Positions 1-64,000 of a stretch of DNA of 64,000 nt are shown piece by piece (position 1 is the stretch's first letter; each line of letters opens with the position of its first letter). The translations under genes and the position numbers were made by a program. The notes under the pieces are model-generated. The model did not search any database. It was given only the letters and a program-made list of their open reading frames with translations, and had not been told where the DNA came from. This stretch comes from a virus, in the IMG/VR virus record IMGVR_UViG_3300049601_000013, positions 1 through 64,000 of that record; one strand, given 5' to 3'.

Positions 1-291
1 GCGACTCCCAGCGGCGCGCAGGCGCGTGACGCCATCGACGCCGTGGTGCACAACGCGACCACGCGCGTCAGCGGCGTCATCCATCCCGACGTCCACGAGA
101 TCGTGCGCAACGCCCGGGCGCTCGCGCACCAGCTGGTGCGCATGTCCGAGGCGCTGGCCGCCATGGCCGCCGCGGTGATCACCCTGGGCGCCAAGCTCAA
201 CGAGAAGCCGGAGATCACCCCGGAGGAGATCGCCGACCTGCGGTCCAAGGCCGACCAGCTGGACATGCTCAAGAACCTGCTCAACAAGTAG
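1..291 (+). CDS. hypothetical protein, 5'-truncated at window edge
   Basis: Frame 1 is open from base 1 (ATPSGAQARDAIDAV...) into the 43..291 ORF. Third-position GC is high. The protein is helical with no recognisable motif. Confidence 0.45.
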   Translation, partial: ATPSGAQARDAIDAVVHNATTRVSGVIHPDVHEIVRNARALAHQLVRMSEALAAMAAAVITLGAKLNEKPEITPEEIADLRSKADQLDMLKNLLNK

Positions 292-355
292 GCCGAAGGC
301 GGCGGAGGTCCTCGGATCTTCGCCGCCTACTGTCGACTACCCAACACGATCGAAG

Positions 356-976
356 GTGAACCAGATGACCACTCGACGCCGTCCAGGACCACGCTGGCGC
401 CGGCTCTTCCTACTCCCGACCGGCAACCGGCGCCAGCGGCGCGCGCGGGCGGCCGCCACGGCGGCGGTGCCGTCCGCGCCGCTCTACCCGCCGCGGCCCG
501 CGTACCCGCCGCGGCCGCTCCAGCCGCCGCCCACGCGGCCCGCGCTCACGGGCCGGCGCGGCTCGGACGGCGCGTCCTCGACGTCGGCTCCCGTGATTAA
601 GATCACGGCCATGGAGACGCCGGCCACGGGCACGCCGATTCACCGCATGCCTGCGACGGAGGGCGAGCACGGCGTGAGCGCGCGGCTCGTGCCGCGTAAG
701 CCCGAGCAGTCCCCCGATGAGTTCCTCATGACGGAGGGGTGGCAGCGGTTCTTCGACGCGGCCATCCGACGCGAGGACGTCGTGGAGTTCACCGTGCGCC
801 AGGGAAGCGGCGCGACGGTGCGCGTCAGTGAGACGACCATCGAGATCCCCAAGATCTTGGCGCAGCCAACGCGCGTCGCGCACCTCTGCCGCTGCTGCTG
901 GACACTGGCATCCGGCGACCAGCTCACCGGCCAGCTGTGGAGGTGCGACGAGTGTCGACAGATCGCGGCGTACTGA
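356..976 (+). CDS. hypothetical protein, Pro/Arg-rich N-terminus and C-terminal Cys-rich zinc-ribbon-like end
   Basis: 206-aa ORF with high GC3 throughout. C-terminus reads HLCRCCW...WRCDECRQ. An alternative ATG at 365 lies 8 nt after GAAGG. Confidence 0.45.
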   Translation: MNQMTTRRRPGPRWRRLFLLPTGNRRQRRARAAATAAVPSAPLYPPRPAYPPRPLQPPPTRPALTGRRGSDGASSTSAPVIKITAMETPATGTPIHRMPATEGEHGVSARLVPRKPEQSPDEFLMTEGWQRFFDAAIRREDVVEFTVRQGSGATVRVSETTIEIPKILAQPTRVAHLCRCCWTLASGDQLTGQLWRCDECRQIAAY

Positions 977-1347
977 CGCCCGACACGAAGCGGTGCGCGC
1001 GCTGCCTCGCCGTCAAGCCGGTCTCCGAGTACTACCCGCGGCGCACGCTGGACGGCCGCCCCTTCAGCTACTGCAAGGCGTGCGTCCTGGACGTCACGCG
1101 CGACCGTCACGTGCGTCGGCAGCGCCGACTGGACGAGGTGGGACGGCGACTGGCCAACGACCTGGTGGTAAGTGGTAAGCCGATCGACTTTCCTAAGCTG
1201 CCGCGCGCGGCGCGCACGTACGTCATCGAGCTTCTCGACACTCCGGGACGAGCGGCGCAGGACGTCGCGGACCGGGCGGGCTGCTCGCTGGGCACCGTCT
1301 ACCGGCACCGCAACAACCGGCTGATCAACGAGAACTCCCCGAAGTAA
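952..1347 (+). CDS. DNA-binding protein (zinc ribbon plus HTH-like C-terminus)
   Basis: KRCARCLAV...YCKACV followed by AAQDVADRAGCSLGTVYRHR. GTG 952 lies 8 nt after GGAGG and overlaps the upstream stop. The ORF track reports the longer 937 start. Confidence 0.55.
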   Translation: MSTDRGVLTPDTKRCARCLAVKPVSEYYPRRTLDGRPFSYCKACVLDVTRDRHVRRQRRLDEVGRRLANDLVVSGKPIDFPKLPRAARTYVIELLDTPGRAAQDVADRAGCSLGTVYRHRNNRLINENSPK

Positions 1348-1361
1348 GATCGCATTCTCAT

Positions 1362-1407
1362 GTGGTATGGTCGACTAACGGCGCCGGATGTTGGTCGGCC
1401 ATACCAC
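1362..1407 (+). terminator. hairpin between genes (weak terminator or regulatory structure)
   Basis: GTGGTATGG..CGAC / GTCG..CCATACCAC with an 18-nt loop. No T-tract. Confidence 0.3.
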
Positions 1408-1439
1408 CACGCGAGGCACGATGAACGGACACGACACGC

Positions 1440-2405
1440 ATGTTGATCCTTTGCGACGGAACAGACGGCGCGGGCAAGTCGACGCTCGCCACGCGGCTCA
1501 CGGAGTACCTGGAACGTCACCGCCCCGGCGACACGGTCGAGCTGTGGCACGCGGGCAAGCCGACGACGCACCCCCTCGACGAGTACGTCACGCCCCTGCT
1601 CGGGTACCGGCCCGGACGTGGACACCACATCATCTGCGACCGCTGGCACTGGGGCGAGACCGTCTACCCGGTCATCAAGGGGCGACCCACGGACCTCGAC
1701 CGGCCGACGCACCGGTACACGGAGCTGTTCCTCCAGACGCGCGGCGCGTTGGGCGTGCACGTCTGGCGCGACGTGCACGAGCTGCAGGCGGTCTTCCGCG
1801 ACCGTGGCGAGTTCATCTTGACCGACGCCGAGCTCCACGAGACGCAGAAGCTCTTCACGGTCGCGTACAACGACTCCACGATCACGAAGCGCACGATTCG
1901 TCCCGATGAGGCGGACGTCGTGGAGTACATCGTCGCGGAGGCGGCGCGCGCCGAGCTTAAGGCACGATCCGTCGCGAGCCTCGTGACGTACGTCGGGCCC
2001 CCGCAGGCGGACACGTTGCTCTTGGGCGACGTTCGCTGCCCGGGCAATCACAACCCCGCGGGACCGGCGTTCACGCCGTATCCCGCCACATCGGGCGCGT
2101 TCCTGATGCGCGCTCTCCACGAGTCGGGCATGGCCGAGACCCTCACCGGTGGCCTGGGAATCGCGAACGCGTGCGACGTGGACTCCGTCGCCGACCTCGT
2201 CGCCAGCGTGCGGCCGTACGCGGTCGTCACGCTCGGGGCCAACGCGTGGAAGACGTACACCGGCGCGTTCGGCACGGAGGGTGTCGGCGCCGTTCCTCAC
2301 CCGCAGTACGTTCGCCGGTTCCATCACAAGCACTGCGCGGACTACGGCGCCGCCATCTCGGAGGCGTCATACTACCGAAGGGACATGCGCTCGTGGCGAC
2401 CCTGA
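1440..2405 (+). CDS. fusion protein: dTMP/dNMP-kinase-like P-loop domain plus uracil-DNA-glycosylase-superfamily (family 4-like) domain
   Basis: N-terminus ILCDGTDGAGKST and IICDRWHWGETVYP match thymidylate-kinase motifs. The C-terminal half has LLLGDVRCPG..GPAFTPYPATSGAFL and VPHPQYVRR, resembling UDG family 4 motifs A and B. Confidence 0.7.
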   Translation: MLILCDGTDGAGKSTLATRLTEYLERHRPGDTVELWHAGKPTTHPLDEYVTPLLGYRPGRGHHIICDRWHWGETVYPVIKGRPTDLDRPTHRYTELFLQTRGALGVHVWRDVHELQAVFRDRGEFILTDAELHETQKLFTVAYNDSTITKRTIRPDEADVVEYIVAEAARAELKARSVASLVTYVGPPQADTLLLGDVRCPGNHNPAGPAFTPYPATSGAFLMRALHESGMAETLTGGLGIANACDVDSVADLVASVRPYAVVTLGANAWKTYTGAFGTEGVGAVPHPQYVRRFHHKHCADYGAAISEASYYRRDMRSWRP

Positions 2406-3232
2406 TCACCGCACTCACCGGACCCGCGGCCTACCTGGAGCTGGTGCGGACCGTCGTCAAGAACGGCGTCAAGCGCTCTCCCCGCAACCAGGCGACGCGC
2501 GACCTCGGCATGACCGTCGTCGAGATCGAGCGGCCCCGACGCGCGACTCCCCTGGGCGTCGGCCGTGGACTCAACCGGCACATCATGGCCGCGGAGGCCG
2601 TCCAGCTCGTCGGCGCCTTCTCGGATGCCAACCTCATGCCCGCGACGTTCGAGCCGTACAAGGAGGCCGACGGCCGGTTCTGGGGGGCGTACGGTGACCG
2701 CATCGGCTTCCAGCTGATGGACGTCGTGCGCAAGATCCGGCAGGACCACGCGACGCGGCAGGCCGTCATCGCGCTGTGGAACCCGCACCTGGACAACGTG
2801 CCGTTCAAGAACGACTACCCCTGCACGCTCAACCTGACGTTCTCGACCGATGAGGACGGCTACCTCGACCTTGACGTCATCATGCGCAGCCAGGACGTCT
2901 GGCTCGGCACGCCCTACGACTGGTGCCAGTTCAGCGTGCTGCAGCAGACGGTGGCCACCCTGACCGACCGTGAGTGCGGGCTGTACCGTCACACGACGTT
3001 GTCCACGCACATCTACGAGCGCGACGTCGCCAAGGCGTTGGAGAAGCTCCATGACGAACCCGAGGAGGTCGAGGGTGACTCGTTCCCCGCAGGACTGGCG
3101 CGCCCCGGTGATACCCCTATGGAGACCATCCAGCGGGTCCGGCAGATCCCGTACGTCGACCGCGCGTACATGGTCCACGAGCACTGGTTCCGTGACGCCA
3201 TCCTCAAGGGACGAGGCAACCTGCATGCGTGA
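2393..3232 (+). CDS. thymidylate-synthase-family pyrimidine C5 transferase, predicted dCMP-specific (hydroxymethylase or methylase)
   Basis: TRQAVIALWN, YPCTLNLTF (catalytic Cys 2822-2824) and MRSQDVWLGTPYD align to ThyA RRIIVSAWN, PCH and RSCDVFLGLPFN. Asp (2918-2920) replaces Asn177. GTG 2393 overlaps the upstream stop. Confidence 0.8.
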   Translation: MATLITALTGPAAYLELVRTVVKNGVKRSPRNQATRDLGMTVVEIERPRRATPLGVGRGLNRHIMAAEAVQLVGAFSDANLMPATFEPYKEADGRFWGAYGDRIGFQLMDVVRKIRQDHATRQAVIALWNPHLDNVPFKNDYPCTLNLTFSTDEDGYLDLDVIMRSQDVWLGTPYDWCQFSVLQQTVATLTDRECGLYRHTTLSTHIYERDVAKALEKLHDEPEEVEGDSFPAGLARPGDTPMETIQRVRQIPYVDRAYMVHEHWFRDAILKGRGNLHA

Positions 3233-3695
3233 GCGTCCGTCGTGGGATGAGGTCTGGCTCGCGGTCGCGCAAGATGTCGCCGAGCGCTCCCTGTGCGAGC
3301 GCGACCGCGTCGGGGCCGTCATCGTGGACCACCGCAACCGTCCCGTTGCCGCGGGACACAACAACCCGCCGCGCAACTTCGATCACGGAAACCTCGGCTG
3401 CACCGCGTGGTGTACCCGGGCGGTCGACGGCGGCGGCGATGCGGAGTACTCGACGTGCCCCAGCCTGCACGCGGAGGCGAACGCGCTGATCGTAGGCGAT
3501 GAGTCGGCGCGGCAGGGCGGCACGATCTACGTCACCAGTCACATCTGCTTCACGTGCGCCAAGCTGGTGGCCAACTCGGGACTGGCGCGCGTCGTCGTGG
3601 CGCCGCACTTTCCCGCGCTGCACCGGGCACCTCAGACGGGCTACGTGCTGCTCAACCGATGCGGAGTGGAAGTGGAGATCAAGAATGTGCTGTGA
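3225..3695 (+). CDS. dCMP deaminase (cytidine/deoxycytidylate deaminase fold)
   Basis: Zinc motifs SLHAEANAL and CFTCAKL (HAE...PCxxC type). ATG 3225 overlaps the upstream stop. Confidence 0.85.
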   Translation: MRERPSWDEVWLAVAQDVAERSLCERDRVGAVIVDHRNRPVAAGHNNPPRNFDHGNLGCTAWCTRAVDGGGDAEYSTCPSLHAEANALIVGDESARQGGTIYVTSHICFTCAKLVANSGLARVVVAPHFPALHRAPQTGYVLLNRCGVEVEIKNVL

Positions 3696-3900
3696 CGGCT
3701 GCTGCACCCGACCGGAGCCGGTCGACGAGCGCGAGCTGCGAGCGGTGGTGGAGCGCGCCGTGTCCGACTTCGACTTCCACGTCTATGATGCGGACGTCGT
3801 GGCCACCGTCAACTCGATGGACGCCCGGCTCCAGACGTGGCGTCGCGCGCTGGTCGCCGACGTCACCGACGCGGTCACAAGTGTGGTGAGCACCGCGTGA
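3685..3900 (+). CDS. hypothetical small protein
   Basis: Internal ATG of the 3499..3900 ORF (MCCDGCCTRPEP...). It overlaps neighbouring genes at both ends and its codon bias looks coding. Confidence 0.45.
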   Translation: MCCDGCCTRPEPVDERELRAVVERAVSDFDFHVYDADVVATVNSMDARLQTWRRALVADVTDAVTSVVSTA

Positions 3901-5714
3901 GTCTTGATGACGTGCAGGTCCACCTGGTGGACTCCACCGAGGACGTCGCCGACTTCATGCGGTGGCTTGGTGAGCGGCGACCCGACAATGAGATCGGCTG
4001 CGACACGGAGTCCACGGGACTCGATAAGCAGAAGGACCTCGTGCGAACGGTCCAGTTCGGCGACGCCGTCCACGGCTGGACGATTCCGATCGAAGACTGG
4101 CGCGGCGTCGTCAAGGAGGTGTTCACCAAGTTCACCGGCACGTATGTGGGGGCAAACTGGCCGTTCGATGACGCCATGCTTCGCAACGCGGGCATTGAGC
4201 CGCCGGCACGCGACAAGATTCACGACACGCGCATGATGCACCACCCGCTCGAGTCGACATACTCCACGGCGCTCAAGAACCTCGCGGCGCGCTACGTCGA
4301 CCCGCGCGCCGCGGCGGCGCAGAAGGACCTGGATGACGCCATCAAGATCTACGGGTGGGACGGCATTCCCGTCACCTTCCGGCCCTACTGGGTGTACGCC
4401 GCGCTGGACCCGGTGCTCACCAAGCGGGTGAAGGACGTCATCTACCCGCGGGTGCAGGCCGAGTGTCCGAGGGCGTACGACCTGGAGCTGGCGACGTCGT
4501 GGGTCACCAGCGACGTCGAGCGGTACGGCATTCACATCGACGCCGAGTACGCGGAGCAGGCCTTCGGCAAGTTCGAGCGGTACGTCGCCGACTCCGGTAA
4601 GTGGGTGCAGGACAACTACGGCATTTCCGCCGGCTCCAACCCGGGCGTCGTCAAGGTGCTCAATGAGCTCGGGTACGAGTGGAGTAAGACGACGGCGTCC
4701 GGTGCGGCGGCGCTGGACAAGGAGATCCTCGCCGGCATCGAGCACCCGCTCGCCCAGACGGTGCTGTCGCGTCGCCAGCGGCAGAAGCTCGCTAAGACGT
4801 ACCTCCGGCACTTCATTGACGAGCGTGACGCGTCCGACCTCATTCACTGCTCGATCAACTCGGTCGGCGCGCGGACCGGCCGCATGTCCGTCCAGCGTCC
4901 CGCGCTCCAGACGCTGCCGCGGCGCAGTGAAAAGAACTCCGACGCCATCGTCATTCGCAACTGCATCTCGGCGCGGCCGGGACACACGCTCCTGATGTGC
5001 GACTTCGACCAGATCGAGATGCGGATCCTCGCGTACCTGAGCAAGGACCCTGCCATGCTGGCGGCATTCCTCGCGGAGGGTGACTTCTTCACCAGCATGG
5101 CGTGTCAGCTCTTCCAGCTGGAGAGCATGCTGAAGTCCGACCCACGCCGACAGATCACGAAGAACGGGGGATACGCCAAGATCTACGGCGCGGGCATCGA
5201 CAAGTTCGCCCTCACCGCCGGAGTGTCACCCGCGGACGCCAAGAAGTTCATGACGGACTTCGACGCCATGTTCGCCGAGGTGCCGCGCTTCCAGCGTGAC
5301 GTCATCAACACGGCGATGGGTCGTCGGCAGCAAGAGGGCGTGGCGTACGTCCGCTCGCCACTCACGGGTCGTAAGCACGTCGCGGACCGCAACAAAGAGT
5401 ACGCGCTGACGAACTACCTCATCCAGGGACTAGCCGCCGAGCTGTTCAAGATGAAGGTCCTCGAGGTCGACGCGTCGGGGCTCGGCCAGTGGCTCACCAT
5501 GCTGGTGCACGATGAGGTCGTGCTCGACGTTCCGAATGAGCACGTGGTCGACGCGGTGCACACGCTGGAGCTGATCATGAACGACACCGCCATTCTCGAT
5601 CCCGTTCCCGTGTCCGCCTCCGTCTCCTTTGGTCTACGATGGGGGAGTAAGCAAGACTGGAACGCCGACTGGTGGAGGGAGACCCTTCGTGAGCACGAGC
5701 GCGCGACGGTTTGA
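3897..5714 (+). CDS. polA: DNA polymerase I (family A) with 3'-5' exonuclease domain
   Basis: Exo I motif GCDTESTGLD, motif B RRQITKNGGYAKIYGAG and motif C LVHDEVVLDV. GTG 3897 overlaps the upstream TGA. Confidence 0.9.
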   Translation: MSLDDVQVHLVDSTEDVADFMRWLGERRPDNEIGCDTESTGLDKQKDLVRTVQFGDAVHGWTIPIEDWRGVVKEVFTKFTGTYVGANWPFDDAMLRNAGIEPPARDKIHDTRMMHHPLESTYSTALKNLAARYVDPRAAAAQKDLDDAIKIYGWDGIPVTFRPYWVYAALDPVLTKRVKDVIYPRVQAECPRAYDLELATSWVTSDVERYGIHIDAEYAEQAFGKFERYVADSGKWVQDNYGISAGSNPGVVKVLNELGYEWSKTTASGAAALDKEILAGIEHPLAQTVLSRRQRQKLAKTYLRHFIDERDASDLIHCSINSVGARTGRMSVQRPALQTLPRRSEKNSDAIVIRNCISARPGHTLLMCDFDQIEMRILAYLSKDPAMLAAFLAEGDFFTSMACQLFQLESMLKSDPRRQITKNGGYAKIYGAGIDKFALTAGVSPADAKKFMTDFDAMFAEVPRFQRDVINTAMGRRQQEGVAYVRSPLTGRKHVADRNKEYALTNYLIQGLAAELFKMKVLEVDASGLGQWLTMLVHDEVVLDVPNEHVVDAVHTLELIMNDTAILDPVPVSASVSFGLRWGSKQDWNADWWRETLREHERATV

Positions 5715-6162
5715 GGACGTTCACATCATCGGCGCCGACCCGGGTAAGATGACCGGCCTCGCGCGTCTTCACCACGGTCACCTCACGGTGGTGGCCGCGA
5801 CCTTCGACGAGGTCGAGCCGGTGGTCCGCATGTGGCTCGCAGACGAGGAGCCGGCGGTCGTCGCGGTCGAGCGCTTCGTCATCACGCGCAACACGGCGAA
5901 GAAGACGCAGCAGCTCGACGCGCTGAAGTTGTCCGGCGTCTTGGAGAACCTCGTCGTGCAGGGTGAGCGTCACATCATCGCGTACCAGAACATGTCGGAC
6001 GCGAAGAAGATCGGGCACCCGACGCTTCTCAGGTCACTTCACTGGAAGTCCGTCGGCAAGCACGCGACCCACAAGAACGATGCAGCTGCGCAGGTGATCA
6101 TGATGCTGGCGAGCCGCTACCCGGTTGCCTTCAACCAGCTGGTCACACCTGATATAGTCTGA
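5689..6162 (+). CDS. RuvC-like Holliday junction resolvase
   Basis: VHIIGADPGKMTG, AVERFVI and KNDAAAQVIMM match the RuvC acidic catalytic positions. GTG 5689 overlaps the end of the polymerase gene. Confidence 0.7.
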   Translation: MSTSARRFEDVHIIGADPGKMTGLARLHHGHLTVVAATFDEVEPVVRMWLADEEPAVVAVERFVITRNTAKKTQQLDALKLSGVLENLVVQGERHIIAYQNMSDAKKIGHPTLLRSLHWKSVGKHATHKNDAAAQVIMMLASRYPVAFNQLVTPDIV

Positions 6163-6192
6163 CTCGACAACGACAAGCGACGAGGAGATCAC

Positions 6193-8067
6193 GTGGCCAC
6201 CGCAAAGCTTTCGCCCGACGGGCAGCTGATCGCCGTCTTCACCGAGTTCCGTGACAAGGAACTGATCAAGTCCGTTCCGGGCTCACGCTGGAACGCGACG
6301 CTCGAGCCGAAGCACTGGACCGTCCCGCTGTCGTGGGGCTCGTGCGTCGCGCTGCGCGGCATCTTCGGCGACAAGCTCCACATCGACGAGTCGCTTCACA
6401 ACTGGGCGTGGCTCACGCGTAAGACGCGCGTCGACCCGGCGCTCGCGCTGCGCGAGCTGATCGAGCTTCCCGAGCCTGATGAGGGCGACAAACGGCTCTA
6501 CTCTTTCCAGCGGGTGGGCGTGAAGTGGCTGACGACCGCCGGCTCCGCGCTGCTCGGGGACGACATGGGCAGCGGAAAAGGTGTGCAGCTTCCCTCCGCG
6601 CTGCAGGAGCTCGTCAACGCGGGAACCGAGGCCTTGCCCGCCGTCGTCATCTGTCCCAACTCCACCAAGCGCACGTGGAAGCGCGAGCTGGAGAAGTGGT
6701 GCCCGTCCGCCACGCCGTACATCTTGCACGGCTCCATGGCGCAGCGGCGTAAGACGATCACGCAGGCCGCCGACGACCCGAGCGCCGTCTTCATCGTGAA
6801 CATCGAGTCGGTGCGGCAGTTCACGCGGCTCGCGCCGTACCCGTCGGTCTCTCTGAAGAAGTGCCGCGAGTGCAACCCGCAGGGCGGCGAGGAACTTGTC
6901 ACCGCGACGCAGTGTGAGGTGCACCTGCGCGAGCTGAACGCGATCCAGCTGCGCACGGTGATCTTCGACGAGGTTCACCGCGCCAAGGACCCGCGGTCCA
7001 AGCAGACGCGGGCGTGGTGGGCGCTCGCGCACCAGGCCGGCGTCATCACCAACTGGGTCGCCAGCGGCACGCCCATCGCCCGCGACCCCGGCGACCTGTG
7101 GTCCGTTCTGCACGGCATCGCGCCCGAGGACTTTCCCACCAAGTCGAAGTTCGTCGACCGCTACGCGCTGATGTCGTGGAACGCGTTCGGCGGCATGGAG
7201 ATCGTTGGACTCAACCCGGCGACGCGCGACGAGTTCTTCCGGATCCTGGACACGCGGTTCCGCCGCATGCCGAAGGACCTGATCTTGCGGCACCTGCCGC
7301 CTAAGATCCGCACGCAGCGGTACGTCCAGCTGACGACCAAGCAGCGCAAGGCCTACAAGGAAATGGCCGCGCGCATGCTGACCCGACTGGATGACGGCAC
7401 GCTGTTCGTCGCCAAGAACAACCTCGTCGCGCACGGCCGGCTGCTCCAGCTGTCGTCGTCGTACGCCGAGATCATCAAGCCTGATGAGAACGACCCGGAC
7501 ACGTGGCAGGTCACGCTTAAGGAGCCGTCGCCGAAGGTCGACGAGCTCATCGAGATCTTGACCGACCTCGGCCCAGACAAGCAGGTCGCCGTCTGTGCGG
7601 CGTCCCGCCAGCTGGTCGAGCTGACCGCCAAGCGGCTGGACAAGGAGAAGATCTCCTACGGCATGATCACCGGCAAGGTGTCGGAGGCCGAGCGGGATCA
7701 CCAGCTGCAGAAGTTCCAGGCGGGCAAGTCGCGGGTGATGCTCTTCACGATCGCCGCGGGTGGCACCGGACTCACCATGACCGCCGCCAGCACGATCATC
7801 TTCATGCAGCGGTCGTGGTCGATGATCGAGAACAAGCAGGCGGAGGACCGCGTGCACCGCATCGGCTCGGAGATCCACGAGTCGGTGAACATCATCGACA
7901 TCATCGCGGAAGACACCATCGAAGAGACGCACCAGCTGCCCAAGCTGTTCGAGAAGCTCGAGCGCCTGGAAGAGATCGTGCGTGACCGTGAGACGCTCAA
8001 GAAGGCGGGCCTGTCCACCGCGGACCTCGACGACGAGGAATCTGCCATCATGTCGTCCGGCATCTGA
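6193..8067 (+). CDS. SNF2/Rad54-family helicase
   Basis: LGDDMGSGKG (motif I), FDEVHRAK (motif II, DEVH) and QAEDRVHRIGS (motif VI). Confidence 0.85.
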   Translation: MATAKLSPDGQLIAVFTEFRDKELIKSVPGSRWNATLEPKHWTVPLSWGSCVALRGIFGDKLHIDESLHNWAWLTRKTRVDPALALRELIELPEPDEGDKRLYSFQRVGVKWLTTAGSALLGDDMGSGKGVQLPSALQELVNAGTEALPAVVICPNSTKRTWKRELEKWCPSATPYILHGSMAQRRKTITQAADDPSAVFIVNIESVRQFTRLAPYPSVSLKKCRECNPQGGEELVTATQCEVHLRELNAIQLRTVIFDEVHRAKDPRSKQTRAWWALAHQAGVITNWVASGTPIARDPGDLWSVLHGIAPEDFPTKSKFVDRYALMSWNAFGGMEIVGLNPATRDEFFRILDTRFRRMPKDLILRHLPPKIRTQRYVQLTTKQRKAYKEMAARMLTRLDDGTLFVAKNNLVAHGRLLQLSSSYAEIIKPDENDPDTWQVTLKEPSPKVDELIEILTDLGPDKQVAVCAASRQLVELTAKRLDKEKISYGMITGKVSEAERDHQLQKFQAGKSRVMLFTIAAGGTGLTMTAASTIIFMQRSWSMIENKQAEDRVHRIGSEIHESVNIIDIIAEDTIEETHQLPKLFEKLERLEEIVRDRETLKKAGLSTADLDDEESAIMSSGI

Positions 8068-8075
8068 GGAGCAAC

Positions 8076-9065
8076 GTGCACAACGGAATCATTGACGGCG
8101 TGCGGCGCATCTCGAACTCGGAGATCCAGGCGTTCAAGAAGTGCCGCCGCCAGTGGTGGCTCGCGTGGTACCGCGGACTGCGGTTCAGCTACGAGGCACC
8201 CGTTGAGAAGAAGCACAACGGCGACCGCGTGCACAGGGCGCTCGCCCCCTGGTACGTCCCGGACGGCGTCCAGCGGGTAGACCCGCGGGAGACGCTCGAA
8301 GGTGTCATCCAGGAGGACCGAGACGTACTGCTGGGCCGGCTGACGGCGTCGGGTGCGTCGGTCGACGAGTCGCCCGAGTGGACCAAGCTGGTCAAGCTCA
8401 ACGACCTCGAGCGGATCATGGTCAACGGCTACATGGAGTGGCTGGAAGAGACGGGCGCCGATGAGCACCTGGAGATCGTCGCGGCGGAGACGTACCTCGA
8501 GGTGCCCATCCCAGGCTTTGGTCTCGATGTGCGCGCCGTGGGTAAGATCGACGTTCGCGCTCACCTGACGTCCAACGGACACCGTGTGTTCATCGACCAC
8601 AAGACCGCCGACGTCATGCCCAAGCTCGACGACCTCGAGCGCAACGAGCAGATGCAGTACTATGAGCTGCTCGAGTACCTGACGCCCGGCGAGGAGGCGT
8701 GCCACGGCGCGCTCTACAACGTCCTGCGCCGCGTGAAGCGCACCGCCCGCGCTAAGCCGCCGTTCTACGAGCGTCATCTCATTACGCACAACGTGCACCG
8801 GCGGGCGACGTTCTACCGCCGCACGATCGCCACGATCCGGGACATGCTCGCCGTCGAGGCCGCGCTCGACGCGGGTGCGGACCATCACGACGTCGCGTAC
8901 CTCCAGGCGACGCGAGACTGCGACTGGCAGTGCTCCTTCGCGGCGATCTGCACCATGTTCGATGACGGGTCACGCGTCGAGCAGATGCTCGAGCACCACT
9001 ACGTCGCCGGGGACCCGCTGCACTACTACGGCGACATCATTGAAAAGACGAGGACGGGATCATAG
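8076..9065 (+). CDS. Cas4/RecB-family PD-(D/E)XK exonuclease
   Basis: GKIDVRA...FIDHKT and QMQYYELL (QxxxY). One N-terminal Cys plus C-terminal CDWQCSFAAIC gives the Cas4-type four-Cys pattern. Confidence 0.75.
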   Translation: MHNGIIDGVRRISNSEIQAFKKCRRQWWLAWYRGLRFSYEAPVEKKHNGDRVHRALAPWYVPDGVQRVDPRETLEGVIQEDRDVLLGRLTASGASVDESPEWTKLVKLNDLERIMVNGYMEWLEETGADEHLEIVAAETYLEVPIPGFGLDVRAVGKIDVRAHLTSNGHRVFIDHKTADVMPKLDDLERNEQMQYYELLEYLTPGEEACHGALYNVLRRVKRTARAKPPFYERHLITHNVHRRATFYRRTIATIRDMLAVEAALDAGADHHDVAYLQATRDCDWQCSFAAICTMFDDGSRVEQMLEHHYVAGDPLHYYGDIIEKTRTGS

Positions 9066-9511
9066 TGGGGACCAATCACCTGCAGCGCGCGTTCCAGCGC
9101 GCGCTCATCATCGCGCAAGTCATGGAAGACACGCGCGTCCTGGGCCCGATCATTCGCACCAACTGGAAGGGCATCGCCCAGGTCAAGACGCTGTGCGTGG
9201 CGTGTGGCGACGACCTCGACGTCGGCCAGACGTACGAGAAGGCACACTACATGGAGCGTCCCAAGTGGGAACGCTTCGTGCACGAGCTGTGTCCGACGAC
9301 GCAAGAGATGATCGACATCTTGCGCAAGGGACAGCACGAGGACCTCGTCATGCACAGCTTCGCGGGGCAGGGCGGCGGCACGTGTGAGCGCTGTCAGCGT
9401 CGCTTCGACAAGTACCAGACGGTCTACGAGGTCCGCCCCTTCGGCGAGCTGCCGAAGACCGGTAAGATCTACCAACGCTGCTGTAAGGAGTGCGTGAGTG
9501 TCTTCAACTGA
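9065..9511 (+). CDS. hypothetical Cys-rich (zinc-binding) protein
   Basis: CVACGDD...ELCP...CERCQ...CCKEC. The GTG start overlaps the upstream TAG. Confidence 0.5.
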   Translation: MGTNHLQRAFQRALIIAQVMEDTRVLGPIIRTNWKGIAQVKTLCVACGDDLDVGQTYEKAHYMERPKWERFVHELCPTTQEMIDILRKGQHEDLVMHSFAGQGGGTCERCQRRFDKYQTVYEVRPFGELPKTGKIYQRCCKECVSVFN

Positions 9512-10337
9512 CGAGCAGGACACGAGTGCTGCGACGTCACCGATCGGTGAGGATGCGACGCTGTCGATTCTCATTCACGCGCCAAGCAAGGTCGGTAAGT
9601 CCACGCTGTCGTCCACCGCTCCCGCGCCCATCCTGGTGCTGGATGCGGAGGGCGGCTGGCGGTTCATTCGGGAGTCCGGCTTCCAGTCGGGAGTCCCGCT
9701 GCGGAAGAGGTTCTGGGACCCCCTCGCGGAGCCGCCTCCGCGTCACGACGGAACGTGGGACGCGTGCATCGTCACGGTCAGCAGCTGGGGCACGCTCAAG
9801 CGCGTGTATGAGTGGCTGCTGACGACGCCTCACGACTTCCGGTCGCTCGTGCTGGACTCCATCACCGAGGCGCAGCGCCGGTGCAAGGAGAACATCAAGA
9901 GTGACGGCCAGATGCAGATCCAGGACTGGGGCCGTCTTCTCGCGGAGATGGACAAGCTGGTGCGCGGCCTGCGTGACCTTATCTTGCTGCCCAATAACGT
10001 CCGCATCGCGGTGTTCCTCGCGGAGACGAAGGAGCACCTTGGCCGATGGCGTCCCGCCATGCAGGGCCAGATCGGGACCGCGCTCCCGTACTGGATGGAC
10101 GTGGTAGGGTACCTGTTCGTGGCCAACGACCTGGATGAAAACGGTCAGCCGACCGTCCCGGTGCGTCGCCTGCTCGTGGGTCCCAACCCCACGTATGAGT
10201 CGGGCGAGCGCGTGCAGGGCGTCCTGGGCGCGGTGGTCCACGAGCCTCACATCACCACCATCGTCAACACCGTCTTTCCTCACACATCCTCGAACACCTC
10301 CGCTGAACGCGACACGAAGAAGGGCACTGACCAGTGA
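9498..10337 (+). CDS. RecA-like AAA ATPase (Sak4/AAA_24-like)
   Basis: Walker A LIHAPSKVGKST and Walker B-like LVLDSITE. It sits between the nuclease and the SSB-like gene, as in phage recombination modules. Confidence 0.7.
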   Translation: MSSTDEQDTSAATSPIGEDATLSILIHAPSKVGKSTLSSTAPAPILVLDAEGGWRFIRESGFQSGVPLRKRFWDPLAEPPPRHDGTWDACIVTVSSWGTLKRVYEWLLTTPHDFRSLVLDSITEAQRRCKENIKSDGQMQIQDWGRLLAEMDKLVRGLRDLILLPNNVRIAVFLAETKEHLGRWRPAMQGQIGTALPYWMDVVGYLFVANDLDENGQPTVPVRRLLVGPNPTYESGERVQGVLGAVVHEPHITTIVNTVFPHTSSNTSAERDTKKGTDQ

Positions 10338-10876
10338 CATCATTCAACTTCGGCGACCTGTACAAGGACGCCACCACGCTCGTGACCGGCACCTTCGACG
10401 GCATCGTCTCCGAGTCGACTCTCACGGAGTCGTCCAACGGCAAGCCGATGATCAAGGTGAAGCTGCAGGTCGAGGGCGGCAAGCACCACGGCAAGACCTT
10501 CTTCACGCAGTTCGTGATCTCCGTCGACAGCCCCACCGCCCTGCGGATGTTCTTCGGCAACATGAAGGCGTTCGGCCTCGGCAAGGAGTACTTCGAGACC
10601 AACCCGGCGTCGGAGCAGGTGGCCGCCGCCATCCACGGCAAGCGCTGCCGCTTCACCGTCGGCACGCGTGAGTGGCAGGGCGTCGACCGCGAGAGCGTCG
10701 ACAAGGTCGAGCCGCCGCTGCCCGGCATGAACGGCCTGCCGGGGCTGCCGGGAGCGTCGACGCCCGCCGCGCCGGTTCCGGGGGTTCCGTCCACGCCGGT
10801 CGTCTCGGGCCCGCCGGCGGGCGCCCAGGGACCCGCCGCCAACGGCGCCGACGTTCCGCCGCCGCCCGCGTTCTAG
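10334..10876 (+). CDS. ssDNA-binding protein-like (DUF669-type) with Pro-rich tail
   Basis: FGDLYKDA..GTFDGIV..KVKLQVEGGKHHGKTFFTQF pattern. The C-terminal disordered tail ends GADVPPPPAF. Confidence 0.55.
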   Translation: MTSFNFGDLYKDATTLVTGTFDGIVSESTLTESSNGKPMIKVKLQVEGGKHHGKTFFTQFVISVDSPTALRMFFGNMKAFGLGKEYFETNPASEQVAAAIHGKRCRFTVGTREWQGVDRESVDKVEPPLPGMNGLPGLPGASTPAAPVPGVPSTPVVSGPPAGAQGPAANGADVPPPPAF

Positions 10877-10889
10877 TCGCCGCGTCGAC

Positions 10890-10918
10890 TTGAACAACCG
10901 CCGACGGTCTGGTACGTT
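10890..10918 (+). promoter_or_regulatory. sigma70-like promoter upstream of the glycosyltransferase operon
   Basis: TTGAAC (10890-10895), 17 nt spacer, TACGTT (10913-10918), with TGG just upstream of the -10. It lies in the 93-nt gap before ATG 10970. Confidence 0.45.
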
Positions 10919-10939
10919 CGCGCGTATCAGACCGTCGGC
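10900..10939 (+). promoter_or_regulatory. 12-bp perfect inverted repeat enclosing the predicted -10 box
   Basis: GCCGACGGTCTG (10900-10911) and CAGACCGTCGGC (10928-10939) are separated by a 16-nt loop containing TACGTT. It could be an operator or the terminator of the upstream operon. Confidence 0.5.
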
Positions 10940-10969
10940 CACCACGGCACGACAGAGACAAGGACGCGC

Positions 10970-12304
10970 ATGAAAATCTTGTATGGAAAGCTCGGTCGTG
11001 CCATGCCGTTGACCTTGGAAAAGTGCGGCACGCTGGGCGGCGACGTGGAGTGCATTCCCGTCGTCAAGGCGCTCGCCCAGCGGCATCCCGAGGACACCTT
11101 CTACCTCTTTGGCCGCAACTCCGGCGAGGTCGCCGAGGAGGCGGGGCTGCCGACGAACGTCGTCAACCCGTGGACCGAGTACGGCTGGCGCGACGAGCTT
11201 CGCGCGTTCATCAAGCGACACGAGATGAACGGCAACTTCACGGTCGCGCAGCAGCGGCAGCTGATCGCATTCATGGACGACATGGTGCGTCCGCTCGTGG
11301 ACGACACGGACGGCATCGTCGGCTGGATCGGACAGCACGGCACCACGAACCAGCCGACGCCCGGCATCACCAAGAAGTCCAGCGGGCAGCTTACGCGGCC
11401 GCAAGACTTCTCGGTGATCTACTGCAGCTTCTTCCTGAACGCGATCAACCGCTTCCGCGACGTCGACCCGTGGACGCGTGAGGAGGTCTGGCTCAACGCG
11501 GACTCGCGCAACTACCTCAAGATGCGCGACCTCGCGTGGCCGCTGGTCGAGCCGGTCCTCACCCAGCGGACGTACCAGCACACGATCCGACACGAGCGCG
11601 GCGACCGGCGCATCGCCGTGAATCACGACTGGCAGCAGCGCGTAGGCGCCCGCGAGCTGGACAAGCACGGGCATCACGTGTGGGAGTCCACCGTGAACTG
11701 CGTCTACTCGCGCCTGGAGATCAACGCACTGATGCCCGACACGCCCTTCGGCGACCTGGTGTCGTACAGCGACGACTTCGACCGGCCGGGCCGGTTCGGC
11801 CTCTTCATCAACGAGGCGCGGACGTACGTCTCCGACGCCACCAAGCGCGTCAACGCGCTGCGCGACTACGCGCTTCCGGTTCGTCCTCACTTCGTGCACG
11901 GCACGTGGTCAAAGCCGTCACAAGAAAGCTTGGGCATCACGATCACTCCCGCACCGTGGAGCGAGTACTACGCCAAGTTGCACAGCGTGAAGTGCACGCT
12001 GACGACGCCGTCCAGTGGGTCCGGCTTCGCGACCACCAAGCCGTGGGAGGCGTTCGCGGCGGGAACCGTCTGCTTCTTCCACCCCCGCTACGATGACCAG
12101 AATCACATTCTAGGCGGCCTTCCGGAGGTTGCCCAGCAGTGGCTACGGGTTAAGCATCCGGGAGACTTCCAGCGCAAGCTGCACGAGGTCTCGAACGACC
12201 GGGGGCTGTGGGAGTGGCTGGTCCGCGAGCAGCGCGAGTACTTCGAGCGCGAGATCGCCGACCTCCGTTACATCCAGCACATCGAGGAGAGGCTCTACGC
12301 ATGA
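10970..12304 (+). CDS. GT-B-fold glycosyltransferase, possibly a DNA (hydroxymethyl-base) glycosyltransferase
   Basis: N-terminal MKILYGKLG...GGDVECIPVVKAL...DTFYLFGRN and C-terminal TKPWEAFAAGTVCFFHPRYD loosely resemble T4 beta-glucosyltransferase (MKIAIINMG..SSETIYLF; RVWETMASDAVMLIDEEFD). It lies within the replication/modification operon. Confidence 0.5.
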   Translation: MKILYGKLGRAMPLTLEKCGTLGGDVECIPVVKALAQRHPEDTFYLFGRNSGEVAEEAGLPTNVVNPWTEYGWRDELRAFIKRHEMNGNFTVAQQRQLIAFMDDMVRPLVDDTDGIVGWIGQHGTTNQPTPGITKKSSGQLTRPQDFSVIYCSFFLNAINRFRDVDPWTREEVWLNADSRNYLKMRDLAWPLVEPVLTQRTYQHTIRHERGDRRIAVNHDWQQRVGARELDKHGHHVWESTVNCVYSRLEINALMPDTPFGDLVSYSDDFDRPGRFGLFINEARTYVSDATKRVNALRDYALPVRPHFVHGTWSKPSQESLGITITPAPWSEYYAKLHSVKCTLTTPSSGSGFATTKPWEAFAAGTVCFFHPRYDDQNHILGGLPEVAQQWLRVKHPGDFQRKLHEVSNDRGLWEWLVREQREYFEREIADLRYIQHIEERLYA

Positions 12305-13419
12305 CGTCGACGCGCGCCGCCATCATCAGCACGACGATCAACCCGATGCCCAACATGGAGTCGTGGCTCACGCACATGTCGCCGCGTGACGTCATGATCA
12401 TCGCGGGTGACCATAAGACCCCTCACGCCGAGATCGAGCGCATGGCGCGACGCGCGCGTGAGGAGTATGACCTCGACGTCACGTACGTTCGACCCGAGGT
12501 GCAGGGCCGCTGGCTGTCATCGGAGGTCCTCCCGTGGAACTGCATCCAGCGGCGTAACATCGCGATCCTCGAGGCGATCGACCGGACTCCCGAGTTCATC
12601 ATCACCATCGATGACGACAACTACCCAATGACCGACGTCACGCACATCGGCATGTCGTGGGTCGACCAGGTCGAGTGGGTTCTCATGCGACCGCACGACG
12701 TCGTCGTGGGCAGCTCCAACACCGGCTGGTTCAACCCCGGCGAGCTGTGCCGTCCCCGGGTGACGCACCGGGGATTCCCGTTCGGTCGTCGTCACGAGGA
12801 GACCGAGCTCGGGCTCAGCTTCAACGCGGGCAACCCCACGGTCGGCGTCTTCGCCGGACTGTGGTACGGCGACCCGGACATCGACGCGATCGAGCGCGTC
12901 GTCTCACAGCCGGACATCAAGATGATCGAGCAGGTCAACGTCACGCTCGCGCCGGGCACGTGGGCGCCCTTCAACTCGCAGTCCACCGCGTACCGCACCG
13001 AGCTGGCGCCGCTTATGATGTGCCTGCCTCACGTGGGTCGGATGGACGACATCTGGGCCAGCTACGTCGCGCGCACTGTCATGGATCACATCGGCTGGCT
13101 CGTCCAGTACGGTTCACCCACCGTCCGCCAGGACCGCAACCCGCACGACCTCTTCCGCGACATCCAGGCGGAGATGCTCGGGTACGAGCACACGCAACAC
13201 CTCTGCGACGTTCTTCGCGGCATTGAACTGCCCGCGACTTCGCACGTGGACGAGCTACTGACGTACGTGACCTCACACCTCACAGCACTTCCGTACGTTC
13301 CGGTTGGAACCCTGAATGCGTATGACGCGTGGAGCGACGACATCATACAGCTCGACGATCGTCACGCCGCCGCACGACTGTTCGACACCTCGAAGATGGG
13401 AAACGACAATGATGAGTGA
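12301..13419 (+). CDS. RGP/GT75-family (reversibly glycosylated polypeptide / UDP-arabinose mutase-like) glycosyltransferase
   Basis: FIITIDDDNYP, THRGFPFGRR, GLWYGDPDIDA and GRMDDIWASY align with plant RGP motifs FTIDDDCFV, RGYPFSLR, GLWLNIPDYDA and GRYDDMWAG. The ATG overlaps the upstream TGA. Confidence 0.7.
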   Translation: MTSTRAAIISTTINPMPNMESWLTHMSPRDVMIIAGDHKTPHAEIERMARRAREEYDLDVTYVRPEVQGRWLSSEVLPWNCIQRRNIAILEAIDRTPEFIITIDDDNYPMTDVTHIGMSWVDQVEWVLMRPHDVVVGSSNTGWFNPGELCRPRVTHRGFPFGRRHEETELGLSFNAGNPTVGVFAGLWYGDPDIDAIERVVSQPDIKMIEQVNVTLAPGTWAPFNSQSTAYRTELAPLMMCLPHVGRMDDIWASYVARTVMDHIGWLVQYGSPTVRQDRNPHDLFRDIQAEMLGYEHTQHLCDVLRGIELPATSHVDELLTYVTSHLTALPYVPVGTLNAYDAWSDDIIQLDDRHAAARLFDTSKMGNDNDE

Positions 13420-13945
13420 TTCGACCGACAACCTCGTCCGCCTGCTGGAGATGCAAGAGCGGCTCCAGCGGGAGGCGTATAAGACCGACCTGCGGGCGCT
13501 GCAGCCCGAGGAGCGCGTCGACTTCATCAAGGACATGGTGCTCGCCGCCACCGATGAGCTGCACGAGGCGCTCGCGGAGACCAGCTGGAAGCCGTGGGCG
13601 TCGACGTACGGCGACGTCCAGAGTGAGGCGTTCTTCAACGAGCTGGTGGACCTGCTACACTTCGTCATGAATCTCATGCTCGTCGCTCGCCAGGACCTGG
13701 AGCCGCGCGAGGTCGCCCAGCTGCTCGTCCAGCGGTACGAGGTCAAGAACGCGAAGAACCTCCAGCGGCAGGTCGAGGGCTACGACGGGAAGACCAACAA
13801 GTGCCCCGCGTGTAAGCGTGCCCTCGATGACGAGGCGGTCCGCTGCCGGCGCGTCACCGTCGACGACTTCGACGGGCCTCACCGGTTCTGGTGTTCACGT
13901 GATGCGGAGTTCTTTCACGCGGACGGCTCTCGCGCGCACTCCTAG
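13409..13945 (+). CDS. all-alpha NTP pyrophosphatase (dimeric dUTPase/dCTPase, MazG-like) with C-terminal zinc ribbon
   Basis: TDELHEALAETSWKPW and ELVDLLHFVMNL are typical of the dUTPase_2/MazG all-alpha family. The C-terminus reads CPACK...CRR..WC. Confidence 0.65.
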   Translation: MMSDSTDNLVRLLEMQERLQREAYKTDLRALQPEERVDFIKDMVLAATDELHEALAETSWKPWASTYGDVQSEAFFNELVDLLHFVMNLMLVARQDLEPREVAQLLVQRYEVKNAKNLQRQVEGYDGKTNKCPACKRALDDEAVRCRRVTVDDFDGPHRFWCSRDAEFFHADGSRAHS

Positions 13946-13946
13946 T

Positions 13947-13974
13947 ATGATCAGCTGAATGTGTCAGTGATCAT
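13947..13974 (+). promoter_or_regulatory. imperfect inverted repeat upstream of the C5-methyltransferase gene
   Basis: ATGATCAGCTGA, 5 nt spacer, TCAGTGATCAT, with two TGATCA hexamers. It lies 20 nt upstream of GTG 13995. Confidence 0.35.
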
Positions 13975-13994
13975 GGTAGCGTCGGGAGAGTCAT

Positions 13995-15665
13995 GTGACG
14001 TACAGGGCCGTGGACTGCCAGTCCTTCGCGGGCGGCTTCACGCTGGGAATGGTGCAGGCGGGTTTCGAGCTTACGGGAAAGCGTGAGCAGAAGGGTGGCT
14101 TTGGCACACCCAACTGTGAGGCCAACCGTCACCTGCTCGGCGACGGGTGGCAGGCGGAGGCGTGTTCACCTGAAGAGTGGACTGTACCGACAGCAACTAG
14201 TGATGTACTATTTGCTAATCCCCCGTGTTCGGGATTTTCGGTGATGAGCTCACGTGACTTTCGCGGAGCGGGTTCAGTCATCAACTCGTGCATGTGGGCC
14301 ACGATCGAGTACGCCGCTCGCGTTCGTCCAATTGTAGCCGTCTTCGAGTCGGTCCAGCTGGCCGCGAAAGAGGGTGAGGGACGCGAGCTGATGCGCGCGC
14401 TGCGCGACCGGCTCGAGGAGCTCACCGGCGACAAGTACCACCTGTACCACGTGTTGCACAACGCGTACTCCGTCGGCGGCGCGGGCATGCGGCGCCGGTA
14501 CTTCTGGCTCGCGTCCCGCGTGCCGTTCGGAATCGAGGAGCCGCTCATCCAGCGGTACCCGGTTCTCAACGAGGTCATCGGCGACCTGGTCGAGCAGCCG
14601 CTCGCGTGGGAGGCACGGCCGTACGCGAACCCCGCGCCGTCGTGGTGGGCGGCCACGCGTCGGAACGTCGGCTCGAACGGCGTTCCGGCGCACACGGTGG
14701 ACGGGCACGCGATGACCGAGTCGCCGCTTCACCTGCGCATCAAGGAGCTCATCGAGTGGGCAGACATGCGACCGCGCGAGCCCATACAGCACGCGCTTCG
14801 CCGCTGCTATGAGACGCACGGGTCGCTGCCGCCCTTGTGGAAGCACAACGAGGCGAAGCTGATCTCGCGCGACTTCTTCTCCGGCTTCACGGCGCCCGTC
14901 CGCTGGCAGGGCGACCTGCCGGCGCGCGTCATCACCGGCGGCGCGCTGGGCTCCGTGATTCACCCGACCCTCGACCGCACGATCACGCACCGTGAGACCG
15001 CCCGCGTCATGGGCTTTCCCGATGACTGGCTGATCGACCCGATCCCGCGCGGGGGTCTGGCACCCACGTGGGGCAAGGGCATCACCGTCGATTGCGGCCG
15101 GTGGATCGGCGAGTGGATCAGGGCCGCACTGGACGGCGCGCCCGGCACGTTCGCGGGCGACCTCGTCGGCGAGCGTGAGAGCTCGATCGACTGCACCAAC
15201 TCGTGGCAATCACAGGGCAAGATTGTGATCAAGTCTGGTAAGGTAGTACGGACTGCTGCGAAACGCAAAAACACACAGGGAGGAATCAGCATGTCCGAGG
15301 ACGTCAACGTGGAGAACGCGTCCCAGGCGGAGGCCACCGTCCCCGCCACCAACCGACGTGGCCGGCCACGTCCCGAGGTCACCATCGAACGCGATGCCGT
15401 CGTTCTGAAGGTGCTGGAGGCCGCGCCGTCCACCAAGGTGCAGGTCGCCGTGGAGACCGGCTTCAAGGAGAACGAGGTCTACCTCTCTCTGCACCGGCTG
15501 CAGAAGACCGGCAAGATCAAGCGTGTGCGCGACGGCGGGTCTCACATGTGGGAGGTGACCTCCTCGGAGGACGCTCCCGAGGTCGCCACCGCCGAACCCA
15601 CCGAGGCGACGCCGGCACCCGCGATCGAGCCGCAGGGTCCCGCGCAGCCGGAGTCGTGGATCTAA
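13995..15665 (+). CDS. DNA (cytosine-5) methyltransferase fused to a C-terminal winged-helix domain
   Basis: Motif I CQSFAGGFTLG, motif IV FANPPCSGFS, motif VI FESV and motif VIII GMRRRYFW. The C-terminal LEAAPSTKVQVAVETGFKENEVYLSLHRLQKTGKIKRV looks like a wHTH. Confidence 0.8.
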   Translation: MTYRAVDCQSFAGGFTLGMVQAGFELTGKREQKGGFGTPNCEANRHLLGDGWQAEACSPEEWTVPTATSDVLFANPPCSGFSVMSSRDFRGAGSVINSCMWATIEYAARVRPIVAVFESVQLAAKEGEGRELMRALRDRLEELTGDKYHLYHVLHNAYSVGGAGMRRRYFWLASRVPFGIEEPLIQRYPVLNEVIGDLVEQPLAWEARPYANPAPSWWAATRRNVGSNGVPAHTVDGHAMTESPLHLRIKELIEWADMRPREPIQHALRRCYETHGSLPPLWKHNEAKLISRDFFSGFTAPVRWQGDLPARVITGGALGSVIHPTLDRTITHRETARVMGFPDDWLIDPIPRGGLAPTWGKGITVDCGRWIGEWIRAALDGAPGTFAGDLVGERESSIDCTNSWQSQGKIVIKSGKVVRTAAKRKNTQGGISMSEDVNVENASQAEATVPATNRRGRPRPEVTIERDAVVLKVLEAAPSTKVQVAVETGFKENEVYLSLHRLQKTGKIKRVRDGGSHMWEVTSSEDAPEVATAEPTEATPAPAIEPQGPAQPESWI

Positions 15666-15668
15666 GGC

Positions 15669-15986
15669 GTGACCACCACGCCGCGTAACGAGGATCGGTC
15701 GTCAACGTCCAGTGACAACTCACTGGGCGTGACGATCGGCCTCCGTGAGATTTATGACAAGGTGGCGGACATCGCGGGCCGCATCACCCAGCTGACCATG
15801 CAGGTGATGACGCTCCAGACGAACCAGGTGTCGAGTACGACGGAGGTGGACGGCATTGAGACGCGCGTCCGCGCGCTCGAGCAGCGCTCCGTCGTGACAC
15901 CCGCCGCCATGTGGACGGCTCTCGGCGTGATCACCGCGGTCGCCGGAGTCATCGTAGCCGTCATCTTTGGGGTCCTGAGCAGCTAG
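15669..15986 (+). CDS. tail-anchored membrane protein (coiled coil plus C-terminal TM), lysis-cassette associated
   Basis: C-terminal AAMWTALGVITAVAGVIVAVIFGVL transmembrane segment. It lies directly upstream of the endolysin block. Confidence 0.55.
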   Translation: MTTTPRNEDRSSTSSDNSLGVTIGLREIYDKVADIAGRITQLTMQVMTLQTNQVSSTTEVDGIETRVRALEQRSVVTPAAMWTALGVITAVAGVIVAVIFGVLSS

Positions 15987-15994
15987 GAGTCTCC

Positions 15995-16255
15995 GTGCGC
16001 TACCACGCCGCGACGCACTCACCGGTCGTTGAACTTCCCGATGATCCCGACGCCGTCGCCGTTCCTCTGCCCTCCGAGTACTACGGAGTCGTGGACCAGG
16101 TCCACCTCGACGCGGTGCGTGAGCTCGCCGAACCCGACGACGTTCCACGCGTCTTCAAGCCCCACCCGCGCGACCCAGGCCAGTTCTTCGTGCTGCGTGG
16201 TGACGGACTGCTCGATCACTACGTCGGCATTCCCGACGATGAGGAGGTGGAGTAG
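15995..16255 (+). CDS. hypothetical acidic protein
   Basis: GTG 15995 lies 5 nt after AGGAG. This is the downstream part of the 15911..16255 ORF and abuts the endolysin start. Confidence 0.45.
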   Translation: MRYHAATHSPVVELPDDPDAVAVPLPSEYYGVVDQVHLDAVRELAEPDDVPRVFKPHPRDPGQFFVLRGDGLLDHYVGIPDDEEVE

Positions 16256-17430
16256 TGGCCACCGTCTGGGTCCAGGGAGCCGAGCGCTTCGGCGACGGAG
16301 TCATCGGCGGCGTGATGGACGGCGGCAAGCCGCGCTCCACGCAACACACCGTCGAGTGTCCTCCCGGCCGCGGGTATTTCATGTCCATGGGCGCGTACCT
16401 CGTGCGCGTCGCGACCGAGCCGCAGCTGCTCTACGATCCCCAGTCGGACTCACTGGGCCAGTTCGGTCCGCTGAACCGGTCAGGGCGGGCGCTGCGCAAC
16501 GCGGGTTCGGTGCGTACCAACCGCACCGGCACGGTGAACATCCAGGTCGAGGTCTGCGCGTACGCGTCACGGCCGTGGACCACGGGCTTCAACCCGGCGG
16601 AGAAGCCCAACTACCTGAAGATGATCGCCGCGATCGACTCGTGGGACGTCCCGCGCGACTGGCCCGCCGGCCCGCCGCAGGCGTACCCGGGTGACCATGA
16701 TGACCGCGACATGTGGACGTGGCTCAACCGCTCCGGGTACTTCGGGCACAGCCAAGTGCCGGGCAATGATCACGGCGACCCCGGCGCCATCGACATCACG
16801 AAGTGTCCGCCTCGTGACGGCGTCGGCCCGACGCCGCCACCCGCCGACGCCAACGCCTTCCCGGGAGCGGCTTACTTCGGCCCGGGTAAGACGAACACGT
16901 ACATCACACGACTGGGTGAGATGCTCATCGCGCGGGGTGCGCGTCGGTTCTACGCCGTGGGACCGTCGCCCTTCTGGGGCGAGTCCGACCGGCTCGCCAC
17001 CCAGGCGTTCCAGCGGGCACAGGGCTGGACGGGCGCTGATGCGGACGGCTTCCCCGGCCCGACGACGTGGAGTCTGCTGACGCGCGGTGCTGGCAGTGAC
17101 GTCCCTAGTGGGGCGGCACCCACCACGCCGACCCCGGTGATCACGATTACGCTGCGTGGCATTCTCAACGCCGCGCGGTCCGACCCGCCAAAGAGCGACA
17201 CAAGCACCACGAACTACGCGGAGGTGATCGTGGTGGAGGACGCGCTCGCCGCGGACGGCTTCCTGGACCGATCGCTCGTGGACGGCCACTTCGGCACCGC
17301 CACCGTCGCCGCATACGCGGAGTTCCAGCGCAGCCTCGGCTACACCGGAGCCGCGGCGAACGGCATTCCGGGACTGTCGTCGCTGACGACGCTCGGCCGG
17401 CGGCACAACTTCAGGGTCGTGGAACGGTGA
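16255..17430 (+). CDS. endolysin (amidase-type catalytic domain plus two peptidoglycan-binding repeats)
   Basis: GHSQVPGNDHGDPG catalytic-type motif. Wall-binding repeats are AFQRAQGWTGADADGFPGPTTW and FQRSLGYTGAAANGIPG (PG_binding_1-like). Confidence 0.75.
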   Translation: MATVWVQGAERFGDGVIGGVMDGGKPRSTQHTVECPPGRGYFMSMGAYLVRVATEPQLLYDPQSDSLGQFGPLNRSGRALRNAGSVRTNRTGTVNIQVEVCAYASRPWTTGFNPAEKPNYLKMIAAIDSWDVPRDWPAGPPQAYPGDHDDRDMWTWLNRSGYFGHSQVPGNDHGDPGAIDITKCPPRDGVGPTPPPADANAFPGAAYFGPGKTNTYITRLGEMLIARGARRFYAVGPSPFWGESDRLATQAFQRAQGWTGADADGFPGPTTWSLLTRGAGSDVPSGAAPTTPTPVITITLRGILNAARSDPPKSDTSTTNYAEVIVVEDALAADGFLDRSLVDGHFGTATVAAYAEFQRSLGYTGAAANGIPGLSSLTTLGRRHNFRVVER

Positions 17431-17669
17431 ACGTTCCGGTGACGGGATCCAACATCACCACCGCGACCACGGCCGGCGGCGCGACGTACGTGGGTGCGAC
17501 GCTCCTCCTGGCACTGCTCAACGCCTTCGCCAACCCGGACCTACGGACGGGAATGCCGGGATGGGTAGAGGTCTTCGTAGCCCCGCTCGTGCCGGCGCTG
17601 GTCACCCTGGTGGCCGGCTACGTGGCCAAGAATCCGGCTGAGATGAGCGCGGGTCGCCACCGCGGCTAG
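17427..17669 (+). CDS. holin-like membrane protein (2 TM)
   Basis: Two hydrophobic segments (GATYVGATLLLALLNAF and VFVAPLVPALVTLVAGYV) and a charged C-terminus. It overlaps the endolysin stop and is followed by a strong terminator. Confidence 0.6.
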   Translation: MNVPVTGSNITTATTAGGATYVGATLLLALLNAFANPDLRTGMPGWVEVFVAPLVPALVTLVAGYVAKNPAEMSAGRHRG

Positions 17670-17681
17670 CGCGCGTAGGAC

Positions 17682-17718
17682 GTCAACGACCGTGCGGCGG
17701 TACGGTCGTTGACTTTTT
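17682..17718 (+). terminator. rho-independent terminator after the lysis cassette
   Basis: GTCAACGACCGT / ACGGTCGTTGAC stem followed by TTTTT. Confidence 0.8.
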
Positions 17719-17738
17719 AGTCACATGTGTTGTATAGT
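17709..17738 (+). promoter_or_regulatory. sigma70-like promoter
   Basis: TTGACT (17709-17714, inside the terminator stem and T-tract), 18 nt spacer, TATAGT (17733-17738). It precedes gene 17783. Confidence 0.55.
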
Positions 17739-17782
17739 AGTACCATCAGCAACGACACGACAACGACCTGAGGGAGACAGAC

Positions 17783-17974
17783 ATGGCAACGGTCACCAAG
17801 TGGTCCTGCTCCGGCTGCGGCAAGCGGGCGATCAAGATGCGTACGAAGACCGGTCGACGGTGGTACATCGTACACACCTCCGACTGCACGGTCCAGGCGA
17901 ACCTCACCGAAGACGTGGGACCGGTCACATCGGTAAACGATCCGGACAACGCGTACTTCGTGAAAGACGACTAA
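17783..17974 (+). CDS. hypothetical small Cys-containing protein
   Basis: ATG lies behind GAGGGAG and a predicted promoter. Contains WSCSGCGK...HTSDC. The C-terminus carries SVNDPDNAYFV. Confidence 0.5.
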   Translation: MATVTKWSCSGCGKRAIKMRTKTGRRWYIVHTSDCTVQANLTEDVGPVTSVNDPDNAYFVKDD

Positions 17975-17991
17975 GATCTTATGACCGATGG

Positions 17992-18021
17992 TTGACATCG
18001 CGTCATATCATCTGATACATT
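17992..18021 (+). promoter_or_regulatory. sigma70-like promoter
   Basis: TTGACA (17992-17997), 18 nt spacer, TACATT (18016-18021). It precedes gene 18060. Confidence 0.5.
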
Positions 18022-18059
18022 AATCTCAGCACAACAACACGACACGACGGGAGATCACG

Positions 18060-18971
18060 ATGACCGACACGATGGTAACCACACGGTCCGTCCCGTGGAT
18101 GCAGCTGGGCAGCATCCTCGATGAGGAAGTCATGACGGCGGAGCGTGCGATCGACCTCGGTGGAATGGACTTCACCGTCTCCATGCAGCCGTGCTTCCAG
18201 CGGCTGAGCACCGGCACCTTCGCGGAGATCACAAACCGTAAGGCGGTCACGCGAGACGACACGGAGGAGGTCTTTGAGGTCGTCTCTGACGGCTACGAGA
18301 TCCTGCAGTTCGGCGAGGCGTTCGACTTCCTCGACGCGATCAACCCGCGGTTCGTCGCGGCGGGAACGCTCAAGGGTGGCAAGCAGGGCTTCGTCGTCGT
18401 GCAGGCGCCTGAGATGGAGTCGCTCAACCTGCTGGGTGATGACAAGCATGACATGTACGTCGTCGTGCGAACGTCGCACGACCGCTCCCGGGCGGTGGAG
18501 GCGATGATCATGCCTCTCCGTGAGAGGTGCATGAACCAGCTCGGGCTCCAGTCCTTCAAGGCGGGCGTCGCGAACCGCTGGTCCATCCCTCACACGAAGT
18601 CCATGCACGACAAGCTGATCGTCGCGCAGGACGCGATCACAAAGATCGACGTGTACGCGGATGAGCTCAAGAAGACGGCGGAGCGGCTCGCGGCGGCGAC
18701 CTTCTCCCGGGAGACCGGCGAGAAGCTGATCCGGCGGGTGCTGCCTCAGCGGCCGAAGACCGATGAGGTCGTGGCACGGATCCTGGACCTCTGGCAGCAC
18801 GGCGAGACGGTCGGCTACGCGGGCAACGGGTGGGGACTCGTCAACGCGGTGTCGGACTACTTCGACCACGGTCGCGCGGGCGGCTCGGCGGAGTCCCGGT
18901 TCACCGGGGCGCTGCAGGGTGTGACCTACAAAATGATCAACTCAACGGCGGCACTCGCGCTCGCGGCGTGA
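18060..18971 (+). CDS. DUF932/DUF945-family phage-plasmid protein
   Basis: DGYEILQFGEAFDFLD...GTLKGGKQGFVVVQ pattern typical of the family. It has its own promoter and terminator. Confidence 0.65.
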   Translation: MTDTMVTTRSVPWMQLGSILDEEVMTAERAIDLGGMDFTVSMQPCFQRLSTGTFAEITNRKAVTRDDTEEVFEVVSDGYEILQFGEAFDFLDAINPRFVAAGTLKGGKQGFVVVQAPEMESLNLLGDDKHDMYVVVRTSHDRSRAVEAMIMPLRERCMNQLGLQSFKAGVANRWSIPHTKSMHDKLIVAQDAITKIDVYADELKKTAERLAAATFSRETGEKLIRRVLPQRPKTDEVVARILDLWQHGETVGYAGNGWGLVNAVSDYFDHGRAGGSAESRFTGALQGVTYKMINSTAALALAA

Positions 18972-18977
18972 TCTCAC

Positions 18978-19003
18978 GACCCGCCGGCTTCGGCCGGCGG
19001 GTC
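18978..19003 (+). terminator. hairpin terminator
   Basis: GACCCGCCGGC ttcg GCCGGCGGGTC, directly after the stop at 18971. Confidence 0.65.
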
Positions 19004-19025
19004 TCTCACTTGGGAGGGATGACGC

Positions 19026-19406
19026 GTGGGATCACCACGAGTTCGCATGGTGGAACCGTACGAAGAGGTACGCGCGCAGCGCGAAGATGCGTGGATGGAG
19101 AAGGCCGCGTGCGCGGACGATGATCCCTACCTCTATGATGAGCGGTACGATAGGCGACCTCCGTCCAACGTACGCTGCTTCAGCGGCTGCGTCGTACGCG
19201 CGCAGTGCTTCACATTCGCGGTACGTCACGGCTTCGAGGGCGTCTGGGGCGGCACAACGCACAAGCAGCGTAAGCTGCTGCAGCGGCGCCAGAGTCGCGT
19301 ACGCTGCCCCGGGTCCGAGTGTGGCGGCACTCACATCCAGCGCGACGGCGGGCGTGCCACGTGCGCAAGCTGTGGGCTCAGCTGGCCTACGACGCAGTCC
19401 GCCTAG
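19026..19406 (+). CDS. whiB: WhiB-family transcription factor with C-terminal zinc-ribbon extension
   Basis: Cys cluster AACADD...RCFSGCVVRAQC, then the GVWGG turn and a basic KQRKLLQRRQ. Extra CPGSECGG...CASCG follows. The start is uncertain (GTG 19026 after GGGAGGG, or ATG 19047). Confidence 0.75.
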   Translation: MGSPRVRMVEPYEEVRAQREDAWMEKAACADDDPYLYDERYDRRPPSNVRCFSGCVVRAQCFTFAVRHGFEGVWGGTTHKQRKLLQRRQSRVRCPGSECGGTHIQRDGGRATCASCGLSWPTTQSA

Positions 19407-19414
19407 CAATGCGC

Positions 19415-19443
19415 TCAGCCCCGGTCCGGTGGGCCGGGGCTGA
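19415..19443. terminator. bidirectional hairpin terminator between convergent genes
   Basis: TCAGCCCCGG / CCGGGGCTGA stem between the whiB stop (19406) and the GT1 stop (19459). Confidence 0.65.
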
Positions 19444-19458
19444 CTCGCGTGCCAAGTT

Positions 19459-20520
19459 CTACCGGAGGCGTGCCGCCTCCTCCCAGACCTCCATCCAGCG
19501 ACTCGCGTGCTGGGCGTATGACAGCTTCTGTGCGGCCACACGTGCCTGCAGTCCACGAAGTCGACGGTACGACTCATCTTCCACGAGTCGCTTCAGCTCG
19601 CGGTACCACTCCTTGGGACGTTCGGCGAGAACGCCAATGCCCGTCTCCTCGTGCAGCTTGACGTACTCGGCGCGCGGTGACATGACGCAGGGTACGCCGA
19701 GGGCGGCGTACTCCAGCGGCTTCAGGTACGACTTCGCCGCGTTGAAGCGCGTGTTCGCCAGCGGCGCGATCCCGACTCCGATGCGCGTTACCGCGTGAGG
19801 CCAGTCGTCGATGTGCAGTGAACCCGTCGCCTCAACGTCATCCTCGCCGACTCCGAACGCGGTGGCCACGTGCTCGCGCGGGCCGGCGAAGCGAAAGGTC
19901 GCCCCGTTGTTCACCAGGCGCGCCACCGCGGGACCCACCTCGGGACCGTCGTCCGGGTGCGTCCACGCCGAGCCACACCAGCCGATCGTGTCGTTGTCCT
20001 CGTGCTCGATCTCCAAGTAGTGGTTCGGCACGAAGTTCGGAATGACGCGGGCGCCGTGAACGCCGCGGTACTTAAGCGCCAGCGCGTCACTGGAGACGAC
20101 GGTGAGCGTCGAGTTGCGCGCGGCGGTCTCCACGTGATGCCACGAGTGATCTTGTGTGAGTGTGTTGCCCGCCGTCTTGGGATGAAGTATCTTCCACGCC
20201 GGGTTGTTCGGGTGAATGGACGAGAGGTCATCGTCGATGTCCATGACGACCGCGACGCCCTGCCGACGCATCACCTCGATCGCCTGCGCCAGAAACTTGT
20301 GTGACACCCGTTGAAGCACGATGACGTCGGCATCCGACGGAAGTGACACACGCTTAACGACGCCGTTGGTGATCTCCGCGTGAAACTGGCCACGAGACTC
20401 CGGCGGCATCACCGTGACATCGTAGCCCTGCTTCTTAAGCTCTTCCGCCGGCCAGATGATGCGAAAGTGACCGCAGCCGGTCGCGTCCGCCGGGTAAGCA
20501 TAGATCTTCATACTTACCAC
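19459..20520 (-). CDS. glycosyltransferase, GT-B (GT1/GT4-like)
   Basis: MKIYAYPADATGCGHFRIIWPAEEL..VVMDIDDD..; the C-terminal half has the typical GT-B nucleotide-sugar-binding layout. An alternative ATG lies at 20511. Confidence 0.7.
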   Translation of the reverse strand: MVSMKIYAYPADATGCGHFRIIWPAEELKKQGYDVTVMPPESRGQFHAEITNGVVKRVSLPSDADVIVLQRVSHKFLAQAIEVMRRQGVAVVMDIDDDLSSIHPNNPAWKILHPKTAGNTLTQDHSWHHVETAARNSTLTVVSSDALALKYRGVHGARVIPNFVPNHYLEIEHEDNDTIGWCGSAWTHPDDGPEVGPAVARLVNNGATFRFAGPREHVATAFGVGEDDVEATGSLHIDDWPHAVTRIGVGIAPLANTRFNAAKSYLKPLEYAALGVPCVMSPRAEYVKLHEETGIGVLAERPKEWYRELKRLVEDESYRRLRGLQARVAAQKLSYAQHASRWMEVWEEAARLR

Positions 20521-20735
20521 GTGCTCGCGTCAAAACCATGCACGAGATCCCGAATAAACAACTCTGCCGCAGCCTCCGTCGCAAATGAACCCGAAGTGGC
20601 AACACGTGCGCTGCCACCGGAAACATTCGCGATTTCTACGTTCCAGTTGGATGGACCATCTTGGATTGCGTAGATGGAAAAGACTTGCGCCAAGTTGACG
20701 TAGCTGCCGTCAATGATTTTGATGAAGCCATTCAC
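20514..20735 (-). CDS. hypothetical small protein
   Basis: GTG 20735 forms a GTGA overlap with the upstream GT2 stop. The 73-aa product has no recognisable motif. Confidence 0.4.
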   Translation of the reverse strand: MNGFIKIIDGSYVNLAQVFSIYAIQDGPSNWNVEIANVSGGSARVATSGSFATEAAAELFIRDLVHGFDASTW

Positions 20736-21313
20736 CAGCGATCTCCTCGTCCCGAAGTATTTCCCGTACCGTGATCCCACACCCATGTGCGACACGGCGA
20801 GTGCACGATCTTGCCGCCGGCGTAGTGCACCGCGAGCCAGCAGCCCCAATCCTCGTTGGGGTGACCTGCGGCGTCCGGATGAGGCCTAAAGCCGTGAACG
20901 TCGCCTAGTGCTTGCGTTCGTGCGACGACCGTCACCGGGATGTAGTTGCTGCGCTCCAGGTGTACCGGGTCGAACGGCTTCCCGAACATTCCCAAGGGAT
21001 CCGTGCCGTTGATGACGTCGAACCACGGATACACGACGTCAGCTCGACTCTCACGAGCCTCAGCCATGCACGTCTCAATGTGATTGGGGTAGAGGTAGTC
21101 GTCATCATCCAGGAACGCGACGTACTTCGTCTCCACCATGTTAAGACCGCGATTACGCGTCACTGCGGCGCCCTCGTGGTGTACGTCCGTCACCACGATG
21201 ATGTCGGCAGGCATTACAGACTGCGTTAGCAGTGAGCCCAATGCCCTCTTCAGAAGTCGAGCTCGCGTGGGAATGTGCGGAATGACCACTGTCACATCTT
21301 CGAAGTCAGTCAC
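20732..21313 (-). CDS. glycosyltransferase family 2 (GT-A)
   Basis: VVIPHIPTR...LLTQS...AVTRNRGL...VAFLDDDDYLYPNH (DxD). It ends HGTGNTSGRGDRW. Confidence 0.8.
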   Translation of the reverse strand: MTDFEDVTVVIPHIPTRARLLKRALGSLLTQSVMPADIIVVTDVHHEGAAVTRNRGLNMVETKYVAFLDDDDYLYPNHIETCMAEARESRADVVYPWFDVINGTDPLGMFGKPFDPVHLERSNYIPVTVVARTQALGDVHGFRPHPDAAGHPNEDWGCWLAVHYAGGKIVHSPCRTWVWDHGTGNTSGRGDRW

Positions 21314-21861
21314 CAGCGATCCGCCCTTCCACTGGTGTTGCCGGTGCCGTGATGCCAGCGCCAGGTACGTTGAGGAAGATGCACGATCTTTGCACCCAGC
21401 TCAATGCAGCGCAACGTGAAATCCCAGTCCTCACCACCGCCTGCATCTCGGAACCCGACCTCTTGAGCAAGCTTCGTTCGCACCATGGTGGTAACCGTGG
21501 TGTGATGCGGATCATTGACGTCGTATGTCTTTCCGAAATGCTGAGGAAACGGGTCGAATCCATTGACGACTTCGAACCATGAAAAGACGTAGTCCGCACC
21601 GGTCGCGGCGGCCATGCTGATCAGCCTTGCAACGTGCTCAGGCATGAACTCATCATCATCATCAAGGAACGCGACCCAGTCCGTCTGAATCGCGTTCAGT
21701 GCGCGCTGCCGGTTGCCGGCCGCCCCGAGCCGTTCGTGGTCGACCGAGATGCTCAGCTGCCGGACCGGGTAGGTCTGACTCAGTACGGATCCAACGGCCC
21801 GCTGGAGGAGGTCTGCCCGCACTGGAATGCTCGGTATGGCGACGCCGACGGTGTCAGGCAT
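21310..21861 (-). CDS. glycosyltransferase family 2 (GT-A), paralog of 20732..21313
   Basis: VAIPSIPVR...VLSQT...AGNRQRAL...VAFLDDDDEFMPEH. It ends HGTGNTSGRADRW. ATG 21861 overlaps the upstream TGA. Confidence 0.8.
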   Translation of the reverse strand: MPDTVGVAIPSIPVRADLLQRAVGSVLSQTYPVRQLSISVDHERLGAAGNRQRALNAIQTDWVAFLDDDDEFMPEHVARLISMAAATGADYVFSWFEVVNGFDPFPQHFGKTYDVNDPHHTTVTTMVRTKLAQEVGFRDAGGGEDWDFTLRCIELGAKIVHLPQRTWRWHHGTGNTSGRADRW

Positions 21862-22441
21862 GCGTGGCACCCCAGATCTGATATGTGTAGTACGCGCTGG
21901 GTCCGGTCGGCGTGAAGAGCATATGATTGCTTGGCGCCCAACCCGCCTGCTCCAGGAGGTCCAGAACGCCGTGCTCATCCCAGCCCCAGTAGTGCTCAGG
22001 ATTATTAGCGTCCTGCTCGTCTCGAGGGGTCGACAGTATCAGCTGACTCGCGTGATTGCGAATCTTCACCAGCAGCTCGTGAGGCTTATCGATGTGCTCA
22101 AGCGTCTCTGACAGGACGAAGAGGTCGACGTAGCCAATGAGGTCGATGGTGCGCTCGATCGCGCCGGTGAACGCGTACTCATCGTTGTGCACGTAGTCGC
22201 CCAAGATGACCAGGCGTGTGCCCTCGATGTTACGCGCGATGGTCGCATCGCCGCACGACAGGTCCGCGACGATGCGCCGCGCACTCGGCGCCGTCCACGC
22301 GTGGATGCAGTCCAGCGTCGCATTCACACGCTGGATGTGATCCTCCCAGCGGGTGTGATCGTACTGCTTGGCATACACGGTGTGAAGTTCTTCCGGCGTG
22401 TACGCCGGTCGCAGTCGGCGAATGCTCACCGTGTTACGCAC
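21854..22441 (-). CDS. class I SAM-dependent methyltransferase
   Basis: IVADLSCGDATIA (motif I-like) and DLFVLSETLEHIDKP (motif-IV-region pattern of small-molecule/O-methyltransferases). Confidence 0.65.
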   Translation of the reverse strand: MRNTVSIRRLRPAYTPEELHTVYAKQYDHTRWEDHIQRVNATLDCIHAWTAPSARRIVADLSCGDATIARNIEGTRLVILGDYVHNDEYAFTGAIERTIDLIGYVDLFVLSETLEHIDKPHELLVKIRNHASQLILSTPRDEQDANNPEHYWGWDEHGVLDLLEQAGWAPSNHMLFTPTGPSAYYTYQIWGATHA

Positions 22442-23112
22442 CTCGCAACGATCTTATCAGCATCCAACTGAAGCTGCTCTTCGAGGTATTGTCGAAAGAG
22501 TCGGCCGTCGTTCTCGTACATCTCTCCGGAGTTGACCTCCGCGTACCGCTCATCCCAGGCGGCCTTGCCGGCGACGGGATGCATGTGCTCAATGATGACG
22601 TCGTTGATGTACGCCAGCCGCTGGAGCCGCATGCCCAGCGCCTTCCAGAAGTCATCGAGGTAGAGGTGGATCATGCCGGGCGGCACCATGTATCCGAGCG
22701 TCTCGATGATGCACGACGACATCCAGACGGCGGTCGGCAGGTTGACCCCCTGGATGAGGTCGTTGCCGTAGGCGAGGCCGACGCCGCCGAGCGTCGCGAT
22801 GCTCGCGGCGAGGCGCTGATCCCACCCGTACGTTCGCGGACGGTGATCGTCGCCCATGAAGCCGATGATGTCGTAGTTGTCCGCGTAGAACGTCGCGAAG
22901 TCGTTGAGCGTTGGGCCGAGGCGCTTACGCGAAGTGACCGCGAAGCGAACCCAGTTGGGCGCGTCGACGAGCGCCGCGCGGTAAGACTCCAACGTCTCAT
23001 CGTCATCATCGACGACGATCAAGAGCTCCGCGTAAGATCGCGTGTCACGCCACGACTGGATCAAGTTGGTGATGTTGTCCGGTCGTCCACGAGACGGAAC
23101 GATGACGAGCAT
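22426..23112 (-). CDS. GT-A-like glycosyltransferase
   Basis: MLVIVPSRGRP...LLIVVDDDDE...GFMGDDH. ATG 23112 follows GGGAGGTAGAG. Confidence 0.55.
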   Translation of the reverse strand: MLVIVPSRGRPDNITNLIQSWRDTRSYAELLIVVDDDDETLESYRAALVDAPNWVRFAVTSRKRLGPTLNDFATFYADNYDIIGFMGDDHRPRTYGWDQRLAASIATLGGVGLAYGNDLIQGVNLPTAVWMSSCIIETLGYMVPPGMIHLYLDDFWKALGMRLQRLAYINDVIIEHMHPVAGKAAWDERYAEVNSGEMYENDGRLFRQYLEEQLQLDADKIVARCVTR

Positions 23113-23146
23113 CTCTACCTCCCAGTGAGAGATCTCCACGGTCGCG

Positions 23147-23869
23147 CTACACGAACGCCACCGCGAATGGATATTCTACCGCGGGTCCCGCGTACTGGAT
23201 GCTGACGTAGCGCGGTCGGCCGGTGTCGGCGCCCCAGGTCGATGTGGAAGACAACGTTTGCCCGGTAAGTACCAGGTCTGTGACCTGCGTTCCGGTGTTA
23301 TTGATGAAGTAACCCACGTGCCGCATTGACGCTTGCACAAGTCCCTGTCCCACGAATGCATCCGATGCGGTGAGAACCTGACCTGCGGCGTTGGTCTCAC
23401 GAAGCCTAAAAAACGTGAAGAGTCCCGCGCCAGCGAGAAGCCAGCCGTCGATCTCGACCCTGTACGCCGCGCCACTCATGAGGTTGAATCGTGAGAACGT
23501 CTCCAGCACGGTCTCGGTTGTGGTGATGGTCGTGGCGTGGTTGGTGAAGCCACCCTCTTCATACCGCTGGACACTTGTGGAGCTGATAATGCCTACCACA
23601 TAGTTGCCCGCGGGCGGCACAAACATCACCATGACACGCATGCCGACCGCGAGTCCTCCAGCCAGCGATGCGGCGATGATCGTCGTGCTCTCATCATCGC
23701 CGTCGAGCTGCACGCGCGGGTTGTACGGCCCACCGGCCGCGGTCGTGTCCACGACAAGTCCCGGCCGTAGTCCCCACGTCAGGCCCAGGCGTCGTGCTTG
23801 CGTCACCAGCTCATCGACGCTTGCCAGTGAGACGGTCTGCGTAATCGTAGGATCAACGGGTGTGCTCAT
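23147..23869 (-). CDS. minor tail protein (distal tail/fibre module)
   Basis: Last gene of the tail block. ATG 23869 overlaps the upstream stop. The protein looks beta-rich with no enzymatic motif. Confidence 0.5.
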   Translation of the reverse strand: MSTPVDPTITQTVSLASVDELVTQARRLGLTWGLRPGLVVDTTAAGGPYNPRVQLDGDDESTTIIAASLAGGLAVGMRVMVMFVPPAGNYVVGIISSTSVQRYEEGGFTNHATTITTTETVLETFSRFNLMSGAAYRVEIDGWLLAGAGLFTFFRLRETNAAGQVLTASDAFVGQGLVQASMRHVGYFINNTGTQVTDLVLTGQTLSSTSTWGADTGRPRYVSIQYAGPAVEYPFAVAFV

Positions 23870-25062
23870 GCGTAGATCCTCTGCATCGTGTGCGTCATCT
23901 GACCGCCCTCGACCAGTGGCATGGACCACGCCGTCTCGAGCCAGAGCTCGCCGGCCCAGCGGATGACGTCGTAGGAGTCGTGACGCGGGTCGGGCGGCGT
24001 CGCCAGCGACACGCGCTCGACGACACGCTGGTTGAGTCCGATGTTGCGCGCCATGGCGTTGGCCTGTGACGTCGACGTCACCTGGGTGTCGATGATATCC
24101 GGGATGACGAAGCCACGTCGGGCAATGGAGTGAGGCGCGGACGCCGGAATGTCGAACCGTCCCACGACGGGCGTCGTTCGGTTGTCGCCCATGGCCTCAT
24201 TGGAGACCACAATGATACGGTTGGGCGCGTTGAGCAAGTCGTTCGTCCGGGTGATTGAGTCGCGGATGACGTTGAACTGCCTGTCAAAGTCGAACCGTGG
24301 CACCGCGTCCTCGGGGTTGAACGCGCGAATCATGTGAAAGTTCGCGTCATTGCCCATCCACGGCGTGAAGTAGTCTCCGGTGAGCGCCAGGTCTCCGAGG
24401 ACCGTGACGCCCTCGGTGCCGGTCTGCCACGAGCCACTGGACACGTAGTTGGTGAATTCGATGTCACGCTCGATGCGCGGCATCGTGTCGCGTGTGTTGC
24501 CGACGGTGAATGACGACGTAAGACCGCCAACGTACGCCTGTGGGTTAAAGAGCGTGTAGCGGTCGAGAAAGTCGTTGATCAGGTCATACACGTTGGTGCG
24601 TCCGACGCCGTCCAGCGTGAAGCTCTTGGGCAGCACCGCCGCGCTGAAGCTCTCAGAGATCTTCTGCGCGATGACGAACATCTCATCGGTCAGCGCCACG
24701 GTGCTCAGGTCGCCGGCGGTCGTCGGAATGAGCGACTTGCTCACCGACATGTAGCGGCCCAGTGGAAACTCACGCCCGTCACCGGTGATCATAAAGACGT
24801 TGATGCGGTGCGTGATCTCATCGAACGTCGCCGTGTCCGCGGCGTTGAGGGTCAGCGTAAGCGTCCGCTTCACGCCTCGTGACGTGTCGTGCGCGAGCGT
24901 CGGCGTCGTGTCGCGGATCGGGTGAATCTCACCGACCGTGAACTCGGTGATGACGTCGACCACATCGAATCGGAACGTCGAGCCGCGTAGTCCGCGCTCC
25001 GTGAAGTCGAAGAACTCATCCGGCTCATCCGTCGTGATCGGGTGACGCGTGATGACGGGCAC
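23866..25062 (-). CDS. minor tail protein
   Basis: 398 aa, positioned between the large tail protein and the distal tail gene. The call rests on synteny. Confidence 0.55.
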   Translation of the reverse strand: MPVITRHPITTDEPDEFFDFTERGLRGSTFRFDVVDVITEFTVGEIHPIRDTTPTLAHDTSRGVKRTLTLTLNAADTATFDEITHRINVFMITGDGREFPLGRYMSVSKSLIPTTAGDLSTVALTDEMFVIAQKISESFSAAVLPKSFTLDGVGRTNVYDLINDFLDRYTLFNPQAYVGGLTSSFTVGNTRDTMPRIERDIEFTNYVSSGSWQTGTEGVTVLGDLALTGDYFTPWMGNDANFHMIRAFNPEDAVPRFDFDRQFNVIRDSITRTNDLLNAPNRIIVVSNEAMGDNRTTPVVGRFDIPASAPHSIARRGFVIPDIIDTQVTSTSQANAMARNIGLNQRVVERVSLATPPDPRHDSYDVIRWAGELWLETAWSMPLVEGGQMTHTMQRIYA

Positions 25063-25077
25063 AACGTCTCCTAGGTG

Positions 25078-28000
25078 CTAGCTGGATGAGACGGACTCCG
25101 TTGTGAACAACGGCGTGACGTCTTGGACGGATGATGTGGTGGACACCTCGGTGATTCGTACCTGCACCAGCTGAAGCTTACGTCCGCGCGACACCGAGCC
25201 GGACGGCACCTCCACGGCGGCGAACCAGCGGTCTCCCGCGTTGGTGCGCACACAGACGTACTCGAGCTCGTACCACGCCAGGTCGCGAAGTGAGCGGAAC
25301 GCGGTCTCCAAGATCGGCGCGGAGACCGCCGCATTCTGCACCAGCAGTGTACGCTCGAACTGCGCTCCGCCACGCTCCAGCGCGTGAAAGCCTACCTGGA
25401 AGTCACGGTCGTACATGCGCTGGAACTGCATCATACCGCTCCCCTCGAAGTACGTGAAGTCCTCCGACGGGTTGCCGTCCCAGACCTCCGCGTACGCCAG
25501 GGCACGCGCGCCCAACTGATCCTCGTTGCTGGTGAACGTCATGAGGTACGAGACGCCGGTGGACGCGGGCACGGTGGCCGAGATCGTGGTGGACCACGGT
25601 CCCGTGAAGCCGTGCACGTTGACCTGGCGCATGCGGTAGTCCGACTGGATGCCGATCCGCGCCTCCGTGTCATTGAACCCGGTCACGGTGGGTGACGTGG
25701 CTTGCAGGATCGTCTGCCAGTCGGTGACCTCATCCGACCGCTGAAGTTCATAGTAGCCGAACGCGCTCGTGGGCGGCGTCGTCGTGAACGTCGGAAAGCG
25801 GAACCGCACCGGCAACGCGTTGGTGTTGCCGGTGATCAGCTCCGAACGAAGGCCTACTTGACCGGCGACGATGGACGTGTCCGACACGGTCTGCGTCCAC
25901 GCGACGGGTTCATCGGTCAGCGTCGCGTCCCAGACTTTCATGCGCAACATTGAGCCTTGGCCCTGCACGCGCATGCTTACGATGCCGTCTGCGGTGCCGC
26001 CGAGGTTAAAGCTGTTCGGGTTGGAGACCGTCGTGGTCAGCTGCGTGAACACACCCGCGAGAACGCGCATAATGTCCACCTCAAACGCGTCGGCCTGCGT
26101 CCAGCGTACGCGGAAGTAGTAGTAGTTCGACGTGTTTACGAAGCGCCCAATGACCGCCATTTCGTAGGGCGCGGTCAGAGGCGCCAAGCCCGGCCACTGG
26201 AGCTCCGCGAACACCTCGAAGTCGCGCATCGTGGTGGGTCCGACGACGCTGTGGTGCCCGACATTCACCGCGGTATGCGTGTGAATTCCGTGACTCCCGG
26301 TCGCCGAGACCGAGTAGTCGCTCGCGGCGCCGCCGGTGGTCGTCCACGCCTGACCCGTGTTGGCGTTGCCCCACCCGCCGGACACATCTCGGTCGAATGT
26401 GTCCAGCACGGTGGTGCCAAAGTTAGGCGCGGTCCACGTGACACGGTTGTACGGAACGGTCTCGGGAATGCAGCGTGGTACGACGCTGCACTCCGTCCCG
26501 ATGCCCGTCACCGCGAACGTCGCGGGCGTGACGCCGATGCCGGTGACCGCGGGCGGGTCGGTGGAGAAGAGGAAGACCGCATCCGCGGTCGTCGCCTTGC
26601 CGAAGGCGATGCCGACGTCGAACGTGCTCGTCTCATAGTTGGCATCTTGCATGATCGTGCTTGACGCCGCGGCCATGATCTCATACGACGTCTCGGCCGT
26701 TGTGCTTGTGATGCCAAAGACGCTCCACACCCAGTTGCGCGTGAGTGTGGTTCCGTCCATGTTCGGCACGTTGGACGGCGACTCGAACCGGAGTGTCACC
26801 TCGCGCCAGCCGTCCACGATCTCCGGAAGCGCCATCAGCTCTTCGCCTGTGATTCGGACGAACGTGTTGTTCGCTCCGACCGCATCCGCGAACTGAATGC
26901 CGCCGTTCGGCTCACCGGATGCCAGGCGCGCGTAGAAGCGCACCTGCGGGTACGGCAGCGTCCCGTTGAGGTTGACCGACTGGAACTGCTGCGTCGCCGA
27001 CGCCAGAACGAATGCGAAGGCCTGCGTCTGGTACTGGTAGCCGTGGCAGCCGGAGTAGACGTCGGAGTCGCCGGTCACCGTGACGCCGACCGCGGGAATG
27101 ATGGCAGACTCACTAATGTCGAAGACGTCCGTTGGCGCGAGTATGCGGTCGATTTCCACACCCTGAATGGGTGGTTCCTGGTACAGCTCACGAATCGCGT
27201 TGAACGTCGGACGCGTGTTTGTGGCCGCCGCCGCGTTGATGCCGAAGATCGGCTGGTTCATGTCGCCGAGGTCAGCGAGGTGCGTCGTGACGGTGTACTC
27301 GCCCGACTGCACGCGTAGTCCCGTGCCGGTGGCCAGCGAGTTGGCCGTTCGCAAGATGACGAAGTTGTCACTGACGTTGTAGTAAGCGGGACCCGCGGTC
27401 GCCGCCTGGTCGAAGCCTAGGTGCTTACCGCCGTACGCGATGCGGTTCTCGAACGGCGCCCACGTGACCTCAAGTGCCGCGTACATGAGTGACGGGTAGT
27501 CATTCGCGTTCAACGTGTCGAGCTGCCAGTTGAAGCGGAAGCGGAAGTTGGGCGACGCCACCGACTCATCGAAGAGGCTAAGACGTGTGACCGTCCACGG
27601 GTATCGGTCGTTGGTCGCCTGGTAAGTCGCGTTACTCCAATTGGGGTTGATCTCCCCGAATGAGATGCGACCAAGTGAGGTGGTCATGTCGCCGCGCAGT
27701 GACGGTCCACCCTCGAGAACGCCGTTGCCGTAGAAGACGAAGACACCCTGGTGCGCAATGGACGTCTGCATGTAGTTCGGCAGCGTCGCCGCACGAACGC
27801 CGTTGCCGTCGGCGGCGTAGATGAGTGACACGTTGAAGATTCGCGACGTCGTGAACGACGCCAGCGCCGAGCCTGAGACGTCGAATGCCAGCTCCAGCGT
27901 GCCGCTGGCCGTGATGCTCGCGACGCCGGTGGAGAAGTTGAAGCCGGCGCCGTCCGACGCGTTCTGCAGGGACTGCGCGCCTGTGAGGCCGCCGAAGAAG

Positions 28001-28302
28001 TCGCCGTGCGTTCCGGTGTCTGTCGCACCGCTGCACGGGATGATCGTCTTAATGACGGGACCCGCCGGATACTCGCGGTTCTTAGGGCAGACCGCGACGA
28101 ACGGCACCTGTGATGTCGTCACGCCGGTAGGCGTCGAGTTGACGTGATAGATGCCACGGTTCAACACAAGAGGACCCGCGGTCTGGGTGGCGGTGAACGA
28201 GTAACCACGCTCGATCGTGATGTCCGGCTCGTAGTGTGCGTCGAGAATGGGAACCCACTCTTGACCTACGATGTCTGGCCGGTGGTAGTTGTAATCAGCC
28301 AC
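25078..28302 (-). CDS. large minor tail protein (tip/receptor-binding candidate with lectin/LamG-like module)
   Basis: 1074 aa, immediately downstream of the tape measure. An internal segment (GGWGNANTGQAWTT...YYYFRVRW...MRVQGQGSMLRMKVW) resembles concanavalin/LamG-type modules of actinophage tail proteins. Confidence 0.6.
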   Translation of the reverse strand: MADYNYHRPDIVGQEWVPILDAHYEPDITIERGYSFTATQTAGPLVLNRGIYHVNSTPTGVTTSQVPFVAVCPKNREYPAGPVIKTIIPCSGATDTGTHGDFFGGLTGAQSLQNASDGAGFNFSTGVASITASGTLELAFDVSGSALASFTTSRIFNVSLIYAADGNGVRAATLPNYMQTSIAHQGVFVFYGNGVLEGGPSLRGDMTTSLGRISFGEINPNWSNATYQATNDRYPWTVTRLSLFDESVASPNFRFRFNWQLDTLNANDYPSLMYAALEVTWAPFENRIAYGGKHLGFDQAATAGPAYYNVSDNFVILRTANSLATGTGLRVQSGEYTVTTHLADLGDMNQPIFGINAAAATNTRPTFNAIRELYQEPPIQGVEIDRILAPTDVFDISESAIIPAVGVTVTGDSDVYSGCHGYQYQTQAFAFVLASATQQFQSVNLNGTLPYPQVRFYARLASGEPNGGIQFADAVGANNTFVRITGEELMALPEIVDGWREVTLRFESPSNVPNMDGTTLTRNWVWSVFGITSTTAETSYEIMAAASSTIMQDANYETSTFDVGIAFGKATTADAVFLFSTDPPAVTGIGVTPATFAVTGIGTECSVVPRCIPETVPYNRVTWTAPNFGTTVLDTFDRDVSGGWGNANTGQAWTTTGGAASDYSVSATGSHGIHTHTAVNVGHHSVVGPTTMRDFEVFAELQWPGLAPLTAPYEMAVIGRFVNTSNYYYFRVRWTQADAFEVDIMRVLAGVFTQLTTTVSNPNSFNLGGTADGIVSMRVQGQGSMLRMKVWDATLTDEPVAWTQTVSDTSIVAGQVGLRSELITGNTNALPVRFRFPTFTTTPPTSAFGYYELQRSDEVTDWQTILQATSPTVTGFNDTEARIGIQSDYRMRQVNVHGFTGPWSTTISATVPASTGVSYLMTFTSNEDQLGARALAYAEVWDGNPSEDFTYFEGSGMMQFQRMYDRDFQVGFHALERGGAQFERTLLVQNAAVSAPILETAFRSLRDLAWYELEYVCVRTNAGDRWFAAVEVPSGSVSRGRKLQLVQVRITEVSTTSSVQDVTPLFTTESVSSS

Positions 28303-31300
28303 TAGAGCACCCTCACCGCAAGCCGAGCATCACGCTCGGCGATGACATCCAAGATTCCACGACCGACGGCCTGGCCGGTCTTCAGCGCGTCCGCCTCCGA
28401 CGGCACGACCCCCTCGAAACTTACCACAACGGCGCCCTCGCCGAAGGTCACCGTCAGCGTCGTCCCCGAGCTGCCCGCCATGACGCCAGATGGCACGAGG
28501 GGCGCCGCGCCGAGCAGGCTCGATATGTTGGGCGTAGGTCCGGTGAGGGATGCCTCAAACGGTCGTTTTGTGGCGTTGAGCAGCGCCTGCGTCGCGTCGA
28601 CCGCGACGGACTGCTCGGCCTCCAGTCCCTCGGCGAATCCCTGCACGACCCACTTGCCGCGCTGCGTCATCCAGCGTGACGGCGAGCCGGTGATCCAGCC
28701 AGTGACGCCGTCCCACAGCTCCTTTGCCTTGTTGACGATCTCTTGCAGCTTGTTGTAGAGATCTTGCGCCGTGGCCGTGAGACCGTTGATGAATCCCTGG
28801 ATGACGTTCTTTCCGGAGTCGTAGAGCCATGTAACGGCGTCGAGAAAGATCAGTCCCACCGCGCCCGGCAGCGCGCTCAAAGAGCTAAGGATCTCCAGCA
28901 TCTTATCACCGACGGTGGTGACCATCTCGGCGAACTTGGTGCTGAAGATGCCGGCGACGTTGGTGAGCGCGTTCCACACCGCGTTCCAGATGTCCAGGCC
29001 CCAGTCCTTCAGGTTCTGAAGAATCGTGGCGATCGTACGCGACACCAGTCCCGAGATCTCACTCCAGACCTCGCCGATCATGCGCTTGAAAGTCTGCCAC
29101 GCCTCCGTGAAGTCTCCCTGAAGAAGAGAGATGATTGTGTCAAAGATGCCCTTGAGAATCGTCCACGCCACCTGCACGGCCGTCACAATGACGTCCCACG
29201 CGATCTTAAACGTCAAGGCGAGTGCATCGATCGCAATGGCGAGTAGTGTAAGCGTGATGGCGCGGAACTCAGTAAGAGTCACCATGATAAGCAAGATGGG
29301 CGGAAGCAAGACCTGGATGATCACCGTGGCGACGTCCGCCAGCAGCACGATGATCGGCGTCAGGGCGAGTGCGATCTGTACGAGAGGCGGCAGCAGGTCG
29401 ACCAGCGAGGGAAGCAGCTTAATGAACGCGTCGATCAAGATGGGCAGCACCGGCAGGATCGCCTGGATCACTGGCAGCAGCGCGTCGCGTAGCACCTGCA
29501 CGGCGAGCTGGCTCAGCACCGGCAGCACCGGAAGCACGGCCTGCAGCAGCTGGTTGAACGCCGGAATGAGCACGCTCAAGATCTCGGTGCCGATCTGAAT
29601 GAGCGGCGGAACGATCGGCAAGATGGCCTGCACGAGCCCGACGAACAGCTGTGCCATGCCAACCAGCAGGTCGCCGGCGAGCTCGGCGAGCTGCGGAAGC
29701 ACCGGCTTAAGCGCCTCAAAGATCTTCTTAAAGCCGTCGACGATGATGGGCAGAGACGGCGCCAGTGCGGCGAAGAGTTCTCTTGCGATGTCCGCGATGA
29801 TCGGCAGAAGTGGCGCCAGCGCGTCCACCACGATCGGAATGATCTCTGCCAAGATCTCAAAGCCCTTGGAGATCAGGTCAATGATCACCGGCACCAGGGG
29901 CTCGATCGCGGTGATCAGGTGCTCGAAGTGGCTGCTCACCATGGTGAGCACCTTCGTCGCCAGGTCCGTGAGCATCGGAAGAAACGGCTCGAGAACCTGG
30001 AAGACCGTCGTAAGCACGGTGGCGAAGAGCTGTAGGACGTTGACCGCCAGGTCCAAGATCACCGGCAGCAGCGGGGTAACGGCGTCCATAAGCGCCATCA
30101 GGGCGAGGGTGAACGTCTCCAAGCCCGAGGCGATGATCGCCTGGATCTCCGGCAGAAGAGGCTGCAGTGCGGTAAGAAACGAGTTGAGTAGTCCGGCCAC
30201 GAGGCTGAGGGTGACGGCGAAGTGCTCCGCCAGCATGCCGACGATCTCACCCAGCACGGGTAGCAGCGGCGCGACGGCGTTCATGATGTCGCCAAAGCTG
30301 GTGGCGAGCGTGCCGATCGCCGACGACACACCGCCCGCGGCCTCCTGCGCGAAGAAGCCCAGGCCCTCGATCAGCGCGTCGAGTCCCGGCTTCATCTCCT
30401 GCAGCGCGCCCACGAGCGCCTCACTGAAGGCCAAGACCAGCTCGCCGACCACGGGAAGTAGCGCCCCGACCGCGTCACCGAGAATCGCCGCCGCGGTCGC
30501 ACCGGCGTTCATCAGGGCGGTGAGGCTTTCGATGCCCGCGTCGGAGTTGAGGAACGTCGCGAACTGCTCGGTAAGCCGCTCGATCACACCGAGGAAGCTG
30601 GCACCCGCCTCCTGTGCCGCGAACCAGAAGGCGCCAAAGATGTCGGCGGTGTTCATGACGATGCGGCCGAGCTGCGCGAACGCGTCCAGCGCGGTCTGAA
30701 GTCGCGCCTGCAGCTCACCGGTCTGCGCGGCGGTGTTGACCCACGTGGCAAACTGCTCGATCAACACGCCCACGCCGGCGATCATGTCTCCGGCGAAGCC
30801 CGATCCTACCTGAAAGAGGTTGCCCAGCGCGTCGGCGACCTCGCCCATGACGCCTCGCCAGCGCTGCAGGCCGCTTACCGTCTGGTCGACGAGCGCGCGC
30901 AAGCCGGTGAAGAACGTTCCTCGACTTGCGACGGTGAGAAACTCATTGCCGATCGTACCCAGCTCGGTGGAGATTCGCGGCAGCGCGTTCTCGGCCAGGC
31001 CTACCGCCTGGGTCGAGAAGGCGCCGAAGCTTTGAATCATTGGAGCGAAGAAGTTCTGCTGCGTCGCATCCTTCAGCTCATTGATGCGTGGACGCAGCTT
31101 AACGATGCTTTGCACCGCCTGCTGGGCCGCCGGCGTAAGCTCGGCCATGGCCGCGACGAGCGCGTCGGCGTCACCACTCACGGCCGCACTCATGGCCTCG
31201 CCGACGCCGTCCATCGCGACCTTGAAGGTACCCATGACCAGCGCGGCGGATCCTACGACCGCGGGAAGACCGATGAGAACGCCGGATAGCTCACTCGCCG

Positions 31301-31667
31301 CGCCCAGCACGGCGCCGAGTGTGAAGGCGACGTTGCCGAGGGCAAGCCCGAGCGCGCCGATGCCCGCTCCCGCCTTCGTGGCCGTGGAACCGACCGACAG
31401 CAGTCCACCAACCACACTCTTTGAGACGCTCACCGTCACATTGAGTCGGTCGTTGACGCCGGCGGTCATCGCCTCGAGCGCCAGCCGGGCACGCGTCGCG
31501 CCGGCGGTGATCTGGTTCGCGATGGAGTCGCCCATCGCGTCGGCGGCGTCACTCACCGCCTCACGGGCGCGCTGGAGCCCCGCCTGCAGCTGCTGGTTGA
31601 ACGCGGCGGTGGACGGCGTGATCGCCACGGACGCGACGCCGACGATCGGCCCGGTGGGTGTGGTCAC
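28302..31667 (-). CDS. tape measure protein
   Basis: 1121 aa, strongly helical with long Leu/Pro/Ile/Val periodic repeats. It lies downstream of the frameshifted chaperone pair. Confidence 0.85.
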   Translation of the reverse strand: MTTPTGPIVGVASVAITPSTAAFNQQLQAGLQRAREAVSDAADAMGDSIANQITAGATRARLALEAMTAGVNDRLNVTVSVSKSVVGGLLSVGSTATKAGAGIGALGLALGNVAFTLGAVLGAASELSGVLIGLPAVVGSAALVMGTFKVAMDGVGEAMSAAVSGDADALVAAMAELTPAAQQAVQSIVKLRPRINELKDATQQNFFAPMIQSFGAFSTQAVGLAENALPRISTELGTIGNEFLTVASRGTFFTGLRALVDQTVSGLQRWRGVMGEVADALGNLFQVGSGFAGDMIAGVGVLIEQFATWVNTAAQTGELQARLQTALDAFAQLGRIVMNTADIFGAFWFAAQEAGASFLGVIERLTEQFATFLNSDAGIESLTALMNAGATAAAILGDAVGALLPVVGELVLAFSEALVGALQEMKPGLDALIEGLGFFAQEAAGGVSSAIGTLATSFGDIMNAVAPLLPVLGEIVGMLAEHFAVTLSLVAGLLNSFLTALQPLLPEIQAIIASGLETFTLALMALMDAVTPLLPVILDLAVNVLQLFATVLTTVFQVLEPFLPMLTDLATKVLTMVSSHFEHLITAIEPLVPVIIDLISKGFEILAEIIPIVVDALAPLLPIIADIARELFAALAPSLPIIVDGFKKIFEALKPVLPQLAELAGDLLVGMAQLFVGLVQAILPIVPPLIQIGTEILSVLIPAFNQLLQAVLPVLPVLSQLAVQVLRDALLPVIQAILPVLPILIDAFIKLLPSLVDLLPPLVQIALALTPIIVLLADVATVIIQVLLPPILLIMVTLTEFRAITLTLLAIAIDALALTFKIAWDVIVTAVQVAWTILKGIFDTIISLLQGDFTEAWQTFKRMIGEVWSEISGLVSRTIATILQNLKDWGLDIWNAVWNALTNVAGIFSTKFAEMVTTVGDKMLEILSSLSALPGAVGLIFLDAVTWLYDSGKNVIQGFINGLTATAQDLYNKLQEIVNKAKELWDGVTGWITGSPSRWMTQRGKWVVQGFAEGLEAEQSVAVDATQALLNATKRPFEASLTGPTPNISSLLGAAPLVPSGVMAGSSGTTLTVTFGEGAVVVSFEGVVPSEADALKTGQAVGRGILDVIAERDARLAVRVL
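29200..30300 (-). repeat. periodic Leu/Pro/Ile/Val helical repeats within the tape measure
   Basis: Recurrent units of the form xLLPVLxxLxxxxL (LPVLPVLSQL, LPVLPILIDAF, LLPVILDLAVNVL, LLPEIQAIIASGL and others). Boundaries are approximate. Confidence 0.45.
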
Positions 31668-31676
31668 GCCGTCCTC

Positions 31677-32033
31677 CTACTTCCTTCTCAACGCCGTCAT
31701 CGCCGCCATGTTGGCGGTGGTGGCATCCTCATCGCCGTGCCACCACGTCGGAGCCCAGTCCACGATCTTTGGCTCATCCGCGTTCTCACGTAGTCGCGTA
31801 GGCCCGGTGAGCTCTCGAACCAGCCGGGCGCGCTTCTTTTCGTCGATCTCGTAGGAGCTGAGTAGAAAGTGCTGTACGAGGTCGAGAAAGGTCGGCGGGT
31901 CCAGCTCCAGCGGCTCTACTCGACGGCTGGCGCACCAGCCGTTGAAAGCGTGCCAGACGTCACGCTGAGCGCACCATTGGAAGAGTCCGATGACGGCTGA
32001 GTAGGGCGCAGCCCATACTCCTCGAGCAGCCAC
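31677..32033 (-). CDS. tail assembly chaperone, -1 frameshift extension (T-like part)
   Basis: Its frame is -1 relative to 31916..32320 and overlaps that gene's last ~118 nt. It has no plausible independent RBS. The G/T arrangement upstream of a tape measure is classic. Confidence 0.55.
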   Translation of the reverse strand: MAARGVWAAPYSAVIGLFQWCAQRDVWHAFNGWCASRRVEPLELDPPTFLDLVQHFLLSSYEIDEKKRARLVRELTGPTRLRENADEPKIVDWAPTWWHGDEDATTANMAAMTALRRK

Positions 32034-32320
32034 AGCATGATGTCCACCAGCTGCTCGACGTCGATGGGCTCTTCCTTGCTGGTGACGCGCTGCCGAAAGC
32101 GCTTCGCCGAGGTCTCGGTCAAGACCGCGTCGAAGACCTCGGTGATCCGCTGGAAAAGCTTGGCGTTGTCCGTCTCGACCTTGATCGCGTTGGCGACCTC
32201 GGCGAGCTCTTGCATGGAGGGGACGGGCAAGATCGACGGCGCGGTGAAGATGTCGTCGTCGATCTGGAACTCGACCGGCTCCCTCTTCTTGGAGAAGTCT
32301 TTGAAGCGTGTGCTGGTCAT
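31916..32320 (-). CDS. tail assembly chaperone (G-like)
   Basis: ATG 32320 follows GGGAGGTTCG. The 134-aa acidic protein sits directly upstream of the tape measure. Confidence 0.65.
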   Translation of the reverse strand: MTSTRFKDFSKKREPVEFQIDDDIFTAPSILPVPSMQELAEVANAIKVETDNAKLFQRITEVFDAVLTETSAKRFRQRVTSKEEPIDVEQLVDIMLWLLEEYGLRPTQPSSDSSNGALSVTSGTLSTAGAPAVE

Positions 32321-32380
32321 CGAACCTCCCAGTGTGGTGACCAGGTCTATCGTACTAGTCACCACTCTGTGGCTGTGCAG

Positions 32381-32788
32381 TTACAGCGCGGCGGCCGGAA
32401 GTGCACGCTTCAGGAAGAACGTGGGCATGGAGCCACGCACCGACTTGGCGTAGACGAACTCCGTGGAACCCTTGGGCCGGAAGCGCAGCGCCTGCGCGTT
32501 GAGCGGCACGATGGGTGTGCCGTTCGGCCCGTAGATGCCGGTGCCCTCGTGCTGGAACATCGCGTACTCGACGTTCGTGCCGATGACGACCGCGATGCTT
32601 CCGCCGTACTTCACCAGCTTCGCCTCGATGCTGGCGCGCAGCCGTCCGGTGTTGACGGGCGCGTACTTCTTCGCGAGGGTGGCGACGTTGTTGCCTCGTC
32701 GCAGCAGGTCGCGTGCCACGCCACCGGAGGGGTCCACGAGCAACGCGCGCACCGCGGCCCGGTTGATCTGAAGATTCACTTGGGCCAC
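32381..32788 (-). CDS. HK97 gp10-like head-tail joining / tail terminator family protein
   Basis: NTGRLRASIEAKL...VVIGTNVEYAMFQHEGTG matches the gp10-family signature. GTG 32788 follows GAGGAGAACGTC. Confidence 0.65.
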   Translation of the reverse strand: MAQVNLQINRAAVRALLVDPSGGVARDLLRRGNNVATLAKKYAPVNTGRLRASIEAKLVKYGGSIAVVIGTNVEYAMFQHEGTGIYGPNGTPIVPLNAQALRFRPKGSTEFVYAKSVRGSMPTFFLKRALPAAAL

Positions 32789-32798
32789 GACGTTCTCC

Positions 32799-33326
32799 TC
32801 AGCAGCACGGACCAATGTAGCCGAGTTGAATCGACAGTGTCGACCCGGCGCATCGCCCCTGGGGTCCCTCGAAGGACTGAGCGGACATGTTGTACTCGGC
32901 CACCATGCCTTGCGCGCGCATTTCCAGCAGGCAGCAGAGGGTTCCCTGCCAGACGGCGAAGGCGTCCTCATACATGACCTGCGCGGCGTTGCCAAGCTGC
33001 TCGCACGACGGCGCGCGAGTGCCTCCCTGCGTGCCGGGAACGCAGCGAAGCATGGTGATGTCCAGCGTGGCGACCATCCAGGGCAGGCCGCACTGCGCGA
33101 GGCTGACCCCGGACACGCCCTCATTGGGAAACGTCTCTGAGCCGAAGATCCGCGACGTCGTCAGCGCGAGCATGCCACACTCACACTCGTCCCAGGCGAC
33201 GGCTCCGGGGTAGATGCAGACGCGTCCGGGAACGCCCGCGGTGGTGTCTGCCAGGCGATCCGTGATGCACATCGCGATGCCTGTGACGTTGACGTAGTGC
33301 CCCAGGGGCGTGTATGCGGTGGGCAT
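32799..33326 (-). CDS. Cys-rich head-tail connector-like protein
   Basis: GRVCIYPGAVAWDECECGMLAL...RCVP pattern seen in actinophage connector proteins. The ATG forms a TAATG overlap with the upstream gene. Confidence 0.45.
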   Translation of the reverse strand: MPTAYTPLGHYVNVTGIAMCITDRLADTTAGVPGRVCIYPGAVAWDECECGMLALTTSRIFGSETFPNEGVSGVSLAQCGLPWMVATLDITMLRCVPGTQGGTRAPSCEQLGNAAQVMYEDAFAVWQGTLCCLLEMRAQGMVAEYNMSAQSFEGPQGRCAGSTLSIQLGYIGPCC

Positions 33327-35080
33327 TAGATGGTGTCCACTCGTCGCCACGGACTTGGGTTTCGGTCGACGTCATACACCTTGCCGCGTCGCTTTAGGCC
33401 GTTGGGGTTGTAAGTGTTCACGAAGAGACTCACCCAGCGGAGACCCATCTGGCCGATGGCCGGGTCGACCTCGTTGGGTGAGCCGAACGACAGGTTGACT
33501 CCCTGCCGCGAGATCGACGTCACCTCGTAGGGCGACAGTGAGCAGTCCTCACCGGCGCAGTCCCTCGCGAGCTCCGCCGCCAGCTGTCCCATCGCGCGAC
33601 GGCCTAGCGTGGGAACGTCCTCGCCGACGGTGAGGGTCACCGACCACGTGCCCGGCTGATCGTCCGCCGCGGCCATGTCTTGGCACATCGGCCACAGCTG
33701 GCCGTCCGTGCGGACGAGCTTCCGGTTCTCATCGACGCGGTACGTCGTCGGGTCCATGACGACGCCGTCGAGCATGACGCGCACGACCTCGCGCGTGGGC
33801 GCCGGAAGAAGTGCGGTGTCGATCATCGTGCACGAGCACGAGCCGGGGCAAGAGCCGCAGACGTTGTACCACATGCCGTTCCACCACCACGGCCTCGGGC
33901 CACCACCCGACACGCCGCGCGTTCCGCCCACCCCGGGCCACCACTGGTCCCAGCCGTTGTACCCGTCCCAGCACTCCTGGCGACACGGTCGAATGGTTAC
34001 TTCACAGAGTCCGAAGCGCTGCCCCGTCGCGATCCAGAGGATCTCCGCCGCCATCTGGACCGCGTCACCGGTAACGGCCGCCGCTCCGGCGGACAACGTC
34101 TCGCACCAGATGGGCTCCCAGTCGTCCAGCGGGGAGCACGGACCCGTTGAGTTGAAGGGGTTGCCCACGCCTGCGCTCCTCACTGTAACCAGGGATGCGC
34201 CGTTCAGCTCCTCCGCGGTCGCGATGTCAACGACTTGATTGACGACCGCGTCGAGCGCTCCGGCAACATCCGTCTCATCGGCGGTGTCGACGTTGACGAC
34301 GAGAGGTTCGAGGTCAAGTGTGATGCTTTCGGCGGCGTCCGTTTCGTCGGCCGTACCAACGGCTAGCGTAGCAGTTGCCTGCGGCGTGATCGCAAATGCG
34401 GCGTCAGTCTCATCCGCGGTGCTCACCGGAAGCGCGTTCAGCGCCTGCGGCGTGATCACGAACGCCTCATCTACCTCACTCGCGCCGGTGATCGCGAGCG
34501 TGAGAGTGGCCAGTACGGAGATCGCGAACGCGGAGGAGGTGGAGTCCGCGGTGTCGATCGGCACGCCACTGGCCGCGGCCGACGCCGTGAAGAGCACGTC
34601 AGCGAAGTAGTTCGACTGGCGAAACTCATTGGTGGGGTACGTCGGGGTGGCGTTCTGGATGAACTTGCCGTTGTGCGGGCTGCCGCCGGGGTTGTCTTGA
34701 ACGGCGGTGAGGTTGCCGTTGACGATCGGCGCGCTGGTGAAGACGAAGTTGGTGAAGGCGTAGTGGTCAGGTGTGAAGATGCACGTCACGTACCGCTGGC
34801 CCGGAACGACCGCGACCGGGACCGCGTAGTTGACGGTGTTCCACGCGGCGGGAGTGATTACTCCGAAGTTCGTCTGCGCGAGAAGCGTGCCGGTGGCGTC
34901 ATTCGTCCACTGGTAGAGAAGCGCCTGCACCGTACCGGTGGGTGCCACGGTGGACGCGAACCAGCGGCAGCCGTCAATCGTTCCGTTGACGGCGACCGTG
35001 AAGACGGTCCCCAGCGTCGACGCGCCGTCGTTGGCGTCCGGCGTCGCAGGAGTCTGCGACGTGAAGATGCTTTCGGCCAC
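33326..35080 (-). CDS. fusion: DUF4082-like N-terminal domain, tandem acidic repeats, head-to-tail adaptor C-terminal domain
   Basis: N-terminus GTVFTVAVNGTIDGCRWFAS...QRYVTCIFTP is DUF4082-like. The middle has about 5 TADETDAAFAITPQA-type repeats. The C-terminus GQRFGLCEVTIRPCRQEC...CGSCPGSCSC...RTDGQLWPMCQD...SRQGV matches the actinophage adaptor signature. Confidence 0.6.
   Translation of the reverse strand: MAESIFTSQTPATPDANDGASTLGTVFTVAVNGTIDGCRWFASTVAPTGTVQALLYQWTNDATGTLLAQTNFGVITPAAWNTVNYAVPVAVVPGQRYVTCIFTPDHYAFTNFVFTSAPIVNGNLTAVQDNPGGSPHNGKFIQNATPTYPTNEFRQSNYFADVLFTASAAASGVPIDTADSTSSAFAISVLATLTLAITGASEVDEAFVITPQALNALPVSTADETDAAFAITPQATATLAVGTADETDAAESITLDLEPLVVNVDTADETDVAGALDAVVNQVVDIATAEELNGASLVTVRSAGVGNPFNSTGPCSPLDDWEPIWCETLSAGAAAVTGDAVQMAAEILWIATGQRFGLCEVTIRPCRQECWDGYNGWDQWWPGVGGTRGVSGGGPRPWWWNGMWYNVCGSCPGSCSCTMIDTALLPAPTREVVRVMLDGVVMDPTTYRVDENRKLVRTDGQLWPMCQDMAAADDQPGTWSVTLTVGEDVPTLGRRAMGQLAAELARDCAGEDCSLSPYEVTSISRQGVNLSFGSPNEVDPAIGQMGLRWVSLFVNTYNPNGLKRRGKVYDVDRNPSPWRRVDTI
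34205..34564 (-). repeat. in-frame tandem repeats (~20 aa, about 5 copies) inside the DUF4082-adaptor gene
   Basis: DTADSTSSAFAISVLATLTLAI / GASEVDEAFVITPQALNALPV / STADETDAAFAITPQATATLAV / GTADETDAAESITLDLEPL / DTADETDVAGALDAV. Confidence 0.6.
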
Positions 35081-35095
35081 GCGTCCTCCTCTCGC

Positions 35096-35539
35096 TTAGG
35101 AGGCGCGTCCGAAGCCCGTCGCCGCCACCTGACCGGTGATGTCGCCACCGTTGGGAGTCACCACAAAGTCGTGCTTCGTCAGCGGAACGATGTCCGCATC
35201 CGTACCGCCCGTTGTGTCCGGGTCGTAGCAGATGAGCAGCGCGCCGACCGCGTTCCCCGTCGCCGCGGTCCACGTGACGTCGCTTACGTCCACGAACGCC
35301 CAGTTGTTCGTGTCATCGACGGTGACCGCGACTCCCGCCGCGGTCTTCCGTCCCATCGTCGTCTGCTCGTTGTTCGTGCCGGCGAGAAGCAGGGCAAGGT
35401 TGTCGTAGTCGATCAAGACCGAGTCGGCCTCGAGTCCGGCGGCCTCCAGCGGCACGATGATGATCGCATCATTGGCCGCGGGCAGCGTGCCGTACTGGAC
35501 GAAGCGACCCTTGGCGATGTTGAAGACGACGTTTGCCAT
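35096..35539 (-). CDS. hypothetical virion-module protein
   Basis: 147 aa (MANVVFNIAKGRFVQYG...) in the capsid-to-connector interval. No motif was recognised. Confidence 0.45.
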   Translation of the reverse strand: MANVVFNIAKGRFVQYGTLPAANDAIIIVPLEAAGLEADSVLIDYDNLALLLAGTNNEQTTMGRKTAAGVAVTVDDTNNWAFVDVSDVTWTAATGNAVGALLICYDPDTTGGTDADIVPLTKHDFVVTPNGGDITGQVAATGFGRAS

Positions 35540-35548
35540 GCGTGATCC

Positions 35549-36220
35549 TTACGCGAGCAGGACCGCGCCGCAGCTCGCGGCCGGCGGCGGCGTTGTGGTG
35601 ATGTTCCAGAGGAAGTGCTCGAGCGACTCCAGCGTGTTGTCGCCGAGGCCCGTCGTCAGCGCGCCGATGAGTGTCGGCCACAGTGTGTACCAGGCCTGCG
35701 TCTCGGCGGAGAATGAGAACGTGAACGTGCCGTTCTCGAAGGTGAAGTCGCTGATCATGGTGTTGCCGACGTTGCCGAAGAGCCAGTAGACGTACTGCTG
35801 CACGCCTCCCGGAGAACACGCGTTGGCGCCCGCGATCGGCTGCCACAGTTCCATGGAGAAGCGCGACAAGAGCTGGCCCTCGCCGTACGCGACGCCGGTG
35901 CCGGTCGCGGGAGTGCCCGTGGTCAGAAGTCGCTCGCCGGAGACGATGACCTGCACGTCGGGGTCAAGCGTGCAGACCTCGATGTCCAGGCCGACGCGCT
36001 TGAGCTCGTTGGGGTCCTTCTGGTTCACGCAGAGCGAGCCGTCGGCGCGCTTGAGAATGAACTCTTCGCCCTCTTCGTAGTCCGGCGAGGCGCCGACCGA
36101 GATGAAGCCGTTGAAGACCGCGACGGCCGAGTCGGCGCCCGAGACCGGAACGCCGCACGCGTCGAGCTTGATGAAGCGAATCACCGATGCCTTGATCGGC
36201 GTCACGCAAGTGGCAACCAT
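35549..36220 (-). CDS. virion structural protein, possible major tail (tube) protein
   Basis: N-terminal IKASVIRFIKLDACGVPV...GFISVGASPDYEEGEEF...EVCTLDPDV resembles a tail-tube family I recall from actinophages. The C-terminus ends in a Thr/Pro patch (NITTTPPPAAS). Its position upstream of the adaptors is atypical. Confidence 0.35.
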   Translation of the reverse strand: MVATCVTPIKASVIRFIKLDACGVPVSGADSAVAVFNGFISVGASPDYEEGEEFILKRADGSLCVNQKDPNELKRVGLDIEVCTLDPDVQVIVSGERLLTTGTPATGTGVAYGEGQLLSRFSMELWQPIAGANACSPGGVQQYVYWLFGNVGNTMISDFTFENGTFTFSFSAETQAWYTLWPTLIGALTTGLGDNTLESLEHFLWNITTTPPPAASCGAVLLA

Positions 36221-36231
36221 TCCTTACCCCA

Positions 36232-37128
36232 CTAATCGCACGTCAAGGCTACCGGGACCGCATGCAAGCAGCAGTCGTAACCCAGCAGGTAGTTGCGCTC
36301 GGCGATGGCGAACACCGTGTTCACCGAGCGATCCATCGTTTCCACACGCGGGAATGTTCGAACGTCGCTTCGATATCCGAAGATCGGCGGCGTCATGTAC
36401 ATCCAGCGAACACCCTCGGCCAGTGCGCCGTCGGGTCCACTTCCGGTGTAGCCGCCGCTTACCGCGACGAGGTTTCCGGCGCGCGTCATCAGTCGGCCGT
36501 CGACGTCGGTCACGAGCCAGCCGTCTTCCATGAGCGGAAGAATGGCGATCGGCACGTGAATGATTCCTGTGCCGCGGTAGCAGTCGGCGAACGACTCTTC
36601 CAGGAGGCCGAGGGCCACCTCCACGCACGTGGCCGTGCCGGTGACGACGGTTGCCGCCAGCTGGAGAGTGACCTCCGAGGCACCCGCCTCCGCGTCAACG
36701 AGCTCCGTGTCGGCGGCGAGGTGCGGATACACCACATCATTGGAGACGCCGGCGACCCCGGTCCAGAAGGCCCTCTCCACCTCGAACATCTCGTTGCGCA
36801 GCAGCACCTGCTCCGCCCACGCGGTCGAGTCCTCGTAGAACCCCACCGCCGAGCAGTCAACCTGCCCCACGACGGTGAACGGCGTCGCGCCGAATGTGGA
36901 GAGCGTCGCGTTGCCCTCCTTGGGCTCGGGCTCGGCGATGCCCGTGCCGGTCACGGCGTTGTTGAGCACGCACTCGTCGAACGTCGTGGACGCGTCGCCG
37001 CAGATGGCCTGCCACTCCACACCCGCCTGCCAGTGGCTATCGCCGTCGCGCCACTGGACGACGGACTCCAGTCCGAACGGCGTCGGCGTGAAGTCCGCGG
37101 GCGCCACAATCAGCCTTGCGCTGGTCAC
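36232..37128 (-). CDS. virion structural protein (possible second capsid-fold protein)
   Basis: 298 aa, immediately after the major capsid gene. GTG 37128 follows GAGGAGACGTAG. The C-terminal MYMTPPIFGYR...NTVFAIAERNYLLGYD pattern is reminiscent of HK97-fold capsid proteins. Confidence 0.4.
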   Translation of the reverse strand: MTSARLIVAPADFTPTPFGLESVVQWRDGDSHWQAGVEWQAICGDASTTFDECVLNNAVTGTGIAEPEPKEGNATLSTFGATPFTVVGQVDCSAVGFYEDSTAWAEQVLLRNEMFEVERAFWTGVAGVSNDVVYPHLAADTELVDAEAGASEVTLQLAATVVTGTATCVEVALGLLEESFADCYRGTGIIHVPIAILPLMEDGWLVTDVDGRLMTRAGNLVAVSGGYTGSGPDGALAEGVRWMYMTPPIFGYRSDVRTFPRVETMDRSVNTVFAIAERNYLLGYDCCLHAVPVALTCD

Positions 37129-37174
37129 CTACGTCTCCTCACGCCGACGTCGCTTCGGTCTCGGTCTGTCGCGA

Positions 37175-38902
37175 TCAGAGGCCGCAGGCGGTGATGTCCG
37201 CCGCGCCCGTCCGGCCGTTGGCGCAGATGTTGATGGTCAGCAGGCGCGACTCGTGTCCGAGCTTGGCGATCAGCCAGCACTCTTCCATCCACGCGGCGGT
37301 GAAGTCGTTCGTCGCGTTGAGGACGGAGTCCCTGATGACGCCGAGGTCCAGGGTCAGGCCGTTGCCGAGCACGAAGGTGCCGGGCGCATACATGAGCGCC
37401 TGCACGGTCGTCGGCCAGGTGAGGATGCCGCCGGTGACGCCCGGCAGTCCCGCGGTGCGGACCTGCCAGTCGCCGACGAACTGGATGCGAATGTCCAGCG
37501 CGTCGAAGAGGCCCTCGATGTACGAGTCGGCGACGGAGAGCAGCTCGACGCCGGTGCGACGGCGAATGTCCGACCGCATCATGTCGAGGATCCAGCGGGG
37601 AAGCACGACCTCGAGAACCGCGTCATCGCACATGGCGAACTTCTCGCGGTAGTCGCGCGCCTGCAGCTCCAGCGCGCCGAGGACGTTGTTGACGACCGAC
37701 TCGCCGACGGCGCCGAGGCCGGTGAAACCCGAGACGGCGACGGATGCGGTGACCAGCTCCTGGATGCGCGACAGGTTCATCTTGTGCGCGTGGAACGCCA
37801 TGAGGAGCTTCATGTGGTTCGCGATGAGCTCGGGGTACGCGTCGTCCATCAGGTTGCCGACGGTGAGGCAGACGCCGTCACACGCGAGACGCTCTTCGGT
37901 GAACGTGGCGCACGGCACGATGCCACACGTCTTGGTACCCGACTGTGCGGTGCCGGTGACCGCCGCGATGTCCTGCGTCTCGGTCCACGTCCAGAGGGCG
38001 GGGTTGCCGGAGAGGCTGGAGAAGTCGGGCGAGATCGGGAACCGGATGCCGCCACGGTTGATGCCGACGGTCGGCAGGTCGAGCATGCCGTCTTCGCAGA
38101 CGATGTTGAACAGGTCGTACGAGATCTCCGACGGCGCGCACCAGCCGCCGGCGGCGACCAGCGCGTCGACGTTGCTGGCCGCGGTGAGAACGTCCGAGAT
38201 CTGCTGCGGCGTCGCCTGGCGGTCGAGGTTGTACTTGAACTGCCGGTTGAGCGACGCGACGGTGTAGCGCGGCGCGTCCTGCCCGCGGGTGGTGGTGCCG
38301 ACGGTGCGCACGCGAGCGTGTGCCGCGGCGACCAGCTGGTTCATGTCGGTGAGACGCGAGCCCTGGGCGAAGCCCGGGATGTCCGCGCTGGCGACGAGAA
38401 CCGACTCCGCGTCACTGCGAGGTCCGGGAACCTCGGGAGCGCGCGCCTGGATGCTCGACAGCGAGACGTTGAGGCGACGCTTGCCACCGACGTTGCGCGG
38501 CTGGGTGCGGCCGGGGCTGTAGTGCCCGCCGGCGGTGACCTCGTCCTGCTCGTCCACTTCTTCCGACCCTTCGGTGGCCATTTCTTGCGTGGTCTCACCG
38601 GCGTCGTCCGCGGCGGACTCGCCACGGCCGTGGACGCGCGCCTGCAGTGCTTCACGGTCGGCGGCGTGCTGAAGCGCCATTTCTTCGCGCGAGGCGATCT
38701 CGGCGCGGATGGTCTCGATGTCGTCGGCCAGCTGGGCCGCCTGCGAGACGGTGTCCGCGGAGACGTCGGCCTCCGGGTCGGCGATCTCATCGAACGCCTC
38801 GACGGCCGCGGCCTCCAGCGCGCGAAGCTCATCATCGCTCAGCGCGGAGAGGTCCTCCGGCAGACCTGCATATCCATTCATGCTTTTCCTTTTCGGAGAC
38901 AT
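37175..38902 (-). CDS. major capsid protein with N-terminal acidic coiled-coil (scaffold/delta-like) region
   Basis: 575 aa. The first ~130 aa are an acidic coiled coil. Contains AAGGWCAPSEISYD, which I associate with actinophage major capsid proteins. It lies downstream of the protease. An alternative ATG lies at 38881. Confidence 0.65.
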   Translation of the reverse strand: MSPKRKSMNGYAGLPEDLSALSDDELRALEAAAVEAFDEIADPEADVSADTVSQAAQLADDIETIRAEIASREEMALQHAADREALQARVHGRGESAADDAGETTQEMATEGSEEVDEQDEVTAGGHYSPGRTQPRNVGGKRRLNVSLSSIQARAPEVPGPRSDAESVLVASADIPGFAQGSRLTDMNQLVAAAHARVRTVGTTTRGQDAPRYTVASLNRQFKYNLDRQATPQQISDVLTAASNVDALVAAGGWCAPSEISYDLFNIVCEDGMLDLPTVGINRGGIRFPISPDFSSLSGNPALWTWTETQDIAAVTGTAQSGTKTCGIVPCATFTEERLACDGVCLTVGNLMDDAYPELIANHMKLLMAFHAHKMNLSRIQELVTASVAVSGFTGLGAVGESVVNNVLGALELQARDYREKFAMCDDAVLEVVLPRWILDMMRSDIRRRTGVELLSVADSYIEGLFDALDIRIQFVGDWQVRTAGLPGVTGGILTWPTTVQALMYAPGTFVLGNGLTLDLGVIRDSVLNATNDFTAAWMEECWLIAKLGHESRLLTINICANGRTGAADITACGL

Positions 38903-38979
38903 CCGTCATGCTTCACTTTGATGAACCCTACGTGCACTATACACCATGATGTTGATCTAGGCAAACTTCACGGTGTATG

Positions 38980-39150
38980 CTACTTCGACGGTGTGTTGTC
39001 CACCACTTGCGACTGCGAGTTGTAGACGGCGGCGCGCAGCGACTCCAAGTCGCGAAGCAGCCCGTCCTTCTCTTCCTGCTGACGCACGGCCAGCTGCGCC
39101 TCATTCACCGAAGTGACGGCCGTCTTCTTCCGACCACATCCGCATCCCAC
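38980..39150 (-). CDS. hypothetical small coiled-coil protein (56 aa, below ORF-track cutoff)
   Basis: GTG 39150 follows GGGAGGTAGTC, which lies at the protease stop. It translates to MGCGCGRKKTAVTSVNEAQLAVRQQEEKDGLLRDLESLRAAVYNSQSQVVDNTPSK and ends in TAG at 38980. Confidence 0.4.
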   Translation of the reverse strand: MGCGCGRKKTAVTSVNEAQLAVRQQEEKDGLLRDLESLRAAVYNSQSQVVDNTPSK

Positions 39151-39152
39151 GA

Positions 39153-41336
39153 CTACCTCCCACGGACCCGGTTGCGAATTTCATCCATGCGCGACTTGTC
39201 GTCGCGTCCCACGCGGTTCTTCAGGCTGGCGATGACGCTCTGCAGCGCCCTCGTCTCGCCGCTGCTCTGCGTCAGCTTCGGCTTCGGCTTCGCCTCGGCA
39301 ACGATGGTGTAGGGGTTGACGCCCGCCGCGACGAGTGTCGTCTGGACTCCCCGGCGCGCCGCGGTCTTCACCCGCGGAACCGGGAAGCCTGGGACGTTGA
39401 CGGCGAGAAGTGCGATGAGCCGCAGCCCGTTGCCGAAGCGGCGCCAGTCTCCGGACAGCTTCGCGGCGCGCAGCGTGCGCAGGCGCAGGGGCGAGAGGTT
39501 CGGACGAAGTGCTCCGGAGAACCACAGGCCGTACTGGTCCTCGCCGGTGACGACGTCCGCGACCGCCGCGCCGGTGTGGTCATAGTGGTCGATGGCTTGG
39601 ACGGCGGTAAGCTTACCGCCGGTCGACGCGTGACCGGTTCCGAGGGTGATGGTGCCGGTGGCGACGGTGTTCCCGTCCGCCGTCAGCGTCTCTCCCAGCA
39701 TGAAGTACTCGTGGAACCGCTCACGTGGCGGCGTTACGCACTGGCCCGAGAAGCCGGTGTGGCACGTTCCCCAGACGGCGGCGTGTCCGTAGATGCGACC
39801 ATCTTCGGTGACGGTGAGTGGCGTCGGTCCCGCCAGCTTGGGGTCATCGAACCACTCACGAGGCGGCGCCTCATCGGTGCAGCCGCAGGCGGTCAACTCG
39901 GCGCGGGCGTCGATGTGACCGGCGAATTGCGCCTCATCATCCTCATCTTCGTCATCGACGTCGTCTTCCTCCGACGACTCCACGGCCATGCTTACGCTCG
40001 CGGACGCGCGAGGTTCGATGGCGAAGTCGGCGTCATCCGGCTCGACCGTGGCCTCGCCGGCATCCAGCATCTGGCCCTCGAGCGCGATGGACGCCTCCAC
40101 GAAGGCGGGGAACTGGACGAGCGTCGCGCCGCGCAGTCGACCGCGGTGAAAGATCGTCAGCTCCGGCGCGGCGAAGAGGTCGCCGAATCCCTCGGCATCC
40201 GCGGCCGCGTCAGACTTCGGGAAGACGAGCTCGACATCCGAGTCCTTGACCGAGTCGACGTCGCCGGACACGCCGCGCAAGAACTTCTGCTCGACCTGGC
40301 GGTACGCCTCGGCGCCGTCATCCCCCTCCAGGTCGAAGACTCCGCGTCCCCAGATCTCGTTGTTCTCGCGCCAGAGCTCATCGATGCGGCCGGCCTGGAC
40401 CGCGGTCTTGTGCCCCTCATCGGTCTGCTTCTGCCACATGAGCGGCAGCGGAAGCGGCGCCGAGCGCAGTGAGCCCTCCGCAAACATGCGACCGTCGCCC
40501 GACTCAACCCCCTCGACGATGAGGACACCGGACCACGCGCCAACCTCGCCGGGCGCCGCCTGGACATCACTTGCGACGTCCGAAGAAGCCTGCGTCACGT
40601 TCATCACCTCATTTTCGCGATCATTGTAGCGCATCGTGAAGCTTTGTTCAGTCGAGTAGCTCTCATCGTCGTACGTCTCATCCGCATTCACCGGCTCTGC
40701 GTCGGCAGCCTCGAAGTTGTCGGTGAGGTCGAAGTCGTAGACCTCATCACCCATGGCCAGTCGAATGCGGTCAAATGTGATGTCCCCGGTGCGGTCAGCC
40801 AGCGACTCCACGAGCGAGTGATCATCGGTGTACGCGAGCGTCACGTGTGGGATCCACGGCTCGTGTTGCTCCGGAATCGCGACGCTGTGGTCCGTCATTC
40901 GGCCGAGTACGCGCTCTCGAATCTTTCGGCAGATGTCGTGAAGACCCGCACCGCTCAGCCCCAGCGTGATGCACGTGTCACGTTCAACGTTGTGGGGGTT
41001 GAACAATGACACGTTAAAGCCGTCCGCGACGACGGGGCCGGTCTCTTCGTCGGCGATCTCGGCGAGCTCGGACAACATCACGTTGAATGACTCTTCGGTG
41101 TGCTCACCGATGTCACCCAGGAAGATCACCGTGCAGTGAAGGTCCTCGCCGTACTCACCTCCGTCGAGCATAAGTCGCTCGGCGTTGCCCACCGTGGGGA
41201 TCAGGGCGATCATGCCGTTGTGAGAGTTGTCGCCCGCGGCGGTTAGCTCTTCCGCCTCCGGCGCACTGAGCACCAGGTCCACGTTGTCCGGGTCCGTGAC
41301 CGCGGTAAGCGTCGTTTCTTCCGTGGGCATCGTCAT
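39153..41336 (-). CDS. capsid maturation protease with N-terminal 2H-phosphoesterase (LigT-like) domain
   Basis: Two HxTx motifs, DLHCTVIFLG and IPHVTLAYT, lie about 97 aa apart. Then come prohead-protease-type segments LIVEGVESGDGRMFAEGSLRSAPLPLPLMWQ and GRIYGHAAVWGTCHTGFSGQCVTPP. Confidence 0.75.
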   Translation of the reverse strand: MTMPTEETTLTAVTDPDNVDLVLSAPEAEELTAAGDNSHNGMIALIPTVGNAERLMLDGGEYGEDLHCTVIFLGDIGEHTEESFNVMLSELAEIADEETGPVVADGFNVSLFNPHNVERDTCITLGLSGAGLHDICRKIRERVLGRMTDHSVAIPEQHEPWIPHVTLAYTDDHSLVESLADRTGDITFDRIRLAMGDEVYDFDLTDNFEAADAEPVNADETYDDESYSTEQSFTMRYNDRENEVMNVTQASSDVASDVQAAPGEVGAWSGVLIVEGVESGDGRMFAEGSLRSAPLPLPLMWQKQTDEGHKTAVQAGRIDELWRENNEIWGRGVFDLEGDDGAEAYRQVEQKFLRGVSGDVDSVKDSDVELVFPKSDAAADAEGFGDLFAAPELTIFHRGRLRGATLVQFPAFVEASIALEGQMLDAGEATVEPDDADFAIEPRASASVSMAVESSEEDDVDDEDEDDEAQFAGHIDARAELTACGCTDEAPPREWFDDPKLAGPTPLTVTEDGRIYGHAAVWGTCHTGFSGQCVTPPRERFHEYFMLGETLTADGNTVATGTITLGTGHASTGGKLTAVQAIDHYDHTGAAVADVVTGEDQYGLWFSGALRPNLSPLRLRTLRAAKLSGDWRRFGNGLRLIALLAVNVPGFPVPRVKTAARRGVQTTLVAAGVNPYTIVAEAKPKPKLTQSSGETRALQSVIASLKNRVGRDDKSRMDEIRNRVRGR

Positions 41337-42340
41337 GATATCACCTGAAGTCGTACGGCCGGACGTCCGGATGGTGTGTTGCGGTTGACCTCCAGGACGC
41401 GGAACCGCGTGCGCGGTCCCAAGATAAGCTCCTGCTCATCTTGAATCGCCGCACGTGATCCCGTGAAGATCGCGGGGGTTCCCGCCGGTACCTCGATCTG
41501 CATGTCCACATCTCCGAAGATCTCGGTGACGCTTGGGTCCAGCGACGTACTAGAGAAGCCGTTGTCCGAGATGTCGAACCCCGCCAGCCGCTCGAGGTCG
41601 TCGATGGACGTCGCGCCGCCGAGGTGCTCCAGGTTCGTCGATCGGAAGACGGTGACCGGCTCGCCCAAGGGCCGCAGCGCGTCGCGAAGCTGGCCGTTAC
41701 GCGTGTTCGCCTCGGCCGTGCAGCTCTGCCCGGTGCGCAAGCACTCGTTCATGTCGTGGTACGCCGTCACCGAGTAGTCGCGCACGGTCTGCTCTTGCTC
41801 GGGCGTCAGGGGCGGCGGGTTCTGCGACTCCATCTCGCCCTGAATGGCTTCCAGGTCACCCGCGTCGCGCGTTGGGAAGTCCGTATCGACGGCCAGGGGA
41901 GCGGTCGACTCGTGGGGACCGGGGCCGGCTGAAGGCGCCGCCGACGGCGCGTTGGGATCGGGCGCGTTCGGATTGGGCGCCGAGGCGGGTGCGGCCGGCG
42001 GCTGGTCCTCCGCCTCTCCCACACGCCAGCCAAGCTTCGTGAGGAGGTACGTCGCGAGCTTGCCTCGCTTGCCGATCGACTGCCACGAGCCGTCGGGCTG
42101 CCGCACCTGCTGGTCGAACTGGCCGGTGCCTGCGTCGTACACCATGCGCTGCGTGCCGTCCTCCGACACGTGCGTGACGTCGCCGTCGGCGTGCTGGCGA
42201 AAGACGTTGGCCTCGGGGTTGTTGCGCGCTCGCAGCGGCGGAGGCACGAAGAAGCGCGCGGCCTTCTTAGCGAAGCGGCCTCCCTTACCTCGCTTATGCT
42301 TCTTTTCGTCGTAGCGTCCTCGCCGCGCGAGCGTGTCCAT
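41333..42340 (-). CDS. ADP-ribosyltransferase-domain protein (R-S-ExE type), short paralog
   Basis: C-terminus has VTVFRSTN, NGFSSTSLD and QDEQELILGPRTRF. The N-terminus has GRFAKK and a DGTQRMVYDAGTGQF...PDGSWQ module shared with the 1267-aa protein. The ATG forms a TAATG overlap. Confidence 0.7.
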   Translation of the reverse strand: MDTLARRGRYDEKKHKRGKGGRFAKKAARFFVPPPLRARNNPEANVFRQHADGDVTHVSEDGTQRMVYDAGTGQFDQQVRQPDGSWQSIGKRGKLATYLLTKLGWRVGEAEDQPPAAPASAPNPNAPDPNAPSAAPSAGPGPHESTAPLAVDTDFPTRDAGDLEAIQGEMESQNPPPLTPEQEQTVRDYSVTAYHDMNECLRTGQSCTAEANTRNGQLRDALRPLGEPVTVFRSTNLEHLGGATSIDDLERLAGFDISDNGFSSTSLDPSVTEIFGDVDMQIEVPAGTPAIFTGSRAAIQDEQELILGPRTRFRVLEVNRNTPSGRPAVRLQVIS

Positions 42341-42825
42341 TACTTGTCTCGCTTCTCGCCGGGCCAGTGGCCGGTCGCCTCGTGGTAGAGGTTGGCGCAC
42401 AAGCCCTCAACGTTTGACGGAAAGTGCTCGCGCAGCTCGCTGGTGCAGCGTCGGAACGAGCCCTCCGTGCCCCACCTGATCTTCGCCGCGCCCTCGCCAC
42501 GAAGCCAGTAGTCTTGAAGCTCACGAGGCATGCGCGACTGCAGCTCCGTTCGCGCCGCCTGCGCGACGGGTCCGGTGACGTCGACGTTCCACCCAGCTGA
42601 TGCCAACACTTCATTCACGTGGGCGGCGGGCGTCTGAAAGATGGCCGCGTACTGCTCGTCAGTGAGACCATTGTTGTCGAGGTCTTCGTCCTCGACGGGA
42701 TTCTCCGGCGACGGCGGCTCCTCCCGAATGAAGAGCGCGTTTTCCGGGTCAGAGACGCTCGTCAGAACGCCCGGGTACGCGGGCTGGTAAGTGGCCCACG
42801 GGTCTTCGTCGGTCGGCGTTGTCAT
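42340..42825 (-). CDS. hypothetical head-module protein
   Basis: N-terminal MTTPT..SVSDPENALF leader. C-terminal YWLRGEGAAKIRWGTEGSFRRC...GLCANLYHEATGHWPGE is a conserved actinophage head-module motif. Confidence 0.55.
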   Translation of the reverse strand: MTTPTDEDPWATYQPAYPGVLTSVSDPENALFIREEPPSPENPVEDEDLDNNGLTDEQYAAIFQTPAAHVNEVLASAGWNVDVTGPVAQAARTELQSRMPRELQDYWLRGEGAAKIRWGTEGSFRRCTSELREHFPSNVEGLCANLYHEATGHWPGEKRDK

Positions 42826-45800
42826 GCGGGAATGACCTCCACTCGTACGCGTGCGTTGCTGCCGTCTTGCACTACTTCGAGAATGCGAAAGCGTGTTCCC
42901 GGTGCCAAGAGAAACTCCCGTTCACCTGGAAATTGACTTACGTTGGCGACGTAAGCTCCTCGCGTGCCCGGAGGAATCTCAATCTGCATGGCGACCGAAC
43001 CGTTAAACGCACTACCTGGGTTGATTGACGTGCTGGAGAATCCGAGATCGCGAACGACATCACCGGTCATGTTTTCCAACTCACTGACGCTCGACACACC
43101 GAACATCTCGAGGTCCGTACCCCGGAACGTCGTGATTGGCTCAGTGGTCGGACGCATCGCCTCAGTGGCCCGCGCGATTCGTCCCTTCACACTTGGCGTG
43201 CAGTCGAATGCTTTATTAAGGCGCAAGCACCTATTTATAGACTTGTACCCACCACCTGTGTAGCTTACCACGGCAGAGTGTTGCGCGTTGGTCCACGACG
43301 GCGGGCTGTTCACCATCATATTATACTGAAGTTGCGTCGCTTGCGACTCATTAAGAATGGCGTAGTTAGGGTTCGGTGGGAACGGCGTGGAACCGATAAC
43401 TCCTGGAATGCCCGTGGGTGATACGGACGGGAGTGTGGGCGTCGGTGTCGGAAAGGAGTTTCCGGCAAGATGGCCCATTACTTTATTTTCAAACAAGCTC
43501 CCATTCGGCACACCCGCTTGCGCGGCCTTCTTTTCATCCACGATCTTTAGAACTTGCTCGGGCGTCAGGCCCACGCTGTTGGCGACGTCGGCGGCCTTCT
43601 GCGCCAGCGCCTGGGGAGAGTCACTTAGCGACATCATGCCGGAAGTGAACTGGAAGAATGCTTGCGTCTGTATCAGCGGTGGCACGCCGGTGATGCTAGG
43701 GTCAGGCGAAGTCGTGGCCGCAGGCGCAGACGAGGGTGTCGGCGTTGGGACGGCCGCACCAGGCGACGCCGGCGGTGGCGTTGATGCGACCGGTGCGGCG
43801 GCCGCCGTACCCAGCTTCGCCTGGATGTGCGCCTTACCCTTGGACGACTTGGACCACTTAGCGATCTTCGCCTGGATCGGCTTCCCGCCGTCCTTCGACG
43901 AGTTGTGGAAGTTCGCGTCCGCATACTTCAGCACATCCTCGATGGACATGCCGGTCGCCTGCGACGCCGCGTACGCGGCGTCAAAGAGCGACTCTGAAGA
44001 GTTGTACCAGTTGACGCCCGCATTTTGAAACTGCGCGTGTACGTCATTCTGCTGCGCGGGCGTCAGCTGTGGTACACCGTTGGCGTCGTACGTCATCGCA
44101 GGCGGAGTAGGTGGTGTGGGCGGCGTAGGCACGGGCGTCGCGCTGGTGATCGGAGAGATGTCACCTTCGGGCAGTGTCACACTTGCGCCACCTGACACAT
44201 TAATGGTGTACGTGCCTCCGGGGTTCGCTGACACGACGGTGCCGGTTCCGTACATCGTGGAAACCGCAGTTCCGGGAGCATGCGATGTGGTTGCGGTCGG
44301 CGCCGGCGCAGGCGTGATCACACTTAGATCATTTACGTTAAACATAGCGGTGGCTCCGCCGGGAAACTCCACTTGCGCCATTGTGCCACTTGGCGCCATG
44401 TTTGTGACTACGCCCGTACCGTCAGGTGTGCTGACTTCGGCGCCAATAGCCGGAAGACTCGGGTCAGTCTCTGACATGTCATCAAACTCACTGGGCTTCA
44501 GCCACAATATGCTACCGTCGGGGCCGGACACCTTGATGAACAGCATGCCGGTGACGTCTGCCTTGACCTCATCAAGTATGGTGTATTCATCAGGTGGTGA
44601 GCCCACCTTCGTACCCGGCTTAGGCACCGTGTCCACAAGCGCTGCTTGCGCATCGCTGAGCTTTACGGGAACGCTCATGGGCACAATCACACTACTACCA
44701 TCGGGAAGTTGAAGCTGAATTCCCGTACTTCCGTTAGGCAGTGTGCCGGTTCCCATGACAGTGCCTACGGTGCCACTTATCGTCTTTACCTTGACGCCAA
44801 CGCCCACTCCGATGTTTGCCCCCGGAATCGGTCCACTTATCGCCGGTGCCGGTGCCGGTGTGGGGTCAATGGCGGGATTCACGGCATTATTGTATGCCTC
44901 CGCCACCTTTACGCTGTGTTGCGGCGTCCACGACGTGCCGTACTTTTCCTTGTACTTATGTGTCTCCACCTCCAGCTGGTCGGCGAGTTCATCACCCAAT
45001 GCAGTGTCACCGTTGGCGTACGCCTCGAGTACTTGGCTGTGTGCATTGGCGATTTTCATGCTGGCATTCGCCTGCACCGTAAGATCAATTAGGCTGTATG
45101 GCTCACCATTGAGTGCTTGTGTTGCGGGAGCATTTGTGGCGCTAAACGTCTTAGCGGTGGTTTTCTTAGCGGTCTTTTTCGCGGGAATGGCCACCGTCGG
45201 AGCCGGAGCTATGGTTGGCGTCGGTGGCGTGACGGCCGCCGCGGCCTTCTTAGCGGTGGCAGCTGCCTTCTTAGTCGCCGCAACGGTTGGGTAGACCGAT
45301 GACGGAAACGGTCCACCTCCGAGCTTTTCCTTCATCGTGTCTGAGATGAGGGTGTCTCCGCGCTGCTCGTCCATGAGCGCGACGACGTGTTCGGGAGCGA
45401 CGTTGTACGTCTGCGCGATGTTCGCGATGTACTGCGCCATCAAGTCGGCAGACATCGTCTCCGGCTTGGGCATCTGTGTCTTCGCCGACGTCAAGATCTG
45501 AAGCACCTTGAACGGCGTGATTCCCGCACCTGAGACGTCATTCCAGCCGGGTGCAAAGGGCCCTGTGATAGGAGCGGTGGGAGCGGCGACCGGCGTGAGC
45601 TCTTCGGTCGTGCCGTCGTGCGGGTCTTCCCACAAGGCACTCAGCTCGTTTGCCTTCTTATACGCGGCGCCCTTGCCCAGGACGTCGATGACCTCCCAGC
45701 CGCCGTCCGGTGTACGACGCTGCACCGTCCAGTTGTTGCCGGCGGCGTTGAAGATCATGCGGTGCTGGCCGTCAGCGGACGCGATGATGGTGCCGTTTGG

Positions 45801-46625
45801 GTGCTTACCGTAGATGACCTTGTTGGTCATCTTCTTTCCACCGGAAGCCGTAGTCGTGGGGGTCGGCGCGGGCGCAGGTGAAGCACCAGGTGTGGATGAA
45901 GCGGTGGGAGCAGAGGTAGGCGTTGCGGCCTTCTTAGCCGATGCTTTCTTTCCGGCACGAGATGTAACGAGTGGTGATACGTTGCCCTCGGTGGTGCCAA
46001 GGGTGAGATCAGTTACCTTTTCTTTCTCACTCGATGTTGAACCCTCCGGCGTGACGACGACCTCAACGACGCCCACACTGGCATTGAAGGTGGGATAGCT
46101 TGTGACGATTCCTACTAGGCCACTCGGCAGCACGACCGACGTACCAGGCGGAGGTGCATCGGCGAACTGCTTACGCTGTGCCGCAGTCATCTTATGAATA
46201 TCGGACGCGAAGTGCTCTTCTTGTGTTCCGTCCGGAAGTTCAACGATGACCGAGTCAAGACCAAACTTGCCCTTCTTATGTGAAAGAATGCGTCCGATAC
46301 CGCCACCGGTGAGTGCCACCGTGTCATTGACGTGCACGCCCGACTCTGCGCCCGGCACTTGCTCGCCACGTGATGGTGTCGGCGCCGCACTCTTTGAGCC
46401 GGCCTTCTTAGCAAAGCGTCCCTTGGAGTCGCGCTTTACCTCACCCTCCGTGAAATCCGGATCCGCCGCAGCCGTCAGGGCCTTGATGAGCGTCGCGTAC
46501 GTCGTCATCTTCGGCCGACGAACGCTCGCCACCGTCTCCGTAGGCGCGGGCGCGGGCATCTCAACGACCCACATGACGTTGTCAGGGTCGGTCAGTGGCG
46601 TGATTTTTGGCGTAGGCGTGGTCAT
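42822..46625 (-). CDS. giant modular protein with C-terminal ADP-ribosyltransferase domain (R-S-ExE)
   Basis: C-terminus has YTGGGYKSINRCLR, ITTFRGTD, LGFSSTSINP and PGEREFLLAPGTRF. Upstream are repeated SH3/KOW-like beta modules, three helical modules and Ala/Pro/Thr linkers. Confidence 0.75.
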   Translation of the reverse strand: MTTPTPKITPLTDPDNVMWVVEMPAPAPTETVASVRRPKMTTYATLIKALTAAADPDFTEGEVKRDSKGRFAKKAGSKSAAPTPSRGEQVPGAESGVHVNDTVALTGGGIGRILSHKKGKFGLDSVIVELPDGTQEEHFASDIHKMTAAQRKQFADAPPPGTSVVLPSGLVGIVTSYPTFNASVGVVEVVVTPEGSTSSEKEKVTDLTLGTTEGNVSPLVTSRAGKKASAKKAATPTSAPTASSTPGASPAPAPTPTTTASGGKKMTNKVIYGKHPNGTIIASADGQHRMIFNAAGNNWTVQRRTPDGGWEVIDVLGKGAAYKKANELSALWEDPHDGTTEELTPVAAPTAPITGPFAPGWNDVSGAGITPFKVLQILTSAKTQMPKPETMSADLMAQYIANIAQTYNVAPEHVVALMDEQRGDTLISDTMKEKLGGGPFPSSVYPTVAATKKAAATAKKAAAAVTPPTPTIAPAPTVAIPAKKTAKKTTAKTFSATNAPATQALNGEPYSLIDLTVQANASMKIANAHSQVLEAYANGDTALGDELADQLEVETHKYKEKYGTSWTPQHSVKVAEAYNNAVNPAIDPTPAPAPAISGPIPGANIGVGVGVKVKTISGTVGTVMGTGTLPNGSTGIQLQLPDGSSVIVPMSVPVKLSDAQAALVDTVPKPGTKVGSPPDEYTILDEVKADVTGMLFIKVSGPDGSILWLKPSEFDDMSETDPSLPAIGAEVSTPDGTGVVTNMAPSGTMAQVEFPGGATAMFNVNDLSVITPAPAPTATTSHAPGTAVSTMYGTGTVVSANPGGTYTINVSGGASVTLPEGDISPITSATPVPTPPTPPTPPAMTYDANGVPQLTPAQQNDVHAQFQNAGVNWYNSSESLFDAAYAASQATGMSIEDVLKYADANFHNSSKDGGKPIQAKIAKWSKSSKGKAHIQAKLGTAAAAPVASTPPPASPGAAVPTPTPSSAPAATTSPDPSITGVPPLIQTQAFFQFTSGMMSLSDSPQALAQKAADVANSVGLTPEQVLKIVDEKKAAQAGVPNGSLFENKVMGHLAGNSFPTPTPTLPSVSPTGIPGVIGSTPFPPNPNYAILNESQATQLQYNMMVNSPPSWTNAQHSAVVSYTGGGYKSINRCLRLNKAFDCTPSVKGRIARATEAMRPTTEPITTFRGTDLEMFGVSSVSELENMTGDVVRDLGFSSTSINPGSAFNGSVAMQIEIPPGTRGAYVANVSQFPGEREFLLAPGTRFRILEVVQDGSNARVRVEVIPA

Positions 46626-48823
46626 ACGACAACCCTCAAGCGAACGACCGACGGGTCACCGTCAGTGGCGGGTGGGATGACTTCCAAGATCTCATAGCGC
46701 GTGCTGGGTGGCATGACCAGCTCATACTCTTCGGTGTTCTCGGTGATGTTCTCGACGTATGCGGCGGGAGCACCGGCGGGAGTCTCGATCTGCATGAGCA
46801 CCGCCTGGCCAGGTGGTGGCGCCGATGAGCCGTGTGTGAAAGACTCCGCCACCTCCGAGTCGATTGAGCTGCTGCTAAAGCCAGGGTCACGCACGACGGC
46901 GCCGACCATTCCCTCGAGTGCCGCGACGTTCCCGACGCCCAGCGCCTGCAGGTTGGCTCCTCGGAACGTCGTTACGCCGCGTGGAAGTGGCCGCATACCC
47001 GCGGTCGCGTTCTCATTGAGCGTCTCAACGTCGTCATCGCAGCCCTCATCGAACCGCAGGCAGTTGTTCATGTCGCGATATGATGACCCCGTGTATGTGA
47101 CGAGTCCACTTTGTTCAGCGGATGTCCACGGCTCATCGTCAAGCATCTCTTGCTGCAGCGCGTCCATCTCCGCGGGCGACGCCCGCGGAAAGTCTTCATC
47201 CACATCCAAGAACGGCGTGCCGCGAATCTCGGAGTCCGCACCGGCGGAGGGAGGAGCGGTCGCGACCGCGAAGTCATCACCGGCGAGCGCGTCGATGCCG
47301 AAGGGCTGCGCCAAGATGTCTTCGAATCCGTCGCTGTCCTCGATGACTTGCGCCGCATCCGGTGAGACGTTCTCCAGCGACTGCGGAGAGTCGTCAAACT
47401 GGACGCGAATGTTCTCGTTGAGCCCGTCGGATCCCGCATCCGCGACGCGAACAGTTCCCGCACGGTTGCCCACGACGACACGGTCGCCGGGGAGCGCGTA
47501 CACCCCCTCCGCTACGGAGAGGCTGTCGAGTACATCTTGGTCCACCTGGACGAGCGGAGCCGCCGGCGAGGGAGGGCCGGTCGTTGGCTCGATCGTGATG
47601 TCATCCGGCTCCGGCTCCGGCTCCGGAGTGGGCGGAGGCGGAGGCGCCGCGGGTGCGGTCTTCTTTCCCGGAACCTTCTTCGCGCTCTTCTTCGCCGGCG
47701 GTGGTGCCACCGGTGCGGGTGTCGGCGGGGGTGGCGTAGGCGCCGGAGCCGGTGCGGCCGGAGTGGGCGCCGGCGCCGGCGGTGGCGTTGGCGCGGGAGC
47801 CGTCTTCTTCGCGGGCGGCGGTGCAGCCTTCTTCGCCGGCTTCGTGTAGTCGATCTTTGGGGCGGCCTTCTTCGCCGGCTTCTTGTAGCTGATCTTCTTG
47901 CCGGAACCCGGCTTCGGAGCGAAGCGTCCCTTGTCCCGGTTCACCTTCGACTCATCGAATGGCCTACGAGCAAGCTCGTTAAGCTGCACCGCCGCGGTCA
48001 GCGAGTCGAGGTCGACGAAGTTCGCGGGGTCGAACTCGTCGGTCACGTCCGGGAGGTCGTCCAGCGCGAGCGTCAGCTCGGACTTCTTAACGTCGAAGGT
48101 CATCGTGCAGCGGCAGTTGATGACGCAGCCGGGCTCACCCTGCGGGTCGCCGGGAAAAGCCAGCGCCTCGCCACAGACGATGAACACGTTGTTGACGCTT
48201 ACCGTCTGGCCATTGGCCTTGCGATGTGCCTCACGCGTGCGATCATCCTTGGTGGCGAGCCACGTCTTCTTCGCGATGACGCCAGTCGACATGATCTCGT
48301 CCAGCGCGCCGGCGTTGCTGGCAGAGATGATCTCCGTCCGCGCCACCGTCTCGGCGCGCGAGCGGCTCCAGTCGGTGACACCCTGAAGTCGCGTCGCGAG
48401 CTGCTCCGTCGACTCGCCCGCCCGGAAGCCCTCGATCAGCTGTGCACGCGCGCGGGCCCACGTTCCCTCGGTGACGCCCACCATGCGGTTTGCGGCGTCG
48501 ATCAGGTAAGCAACCGCCGCGGACTGCGACACGAAGGGAACGTCGGCGTTGGCGAGGGTGACGAGCTGCAGGTGCGTACGCTCCGCCGAGCCGACGTACT
48601 CATCCACGACCCGCGGAAAGAAGTGGTCATTGACCGCTCCTCGCCAGGCGGCCCGCGCCTGGTCGAGAATGACCCGCTCAGGTCGCTCGGCGGCCGCCGT
48701 GATAGTCGACTCGAGGGCGGCCGTCGCGCGTCGCAGAATGCCACTCAACGTCGTGAACATGTCGGCAGCGAGGGCGTCCGCGTGGCGCTGTAGCTCGGTC
48801 TCGGGCGCCATCTTGAGCTTCAT
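46622..48823 (-). CDS. MuF/SPP1 gp7-like head morphogenesis protein fused to C-terminal ADP-ribosyltransferase domain
   Basis: MuF core ETVARTEIISASNAG...WLATKDDRTREAHRKANGQ...CVINCRCTM, then a Pro/Ala/Lys linker. C-terminal YTGSSYRDMNNCLR, TTFRGAN, GFSSSSID and TEEYELVMPPSTRY. Confidence 0.8.
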   Translation of the reverse strand: MKLKMAPETELQRHADALAADMFTTLSGILRRATAALESTITAAAERPERVILDQARAAWRGAVNDHFFPRVVDEYVGSAERTHLQLVTLANADVPFVSQSAAVAYLIDAANRMVGVTEGTWARARAQLIEGFRAGESTEQLATRLQGVTDWSRSRAETVARTEIISASNAGALDEIMSTGVIAKKTWLATKDDRTREAHRKANGQTVSVNNVFIVCGEALAFPGDPQGEPGCVINCRCTMTFDVKKSELTLALDDLPDVTDEFDPANFVDLDSLTAAVQLNELARRPFDESKVNRDKGRFAPKPGSGKKISYKKPAKKAAPKIDYTKPAKKAAPPPAKKTAPAPTPPPAPAPTPAAPAPAPTPPPPTPAPVAPPPAKKSAKKVPGKKTAPAAPPPPPTPEPEPEPDDITIEPTTGPPSPAAPLVQVDQDVLDSLSVAEGVYALPGDRVVVGNRAGTVRVADAGSDGLNENIRVQFDDSPQSLENVSPDAAQVIEDSDGFEDILAQPFGIDALAGDDFAVATAPPSAGADSEIRGTPFLDVDEDFPRASPAEMDALQQEMLDDEPWTSAEQSGLVTYTGSSYRDMNNCLRFDEGCDDDVETLNENATAGMRPLPRGVTTFRGANLQALGVGNVAALEGMVGAVVRDPGFSSSSIDSEVAESFTHGSSAPPPGQAVLMQIETPAGAPAAYVENITENTEEYELVMPPSTRYEILEVIPPATDGDPSVVRLRVVV
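47590..47900 (-). repeat. Pro/Ala/Lys low-complexity linker with a ~32-nt imperfect direct repeat
   Basis: gccttcttcgccggcttcgtgtagtcgatctt and gccttcttcgccggcttcttgtagctgatctt encode KIDYTKPAKKAAP and KISYKKPAKKAAP. PAP/PPP runs flank them. Confidence 0.55.
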
Positions 48824-50451
48824 TACGGACGAGTCCTCTCGGCGATCTCGAGAAAGCGACGGTCGACGGCGCTCTCACCGGGCGGTGGTGGAGGCGCCGT
48901 GGACGTCTCCGGTGGACCGAGAGACGGTGCACCGGTGGCCGGCTGGGGTACGGGGAGGTTCGCACCGGGCGGGGTCGTGGATTCCTCGCCCTCACCGCCG
49001 GCCACCGGAGTTCCTGTAAGCATCTCGAACGAGTTGACTACCTGCTGGCCGTTGTACGCCAGCTTCGTCAAGATCTGCTCGTCGCGCTCTGCGTCCGTGG
49101 GAGCGTCGGCGTCATCGAAGCCGGTGACTCGCCGAAGCGCGGCGTTGGAGATCGCGACCCGGTCGTGCAGCTGGACCGCACGTTCTCCGAGGTCGGGCTT
49201 CTTCTCAAGTTCGGATGCGTCGTACCAGACGACGTAGCGTACGCCGTCGTCATCCTCACCGTCATCATCCTGGTCGGTGTCGGCGGCGTACTCCGCGAGA
49301 CTCTGACTCGACAGACCCGGCTGGAGGTAGCCCACGGTCAAGCCGCGGCAGATCGTTTCCACGGTGGGTAGCACGTGAACCTTGATCGCCTGCTCTTCGA
49401 TGTTCCACGCACTCCAGTGGTTCACATCTCCCATTCCCGTGAGAACCTCGGCCGGGACGTTGAGTATCTTGGCCAGTCGACCCAGCGCGCGGTCGCGCCC
49501 GTCAAGCGTCTCCGCGACGACGTTATCCGAGAAGCGGATGTGCTTGAACTTGTCGATGAACTCCGACGCGACGCGCATCGGAATGGGCAGTGCGGCCGCG
49601 GCGCTCCCCGGGTTCTGAATCGCCTTCGACGCAACATCGATCCACTCAGAGATCAGCGGGTCCGCCGCGTCGGAGAACTCATCACGAACGGGAAACGTGA
49701 CCTCATCCGGAATCAGCCAGACGCCGTTGCTAGCGACGCGGGCGGTTAGCTCGGTGATGATCTTACGGTTGTAGAGGTCGACCTCACGCATCACGCCAAG
49801 CGCGGGCTCCGTCGGCGAGATGGCGAGCCACGGGAACTGCTCGTCGGGGTTCCAGATGCGTACGACCAGCGACTCCGCCGGCAGCGGGACCCACGCGGAC
49901 TCGTCGACGCGGATCGCGAAGTTTCCGCTGTTGTCCTTGCGAACGACGTCGGTCGAGTAGACGCCACTGTGCGTGTTGCCATCATCATCTTCGTACATGA
50001 TGAAGTACGCATCACCCGCGATGTCAAGCTTCACGGAAAAGCTCTTCATCAAGACCGACTGGCCGCCCACGCCCTCGGCGAGCTTGTCCATAAGCTCGGC
50101 GGCGGGACCCTCTTCCACGATCTCCGGCTCATCCGAGCCGGGCACGATCTTCGCCGCCTTCAATCGGACGCGCGAGACCGCGTTGCCCTTCCACTCGGTG
50201 GCATACCAGAGCTCACCTTGAGTGCGCCAGTTGTCCCACGCCTCATCCTGCCAACGCTTCGACTGGATGGTTGTGCCGCGGTCGGCGCGCAGTACGGCGG
50301 CCGCGGCGGTAAGTGAGTCGCGTGGCGCACGCGCCGCGGCGCGTCGCTCACGGCGGGTCAGCTTCCGGTGCGCGGGAACGCGTGAAGCCACGACCTCCGT
50401 GGACATGACACGAGCTCGGCCTCGCGCCGATGAGGTCTTGCGCCACGCCAT
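48823..50451 (-). CDS. portal protein
   Basis: 542 aa from ATG 50451 (after GGAGGTAGTAGG). The WQDEAWDNWRTQGELWYATEWKGNAVSRVRL pattern and its position upstream of MuF are typical of actinophage portals. Confidence 0.75.
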   Translation of the reverse strand: MAWRKTSSARGRARVMSTEVVASRVPAHRKLTRRERRAAARAPRDSLTAAAAVLRADRGTTIQSKRWQDEAWDNWRTQGELWYATEWKGNAVSRVRLKAAKIVPGSDEPEIVEEGPAAELMDKLAEGVGGQSVLMKSFSVKLDIAGDAYFIMYEDDDGNTHSGVYSTDVVRKDNSGNFAIRVDESAWVPLPAESLVVRIWNPDEQFPWLAISPTEPALGVMREVDLYNRKIITELTARVASNGVWLIPDEVTFPVRDEFSDAADPLISEWIDVASKAIQNPGSAAAALPIPMRVASEFIDKFKHIRFSDNVVAETLDGRDRALGRLAKILNVPAEVLTGMGDVNHWSAWNIEEQAIKVHVLPTVETICRGLTVGYLQPGLSSQSLAEYAADTDQDDDGEDDDGVRYVVWYDASELEKKPDLGERAVQLHDRVAISNAALRRVTGFDDADAPTDAERDEQILTKLAYNGQQVVNSFEMLTGTPVAGGEGEESTTPPGANLPVPQPATGAPSLGPPETSTAPPPPPGESAVDRRFLEIAERTRP

Positions 50452-50455
50452 CCTA

Positions 50456-51040
50456 CTACCTCCGAGCGAGTACGACTTGGTAACGGCCTGCGGTCTCGTG
50501 CCGAACGACGTTCCAGCCGCCGCTCTCAATCATGGCGCGGTAGCCGGGCATGTCCCACGCCCACGCGTGCACCGCGTCATGTGACGCCTCAGTCTCATCC
50601 ACGGGCGATGATGCGATCAAGACGCGGACGCCCGCGTTCCGGACGGCGCGAACCAGGTCGTGAGGCCGAGCCACGTGCTCGAGAACCTCGAGCATCGTGG
50701 TGACGGTCCCAAGCTCTGGCCGCTCGACGGTGAAGTCTTGCAGGCGCACGTCCACCCCGCGCTCCGCCGCTCCCACGACGTTGGCCGGGCAGAGGTCGTA
50801 ACCCCACGCGCGTTCCACGAACGGCGCCACGAGGGTCAAGAACCCGCCGTCGCCCGCTCCCAGGTCCGACAGCGTCGGACGCGCGTACCAGTTCTCAGCC
50901 GCGCGTACGCAGTCGAGCGCGAGGTCCATGCGCGGCCGATGGTGCGTCTGCTCCAGGTGCGGGGCGCGCTCGCGGTCGCGGTGAAACTCGGCGGTGCTGA
51001 CGTGCGGCACCGTGTTCTCCTCGAAGAGTCGCCACTCCAT
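50456..51040 (-). CDS. class I SAM-dependent methyltransferase-like protein
   Basis: LSDLGAGDGGFL (motif I) and VTTMLEVLEHVARP. ATG 51040 overlaps the upstream TGA. Confidence 0.6.
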   Translation of the reverse strand: MEWRLFEENTVPHVSTAEFHRDRERAPHLEQTHHRPRMDLALDCVRAAENWYARPTLSDLGAGDGGFLTLVAPFVERAWGYDLCPANVVGAAERGVDVRLQDFTVERPELGTVTTMLEVLEHVARPHDLVRAVRNAGVRVLIASSPVDETEASHDAVHAWAWDMPGYRAMIESGGWNVVRHETAGRYQVVLARR

Positions 51041-51387
51041 CAGTCCACCTCCGGCTCGTGTGTGGCAATGATGCCGGTTAGCGCCGACGCGGCGAAGACC
51101 ATCGCGTAGGGCCACGGCACCGAGGTGTACCGGTCGAACACCAGCACGACACCCGCGGCGACGTACATGGACGCGCACCACATGCACGTGATCAGGTACG
51201 AGAACCAGTGATCTTCGCCGAACTTCCGGATCACCCAGTCGCGCGGTCGGGCGATCAACGGAAACGCGTCTGCGGCGATCAGCCGGGTGACGCGGTACGT
51301 CACGAGGCTGATCACGATGAGTATGAAGATCGGGTAAAGAGGATCAAAGCCTGCCCACGAGTTGTACTCACCTACGGTGCTCTCCAC
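51040..51387 (-). CDS. DUF1360-like integral membrane protein
   Basis: YRVTRLIAADAFPLIARPRDW...LITCMWCASMYVAAG pattern. GTG 51387 follows GGGAGGCTATC. Confidence 0.55.
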   Translation of the reverse strand: MESTVGEYNSWAGFDPLYPIFILIVISLVTYRVTRLIAADAFPLIARPRDWVIRKFGEDHWFSYLITCMWCASMYVAAGVVLVFDRYTSVPWPYAMVFAASALTGIIATHEPEVD

Positions 51388-51490
51388 GATAGCCTCCCAG
51401 TGATACGGTACTACACCTATGTGAAGTTTGACGTGTATTGACGAGAGTGCGGGTTGACCTGGCCCGATGTGTGCCACCTGGACACGACAA

Positions 51491-51521
51491 AGAGCCCCAC
51501 CCAGGAAGCGGGTGGGGCTCT
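51491..51521 (-). terminator. rho-independent terminator
   Basis: AGAGCCCCACCC / GGGTGGGGCTCT stem, followed by minus-sense TTTGTCGTGT. Confidence 0.6.
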
Positions 51522-51541
51522 GTGCGTTGCCGCGGTGGATG

Positions 51542-51973
51542 CTAGTCGGACAGCAGCCAGGCGATGAGTACCACGATCGCGGCGACGAAGATGCCGGCGA
51601 TGAGGGCGATGGCCCACACCGGCATGTCATCGTCATCGTGCTTCTTACGACTGAGGCACTGCTGGAACGCGACGCTGTTAAGCGCGTTCGCGTTCGGCAG
51701 GTAGCAGAAGTCCTGCATGTTCATGACGATCGCGGTGCCGTCCGGGTGCGTCACGGTCGTGGGCGGCAGCTTGGCGAGGTCCTTGGGCTTCTGGATCTTA
51801 ACGCCGCCCCCGCCCGAGTTGCCGCCGGTGGACCCGCTCGTCGACCCGCCTTTAGAGCCGCTCGAGCCCTTTCCGCCGGTCGAACTGCCTCCACTGGAGC
51901 TACCCCCGGTGCCGCCTCCCTTGCCGCCTGAGGAGCCGCCGGAGGTCTTTTCCACGTACGCTACGTAGTACAC
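51542..51973 (-). CDS. Gly/Ser-rich low-complexity protein with C-terminal TM anchor
   Basis: GTG 51973 follows GGGAGACAAC. A ~47-aa (G/S/T/K)n tract is followed by a DDDD patch and then VWAIALIAGIFVAAIVVLIAWLL. Confidence 0.45.
   Translation of the reverse strand: MYYVAYVEKTSGGSSGGKGGGTGGSSSGGSSTGGKGSSGSKGGSTSGSTGGNSGGGGVKIQKPKDLAKLPPTTVTHPDGTAIVMNMQDFCYLPNANALNSVAFQQCLSRKKHDDDDMPVWAIALIAGIFVAAIVVLIAWLLSD
51803..51943 (-). repeat. Gly/Ser/Thr/Lys low-complexity coding tract
   Basis: SGGSSGGKGGGTGGSSSGGSSTGGKGSSGSKGGSTSGSTGGNSGGGG. Confidence 0.6.
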
Positions 51974-52010
51974 GTTGTCTCCCTGTCGTGTCCTGTCGTG
52001 CCGTGGTACG

Positions 52011-52039
52011 AATATACCACAAGTACGCCCGCCGAGCAA
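52011..52039 (-). promoter_or_regulatory. sigma70-like promoter overlapping a terminator hairpin
   Basis: Minus-sense TTGCTC, 17 nt spacer, TATATT with TGTGG upstream of the -10 (ttgtggTATATTcgtacc). Confidence 0.5.
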
Positions 52040-52053
52040 CGGCGGGCGTACTT
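52021..52053 (-). terminator. hairpin terminator
   Basis: AAGTACGCCCGCCG / CGGCGGGCGTACTT (14-bp stem), 12 nt after the stop at 52065. Confidence 0.6.
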
Positions 52054-52064
52054 ACGCGAGACGG

Positions 52065-53006
52065 TCAGATGTGGCAGTCGATGATGATCAGCACCGTGTC
52101 GGGGTCCACGCTCGCGATGCGGCCGTTGATCAGCTGGTCGTACGTCTCACGACTTTGCAGCGTGTCCGAGCTCATGCCGAACCAACCCATCTCACCGGGT
52201 GCCAGCCACTCGCCGTCTTGCGTCAGGTACGCGTACCCGGGCACGGCGCTGAGGACGGCGCGACGCACGTACTGCTCGCGTCCCCACTGGAAGTCGCTTA
52301 TGGGATTGCCGAAGAAGCCGTTCAGGTCGCGCGTCGCGGCGACTCGCGGCTGCTCGTGGTAGAACGTGCGCGCCTCGTCGACGTTGTCGAACATCTCCAG
52401 GGCCTCGCCCCACGTCACGGCCTCCGGCGTTCCCAGGATGGCGCGCTCGTACTTGTCCGCGTACTCGTTCGCCTCCCGCTCGACGCGCAGCCGCTGGCCG
52501 ACCAGGTCGAGCAGTCGGATGGGACCGCCGTCACATGCGTGCTGGCGCACCTCGTGACCCTCATTCATCCAGTCGATGCCTGAGATGATCAGTCGCTGCG
52601 CGTCGTCCGATGACATCTTCGTCATCATGGTGAAGTAGCCGCGCCACCGGCCACCGACGCACCACCAGTCCCACTTAGAGTCGGGGTTGTACGTCGTCAT
52701 CTCGTACGGGCAGTCGCGCTCGGCGTCATACAGCACCGCACGACCGCCGTCGCCCTTGTAGTGCAGGTTGTACGCGTCGACGAAGTCCGACCACGTGACC
52801 GTGTCAACGGCGGAGAGTCGCTCGGACGACTCGAGCACGTACTCGAATGACCAGTGCTCTTGCGGCGTGCCGCGGTCCCAGTAGCTGCGGTACTCCGGAA
52901 CCTCACGGTCCTCGTCGTACGGGGCCATAAGCTCCGCAACCTTGTCCTCGTACTCGGCCGGAGGCGTGCCCGCCGGCAGCTCCACGATCAGCGTGAAGTG
53001 TGACAT
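52065..53006 (-). CDS. hypothetical protein (conserved-looking, WDWWCVGGRWRGYF motif)
   Basis: 313 aa with clean coding bias and a terminator downstream. No nucleotide-binding motif. Confidence 0.55.
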   Translation of the reverse strand: MSHFTLIVELPAGTPPAEYEDKVAELMAPYDEDREVPEYRSYWDRGTPQEHWSFEYVLESSERLSAVDTVTWSDFVDAYNLHYKGDGGRAVLYDAERDCPYEMTTYNPDSKWDWWCVGGRWRGYFTMMTKMSSDDAQRLIISGIDWMNEGHEVRQHACDGGPIRLLDLVGQRLRVEREANEYADKYERAILGTPEAVTWGEALEMFDNVDEARTFYHEQPRVAATRDLNGFFGNPISDFQWGREQYVRRAVLSAVPGYAYLTQDGEWLAPGEMGWFGMSSDTLQSRETYDQLINGRIASVDPDTVLIIIDCHI

Positions 53007-53022
53007 CGTGTCTCCTTGTCTC

Positions 53023-53865
53023 TTACTTGCGAACGTACGCGTTGAGCGTGTCGTGAATTCCCCACCACGTCATGTGACCCTGTGAAGTTGAGAGCCACTG
53101 CCAGTCGCTCTCAAGCAGGTCGTAGAACGCGTCATCGGCGGTGCAGCCACCCGCGTCTTCGCCGGCGTAGATCAGCATATCACCCGCGTAGTCACGCAGC
53201 GCCTCGTACGCCCACGACGTCTCGTAGCCGGGCCACGACATCAGCAGCACGTCGGCCCCGTGCTCCTTCACCACCGTGTGATCGCGGCGAAGCACCCGTG
53301 TGAACTTCTTCCGGGTGGTGAAGTAGAAGTTGTCATCGCCGGGAATGTGAGGGTCGTACGGGTGCACCGTAACTCCCGCCTGCCGCAGCATCCACGCCCA
53401 GTAGCCGCGACCCGCTCCCAGCTCGACGACGGCTCGGTCTCCGATGAGCTGCTTCATCCAGGCGATGTCATCGGGTGTGCAGATGGAGAAGGTGAAGGCG
53501 GTGCTCAGCCCCTGACGGTCGAGACCCATCGTGATGAGCTCGTCGAGAACCTTCGGCTCGAGCTCGAACAGCGGCAGCTGAACCTTGGGCATGCTGCCGC
53601 AATAGCACGCCTCACACGTCGTGGGGAACCAGCGGATGATGTCCCACAGTGGGTTCTCGTCGATCAGGTGTGTGAACTGGTCGTGAGGTCCGGCCACGAT
53701 GGGCAGCATGGTACGACGACCAACGTTCGTGGCCCGGTAGGACGCTGACTGCACGTCACTGCGAAGCTGAATGCCGTCGACGTCATCACGATCCCACAGG
53801 TCACGCATCATGGCCACCGCATCATCGGGGGCGCAGCGCAGCGGCTTCCACGGCGTCTTCGTCAT
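53023..53865 (-). CDS. SAM-methyltransferase-like protein
   Basis: AVVELGAGRGYWAWML (motif I), VHPYDP (motif II-like) and ADVLLMSWP. Confidence 0.5.
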   Translation of the reverse strand: MTKTPWKPLRCAPDDAVAMMRDLWDRDDVDGIQLRSDVQSASYRATNVGRRTMLPIVAGPHDQFTHLIDENPLWDIIRWFPTTCEACYCGSMPKVQLPLFELEPKVLDELITMGLDRQGLSTAFTFSICTPDDIAWMKQLIGDRAVVELGAGRGYWAWMLRQAGVTVHPYDPHIPGDDNFYFTTRKKFTRVLRRDHTVVKEHGADVLLMSWPGYETSWAYEALRDYAGDMLIYAGEDAGGCTADDAFYDLLESDWQWLSTSQGHMTWWGIHDTLNAYVRK

Positions 53866-54125
53866 CAGATTTCCAACGTGACGTCGTTGATGGTTCCGGT
53901 GCGCACCCGCTGGATCAGCTCGGCGCCCTTCCGCGTGAAGCGGTACTCGTCTCGCACGCGCGTCATGAGGCCGTGCACCACCATCTTATCCAGCGTGTTG
54001 CCGGCGTCGCGCGACGACAGTCCCAGCTCCGTCTTCAAGATCTCGACGGTCAGCGGTCGCGGGTGCGTGCCGGTGTCCGCGAGCTTAAGCGCGTTCCAGC
54101 GGGTACGCGTCAGGTAGATCTTCAC
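53865..54125 (-). CDS. winged-helix (MarR-like) DNA-binding protein
   Basis: LTVEILKTELGLSSRDAGNTLDKMVVHGLMTRVRDEYRFTRKG. Confidence 0.55.
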   Translation of the reverse strand: MKIYLTRTRWNALKLADTGTHPRPLTVEILKTELGLSSRDAGNTLDKMVVHGLMTRVRDEYRFTRKGAELIQRVRTGTINDVTLEI

Positions 54126-54358
54126 GCTTCACCTTCCTCATCATCGTCATCATCTGCCCACTCGGAGATCACGGTCCAGTTGAGCAGCATCGTCGCGCAC
54201 GCGCTGGAGCTGAGCATCAGCGCGATCACGAGAAGCATAAGCTCGCCGGTGTTGGCCCGCGCCAGGTCTTCCGTGAAGATAAGGAAGCCTAGCAGAAACG
54301 CGAGTGCGGTGACCGAGCCGCCGATCGAGATGACCAGCGAGCGCACGGGATCCCTCAC
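54122..54358 (-). CDS. small membrane protein (2 TM) with acidic tail
   Basis: GTG 54358 forms a GTGA overlap. Contains SLVISIGGSVTALAFLLGFLIF and LMLLVIALMLSSSACATMLL, and ends DDDDDEEGEA. Confidence 0.45.
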   Translation of the reverse strand: MRDPVRSLVISIGGSVTALAFLLGFLIFTEDLARANTGELMLLVIALMLSSSACATMLLNWTVISEWADDDDDEEGEA

Positions 54359-54756
54359 CGTGAGACTTCCTCGCGCAGCAGCCGCATCGCCCAGTTGTCG
54401 ACGGAGCTGCCGGTGCCGGTGACGTCCTGGGGGTTGCCGATGTGCCACATGTGGTGCCGGTCGCAGTAGTACGCGTGGAGTCGCTCACGCGGCTCGCGCG
54501 CCAGGTTGTGCTGGCGCGCCGCGCGGTCCGCATCATCCGGCGTGTAGTAGCAGTACTTCGGGTCGTCACGGTCCGTCCAGCACGACCGCGGGTGCTCCTT
54601 GACGTCCGGGGCCGCCACTCCCGCGCAGTCGTATGAGCAGTACTGCCGGTCGATCACGATGAACGTGAACGCCCCTCGACAGCCACGGCACTTCTTACGC
54701 TCGGGAAAGAGAAGCTGGTCAGACCTCTCGCGACTCGTCTTACTGGTCGCCATCAT
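54355..54756 (-). CDS. zinc-finger protein
   Basis: KKCRGCRG...YCSYDC and HAYYCDRHHMWHIGN. ATG 54756 follows GAGAGGGTGACA; the start is uncertain. Confidence 0.45.
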   Translation of the reverse strand: MMATSKTSRERSDQLLFPERKKCRGCRGAFTFIVIDRQYCSYDCAGVAAPDVKEHPRSCWTDRDDPKYCYYTPDDADRAARQHNLAREPRERLHAYYCDRHHMWHIGNPQDVTGTGSSVDNWAMRLLREEVSR

Positions 54757-55537
54757 TGTCACCCTCTCGGAGCGCGGCACGCGCCCGGTCGACCTGCGTG
54801 ACGGCCTCGCGCAGCCGCGTCACCGAGACGCCGCGCTCGAAGTCACGTGACATGAACCTCTTAATGATCGACTCGTCATCATTCGTCGGCGACGTGATCG
54901 GCGGTCGCGGCGAGATGTCGTACGCTACCACGCCGTCACTCACGGTCCACGTGACCGGCGCCGTCGCCTCGAGCTCGTACTCGAACGTGAGCTCGCCGTC
55001 GGCGTCGAACGTGTCCGGCATCTCACGGTCATTGAGCAGCTGGACCTGCATTCGCAGGTACGGAAATGCGGCCGCGATCGCTGTGAGGTCGCAGTGCATC
55101 TCGTGCGCGGTCGGCCACTTGCCGACGTTGTACCGTGAGGTGCCGATCGTGCCGTCCCAGTCGCACCAGCCGTGAGGACCGCCGACGTACGCGGACACAA
55201 TCCGGCTGTTCTGCATGTTGTGCAGGTCGAGGACGCCGAGCTCCGCGCCACGCGCGTCGATCGCCGCCCACTGCGTACGGTGCCGGGCGAGGCGCGCGTC
55301 GGCGTCCTCACCGTAGTCCGCAACGTAGTCCGCCGGAAGGCCGAGCTCGCGGCGGACGGTGTCCAGCCAGGACTTGTCATTGCTGAAGATGAAGTTGACG
55401 TCCGTCGTACGAATGATGATCTCGTTCGCCTGCTCCTGGGTCACCTGATCGCCGGTGACGAGCAGCCGTGGCCACTTCACATAGTCGATGTTCAGCAGGT
55501 CCGGAAGCTCCGGCGGGTCGTTGTTCACGTCAATCAT
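54740..55537 (-). CDS. hypothetical protein
   Basis: 265 aa. It is the first gene after the hairpin and promoter at 55583-55629, with good coding bias. Confidence 0.55.
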   Translation of the reverse strand: MIDVNNDPPELPDLLNIDYVKWPRLLVTGDQVTQEQANEIIIRTTDVNFIFSNDKSWLDTVRRELGLPADYVADYGEDADARLARHRTQWAAIDARGAELGVLDLHNMQNSRIVSAYVGGPHGWCDWDGTIGTSRYNVGKWPTAHEMHCDLTAIAAAFPYLRMQVQLLNDREMPDTFDADGELTFEYELEATAPVTWTVSDGVVAYDISPRPPITSPTNDDESIIKRFMSRDFERGVSVTRLREAVTQVDRARAALREGDNDGDQ

Positions 55538-55582
55538 CCTCTCTCGTGCTCCGTCAGCGTCGTGCCGTATCCAGCTAAGATT

Positions 55583-55611
55583 ATCTTACCATGATCCGGC
55601 ACGATCGGCAA
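55583..55611 (-). promoter_or_regulatory. possible promoter
   Basis: Minus-sense TTGCCG, 17 nt spacer, TAAGAT. The -35 lies inside the hairpin 55596-55629. Confidence 0.3.
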
Positions 55612-55629
55612 AAAAGCCGATCGTGCCGG
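55596..55629 (-). terminator. hairpin terminator (14-bp stem, A6/U6 loop)
   Basis: CCGGCACGATCGGC aaaaaa GCCGATCGTGCCGG, 10 nt after the stop at 55639. Confidence 0.5.
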
Positions 55630-55638
55630 GTCAGCGGC

Positions 55639-56607
55639 CTACACGTGCACGGTGATCCAGTCGCGAGCGAGCTGCACCAGCTCGTGAAGTGTTCGTCCGG
55701 AGCAGCGTTCCACCTGCAGCGCCATGTCGCGCAGCGCACGTCCCGCCGTCAGCGGACTCTCAACCTCCTCACGCACGTGCCGGTAGATGACGCCCATGAC
55801 CAGGGCCGCCGCGTCATCGAACGACTCATCGCCGATCAGTATGAGGTGCGCGTCCGGAAAGCGAGGCTCGTGCGTGTCGACGTCGATGCGAGCCGGTGAG
55901 ACCTCGCGAGCCTTCCGCAAGTCATCCGCCGACAGCTCCCCGTCGGGCAGGTACACACCCGCGAGGTCGAGGCCGGCGCGACGTGCCTCCGCGTAGTAGA
56001 TCTCCGTGAACTCGGCGAGGTGACGGTTCACCAAGATTGACACCGCACGGTCACCCGCGGTACGTCGCACCACCTTCTTCTCACCCTGCTCCGCGGGTCC
56101 GCCGCGCGCAAGTGCGCCACACTCGCCCTGGCGCAGCTCCACGGACGCGACCATCTCGACGAGCAGCGCGCGCCACTCGTCATCTTCCGGAGACGGGTTG
56201 CGCAGCTTGCTGAGGCTCGACAGCTGCAGCTCCACCCGCTTACGCAGGCTCACCAGCGCGTCGCGCCAGCGCGCGATGACCTGCGCGTGTCGCAGGAACT
56301 CACCGTCTGACGGGTCAAGCTGACCCGTGACGTCGGCGATGACCACGTTGGCGAATGAGTTCTCATCCATTCCCAAGATGTGACCAAGCCCGTGGACCTG
56401 GACCTCGGGAATGTTCGTGATCTCTTCCTGCCGCCGCTTCGTCAGGTGGAATGACCCGCAGCCGCAGTGGTACGTGTAGAGCGGAAAGCCCACGCTGCGG
56501 CTGCGCACGTTCGCCGCATTTCGCGCCGCACCACGCGTTAGGTAGCGCACCTTGCGCGGCGTTGGGCAGTTGGAACGGTTAGCCTGCGTCTCCGTCATGG
56601 TCGGCAT
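55639..56607 (-). CDS. hypothetical protein with N-terminal zinc-ribbon motif
   Basis: CPTPRKVRYLTRGAARNAA...YTYHCGCGSFHLTK. An alternative ATG at 56598 has better SD spacing. Confidence 0.55.
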   Translation of the reverse strand: MPTMTETQANRSNCPTPRKVRYLTRGAARNAANVRSRSVGFPLYTYHCGCGSFHLTKRRQEEITNIPEVQVHGLGHILGMDENSFANVVIADVTGQLDPSDGEFLRHAQVIARWRDALVSLRKRVELQLSSLSKLRNPSPEDDEWRALLVEMVASVELRQGECGALARGGPAEQGEKKVVRRTAGDRAVSILVNRHLAEFTEIYYAEARRAGLDLAGVYLPDGELSADDLRKAREVSPARIDVDTHEPRFPDAHLILIGDESFDDAAALVMGVIYRHVREEVESPLTAGRALRDMALQVERCSGRTLHELVQLARDWITVHV

Positions 56608-57004
56608 CCTCTGTCATCGTGTCGGTGGAAACTTCACGCTCAAGCCGACTCTCCACGATGACGTAGTCACCCGCATTCGTGAAGATCCGCTCGGCGTCCA
56701 AGATCCGTGCGCGCGTGTCAGCGCACACGAATACGTACGGCTTCTCACTTCGTGTTCCGGCGTAGCGCATGGACAAGAATGCGTCCGGACGGTGGATCAT
56801 CGTGAGCTCGGCGCGCTGGAACGGGGTCAGGCCGTCGACGTCCGAGTCGGTGGCGGTCGGGTGCCAGACGCGCACGACGTCACCCACGACGTCGAACACG
56901 TACCCCACGGGTCCCATGTGAGGCAGCCGCGTCAGGGCGACGACGTCGCCGGCACGAACAGCACTCCACGGACTTGCCACCGCTGTGATCACGTTGCTTG
57001 TCAT
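56579..57004 (-). CDS. hypothetical protein
   Basis: 141-aa ORF preceded by a hairpin terminator upstream. Its acidic C-terminus overlaps the next gene. Confidence 0.5.
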   Translation of the reverse strand: MTSNVITAVASPWSAVRAGDVVALTRLPHMGPVGYVFDVVGDVVRVWHPTATDSDVDGLTPFQRAELTMIHRPDAFLSMRYAGTRSEKPYVFVCADTRARILDAERIFTNAGDYVIVESRLEREVSTDTMTEDADHDGDAG

Positions 57005-57027
57005 ATGGCGTACTTCCTTGGGTGAGG

Positions 57028-57055
57028 CGTCCTCCGTGTGGCGGCACGGAGGACG
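57028..57055 (-). terminator. hairpin terminator
   Basis: CGTCCTCCGTG / CACGGAGGACG stem between stop 57064 and start 57004. Confidence 0.45.
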
Positions 57056-57063
57056 GCGATCGG

Positions 57064-57306
57064 CTATGTGACGGTGAGCCAGCGCGTGACGGCGGCCAGC
57101 GCCGTCGCGTAGCTCTCTTGGGCGGTGATCTCGTCGGTCATCCGCTGGACCTCCGACCGCGCCTCCGGCTTGAGCATGATCTCGTTGGTCGTGAGGTGCT
57201 GGTAGAGTGACGTCCTCGCGTGAGCGATGACTCCGAAGATGTTCCCGTTTTGGCCACTCAGCTCGACCACGCAGTCCGGGTACTTGATGACTTCTTCCAC
57301 GGTCAC
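57064..57306 (-). CDS. hypothetical small protein
   Basis: 80 aa, with an ATGA-type overlap with the upstream gene. Confidence 0.45.
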   Translation of the reverse strand: MTVEEVIKYPDCVVELSGQNGNIFGVIAHARTSLYQHLTTNEIMLKPEARSEVQRMTDEITAQESYATALAAVTRWLTVT

Positions 57307-57698
57307 TTCCTCAGGTTCGCGATGAACTCTTCGATCGCACGTGCCATGGCGACCGTGTCGGCTCGCCAGTCAACGACCGCGCTGGTGGCGCTCTTCCATA
57401 CCTCATCGCCGTGCACGATCTCGAACGGCTCGCCGTTCAACATCGCGTCCTCGTTGGCATAGTAGAGCACGAGCCAGCCGGTGAACCTCTCACGGTCTTC
57501 CTCGGTGAGGCAGACGGTGGAGTTTCCGTTGGTGACGGAGACGTACGCGGTCTCGATCGCCGGGTCATCGTGCTTGACCTCGACCTCCACGGAGGTGCAC
57601 CCGCCGCCGGTGTGCCACAGCGAGCCGTCGACGCCGTGACGTCCCAGCTCACTGATCACGAGCTGAACGGACGCGTACTTGTCGATACTCTCACTCAT
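57303..57698 (-). CDS. hypothetical protein
   Basis: 131 aa. It is the first gene behind the TTGACT-17-TATAGT promoter. Confidence 0.5.
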   Translation of the reverse strand: MSESIDKYASVQLVISELGRHGVDGSLWHTGGGCTSVEVEVKHDDPAIETAYVSVTNGNSTVCLTEEDRERFTGWLVLYYANEDAMLNGEPFEIVHGDEVWKSATSAVVDWRADTVAMARAIEEFIANLRK

Positions 57699-57743
57699 CG
57701 TGTCTCCCGTCGTGTCCTCGCCGGTTGTTCCGGCGATGTTACT

Positions 57744-57772
57744 ACTATATCACACATGCTAGGTCGAGTCAA
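57744..57772 (-). promoter_or_regulatory. sigma70-like promoter
   Basis: Minus-sense TTGACT, 17 nt spacer, TATAGT with catgtgtga upstream of the -10. The -10 context is nearly identical to the 17709 promoter. Confidence 0.6.
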
Positions 57773-57778
57773 TCACGC

Positions 57779-58051
57779 TCAGTTACATGATGTGGCGATG
57801 GCCGCGAAGGCGTGTGCATCTTCCTCATCCGTGCTGATGCCCAGCACGTGGTAGGCGTGGCGGGTATCGACGGCCGTCTCACGGGGGTCGAAGTCCGTCA
57901 CGCCGACCATGCTGTCGCCGCGCCGCCAGACGTACCATAGGGTGATGCCGTGCGCGCCCTCGGTCGCGACACCTTCATCATCAAACTCATCGTGAAAGCC
58001 GCCGACATCTTGAAAGATGTTGCGGCCCACGATGCGACAGAGGGCGCACAT
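57779..58051 (-). CDS. hypothetical small protein
   Basis: ATG 58051 follows TAGGAGATCGC. This is the downstream part of the 57779..58285 ORF. Confidence 0.4.
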   Translation of the reverse strand: MCALCRIVGRNIFQDVGGFHDEFDDEGVATEGAHGITLWYVWRRGDSMVGVTDFDPRETAVDTRHAYHVLGISTDEEDAHAFAAIATSCN

Positions 58052-58059
58052 GCGATCTC

Positions 58060-58551
58060 CTAACCTTGTGCGGTGATGTCGGCGGTGGTCAGGATCCCGA
58101 TGCGAAGCGCGATGGCCACGGCGTGTGCCGCGTTGCGCGCTCCCAGCGCCGCGTACGCGTTGCCCAGGTACGTCTTGACGGTCTGCGGTGAGATGCCGAG
58201 CATCGCCCCGATCTCCGCCGACTGGTGCCCCATGGCGACGCCAATGAGCATGCGCTTCTCGCGATCGGTGAGCACGTAAGAGCACGCGCGCTGCCGGCGG
58301 GTGGGCGGTCGCTTGGCCGCGTACGGCAGCTGCAAGATCACGGGACGAAGTCCGTCGACCATGCGTCGGATGTCGGTGTGACTCAGCTCCAAGTGACCCT
58401 CCACCGACGCGCGAGCCAGCGCCTGAAAGAGGCGCTGGCCCAGTCCGTCCAGCGTCGACTGGCGCGTCGCACGTGGTGCGTCAGCGGTCGCCGCCGTCGA
58501 CGGTCGTGACCTGTGCCGTGGTACCTCGTTGTGTGCGTTACTGGGCAGCAC
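58060..58551 (-). CDS. LuxR/GerE-type HTH regulator
   Basis: C-terminal LTDREKRMLIGVAMGHQSAEIGAMLGISPQTVKTYLGNAYAALG. GTG 58551 follows GAGGAGGAACGAC. Confidence 0.65.
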   Translation of the reverse strand: MLPSNAHNEVPRHRSRPSTAATADAPRATRQSTLDGLGQRLFQALARASVEGHLELSHTDIRRMVDGLRPVILQLPYAAKRPPTRRQRACSYVLTDREKRMLIGVAMGHQSAEIGAMLGISPQTVKTYLGNAYAALGARNAAHAVAIALRIGILTTADITAQG

Positions 58552-59170
58552 GTCGTTCCTCCTCGACCGTAAGAGCCGCGCGAACGCGCACCAGCTCATC
58601 GTCCTTCGCCCGACCGTTCTCCACACGCCACAGCGCGCTCACCGTCAGTTCACAGCGTCGTGCCAGCTCGCCACGTGAAAGGCCGAGCGCCTCCCTGCGG
58701 ACGCGCTCGCCGGCCGCCTGGTCTACCTGCCGCGCATCGGCGACGGGTGTCTCAGCGGGCGACTCGGTCGACGCTACGGCCGGTTCGGCGACCACAGGCT
58801 CGGCGGCCGGTTCGGCGGCCGTGGCCGAGGTGACGTCGGTCGGCTGGGCGGCCGTGTCGTTGTCATCACGTGCTCCTCGTCGCGTCGCGTGACGCCGTTC
58901 GGTCGCGGACAGCGGCCGCACCTGGGGGTCCACATCGTCATCCGTCAGAACGACGTAGTAGGCATCCTCACTGGCGGCGTGCCGATGAAAGGCGCTCATG
59001 TCGAGCACGACCTTCACCATGCGCTGGTGCGACCGCTCGGCGGTGTAGTGCCAGACGCCCGTGACGCGGCGCCAGCGGCCTAGGGCGTCATCCCACACGA
59101 GGTCATTCTGCTCGAGCTGCGTCACATGACGCGAGATCGAGTTGCCCACCGGTTCACGTGAGTTGTTCAC
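58538..59170 (-). CDS. XRE/Cro-type HTH protein with long N-terminal domain
   Basis: C-terminal RVRREALGLSRGELARRCELTVSALWRVENGR. Confidence 0.55.
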   Translation of the reverse strand: MNNSREPVGNSISRHVTQLEQNDLVWDDALGRWRRVTGVWHYTAERSHQRMVKVVLDMSAFHRHAASEDAYYVVLTDDDVDPQVRPLSATERRHATRRGARDDNDTAAQPTDVTSATAAEPAAEPVVAEPAVASTESPAETPVADARQVDQAAGERVRREALGLSRGELARRCELTVSALWRVENGRAKDDELVRVRAALTVEEERRAAQ

Positions 59171-59212
59171 AGCATCACCTCATCTTATCGTGTCGACCAA
59201 TGTGCTCATAGG

Positions 59213-59240
59213 TTGATAGTAGCACACGTGGTAAGATCAA
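59213..59240 (-). promoter_or_regulatory. possible promoter
   Basis: Minus-sense TTGATC, 16 nt spacer, TATCAA, with the shared ccacgtgtg element upstream of the -10. Confidence 0.35.
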
Positions 59241-59260
59241 GCCAACGTCGTCGACGGAAG

Positions 59261-59290
59261 GGCCACCCGCGCAGCGAGCCGCGGGTGGCC
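59261..59290 (-). terminator. hairpin terminator
   Basis: GGCCACCCGCG / CGCGGGTGGCC stem, 10 nt after the stop at 59300. Confidence 0.5.
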
Positions 59291-59299
59291 TTCTTCCGA

Positions 59300-60097
59300 T
59301 CACTTATCCGTCGTCGTGGTCGCCGGCCGCGCCGCCGCGGTGCCCTTTCCGTTGCCCACCAGCGTGCGCCGCAGCCGGAAGGTTCGACCGTACCACACGC
59401 CGTGGCTGATGTCGCCGTTGTCGTACAGCTCTTCCAGGTACGTGGTGACGATGTCCAGGTACAGGCCGGCGATCTCTTCCGGCGTGTGGTCGCCCTCACT
59501 CCGCTCACGTGCGGTGTTCGCCCAAGCGAAGCCATCACCGGCGGAGTCGAACGTGGGCGGGTTCTCCAGCAGCGCGTAGGCGCTGGTGGCCCACATGGTC
59601 AGTCCCTGGTGCTGCACGAACTCGTTGCGGCTGTCCGGCACCACGGTGTGCGCGACCTTCTTACTCTTCGCGCTCTTCCCGCTCTTCACGCTCTTCGTCG
59701 ACGTCGGTGCGGTCGGCGGCGCCGTGATCGCGTTCATGATCTCATCGATCTTCGCGTCGGCGTCGTCATCGACCGGTGCCGGTGCGATCGGCAACGCCTC
59801 GGCGACGGCGATCTCATCGACCACATCCTCGGCGACCTCGGTCGTGATGAGCAGCTCGAAGATCGCGGGCTTCGAGTCGGTGTTCTTGTACAGCGAGCCG
59901 AAGTCCACCATCGACTTGACCATCTTGCGGACGGTGGTCTCCGACCGACCGGACTTCTCCACCAGGCCGGCGACCGTCTGCGGTCCCAGTTCGGCGATCA
60001 CGTGCTCGATCCACGCGGCGTCGAAGACGGCCGGCTGCGCCTGGACCTCGGTCCCGTTCTCCAAAATGACGGTCTCGGATGCGATAACAACGGTCAT
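59300..60097 (-). CDS. putative DNA-binding protein (N-terminal wHTH-like)
   Basis: ATG 60097 follows AAGGA, downstream of the TTGACA-17-TAGATT promoter. N-terminus LGPQTVAGLVEKSGRSETTVRKMVKSMVDFGSLY. The centre is acidic then Lys/Ser-rich. Confidence 0.5.
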   Translation of the reverse strand: MTVVIASETVILENGTEVQAQPAVFDAAWIEHVIAELGPQTVAGLVEKSGRSETTVRKMVKSMVDFGSLYKNTDSKPAIFELLITTEVAEDVVDEIAVAEALPIAPAPVDDDADAKIDEIMNAITAPPTAPTSTKSVKSGKSAKSKKVAHTVVPDSRNEFVQHQGLTMWATSAYALLENPPTFDSAGDGFAWANTARERSEGDHTPEEIAGLYLDIVTTYLEELYDNGDISHGVWYGRTFRLRRTLVGNGKGTAAARPATTTTDK

Positions 60098-60138
60098 GTC
60101 AATCAGTCCTTTGTCTTGTCGTGTTCCTGACAACGACC

Positions 60139-60167
60139 AATCTATCACACGTGGTGTAGTGTGTCAA
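60139..60167 (-). promoter_or_regulatory. sigma70-like promoter
   Basis: Minus-sense TTGACA, 17 nt spacer, TAGATT, with ccacgtgtga upstream of the -10. Confidence 0.6.
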
Positions 60168-60206
60168 CGGCGAGTGGTGAACTTCACAAGATTCTTTCCA
60201 AGCGCG

Positions 60207-60243
60207 CGTGAGGCGCCCACGTGGGATACGTGGACGCCTCACG
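60207..60243 (-). terminator. compound hairpin
   Basis: CGTGAGGCG-CCACGT...ACGTGG-CGCCTCACG, 12 nt after the stop at 60255. Confidence 0.45.
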
Positions 60244-60254
60244 TGCCTCGACTA

Positions 60255-60560
60255 CTACGGCAGGGGCACGCACTTCGCCGAGCCGCCGTTACGGTAACGC
60301 GCCTCGATGATGCGCACGTCACGCGCGATGACCTGGAGCATCCAGCACTCCACGTGAGCCGGGCGGTACTCACCCTGCTCGTAGTAGGCCCGCGCCCGGT
60401 GGTCGATGAGCTCATTGCAGATGCCGCAGGGTGTCGTCACGTGCGTGACCAGCAGCTGGACGATCCAGCTGGGCACCTCGCGGTCGCGGGTGCTGACGAG
60501 GATGAGCTCGTCCGGCACGTTGGCGGTGTTCACGTTGATGCGGGGAATGATCGTGGTCAT
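60255..60560 (-). CDS. small CxxC...HxxC zinc-finger protein
   Basis: TPCGICNELIDHRARAYYEQGEYRPAHVECW. Confidence 0.45.
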   Translation of the reverse strand: MTTIIPRINVNTANVPDELILVSTRDREVPSWIVQLLVTHVTTPCGICNELIDHRARAYYEQGEYRPAHVECWMLQVIARDVRIIEARYRNGGSAKCVPLP

Positions 60561-60587
60561 GTCACTGTCCTATCTCTCGTCGTGAAC

Positions 60588-60884
60588 CTACTGAGGCGCT
60601 ACCCACCACACGTTGCGCATGTACCACCGGTCCGGGTTGCCCGCATCCAGCATGACGCGCAGTAGCTCGAGAAAGCAGTCGCGGTGCCACGTGCCCAGCG
60701 AGCTGGCATCCCGGTACATCGGCGTGCCGACGATCAGCCGCACGTTGCAGCGACGGCACTCACGGGTTACATCATCGGCCGACGACTCAGAGAGTGCACA
60801 CGCGTACTCCACCAGGTCGCCGCTCAGCGTCGGACGCAGCACCTCCACCATCGAGGGCCACTCAGACATGTTCATCACGAACAT
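60588..60884 (-). CDS. small CxxC...HxxC zinc-finger protein (paralog-like of 60255..60560)
   Basis: ECRRCNVRLIVGTPMYRDASSLGTWHRDCF. The ATG follows GGGAGACGCG. Confidence 0.45.
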   Translation of the reverse strand: MFVMNMSEWPSMVEVLRPTLSGDLVEYACALSESSADDVTRECRRCNVRLIVGTPMYRDASSLGTWHRDCFLELLRVMLDAGNPDRWYMRNVWWVAPQ

Positions 60885-60922
60885 CGCGTCTCCCGTCTCC
60901 GCCGGTTCGTGCTTGTGAGTCT

Positions 60923-60952
60923 AACGTAAACCACATAAGACTTAGTTGTCAA
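60923..60952 (-). promoter_or_regulatory. sigma70-like promoter (divergent partner)
   Basis: Minus-sense TTGACA (60947-60952), 18 nt spacer, TACGTT (60923-60928). Confidence 0.45.
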
Positions 60953-60955
60953 CCG

Positions 60956-60984
60956 TTGACACGGTGATGTACACGTGATATATT
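60956..60984 (+). promoter_or_regulatory. sigma70-like promoter (consensus-grade)
   Basis: TTGACA (60956-60961), 17 nt spacer, TATATT (60979-60984), with acgtga upstream of the -10. Confidence 0.7.
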
Positions 60985-61022
60985 GGAACCATCGACAACG
61001 ACACTGACAAGCGGAGGACACG

Positions 61023-61256
61023 ATGGCACGCATGATCACCGTTACCGTAGGCGACCTCGACGCGCACGACTTCGACACCGAGGTCGAGCTGATCGCCTAC
61101 GCGCTTGAGACCGTCGGAGAGTTTGCGTCCGACGTCGACGCGGAGGTGGATGTGACCCTCGAAGGCTTCAACCGCTGGGCCGCGTGGGTCAACGTCGAGG
61201 TAACGGGCGCCGACGAGGACGTCGCGCTGTTCAGCCGCCGCTGGTTCGAGGAGTGA
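61023..61256 (+). CDS. hypothetical acidic small protein
   Basis: ATG follows GCGGAGGACACG, behind the TTGACA-17-TATATT promoter. Confidence 0.5.
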   Translation: MARMITVTVGDLDAHDFDTEVELIAYALETVGEFASDVDAEVDVTLEGFNRWAAWVNVEVTGADEDVALFSRRWFEE

Positions 61257-61258
61257 GC

Positions 61259-61594
61259 ATGACATTCACGTTCAACCCGCGGGACCTGGCTCGTAAGATC
61301 GTACACGAGCTGGGTCACGCGGATGATCGACAGGTCGCCCTGTACGTGCAGGGTTACTGCATCAGCGTCGGCTCGGTGCTACCCGCCGACGTGGACGATT
61401 ACGACCGGCTGCTCAAGCATACGAGGCAGCTCGTGCGGACGGCTAAGATTCACCGCGTGGTCGTCCTGGAGGACGAGGACACGCCCGAGGTCCAGATGAG
61501 CACGTGCCCGTACGACTGCGGCGGATGTCACGACCTCGATGACTGCGAGTGTGGCAGCTGCCGCTTGTGGCGAAGGGAGCGCGACGATGAGTGA
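61259..61594 (+). CDS. hypothetical protein with C-terminal Cys cluster
   Basis: ATG 61259 follows GAGGAGTGAGC. The C-terminus reads CPYDCGGCHDLDDCECGSCRLW. Confidence 0.45.
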   Translation: MTFTFNPRDLARKIVHELGHADDRQVALYVQGYCISVGSVLPADVDDYDRLLKHTRQLVRTAKIHRVVVLEDEDTPEVQMSTCPYDCGGCHDLDDCECGSCRLWRRERDDE

Positions 61595-61871
61595 GATGAA
61601 GATCGGATTCACGGATCCCAAGGTGATCGCCGCTGTGATCATCGCCAATCACGGCCAGATGGCCTCACACGATGATGTGGTGACCATCACGTGGGATGCC
61701 TTGCGCGCCGTAGATGAAGACCCACGCGACCCGGCGTACGATGACTTGGTCGATCAAGTGAAGTTCCGCATCGCATCCGCTGAGGTCATCGTCCGCTGGA
61801 ACGATGATGACGATGACATCACGACTGACGTCTCGGATGCCGCCGCCTGTGATGGGCCGTGCTGCACCTGA
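61587..61871 (+). CDS. hypothetical acidic protein
   Basis: ATG 61587 overlaps the upstream stop (ATGA). 94 aa. Confidence 0.45.
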   Translation: MSEMKIGFTDPKVIAAVIIANHGQMASHDDVVTITWDALRAVDEDPRDPAYDDLVDQVKFRIASAEVIVRWNDDDDDITTDVSDAAACDGPCCT

Positions 61872-61897
61872 CACTCCGTCAACAACGCACGCTCGAG

Positions 61898-61925
61898 AGG
61901 CCGTTGCCCGCGAGGGCGGCGGCCT
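61898..61925 (+). terminator. bulged hairpin after gene 61587..61871
   Basis: AGGCCG..GCCC gcga GGGC..CGGCCT. No T-tract. Confidence 0.35.
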
Positions 61926-61941
61926 TCGTGCGCGCGACAAG

Positions 61942-61970
61942 TTGCGCTTTCAACCGTAACACGGTACGGT
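61942..61970 (+). promoter_or_regulatory. possible promoter overlapping a small hairpin
   Basis: TTGCGC, 17 nt spacer, TACGGT. The CAACCGTA/TACGGTTG hairpin (61951-61972) spans the spacer and the -10. Confidence 0.25.
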
Positions 61971-62057
61971 TGTCGTCAACCCATGACTAACCTGCCGCGT
62001 CTACGGCCGTACGAACGTGTCACCCACGGGGGATCGGAAGCAAGTTGAGGAGGCGCG

Positions 62058-62324
62058 GTGGACTGGGAAATTGCTCCCACCGACGACGGTAACTGCGGAG
62101 ACGCAAGTGCAACTCTCGTGTACCTCTACGGTGTGCTGATCATTCTCGCGGTGGTCATCGCGCTGGGCGAGTGGGTCGGCCGACGCGGCAAGCGTGGCCG
62201 GTCACACGATCAGCGCGACTCGGACTTTCGCGCGTACGTCGCCATGGCGGTCCTATGGCCACTCTTCATCATCACGGTGATCTTTATCGTCTTGTGGACC
62301 GCGCTTACGCGTCGCGCCTCGTGA
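62058..62324 (+). CDS. small membrane protein (2 TM)
   Basis: GTG follows GAGGAGGCGCG. Contains LVYLYGVLIILAVVIALGEWV and AMAVLWPLFIITVIFIVLWTAL. A terminator follows. Confidence 0.5.
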   Translation: MDWEIAPTDDGNCGDASATLVYLYGVLIILAVVIALGEWVGRRGKRGRSHDQRDSDFRAYVAMAVLWPLFIITVIFIVLWTALTRRAS

Positions 62325-62328
62325 TAAA

Positions 62329-62357
62329 GCGACCCACCCCCGTGCGGGGTGGGTCGC
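62329..62357 (+). terminator. hairpin terminator
   Basis: GCGACCCACCCC cgtgc GGGGTGGGTCGC, 5 nt after the stop at 62324. Confidence 0.65.
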
Positions 62358-62451
62358 CGGTGGTGGCGGTGGTGAGCCGCCGTGCCAGGTGGAACGCGAA
62401 CGTGAACCCTGACGTGCCTAGTGTATCACACTTCTCTACGTACGTCCATGG

Positions 62452-62480
62452 TTGCACTTTCATCCTTTGTGTGATATATT
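62452..62480 (+). promoter_or_regulatory. sigma70-like promoter
   Basis: TTGCAC, 17 nt spacer, TATATT with an extended -10 (tgtgtgaTATATTggtac). Confidence 0.6.
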
Positions 62481-62510
62481 GGTACTACCAACCAAACAAC
62501 AGGAGGCACC

Positions 62511-62699
62511 GTGGACCACCACACTCTCTTTCGCCTCGGCGTCCGCGTCGAGGACCGCGTAGGCAACCGAGGCACCGTCATCCAGGTGCCGTGGGAGAGC
62601 GTCGCGGGCTGGGTCTGCAAGGTCGCGTGGGACTCCGAGGCGATCACCGCATCTGGCTCCAGTAACGAGCGCACCGTGAACCTCACGGTTGTTCGCTGA
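62511..62699 (+). CDS. hypothetical small protein
   Basis: GTG follows AGGAGGCACC, behind the TTGCAC-17-TATATT promoter. Confidence 0.45.
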   Translation: MDHHTLFRLGVRVEDRVGNRGTVIQVPWESVAGWVCKVAWDSEAITASGSSNERTVNLTVVR

Positions 62700-62711
62700 G
62701 AGGAAGATCAC

Positions 62712-62849
62712 ATGGAGACGATCAGGCGTGACGGCAGCGGCTGGGCGTGGACCGCGAAGTGTGGTACCAGCGGCTCCGGCACATCCCGTGATGACGCGGT
62801 CAACCGGCTGCGCCTTCACAAGAACACCTGCCCGCAGTGTAAGCGCTAG
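62712..62849 (+). CDS. hypothetical 45-aa protein (below ORF-track cutoff), paralog of 62860..63012
   Basis: ATG follows GAGAGGAAGATCAC. Translates to METIRRDGSGWAWTAKCGTSGSGTSRDDAVNRLRLHKNTCPQCKR. Confidence 0.4.
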   Translation: METIRRDGSGWAWTAKCGTSGSGTSRDDAVNRLRLHKNTCPQCKR

Positions 62850-62859
62850 CGAGAGGATC

Positions 62860-63012
62860 ATGACCGTGGGAATGTCAAAGGTCATCAAGCACCCCGTACA
62901 CGGCACGTACACGTGGTACGCCGCGTGTGGCGCGTCGGGCGGCGGCTTCGGCGACAAGAAGAGCGCCGAGGTCGCGCTGCGACTGCACCAGGTCGGCTGC
63001 AAGAAGTGCTGA
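62860..63012 (+). CDS. hypothetical 50-aa protein, paralog of 62712..62849
   Basis: ATG follows GAGAGGATC. Translates to MTVGMSKVIKHPVHGTYTWYAACGASGGGFGDKKSAEVALRLHQVGCKKC. Confidence 0.4.
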   Translation: MTVGMSKVIKHPVHGTYTWYAACGASGGGFGDKKSAEVALRLHQVGCKKC

Positions 63013-63029
63013 CGTAGCACCGACACCGG

Positions 63030-63059
63030 GAAGGCCCGCCTCGAAGGAGGCGGGCCTTC
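63030..63059. terminator. bidirectional hairpin terminator between convergent genes
   Basis: GAAGGCCCGCCTC gaag GAGGCGGGCCTTC between stops 63012 (+) and 63072 (-). Confidence 0.7.
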
Positions 63060-63071
63060 GTCGTGCGCGGG

Positions 63072-64000
63072 TCAGGCGCGCAGCCACTCGGGGTTGTCAA
63101 CGTACCACCGCACCGTGTTCTCCAGCGACCGCTGGAGCGTCGTAGGTGGCATCCAGCCGAGCTTCATCCTGATCTTACCGCCGTCCAGCGCGTACCGCAG
63201 GTCGTGCCCCGGACGTGACGTGTGGAAGTCCGTGTAGACCGTAAGACTCTCCACGTATCGGTCGACGTCGATGTGAGGCACGTCCAGTGCGCCCAGGCGC
63301 TGGAGAATGTGAGCCACCGTGCGAACGAGCTCATCATTTGCGATCTCACGCTCGCCCACGACGTTGTACCGCGGAGGCAGCGCGTCGCCGTCCGAGTACG
63401 ACGTCGGCCTCCCGTGCATGGTGAGGTACATCCACGCGTCCGCGAGGTTGTCCGCGTGCAGGTAGAAGCGGCTGCCCGCCACGCCGTCGCGGTCCGCGTG
63501 CACGATGATCTCTTCGTCGTCCAGCAGCTTACGGATCACCATGGGCAGGAACTTCTCGGGATCCTGCCGCTCGCCGATGATGTTCATCGTGTTGGTGATC
63601 ACGATGGGCAAGTCGTACGTCCGCCAGTACGAGTAGGCGATGGCCTCCTGCGCCGCCTTGCTCGCGGAGTACGGGTTGCTCGGCAGGATCGTCTCCCACT
63701 CCCGGTGCCGGTGCTCGCCGGCCGCCGGGCCGTAGACCTCATCGGTCGACATCTGGAGAAAGATGTCAAGGTCATCCATTCGGCGCGCGGCGTCGAGCAC
63801 GTTCGTCATGAGCGCGACGTTGTTCTGGATGAACGACCCCGGCTCGATGATGGACCGATCGACGTGACTCGATGACGCGACGTTGAAGACGTAGCGGCAG
63901 CTTCCCCAGCGCTCCAGGATCGTCGGGCCGAGGGGAAGCGCCAGGTCGCAGGGCGTGATGAGCGTGCGTTCCCACGCGGCCTTGCCCGAGAGGTCATCAT
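63072..64000 (-). CDS. rmlB: dTDP-glucose 4,6-dehydratase (NDP-sugar dehydratase, SDR family), N-terminus beyond window
   Basis: MSTDEVYG, YSASKAAQE (YxxxK) and SRPGHDLRYALD. The frame stays open upstream of the listed Met to the window end (..VFNVASSSHVDRSIIEPGSFIQNNV..). Confidence 0.85.
   Translation of the reverse strand, partial: DDLSGKAAWERTLITPCDLALPLGPTILERWGSCRYVFNVASSSHVDRSIIEPGSFIQNNVALMTNVLDAARRMDDLDIFLQMSTDEVYGPAAGEHRHREWETILPSNPYSASKAAQEAIAYSYWRTYDLPIVITNTMNIIGERQDPEKFLPMVIRKLLDDEEIIVHADRDGVAGSRFYLHADNLADAWMYLTMHGRPTSYSDGDALPPRYNVVGEREIANDELVRTVAHILQRLGALDVPHIDVDRYVESLTVYTDFHTSRPGHDLRYALDGGKIRMKLGWMPPTTLQRSLENTVRWYVDNPEWLRA

Follow-up and report, generated by a model that had tools for sequence, protein, structure and literature searches.

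In phage T4, the 5-hydroxymethylcytosine (hmC) pathway comprises the dCMP hydroxymethylase gp42, the gp1 kinase, the dCTPase/dUTPase gp56 and a beta-glucosyltransferase (BGT) of family GT63, with b-gt located beside gene 42 and gene 56 beside a DNA methylase gene. The glycosylated 5-hydroxycytosine (5hoC) systems of RB69, DLP3 and RL38J1, phages of Gram-negative hosts, employ a thymidylate synthase (TS) homolog, a thymidylate-kinase-like kinase, a dCTPase and GT-B transferases, and encode their own NDP-sugar supply (PMC13326640). The RB69 sugar pathway has no GT75 enzyme, and the pyranose/furanose mutase predicted in the Rhizobium phage RL38J1 is an FAD-dependent Glf that is unrelated to GT75 (PMC13326640). 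GT75 proteins have a GT-A fold with intrinsic arginine self-glycosylating activity; they include the plant reversibly glycosylated polypeptides (RGPs), or UDP-L-arabinopyranose mutases, and the bacterial GDP-L-galactose/L-fucose pyranose mutases MtdL and Hyg20, of which MtdL acts in biosynthesis of the antibiotic A201A, turning GDP-L-galactopyranose into its furanose form (PMC9937993).

Similar components can be recognized in the window, by which we mean the whole 64,000-nucleotide stretch analyzed here. Three overlapping, co-directional genes (ORFs A, B and C) form part of the replication arm and are preceded by a conserved promoter element, with candidate base-synthesis genes upstream and a methylase gene downstream:

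1440-2405, + strand: P-loop thymidylate-kinase-like nucleotide kinase with a weakly UDG-like C-terminal domain (weak Pfam matches)
2393-3232, + strand: TS homolog, predicted dCMP hydroxymethylase (5-hm-dCMP synthase; PF00303, 78.8 bits)
3225-3695, + strand: dCMP deaminase, 156 aa (its translation shows HAE and CxxC motifs)
10890-10918, + strand: promoter-like element, with -35 TTGAAC at 10890-10895, a 17-nt spacer and the extended -10 TGGTACGTT at 10910-10918
10900-10939, no strand assigned: near-perfect palindrome with an 18-bp stem and a 4-nt loop, enclosing the -10 element
10970-12304, + strand: ORF A, 444 aa, predicted GT-B fold glycosyltransferase
12301-13419, + strand: ORF B, 372 aa, GT75 enzyme
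13409-13945, + strand: ORF C, 178 aa, predicted dCTP/dUTP pool cleanser
13995-15665, + strand: C5 cytosine DNA methyltransferase-like protein, 556 aa (PF00145, 66.4 bits)

The arrangement of ORFs A-C on the + strand, from 10970 to 13945, agrees with a preliminary description of this DNA as containing three overlapping genes in one unit. That description placed ATGA-type overlaps at 12301 and 13409; the A/B junction is indeed a true 4-nt ATGA, whereas ORFs B and C share 11 nt (ATGATGAGTGA, 13409-13419).

We consider it probable, at roughly 60%, that a lytic phage with an actinobacterial host here hypermodifies its cytosines in the T4 manner, that these three genes account for the sugar-transfer part of the pathway, and that the phage DNA carries furanosyl-hmC. 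The logic and the enzyme classes are those of T4: the TS homolog bears the gp42 signature, ORF C is homologous to gp56, the best fold match of ORF A is BGT, and both T4 gene adjacencies are echoed. Unlike in T4, the kinase is thymidylate-kinase-like rather than gp1-like, ORF A falls outside the BGT sequence family, and the genome, of siphovirus type and at least 64 kb, is unrelated and belongs to a phage of a high-GC actinobacterium. The window phage also adds a predicted NDP-sugar mutase, which makes UDP-glucose an unlikely donor. The window ends within a gene, and related contigs measure about 60-66 kb.

The proposed pathway would begin with hydroxymethylation of dCMP by the TS homolog. The thymidylate-kinase-like kinase and host NDP kinase could then produce 5-hm-dCTP for incorporation by the phage family A polymerase, while ORF C would hydrolyze dCTP and dUTP, excluding plain C and U and returning dCMP to the hydroxymethylase. 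ORF B would take a host-made NDP-pyranose to the NDP-furanose by the glycosyl-arginine route proposed for MtdL, and ORF A, whose gene is translationally coupled to that of ORF B, would attach the furanose to hmC in duplex DNA, at its hydroxymethyl group. Such furanosyl-hmC DNA would withstand restriction and CRISPR nucleases.

The acceptor base is predicted from the TS homolog. Aligned to T4 gp42 and numbered as in E. coli ThyA, it displays L143D, C146, D169 and N177D, within a sequence containing the motifs NDYPC, RSQD and PYDW; the signature L143D, D169, N177D is identical in 20 of 20 related loci and in phage DSL-LC01, as it is in gp42. According to published product rules, N177D denotes dCMP, and the 5hoC synthases tested, those of RB69, DLP3 and RL38J1 among them, are all D169N (PMC13326640). 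Because D169 is kept here, hmC is the predicted product, and the TS homolog would supply the hydroxyl acceptor as 5-hm-dCMP. It is very unlikely that the modified base is instead 5-hydroxy-dCMP (as in RB69), 5-methyl-dCMP or 5-hm-dUMP, with any sugar placed there. Such a base would be in keeping with the conserved C5-methylase and with the presence of the SPO1 and SP-10 dUMP hydroxymethylases among the nearest cultured TS homologs, and the product rules are correlations based on the limited number of enzymes that have been tested (PMC13326640). However, N177D indicates dCMP and not dUMP, L143D speaks against a methyl product, and D169 is retained in all 21 TS homolog sequences.

Directly 5′ of the TS homolog, in every case, is the thymidylate-kinase-like gene, a candidate 5-hm-dCMP kinase with weak Pfam matches to Thymidylate_kin, AAA_22 and UDG (23.2 bits vs GA 24.3). 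The position homologous to the deaminase is annotated dCMP_cyt_deam in related loci L001/L002 and in DSL-LC01. Beginning 49 nt past ORF C, the methylase gene, whose product has a C-terminal winged-helix-like region, is possibly on the same transcript as ORFs A-C; a homolog follows that of ORF C in about 35 loci and occurs also in DSL-LC01. Conservation of a C5-methylase is hard to square with full replacement of C, a point against furanosyl-hmC.

ORF C matches PF08761 (dUTPase_2) at 43.8 bits against a threshold of 22.9, phrog_18650 at 2e-35 and, in a full-length BLASTP alignment, T4 gp56 (dCTPase/dUTPase) at 1e-8. These matches support its earlier labeling as dCTPase/dUTPase-like and place it in the all-alpha dimeric dUTPase/dCTPase family, here with a Cys-rich C-terminal tail; a role in cleansing the dCTP and dUTP pools is predicted. 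In almost every relative, the ORF C homolog is adjacent to the sugar module. The closest cultured relatives, at 48% identity, are from small Microbacterium phages and are annotated as plain dUTPase, which counts against the furanosyl-hmC proposal.

No sequence match to ORF A was obtained in Pfam, PHROG, NCBIfam or the PDB, and it was assigned from a confident AF2 model (pLDDT 88.8, pTM 0.86). In a Foldseek search of the PDB, the best six matches are all T4 BGT (E 2.5e-8 to 7e-7; TM (target) 0.62-0.67), as expected from the preliminary description of a BGT-like GT-B enzyme, and a BFVD entry designated 'DNA beta-glucosyltransferase' matches at 4.7e-17. The model thus predicts a glycosyltransferase with the two-Rossmann-domain GT-B fold, closest to BGT, from a phage family that has no name. 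This likeness is at the level of the fold only, as hhalign to BGT gives a probability of 38% over 65 columns with about 10% identity. With that value and no Pfam family, ORF A was not filed as a sequence member of GT63. Its 632 homologs are all metagenomic or viral, and none was found in 185,579 cellular genomes. On the basis of its genomic context, ORF A is predicted to act as a DNA (5-hmC) glycosyltransferase on duplex DNA.

A different acceptor would also accommodate some of these observations. The glycosyltransferase and the GT75 enzyme could act on virion proteins, host envelope glycans or a small molecule, as an 'auxiliary metabolic' or virion-glycosylation set that just happens to lie in the replication arm; we regard this as rather unlikely. 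Other GT-B enzymes, with other acceptors, trail BGT by just 10-100 times in E-value; viral GT75 genes in soil viromes have been described as cell-wall-related auxiliary metabolic genes (AMGs) (PMC11032446, PMC12016548); and a GT75 homolog in Synechococcus phage S-T4 resides in a polysaccharide-type cluster, among heptose, fucosyltransferase and 4-epimerase genes and with no DNA context. Next to its tail genes, the window itself also carries genes for GT1, GT2 and methyltransferase enzymes, and there is an RmlB-like gene as well. The fold-level nature of the BGT match, the S-T4 cluster and the tail-side GT1/GT2 genes all weigh against furanosyl-hmC. Nevertheless, the top structural matches of ORF A in both PDB and BFVD are to a DNA enzyme, and nothing resembling a signal peptide or membrane segment was apparent on inspection by eye of its translation and AF2 secondary structure. 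In about 40 loci the module keeps its place, with replication genes on one side and the genes for the NTP pyrophosphatase and the DNA methylase on the other, and it always co-occurs with a TS homolog carrying the dCMP-hydroxymethylase signature. Moreover, the tail-side GT1/GT2 cluster is the more natural candidate for virion glycosylation.

ORF B is, by profile and motif comparison, a true GT75 enzyme, in accord with its first description: residues 19-315 match Pfam RGP (PF03214) at 32.2 bits (gathering threshold 23.8), and MtdL (PDB 7yua/7xpr) is matched at 6e-33. The motifs pointed out earlier (DDDNYP, RGFPF, GLWYGDPDIDA and GRMDDIW) are all present and align with catalytic residues of the MtdL structure. 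Every MtdL catalytic residue is found in ORF B except the His ligand of Mn: the DXD (D104-D105-D106), R157, D193, S226-Q227, R247, D250, R279 and H282 correspond to the DXD, R159, D195, S228-Q229, R257, D260, R289 and H292 of MtdL. The DXD and R157, which lies within HRGFPF and is equivalent to the self-glycosylated arginine of MtdL, do not vary across an alignment of 32 clade sequences, and the motifs GDPDIDA, NSQ, GRMDDIW and RNPH, which contain catalytic and sugar-binding residues, are all conserved. ORF B is predicted to be a Mn-dependent NDP-pyranose to NDP-furanose mutase.

The departures from MtdL are specific. The Mn2+ ligand His287 is Gln in ORF B and likewise in each of the 29 related phage sequences spanning this position, Asp87 is Ile throughout the phage GT75 clade, and Asn42 is Lys in ORF B; AtRGP5, which is inactive, has lost both His287 and Arg257. 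The setting differs as well, since ORF B is a phage product whose gene neighbors that of a DNA-type glycosyltransferase, whereas MtdL belongs to an antibiotic cluster. The His287 and Asp87 replacements weigh against furanosyl-hmC, and because of them the chemistry may differ from that of MtdL. DNA could also be glycosylated with ORF B acting as a second glycosyltransferase instead of a mutase, and with ORF A using a host pyranose donor such as UDP-glucose. ORF B might then add a distal sugar or prime the reaction via glycosyl-arginine; chances of either are slim. The GT-A fold and arginine self-glycosylation of the family are compatible with such a role, and multi-sugar chains are built by several glycosyltransferases in RB69, DLP3 and RL38J1 (PMC13326640). 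Against it, the residues required for mutase activity (R159, D195, D260, R257 and S228-Q229 in MtdL numbering) are invariant or nearly so, and the relatives discussed below supply both a bona fide mutase in the same slot and a source of substrate for MtdL-type enzymes.

Comparison of related loci is consistent with ORF B serving as that mutase. Of about 42 informative loci, about 32 have a GT75 gene immediately before or after the ORF A homolog; in the remainder, with no exception, an NDP-sugar activation cassette occupies this position. The cassette pairs an APH-like kinase with a nucleotidyltransferase, to which a HAD phosphatase or an SDR epimerase may be added, and resembles the NDP-arabinose set of RB69 and DLP3. 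The slot beside ORF A therefore holds GT75 alone, GT75 with epimerases, or the kinase and nucleotidyltransferase set. In one relative (L029), GT75 is paired with a GDP-mannose 3,5-epimerase (8e-64), an enzyme whose product is GDP-L-galactose and which would supply MtdL-type mutases. The window phage carries no cassette gene for making a pyranose donor, an absence that also tells against furanosyl-hmC.

A comparable layout is seen in DSL-LC01 (OQ999401), a metagenome-assembled Actinomycetia phage whose record annotates no DNA-modification role. Its 129-kb genome contains homologs of the kinase, TS, deaminase, polymerase, a DUF669 protein, the NTP pyrophosphatase and the C5-methylase in the same order. 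In DSL-LC01, however, the slot held by ORF A and GT75 contains a glycosyltransferase with no detectable relation to ORF A and a classical FAD-dependent UDP-galactopyranose mutase of the Glf type.

The preliminary hypothesis of a non-glucose sugar on hmC DNA thus gains support from the upstream TS homolog, kinase and deaminase, from the pairing of ORF A with GT75, and from the DSL-LC01 slot. Its suggestion of an arabinose-type sugar fares less well. A profile of the phage GT75 clade matches MtdL at 4.3e-58 (200 bits) and the plant mutase 8cid at 3.7e-10 (42 bits), so that ORF B, although in the same Pfam family as the plant enzymes and sharing their catalytic motifs, is far more distant from them. 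The clade retains the GDP-type base-contact residues of MtdL (Thr13 and a small residue at 86), and the two base-selecting positions, Pro and Asp in plants, are Thr and Cys in ORF B. Because of this distance and these differences, UDP-arabinose is not the favored substrate; the base contacts suggest one that is GDP-linked. The arabinosyl-hmC precedent cited for RB69 has also shifted, as the sugar is now reported on 5-hydroxycytosine (PMC13326640). A GDP-linked sugar of the L-Galf or L-Fucf type is the leading candidate, although well short of an even chance; some other sugar is nearly as probable, D-Galf is somewhat less so, and L-Araf is improbable and the least favored of those named.

It is possible, at a little under even odds, that a large clade of uncultured soil-type actinophages makes furanosylated hmC DNA by means of a BGT-like transferase fed by interchangeable cassettes. 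If so, hmC would be seen with a furanose for the first time, a GT75 'reversibly glycosylated polypeptide' would gain its first role in nucleic-acid modification, and a furanose from a metal-dependent GT75 mutase would be new sugar chemistry among DNA hypermodifications. T4-style cytosine glycosylation would extend to high-GC actinobacterial phages, with cassettes varying much like O-antigen loci to give 'DNA serotypes'. One DNA glycosyltransferase family with swappable nucleotide-sugar cassettes would provide a comparative series relating sugar identity to restriction, type IV and CRISPR defenses, as well as new enzymes for site-specific hmC labeling. For soil virome ecology, GT75 genes now read as cell-wall AMGs or tallied as carbon-cycle AMGs would really be anti-restriction genes. 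Sequencing and cloning would be affected too, since hypermodified DNA is cut poorly and may be under-represented.

Upstream of ORF A is a 93-nt gap (10877-10969), which had been taken as the sole sizeable one in the replication arm; a 141-nt gap at 3696-3836 (at least 93 nt of it) precedes the DNA polymerase gene as well. Within the 93-nt gap, TTGAAC-17-TACGTT with the extended -10 can be read from the sequence. A strict sigma-70 scan of the window did not flag a promoter at 10890-10918, and the element is credited instead because TGnTAnnnT is conserved in the equivalent spacer of related loci: 26 of 40 distinct loci have it, where the expectation is 0.08 per 160 nt. The palindrome, absent from the preliminary description, has a DNA fold of -20.3 kcal/mol (z = -6.74), and none of 200 shuffles is as good. 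It is a candidate operator, or else a candidate transcript-end hairpin of the upstream genes, and similar hairpins flank or follow the -10 in related loci L002, L004, L010, L026 and L037.

The three-gene operon of a predicted GT-B glycosyltransferase (ORF A), a GT75 enzyme (ORF B) and a dUTPase_2 protein (ORF C) is best read as part of a T4-style system in which hmC-containing DNA would carry a furanose sugar. The pathway would follow the logic of T4 with one extra, ring-contracting step. The operon lies in a plus-strand arm with the following order:

1440-2405 (+), thymidylate-kinase-like protein
2393-3232 (+), thymidylate-synthase (TS) homolog, predicted dCMP hydroxymethylase
3225-3695 (+), dCMP deaminase
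then (+) family A polymerase, SNF2 helicase, PD-(D/E)XK nuclease, AAA_24 ATPase and DUF669 protein
10970-12304 (+), ORF A, 444 aa
12301-13419 (+), ORF B, 372 aa
13409-13945 (+), ORF C, 178 aa
13995-15665 (+), C5 cytosine DNA methylase-like protein (PF00145, 66 bits), with FAGG, PPC and ESV motifs identified by eye

The G+C content of the window is 64.4%, and its genes show a strong third-position GC bias. The kinase is a fusion of an N-terminal thymidylate-kinase-like P-loop domain and a weakly UDG-like C-terminal region, the latter scoring near threshold against the uracil-DNA glycosylase superfamily (23.2 vs 24.3 bits); the fusion length (~320 aa) is kept in relatives and in Actinomycetia phage DSL-LC01.

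The key features of the TS homolog (E. coli ThyA numbering) are C146, the substitutions L143D and N177D, and a retained D169. Among TS homologs, N177D indicates use of dCMP, an acidic side chain at position 143 indicates a product other than a methylated one, and D169N is diagnostic for 5-hydroxy-dCMP synthases (PMC13326640). Because this residue pattern is the same as that of T4 gp42, the product is predicted to be 5-hm-dCMP, and the signature is shared by 20 of 20 related loci as well as by DSL-LC01. On the retained D169 signature, 5-hydroxycytosine, the base glycosylated in RB69, was rejected as acceptor, and a modified base other than hmC is very unlikely. A TET/JBP-type route from 5mC was likewise rejected, the annotated ORFs of the window (small ORFs scanned in part) including zero 2OG oxygenases.

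The preliminary description had proposed a promoter-led operon with ATGA-type overlaps at 12301 and 13409. ORFs A and B do share a true ATGA overlap; ORFs B and C overlap by 11 nt (ATGATGAGTGA), which is not of the ATGA type. Nor is the spacer before ORF A the sole sizeable gap in the arm, as 93-141 nt also precede the polymerase gene. Within this 93-nt spacer are two elements:

10910-10918, extended -10 (TGGTACGTT) of a promoter-like element, TTGAAC + 17-nt spacer + TACGTT
10900-10939, palindrome enclosing the -10 element, 18-bp stem (-20.3 kcal/mol, z = -6.7)

The promoter was not flagged by a strict sigma-70 scan. It is backed by conservation, since in 26 of 40 distinct related loci (0.08 expected by chance) TGnTAnnnT recurs in the first 150 nt past the stop codon of the DUF669 gene upstream, and the promoter-led arrangement is thereby supported. 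Several relatives have comparable hairpins at the equivalent site, and the palindrome may serve as an operator or mark where the upstream transcript ends. Further downstream in the window, a terminator-like hairpin with a 14-bp stem and a T-run (17682-17713, +) is directly followed by a pair of strong sigma-70-like promoters (17709-17738 and 17992-18021, both scoring 10/12) that precede a DUF932 gene (18024-18971, +).

The sequence of ORF A has zero matches in Pfam, PHROGs, NCBIfam and the PDB, the last searched both by single sequence and by profile, and among the searches with this protein only the predicted structure was informative. An AlphaFold model built from a 28-sequence alignment is confident (pLDDT 88.8, pTM 0.86), and its six best Foldseek matches in the PDB are all T4 DNA beta-glucosyltransferase (BGT; E 2.5e-8 to 7e-7, TM 0.62-0.67 by target), so that the BGT-like GT-B identity suggested earlier is borne out by fold. 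The next matches are the GT-B enzymes MshA, BshA, LmbT, OtsA and a glycosyltransferase of phage HY126, the margin between BGT and these other folds being modest. Among predicted viral structures, the second match is labelled 'DNA beta-glucosyltransferase' (4.7e-17). Profile alignment with T4 BGT by hhalign is weak and local, covering only the C-terminal nucleotide-binding helix (probability 38%), and membership in GT63, the family of BGT, was rejected on this ground. Since the structural matches are to BGT and the sequence match is weak, the ORF A model is BGT-like in fold but lies outside GT63.

ORF B matches the Pfam RGP (GT75) family above threshold (32.2 bits vs 23.8) and the sequence of the MtdL crystal structure at 6e-33, in agreement with its initial RGP/GT75-like assignment. 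MtdL is a Mn-dependent bacterial GT75 enzyme whose substrates, GDP-L-fucopyranose and GDP-L-galactopyranose, are turned into their furanose forms (PMC9937993). When the MtdL residues reported in that study are mapped onto ORF B, the DXD motif corresponds to DDD104-106 and R157 to the self-glycosylated, nucleophilic arginine; D193 (GDPDIDA), S226-Q227, R247 and D250 (GRMDDIW), R279 and H282 are also conserved, and the motifs quoted in the preliminary description fall on conserved MtdL residues. ORF B departs from MtdL at two positions, and the whole phage clade shares both changes. Gln takes the place of the Mn ligand His287, which might modify or eliminate metal-dependent mutase chemistry, and Ile takes that of Asp87, which marks the sugar pocket as unlike that of MtdL. 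A role for ORF B other than that of a mutase is quite unlikely. A profile of the phage GT75 clade (32 members) scores 200 bits (4.3e-58) to MtdL; against 8cid, the plant UDP-arabinopyranose mutase, the score falls to 42 bits (3.7e-10). The choice of GDP vs UDP in GT75 is governed by two positions (PMC9937993), which are Thr and a small residue in ORF B (T11 and C81), Thr13 and Ser86 in MtdL, and Pro and Asp in plants; the plant-like Pro appears in one GT75 sub-clade (loci L017, L025, L035-L037 and L047).

Megablast of the operon against 50,697 phage records returned nothing, and the operon therefore has no close cultured relative at the DNA level. Among 5.8 billion proteins, 632 are homologous to ORF A at E < 0.001 (362 cluster representatives at 50% identity), many of them encoded on contigs of 60-66 kb. 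Its absence from the 185,579 cellular genomes scanned leaves no prophage or host clue; relatives encode WhiB, and the polymerase is closest to actinophage polymerases. Across 47 fetched loci the conserved order is replication genes, DUF669, ORF A, sugar genes, dUTPase_2 and C5-methylase. About 42 loci are informative for the sugar genes; in ~32 of these a GT75 gene adjoins ORF A, upstream or downstream, and in none does ORF A lack an adjacent sugar-donor gene.

Sugar cassettes beside ORF A in the informative loci
GT75 and SDR epimerase (~300 aa, 4-epimerase type): 18 loci
GT75 and GDP-mannose 3,5-epimerase (GME; 8e-64 to plant GME): 1 locus, L029 (11265-12257)
GT75 alone: ~8 loci, window included
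No GT75; APH-like sugar kinase and nucleotidyltransferase, with or without HAD phosphatase or SDR: ~6 loci

The last type, exemplified by L002 (11316-14269) and L021 (11349-13412), each with an APH-like kinase, HAD phosphatase and nucleotidyltransferase and the former also with an SDR, resembles the NDP-arabinose genes of phages RB69 and DLP3. Pseudoalteromonas phage vB_Psh_XG4 (L052 3019-7549, 29% G+C) has a remote homolog of ORF A (24% identity), and <4 kb away are a homolog of dUTPase_2 and a fragmentary match to C5-methylase, with no TS homolog within 16 kb; part of the module may thus also be present in this low-GC marine phage.

The metagenome-assembled DSL-LC01 serves as a natural control. 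It carries homologs of the kinase, TS, deaminase, polymerase, DUF669, NTP pyrophosphatase and C5-methylase genes in the same order, and its record annotates no DNA-modification role. The slot corresponding to the operon (L050 285-3906, equivalent to OQ999401 93284-96905) encodes a glycosyltransferase, a UDP-galactopyranose mutase, a 329-aa protein and a MazG-like pyrophosphatase. By hhalign, the glycosyltransferase has zero relationship to ORF A, and the mutase is of the classical FAD type (Pfam GLF, 105 bits); the slot looks like a non-orthologous replacement of both transferase and mutase. Because two unrelated pairs with the same predicted activities share this position, there is strong comparative evidence that ORF B would feed a furanose donor to the adjoining transferase. 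The 329-aa protein, which has no family match, was considered as a counterpart of the SDR epimerase of relatives and rejected.

GDP-L-galactose is a product of GDP-mannose 3,5-epimerase. In the biosynthesis of A201A, MtdL turns GDP-L-galactopyranose into the furanose (PMC9937993). Candidate sugars are GDP-linked L-Galf or L-Fucf-like ones, suggested by the GDP-type base residues of ORF B and by the GME gene of L029, and D-Galf, suggested by the Glf of DSL-LC01 and by the 4-epimerase-type SDR partners. The cassette of the window phage does not encode a pyranose-forming enzyme, and so the host must supply the substrate. Arabinose (as UDP-L-arabinose), the original lead, is the least supported candidate. 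Its precedent, arabinosyl-hmC in RB69, has been revised to arabinosyl-5-hydroxycytosine, which is made without a GT75 enzyme (PMC13326640). An RmlB-like dTDP-glucose 4,6-dehydratase cut by the window end (63072-64000, -; PDB 1bxk, 2.8e-37) was considered as donor source, a candidate feeder of the GT75 enzyme or of the GT1/GT2 cluster near the tail genes; among its 80 best IMG/VR relatives, none showed a link to ORF A, B or C or to the TS homolog at distances of up to 10 kb.

ORF C belongs to PF08761 (43.8 bits; phrog_18650, 2e-35) and aligns over its full length with the T4 dCTPase/dUTPase gp56 (1e-8), consistent with the identity first proposed. Its closest cultured relatives, at 48% identity, are Microbacterium phage proteins annotated as dUTPase, and so either dCTP or dUTP is a candidate substrate. 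Unlike gp56, ORF C has a Cys-rich C-terminal extension (residues ~128-178, 13790-13945; CPACK...C...C) with weak zinc-ribbon-like Pfam hints. The C5-methylase gene, whose product has a winged-helix-like C-terminal tail (weak PaaX/TrmB), comes after the dUTPase_2 gene in DSL-LC01 and almost all relatives, a conservation that is hard to square with full replacement of cytosine by hmC.

Such weak points leave room for an acceptor other than DNA. The GT75 homolog of Synechococcus phage S-T4 sits in a polysaccharide-type cluster, and next to its tail genes the window encodes further enzymes of GT1, GT2 and methyltransferase type, in addition to the truncated RmlB-like gene. Set beside the predicted 5-hm-dCMP product and the BGT-like fold, this alternative is unlikely, and glycosylated hmC DNA is preferred. 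The tail-gene cluster, at the distal end of those genes, consists of:

19462-20529 (-), GT1-type glycosyltransferase (phrog_7162)
21857-22453 (-), methyltransferase-like protein
22429-23175 (-), GT2-type glycosyltransferase (phrog_14945)

Locus L002 also has GT1 and GT2. The enzymes of this cluster may either attach additional sugars to DNA or act on virion proteins.

The literature searched contains no description of hmC glycosylation in actinophages and no GT75 enzyme tied to DNA modification; viral GT75 genes appear there only as cell-wall or carbon AMGs in soils. The transferase family, the donor-forming enzyme family and the modular sugar cassettes are accordingly rated as new, and T4-like base glycosylation as known. 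Among pyranose mutases, only the Glf predicted for RL38J1 is connected there with phage DNA sugars, and it acts in a 5-hydroxycytosine pathway (PMC13326640).

Elsewhere in the window, a 750-aa fusion (46625-48874, -) joins a Mu F-like head-morphogenesis domain to a C-terminal ADP-ribosyltransferase (ART) exotoxin domain (PF03496, 61 bits), and a second protein near the portal (41336-42406, -) has a weak ART-like match; both may be injected host-modifying enzymes. A 760-aa portal-region protein (39156-41435, -) matches portal and protease PHROGs, and its N-terminal residues 65-242 match an 'RNA ligase' PHROG (2.6e-26).

Follow-up and report, generated by a model that had tools for sequence, protein, structure and literature searches.

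Putatively head-packaged ADP-ribosyltransferases and the portal-to-protease interval

Phages that inject single host-modifying enzymes are known, and the classic case is T4 Alt, a capsid-packaged ADP-ribosyltransferase (ART) injected with the DNA; head targeting in T4 is the work of the CTS/gp21 cleavage system. T4 has three ART paralogs, Alt, ModA and ModB, but just one of them is packaged, and non-packaged Alt paralogs have been described (PMC5512222). In actinobacteriophages, fusions annotated as 'MuF-like minor capsid protein and VIP2-like ADP-ribosyltransferase toxin' have been reported (PMC7302621), and MuF polymorphic toxins are defined by a MuF domain followed by a toxin domain at the C-terminus (Jamet 2017; PMC5576092). 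Iyer et al. (2017, 2022) describe polyvalent proteins and head-packaged NAD/ADP-ribose effectors that embody the same concept as the locus presented here, with multiple effector domains delivered with DNA and MuF, ART, 2H and Nudix domains combined in like manner.

We analysed a 64-kb stretch (the window) of the genome of an uncultured actinobacterial phage, a genome of about 92 kb of which some 28 kb lie outside the window. Between the portal and the capsid protease are four genes, three of them with a C-terminal PF03496 ART domain, and the gene map and Pfam results thereby bear out what a preliminary description had read from the sequence. All head-module genes are on the minus strand:

48823-50529, minus strand: portal (phrog_776 portal, E 2.6e-103), upstream module boundary
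Junction portal/MuF-ART: TAATG (the portal stop overlaps the MuF-ART start)
46622-48823, minus strand: MuF-ART, 733 aa
Junction MuF-ART/large ART: ATGA
42822-46625, minus strand: large ART, 1267 aa
Junction large ART/p161: ATGA
42340-42825, minus strand: p161, 161 aa
Junction p161/small ART: TAATG
41333-42340, minus strand: small ART, ATG at 42340, 335 aa, 100% identical to the JGI gene call P0142
Junction small ART/protease: ATGA
39153-41336, minus strand: protease, downstream module boundary

Neighbouring genes from portal to protease all overlap, by 1 or 4 nt. These overlaps would permit the translational coupling of ART and head genes that had been proposed, and it is in this form that the proposal stands.

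Neither MuF-ART fusions nor head-packaged ARTs are new to the literature, and the module represents this known phage strategy in several copies. Microbacterium phages Percival and Goodman and Gordonia phages Phlop and Fireball encode portal-adjacent proteins with an N-terminal MuF and a C-terminal PF03496 domain, as in MuF-ART, and the predicted virion location is the same; however, the cultured MuF-ART phages have one ART copy, whereas the window has three ART genes, two of them on non-MuF carriers. T4 Alt resembles the window ARTs in its PF03496 match (E 5.8e-36), R-S-E active site, large N-terminal non-catalytic part and late synthesis, but alt lies between gene 54 and gene 30, near baseplate genes, rather than between portal and protease. 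The similarity to T4 Alt is remote, with hhalign giving E 8e-6 and a probability of 84% across 88 columns, and tblastn with the ART domain found no T4-like phage among the host groups listed. Polyvalent proteins carry at least two effector domains per polypeptide, whereas the window effectors are split into separate overlapping genes with one catalytic domain per ART protein. The layout also departs from that of MuF polymorphic toxins in that MuF-ART is followed downstream by a 1267-aa ART, p161 and a protease, all overlapping.

These proteins are probably arginine mono-ARTs that are loaded into the capsid, ejected together and directed at different targets. Packaging and injection are suggested by the MuF fusion, the portal-to-protease position, the shared linear motifs and the MuF- and protease-ART fusions of cultured phages, and the same conclusion has been published for MuF-ART fusions and ARTs beside head genes (PMC9503650, PMC5512222); processing, arginine specificity and distinct targets are presumed.

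Catalytic domains and their likely acceptors

The three ART domains lie at the C-termini of their carriers:

46625..47188, minus strand: ART domain 1 (MuF-ART aa 546-733), with R in TTFRG, S-S-S and E-Y-E
42825..43385, minus strand: ART domain 2 (large ART aa 1081-1267), with R in TTFRG, S-T-S and E-R-E
41336..41896, minus strand: ART domain 3 (small ART aa 149-335), with R in TVFRS, S-T-S and E-Q-E

PF03496 (ADPrib_exo_Tox) matches the C-termini of MuF-ART (aa 566-715), large ART and small ART with E-values of 1.1e-16, 1.3e-23 and 5.1e-15 and scores of 61.3, 83.8 and 55.8 bits, against a gathering cut-off of 23.4. This family comprises the VIP2/C3/Alt-type (R-S-E) mono-ADP-ribosyltransferases, of which, on their profile scores, all three window domains are members. 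All the signature strings quoted in the preliminary description are present (YTGSSY, TTFRGAN, GFSSSS and EEYELV; YTGGGY, TTFRGTD, GFSSTS and GEREFLL; VTVFRST, GFSSTS and DEQELIL), and the R, S-x-S and ExE elements are in register as FRG/FRS, SSS/STS and EYE/ERE/EQE and invariant in 16 of the 16 lineage domains aligned. The domains are paralogous, as had been claimed: pairwise BLASTP among them gives E-values of 6e-34, 5e-31 and 6e-33 at 32-36% local identity, and a curated domain alignment gives 36-41%. The length first put at ~165 aa did not hold, the aligned domain measuring about 185 aa.

A profile of the 16 lineage ART domains matches Lmo0066, VIP2, CdtA, iota Ia, Certhrax, C3 and Tre1 with E-values from 7e-27 to 1e-14. 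The ART fold was modelled for the small ART, domains 1 and 2 being assigned through the profile match to solved ARTs. Foldseek with the small-ART AlphaFold model returned 8za7_B as the best match (E 5e-12, target TM 0.81), followed by C3 (0.7), VIP2, CDTa and C2-I. All three ARTs have ExE rather than QxE, and arginine is therefore the most likely acceptor.

R-S-E ARTs include guanine-modifying enzymes, and ModB-type RNAylation is cited in PMC9503650, so the proteins might be packaged yet have DNA, RNA or a small molecule as their acceptor, or be chiefly NAD+ glycohydrolases. We give this a low probability, since the significant PDB matches of the lineage profile are all protein-modifying enzymes (VIP2, iota, CDTa, C2, C3, Tre1, SpvB and ExoS/T), no pierisin- or scabin-type entry occurs among its 50 PDB matches, and ExE is kept throughout the aligned lineage domains. 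Two features of the carriers, presented below, speak in favour of such acceptors: the barrels of the large ART and the strongly basic character of motif A.

Carrier proteins and shared linear motifs

MuF-ART consists of a MuF domain, motif A, a Pro/Ala/Lys-rich linker and the ART domain. Phage_Mu_F (PF04233) matches aa 127-241 (E 5e-18, 66.3 bits against a cut-off of 29.6), phrog_2468 head morphogenesis matches with E 1e-40, and TIGR01641 scores 40.9 bits against a cut-off of 39.65, the sole addition of the NCBIfam search. Together these matches confirm that one ART is fused to a MuF/gp7 head-morphogenesis domain. A MuF match together with portal adjacency is true of this first protein only, and by Pfam the large and small ARTs have no MuF domain.

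In an AlphaFold model of aa 1-1075, the large ART starts with motif B followed by motif A and a pair of small beta domains; next come domain X and helical domains, then a coiled coil, four barrels of the KOW/Tudor/SH3-like type and helical domain Y, after which comes the ART; long disordered linkers separate the domains. The small ART is simpler, with an N-terminal motif A, domain X, a linker and the ART domain (AlphaFold pLDDT 78). The folded carrier domains are as follows:

45621..45824, minus strand: domain X of large ART (aa 268-335), a small 4-strand plus helix domain common to the small ART
42005..42223, minus strand: domain X of small ART (aa 40-112), pLDDT 77-90
44151..44828, minus strand: four tandem SH3-like (KOW/Tudor-like) beta-barrels of large ART (aa 600-825), from AlphaFold and Foldseek
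43812..44093, minus strand: helical domain Y of large ART (aa 845-938), the family's most conserved block

Domain X is folded in both AlphaFold models, connects the two proteins by BLASTP (E 2e-7 between aa 271-322 of the large ART and aa 46-98 of the small ART) and is 75-93% identical between the large ART and orthologs. Domain Y has 85-89% mean column identity over aa 871-930 in 10 orthologs and is 69-82% identical to locus relatives. The barrel region is the hypervariable centre of the protein, just 28-47% identical to relatives; its Foldseek matches are Spt5 KOW and Tudor tandems, a fold often binding nucleic acid or RNA polymerase. Fold searches with the large-ART N-terminal region returned nothing beyond generic KOW/Tudor/SH3-like barrels and uncharacterised viral proteins, and pointed to no function for domain X or Y.

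The fourth gene product, p161, consists of motif B and a conserved C-terminal domain (aa 91-161); it matches phrog_6439 (E 7e-25), and its domain occurs in 1163 representative clusters, being fused in other phages to MuF, 2H and protease domains (for example in P0027). In the protease gene product, motif B (aa 10-24) precedes a 2H phosphoesterase at aa ~31-215, and aa ~481-727 make up the capsid maturation protease itself. The 2H part has both HxT motifs and matches PF13563 with E 8e-6, at 26.3 bits slightly below the cut-off of 27. The protease part matches phrog_18402 head maturation protease (E 9e-72) and phrog_2659 (E 3e-26); the protease has no Pfam match and its C-terminal half no PDB sequence match at E up to 1, so that the assignment is that of the PHROG annotation.

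Two short motifs run through these proteins:

47912..47959, minus strand: motif A in MuF-ART, aa 289-304, FDESKVNRDKGRFAPK
46404..46454, minus strand: motif A in large ART, aa 58-74, FTEGEVKRDSKGRFAKK
42263..42313, minus strand: motif A in small ART, aa 10-26, YDEKKHKRGKGGRFAKK
46560..46601, minus strand: motif B in large ART, aa 9-22, TPLTDPDNVMWVVE
within 42340..42825, minus strand: motif B in p161, aa 21-34, LTSVSDPENALFIR

Motif A, [FYW]DESKVKR-x-G[RK]FAKK, is basic and predicted to be disordered (pLDDT below 50 over small-ART aa 1-33, which include it). It contains the GRFA string already noticed in all three ART proteins, and these are indeed the only occurrences in real reading frames of the window; one further match lies in a non-coding frame. 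Throughout the lineage, motif A occurs once per ART protein. In the large ART, F58, E60, V63, K64, R65, G69, F71, A72, K73 and K74 are invariant in 12 sequences; in the small ART, E12, K16, R17, G21, R22, F23, A24 and K26 are invariant across 22 homologs of 44-88% identity; and between MuF-ART and its L012 relative, aa 286-310 (motif A) are 96% identical, against 84% for the MuF domain. Motif B is an N-terminal TDPDNV motif common to the large ART, p161, the protease and their orthologs, kept at the N-terminus in 10 of the 11 large-ART orthologs (P0001-P0011), the exception (P0007) having a shorter N-terminus.

Motif A also stands after the MuF domain in MuF proteins that have no ART (P0023-P0027) and in polyvalent MuF proteins, and an IMG/VR DNA-pattern search found it preceding a topoisomerase IB core and a DUF7211 protein in unrelated viral contigs. 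These occurrences make GRFA a segment of a longer motif, portable and not confined to ARTs. Motif A is not a general MuF feature: among 120 MuF homologs listed, only the nearest have it (P0023 and P0025-P0027, with a GRFT variant in P0024). In 10 of 20 IMG/VR contigs with a motif-A-like DNA pattern, the pattern fell in an unrelated protein ending FFDESKVKRTYLAP, which has no G[KR]F half, and was set aside as chance resemblance. Mycobacterium phage Onyinye gp16 (1340 aa, annotated 'ADP-ribosyltransferase') is built like the large ART: motif A (MALANHFDESKVKRDNDGKFAKK) stands at its extreme N-terminus, small beta domains are repeated, and the C-terminus is a PF03496 ART. Its gene, however, lies upstream of terminase as the sole copy found there, whereas the large ART lies between portal and protease. 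Literature searches yielded no experiments with these actinophage ARTs or with motifs A and B, and the passages searched in Iyer et al. 2017 and 2022 do not mention the motifs ('GRF', 0 occurrences).

Since the three ARTs of the head operon share a basic tag, the phage probably loads several host-modifying enzymes into its capsid. The ARTs would be made together with the portal, the MuF head protein and the prohead protease, each at the C-terminus of a carrier with putative head-association determinants (MuF, motif A, motif B, domain X), the carriers being beads-on-a-string proteins with long Pro/Ala/Thr linkers. They would be incorporated into the procapsid, might be trimmed by the protease, and would leave the capsid together with the DNA. 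In the new host cell, they would carry out NAD+-dependent ADP-ribosylation of host proteins, most likely on arginine, and the paralogs would hit different substrates, for host take-over or against defence systems. It is possible, though we hold the idea tentatively, that motifs A and B act as portable signals for capsid loading or for processing and so define a general cargo system of HK97-type actinophage heads; they could instead be protease sites, or DNA-binding or portal-binding elements.

A late-operon position sets just the timing of synthesis, and the ARTs might be expressed late and act unpackaged in the producing cell during assembly, either modifying host or phage proteins, as T4 ModA and ModB do after entry, or blocking superinfection. 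The two ART proteins devoid of a MuF domain and the T4 precedent of non-packaged Alt paralogs (PMC5512222) would fit such a role. However, one ART is covalently joined to MuF, motif A is common to all three ARTs and to MuF-only head proteins, motif B is common to the large ART and the protease, and cultured relatives of the domain family have the ART fused to capsid protease or MuF. Unpackaged action appears unlikely.

Lineage history, immunity genes and significance

Relatives of the module were obtained by protein searches; megablast of 41000-49000 against cultured phages gave no match, and back-translated portal peptides gave no confirmed relative in IMG/VR or GTDB genomes. All seven metagenomic phage relatives examined carry two to four ART domains, some fused in one protein, and in the lineage domain alignment the three ART copies fall in three positional ortholog clades, ART domain 1 sitting in a 'MuF' clade with L001, L002, L006 and L004_mid. 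As judged from these alignments, the multi-ART layout is an old, lineage-wide feature and not a recent triplication. Distant relatives are true polyvalent proteins, with MuF and two ARTs (P0012, P0013) or MuF, Nudix and two ARTs (P0015, P0018). The 193 cultured phages with a matching ART domain have one copy each (193 records, 193 places), and in cultured actinophages annotations give the family as a fusion with either MuF or the protease of capsid maturation. In L004, the 'MuF-clade' ART is on a separate protein, an instance of some shuffling of ART modules between carriers.

The ART domains of MuF-ART and large ART are 41-74% identical to relatives, whereas the carrier domains MuF, X and Y are 69-93% and the capsid protein 84-90% identical, and divergence of the ART domains runs at two to four times the rate seen for the MuF domain, domain X or the major capsid protein. 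The small ART is a mosaic, 91%, 79% and 50% identical to its L012, L006 and L002 counterparts. The earlier suggestion of several host targets or an arms race gains indirect support from this pattern of three separately kept lineages with fast ART divergence.

In large-ART orthologs, conservation of domains X and Y far exceeds that of the ART domain, and this could mean that the proteins are mainly structural internal-head or ejection proteins to which the ART is a losable accessory. Consistent with this, the small ART is absent altogether from the close relative L001, the closest MuF homologs (P0023-P0027) have motif A without an ART, and 4 of 22 small-ART orthologs have no second, catalytic Glu of ExE (EQT or EQA), so that catalysis appears dispensable in some members of that lineage. 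Against a mainly structural role, the window ARTs and the full set of 16 lineage domains compared retain R, S-x-S and ExE, and each ART lineage is kept in several divergent phages, which argues for selection on catalysis; we regard such a role as improbable.

Absence of an obvious immunity gene, likewise suggested earlier, held up in a Pfam scan of about 47 window ORFs (those of the head module and, outside it, those of at least ~140 aa), which detected no macro, ARH, NADAR or Nudix domain. This bears on whether the locus encodes MuF-type polymorphic toxins for interbacterial competition, with an immunity protein shielding the lysogen (Jamet 2017). In sequence and in fold, the ART domain is best matched by ART-ARH pairs (Listeria Lmo0066, PDB 8za7; Serratia Tre1-Tri1), secreted antibacterial toxins with an adjacent ARH immunity gene, and that the closest solved structure, 8za7_B, is a toxin with such a partner, while none is found here, is a weakening point for the reading as injected effectors. 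The MuF plus C-terminal toxin architecture (PMC5576092) and the relocated ART of L004 also agree with a competition role. However, no ARH was found in the scanned ORFs and no small ORF follows any ART gene, each of which shares 1 or 4 nt with the head gene after it. Nor can p161 serve as the immunity protein, because its domain belongs to head modules and many phages have it joined to MuF, 2H and protease domains. The ART copies are positional orthologs rather than swapped cassettes, and the ORFs scanned in the 64-kb window yielded neither an integrase nor a repressor. A toxin-immunity role in competition is therefore very unlikely.

Taken as capsid-loaded, co-ejected ARTs, these proteins would add to the known strategy that three to four different ARTs can form a stable complement of one phage head. 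Each of them has long been retained while its catalytic domain evolves quickly, a combination that points to several host targets hit at DNA entry. The presence of motif A on every predicted cargo ART makes it a candidate for internal cargo selection by siphophage-type HK97 capsids. If this is true, motifs A and B would correspond, on the phage side, to the T4 capsid-targeting sequence or to the cargo-loading peptides of encapsulins, and any tagged effector could be loaded, with ART, topoisomerase IB and possibly kinase-like domains as candidates and the ARTs as one cargo set. The motif could then serve to load proteins into actinophage capsids, those of mycobacteriophages included.

The head module and its ADP-ribosyltransferases

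Between the portal and protease genes of this uncultured phage, three minus-strand genes have the extents given in the preliminary description and encode proteins ending in an ADP-ribosyltransferase (ART) domain. The module comprises:

48823-50529, minus strand, portal, 568 aa
46622-48823, minus strand, MuF-ART, 733 aa
42822-46625, minus strand, large ART, 1267 aa
42340-42825, minus strand, p161, 161 aa
41333-42340, minus strand, small ART, 335 aa
39153-41336, minus strand, 2H phosphoesterase and protease, 727 aa
38980-39150, minus strand, conserved small ORF, 56 aa
37175-38902, minus strand, major capsid protein, 575 aa

PHROGs assignments, on which identification of the protease is based, are concordant for the portal, head-morphogenesis, protease and major head proteins. 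We place the start of the small ART at the ATG at 42340, not at an upstream GTG; all orthologs share this start, and JGI gene call P0142 is identical to the resulting protein. The junctions between successive genes are TAATG or ATGA overlaps, the arrangement expected for the translational coupling that had been proposed.

Pfam finds ADPrib_exo_Tox (PF03496) at all three C-termini (E values of 1e-16, 1e-23 and 5e-15) and Phage_Mu_F (PF04233) in the first protein, and the three domains match one another (BLASTP E values of 6e-34 to 5e-31) with R, S-x-S and ExE in register, which bears out the earlier reading of three paralogous ARTs with intact catalytic signatures, one of them fused to MuF. A profile built from 16 ART domains of this phage lineage matches the solved ARTs Listeria Lmo0066, VIP2, CdtA, iota Ia, Certhrax, C3larvin, Tre1, SpvB and C2-I with E values of 7e-27 to 1e-14, the C3 exoenzymes coming next (2e-12 to 2e-8). 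T4 Alt, also a member of PF03496, has only remote similarity to the profile (hhalign 84%, E value of 8e-6). In an AlphaFold model of the small ART (mean pLDDT 78), the ART part superposes on 8za7_B (target TM 0.81), as well as on C3, VIP2 and CDTa. Work on the iota and C2 toxins versus C3 has associated ExE with arginine as the acceptor. Since all three window copies carry ExE rather than QxE, we infer that arginine would be their acceptor, and we regard another acceptor, or NADase activity, as improbable.

Other genes deserve mention. A 2H (LigT-like) phosphoesterase whose two HxT motifs are intact (LHCTVIF, PHVTLAY) forms the N-terminal part of the protease (39153-41336, minus strand), a fusion that relatives also have. 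This phosphoesterase may be a further packaged enzyme, for instance one that acts on cyclic or 2'-5' nucleotide signals along the lines proposed in PMC5512222 and PMC9503650. The 56-aa ORF between protease and major capsid protein (38980-39150, minus strand) begins (M)GCGCGRKK and is kept in all relatives checked, at 57-59 aa. Directly upstream of the portal (50456-51636, minus strand) lie a methyltransferase-like gene and a DUF1360 gene, a pair also found in all close relatives (L001, L002, L004, L006 and L012). A replication and nucleotide block occupies 1440-18971 on the plus strand, opposite to the head module, and encodes a UDG-like protein, thymidylate synthase, family A DNA polymerase, SNF2 helicase, PD-(D/E)XK nuclease, dUTPase, C5 cytosine methylase, DUF932 and a PG_binding_1-containing lysin; among the larger, scanned ORFs of the 64-kb window, no integrase was seen. 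Genes for three glycosyltransferase-like proteins and one GDP-mannose 4,6-dehydratase/epimerase-like protein (12208-13419, plus strand; 19459-20520, 21310-21978 and 63072-63809, minus strand) suggest that the phage modifies virion proteins, its DNA or the surface of the host with sugars.

Shared motifs and non-catalytic domains

The GRFA(K/P)K motif noted earlier in all three proteins is present, but it is only the tail of a longer basic motif, [FYW]DESKVKR-x(1-4)-G[RK]FAKK (motif A), which occurs once per ART protein in the window and in every relative. Its residues are invariant in 22 small-ART homologs (44-88% identity) and 12 large-ART homologs, and it is predicted to be disordered in both structure models. 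Judged by its occurrences, motif A is not ART-specific: it lies downstream of the MuF domain in ART-less and polyvalent MuF proteins, and the 1340-aa ART encoded by Mycobacterium phage Onyinye begins with it. We also scanned IMG/VR with a DNA pattern covering the first eight residues only; outside one unrelated protein family, the G-x-F half was also present in 9 of 11 matches, some preceding a topoisomerase IB core or a DUF7211 protein. An unrelated viral family of ~180 aa ending ...KFFDESKVKRTYLAP (IMG/VR contigs L013-L015, L017, L019-L021, L023 and L030-L032) has eight residues in common with motif A but not the G[KR]F half, a resemblance that we dismiss as coincidence. Motif B, hydrophobic-[TS]-D-P-x-N-[VA] followed by hydrophobic residues, is N-terminal in the large ART, p161, the protease and their orthologs. 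We suggest only tentatively that motifs A and B could be general capsid-loading or processing signals.

Onyinye gp16 (L007, 5618-9640, plus strand), encoded upstream of the terminase in a cultured phage, has a weak HipA-like kinase match (E value of 0.002) and could stand in for the large ART in a system more open to experiment.

The large and small ARTs also have in common a small beta domain, domain X (BLASTP E value of 2e-7). In the model, disordered Pro/Ala/Thr linkers string together the small folded domains that make up the rest of the large ART; four of these are KOW/Tudor/SH3-like barrels, and helical bundles and a coiled coil are also present. In p161, the C-terminal domain (aa 91-161; phrog_6439, no Pfam family) is widespread, with 1163 representative clusters; of 57 long members, 18 also contain MuF, 15 a 2H phosphoesterase and 4 a Mu-like protease. 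The domain occurs alone or within proteins of up to 1800 aa, and once each fused to Zeta toxin, topoisomerase IB and ferritin. From these shared motifs and domains and the p161 fusions, all four genes between portal and protease bear head-association marks.

Given the fusions of its domain to MuF, 2H and protease, p161 is not a candidate immunity protein. The preliminary description had reported no obvious immunity gene, and indeed no small ORF lies downstream of the ART genes and no ARH or macro gene was found among the larger ORFs of the window, which were those scanned, about 28 kb of the genome lying outside it. Both points count against the ARTs being a MuF polymorphic toxin with immunity, which we consider very unlikely.

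Age and divergence of the three copies

The source phage was assembled several times at about 92 kb. It has no close cultured relative: megablast gave no match to cultured phages, and its capsid protein shows ~32% identity to the counterparts in Microbacterium and Streptomyces phages. Relatives are metagenomic and were reached by protein searches; reading their head modules gave a small census of seven distinct loci, including:

L012, three-ART layout as in the window
L006, three-ART layout as in the window
L002/L003, three ARTs
L004, at least three ARTs, probably four (a gene truncated at the contig end begins with motif A and domain X)
L001, two ARTs
L005, two ART domains within one 1589-aa MuF protein

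More distant proteins combine MuF and two ARTs in one chain, in some cases together with a Nudix domain. A neighbour-joining tree places the three window domains in three separate clades, each with positional counterparts, and identity is 36-41% among paralogs and 60-79% to the closest ortholog; on this evidence, the triplication is old and each copy has been kept. A tblastn search of 50,697 cultured phage records (E values up to 1e-5) found the domain at 193 places in 193 records, one copy per phage. In L005, a more distant relative, a gene for an Acb2/Tad1-hairpin protein (8094-8318, plus strand) sits directly upstream of the portal, beside a DUF1360 gene; members of this family are anti-CBASS and anti-Thoeris sponges.

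Identity of window regions to relatives
Major capsid protein: 84-90%
MuF domain: 71-84%
Domain X: 75-93%
Helical domain Y: 69-82%
ART domain of MuF-ART: 46-74%
ART domain of large ART: 41-66%
ART domain of small ART: 91% (L012), 79% (L006), 50% (L002)

The residue between the ExE glutamates and the preceding loop vary even inside ortholog groups. This divergence pattern fits effectors under conflict-driven change or module exchange. Separately, the centre of the large ART (aa 336-840; 44100-45620, minus strand) is hypervariable, 32-35% identical to L012 against 75-84% for the flanking domains and 84% for the capsid protein, with a G+C of 0.594 versus about 0.65 nearby, and looks like a module replacement. 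The second glutamate of ExE is replaced (EQT or EQA) in 4 of 22 small-ART orthologs (P0158, P0161, P0162 and P0164), which keep the arginine and S-T-S and are probably catalytically dead, retained in the head module. These replacements speak against a strict need for catalysis; that the three ART proteins are mainly structural strikes us as quite unlikely.

A predicted set of capsid cargo

The best-supported reading, which we hold to be reasonably probable, is that the three ARTs form a set of capsid cargo. It draws on the MuF fusion, the operon position, the motifs that the ARTs have in common with MuF-only proteins and with the protease, and cultured actinophages in which a single ART of the same family is fused to MuF or a capsid protease; comparative analyses in PMC9503650, PMC7302621 and PMC5512222 point in the same direction. 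The ARTs would be synthesized together with the head proteins, enter the procapsid via MuF and the shared motifs and domains, perhaps be trimmed by the protease, leave the capsid along with the DNA and, at an early stage of infection, each ADP-ribosylate a different set of host proteins. This scheme predicts packaging, cleavage and ejection as well as distinct targets, and the arginine specificity is likewise a prediction. Action late in the producer cell, without packaging, seems to us unlikely.

MuF-ART fusions, ARTs adjoining head genes, 2H domains on head proteins and the idea of injected polyvalent effectors have already been described. What is new is a conserved head module in which three to four R-S-E ART paralogs, separated long ago, sit on different carriers, a layout seen in none of the 193 cultured phages carrying the domain. 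Also new are the related, truly polyvalent proteins that include VIP2-type ARTs, and the marking of predicted cargo by a small domain and two short, conserved motifs.
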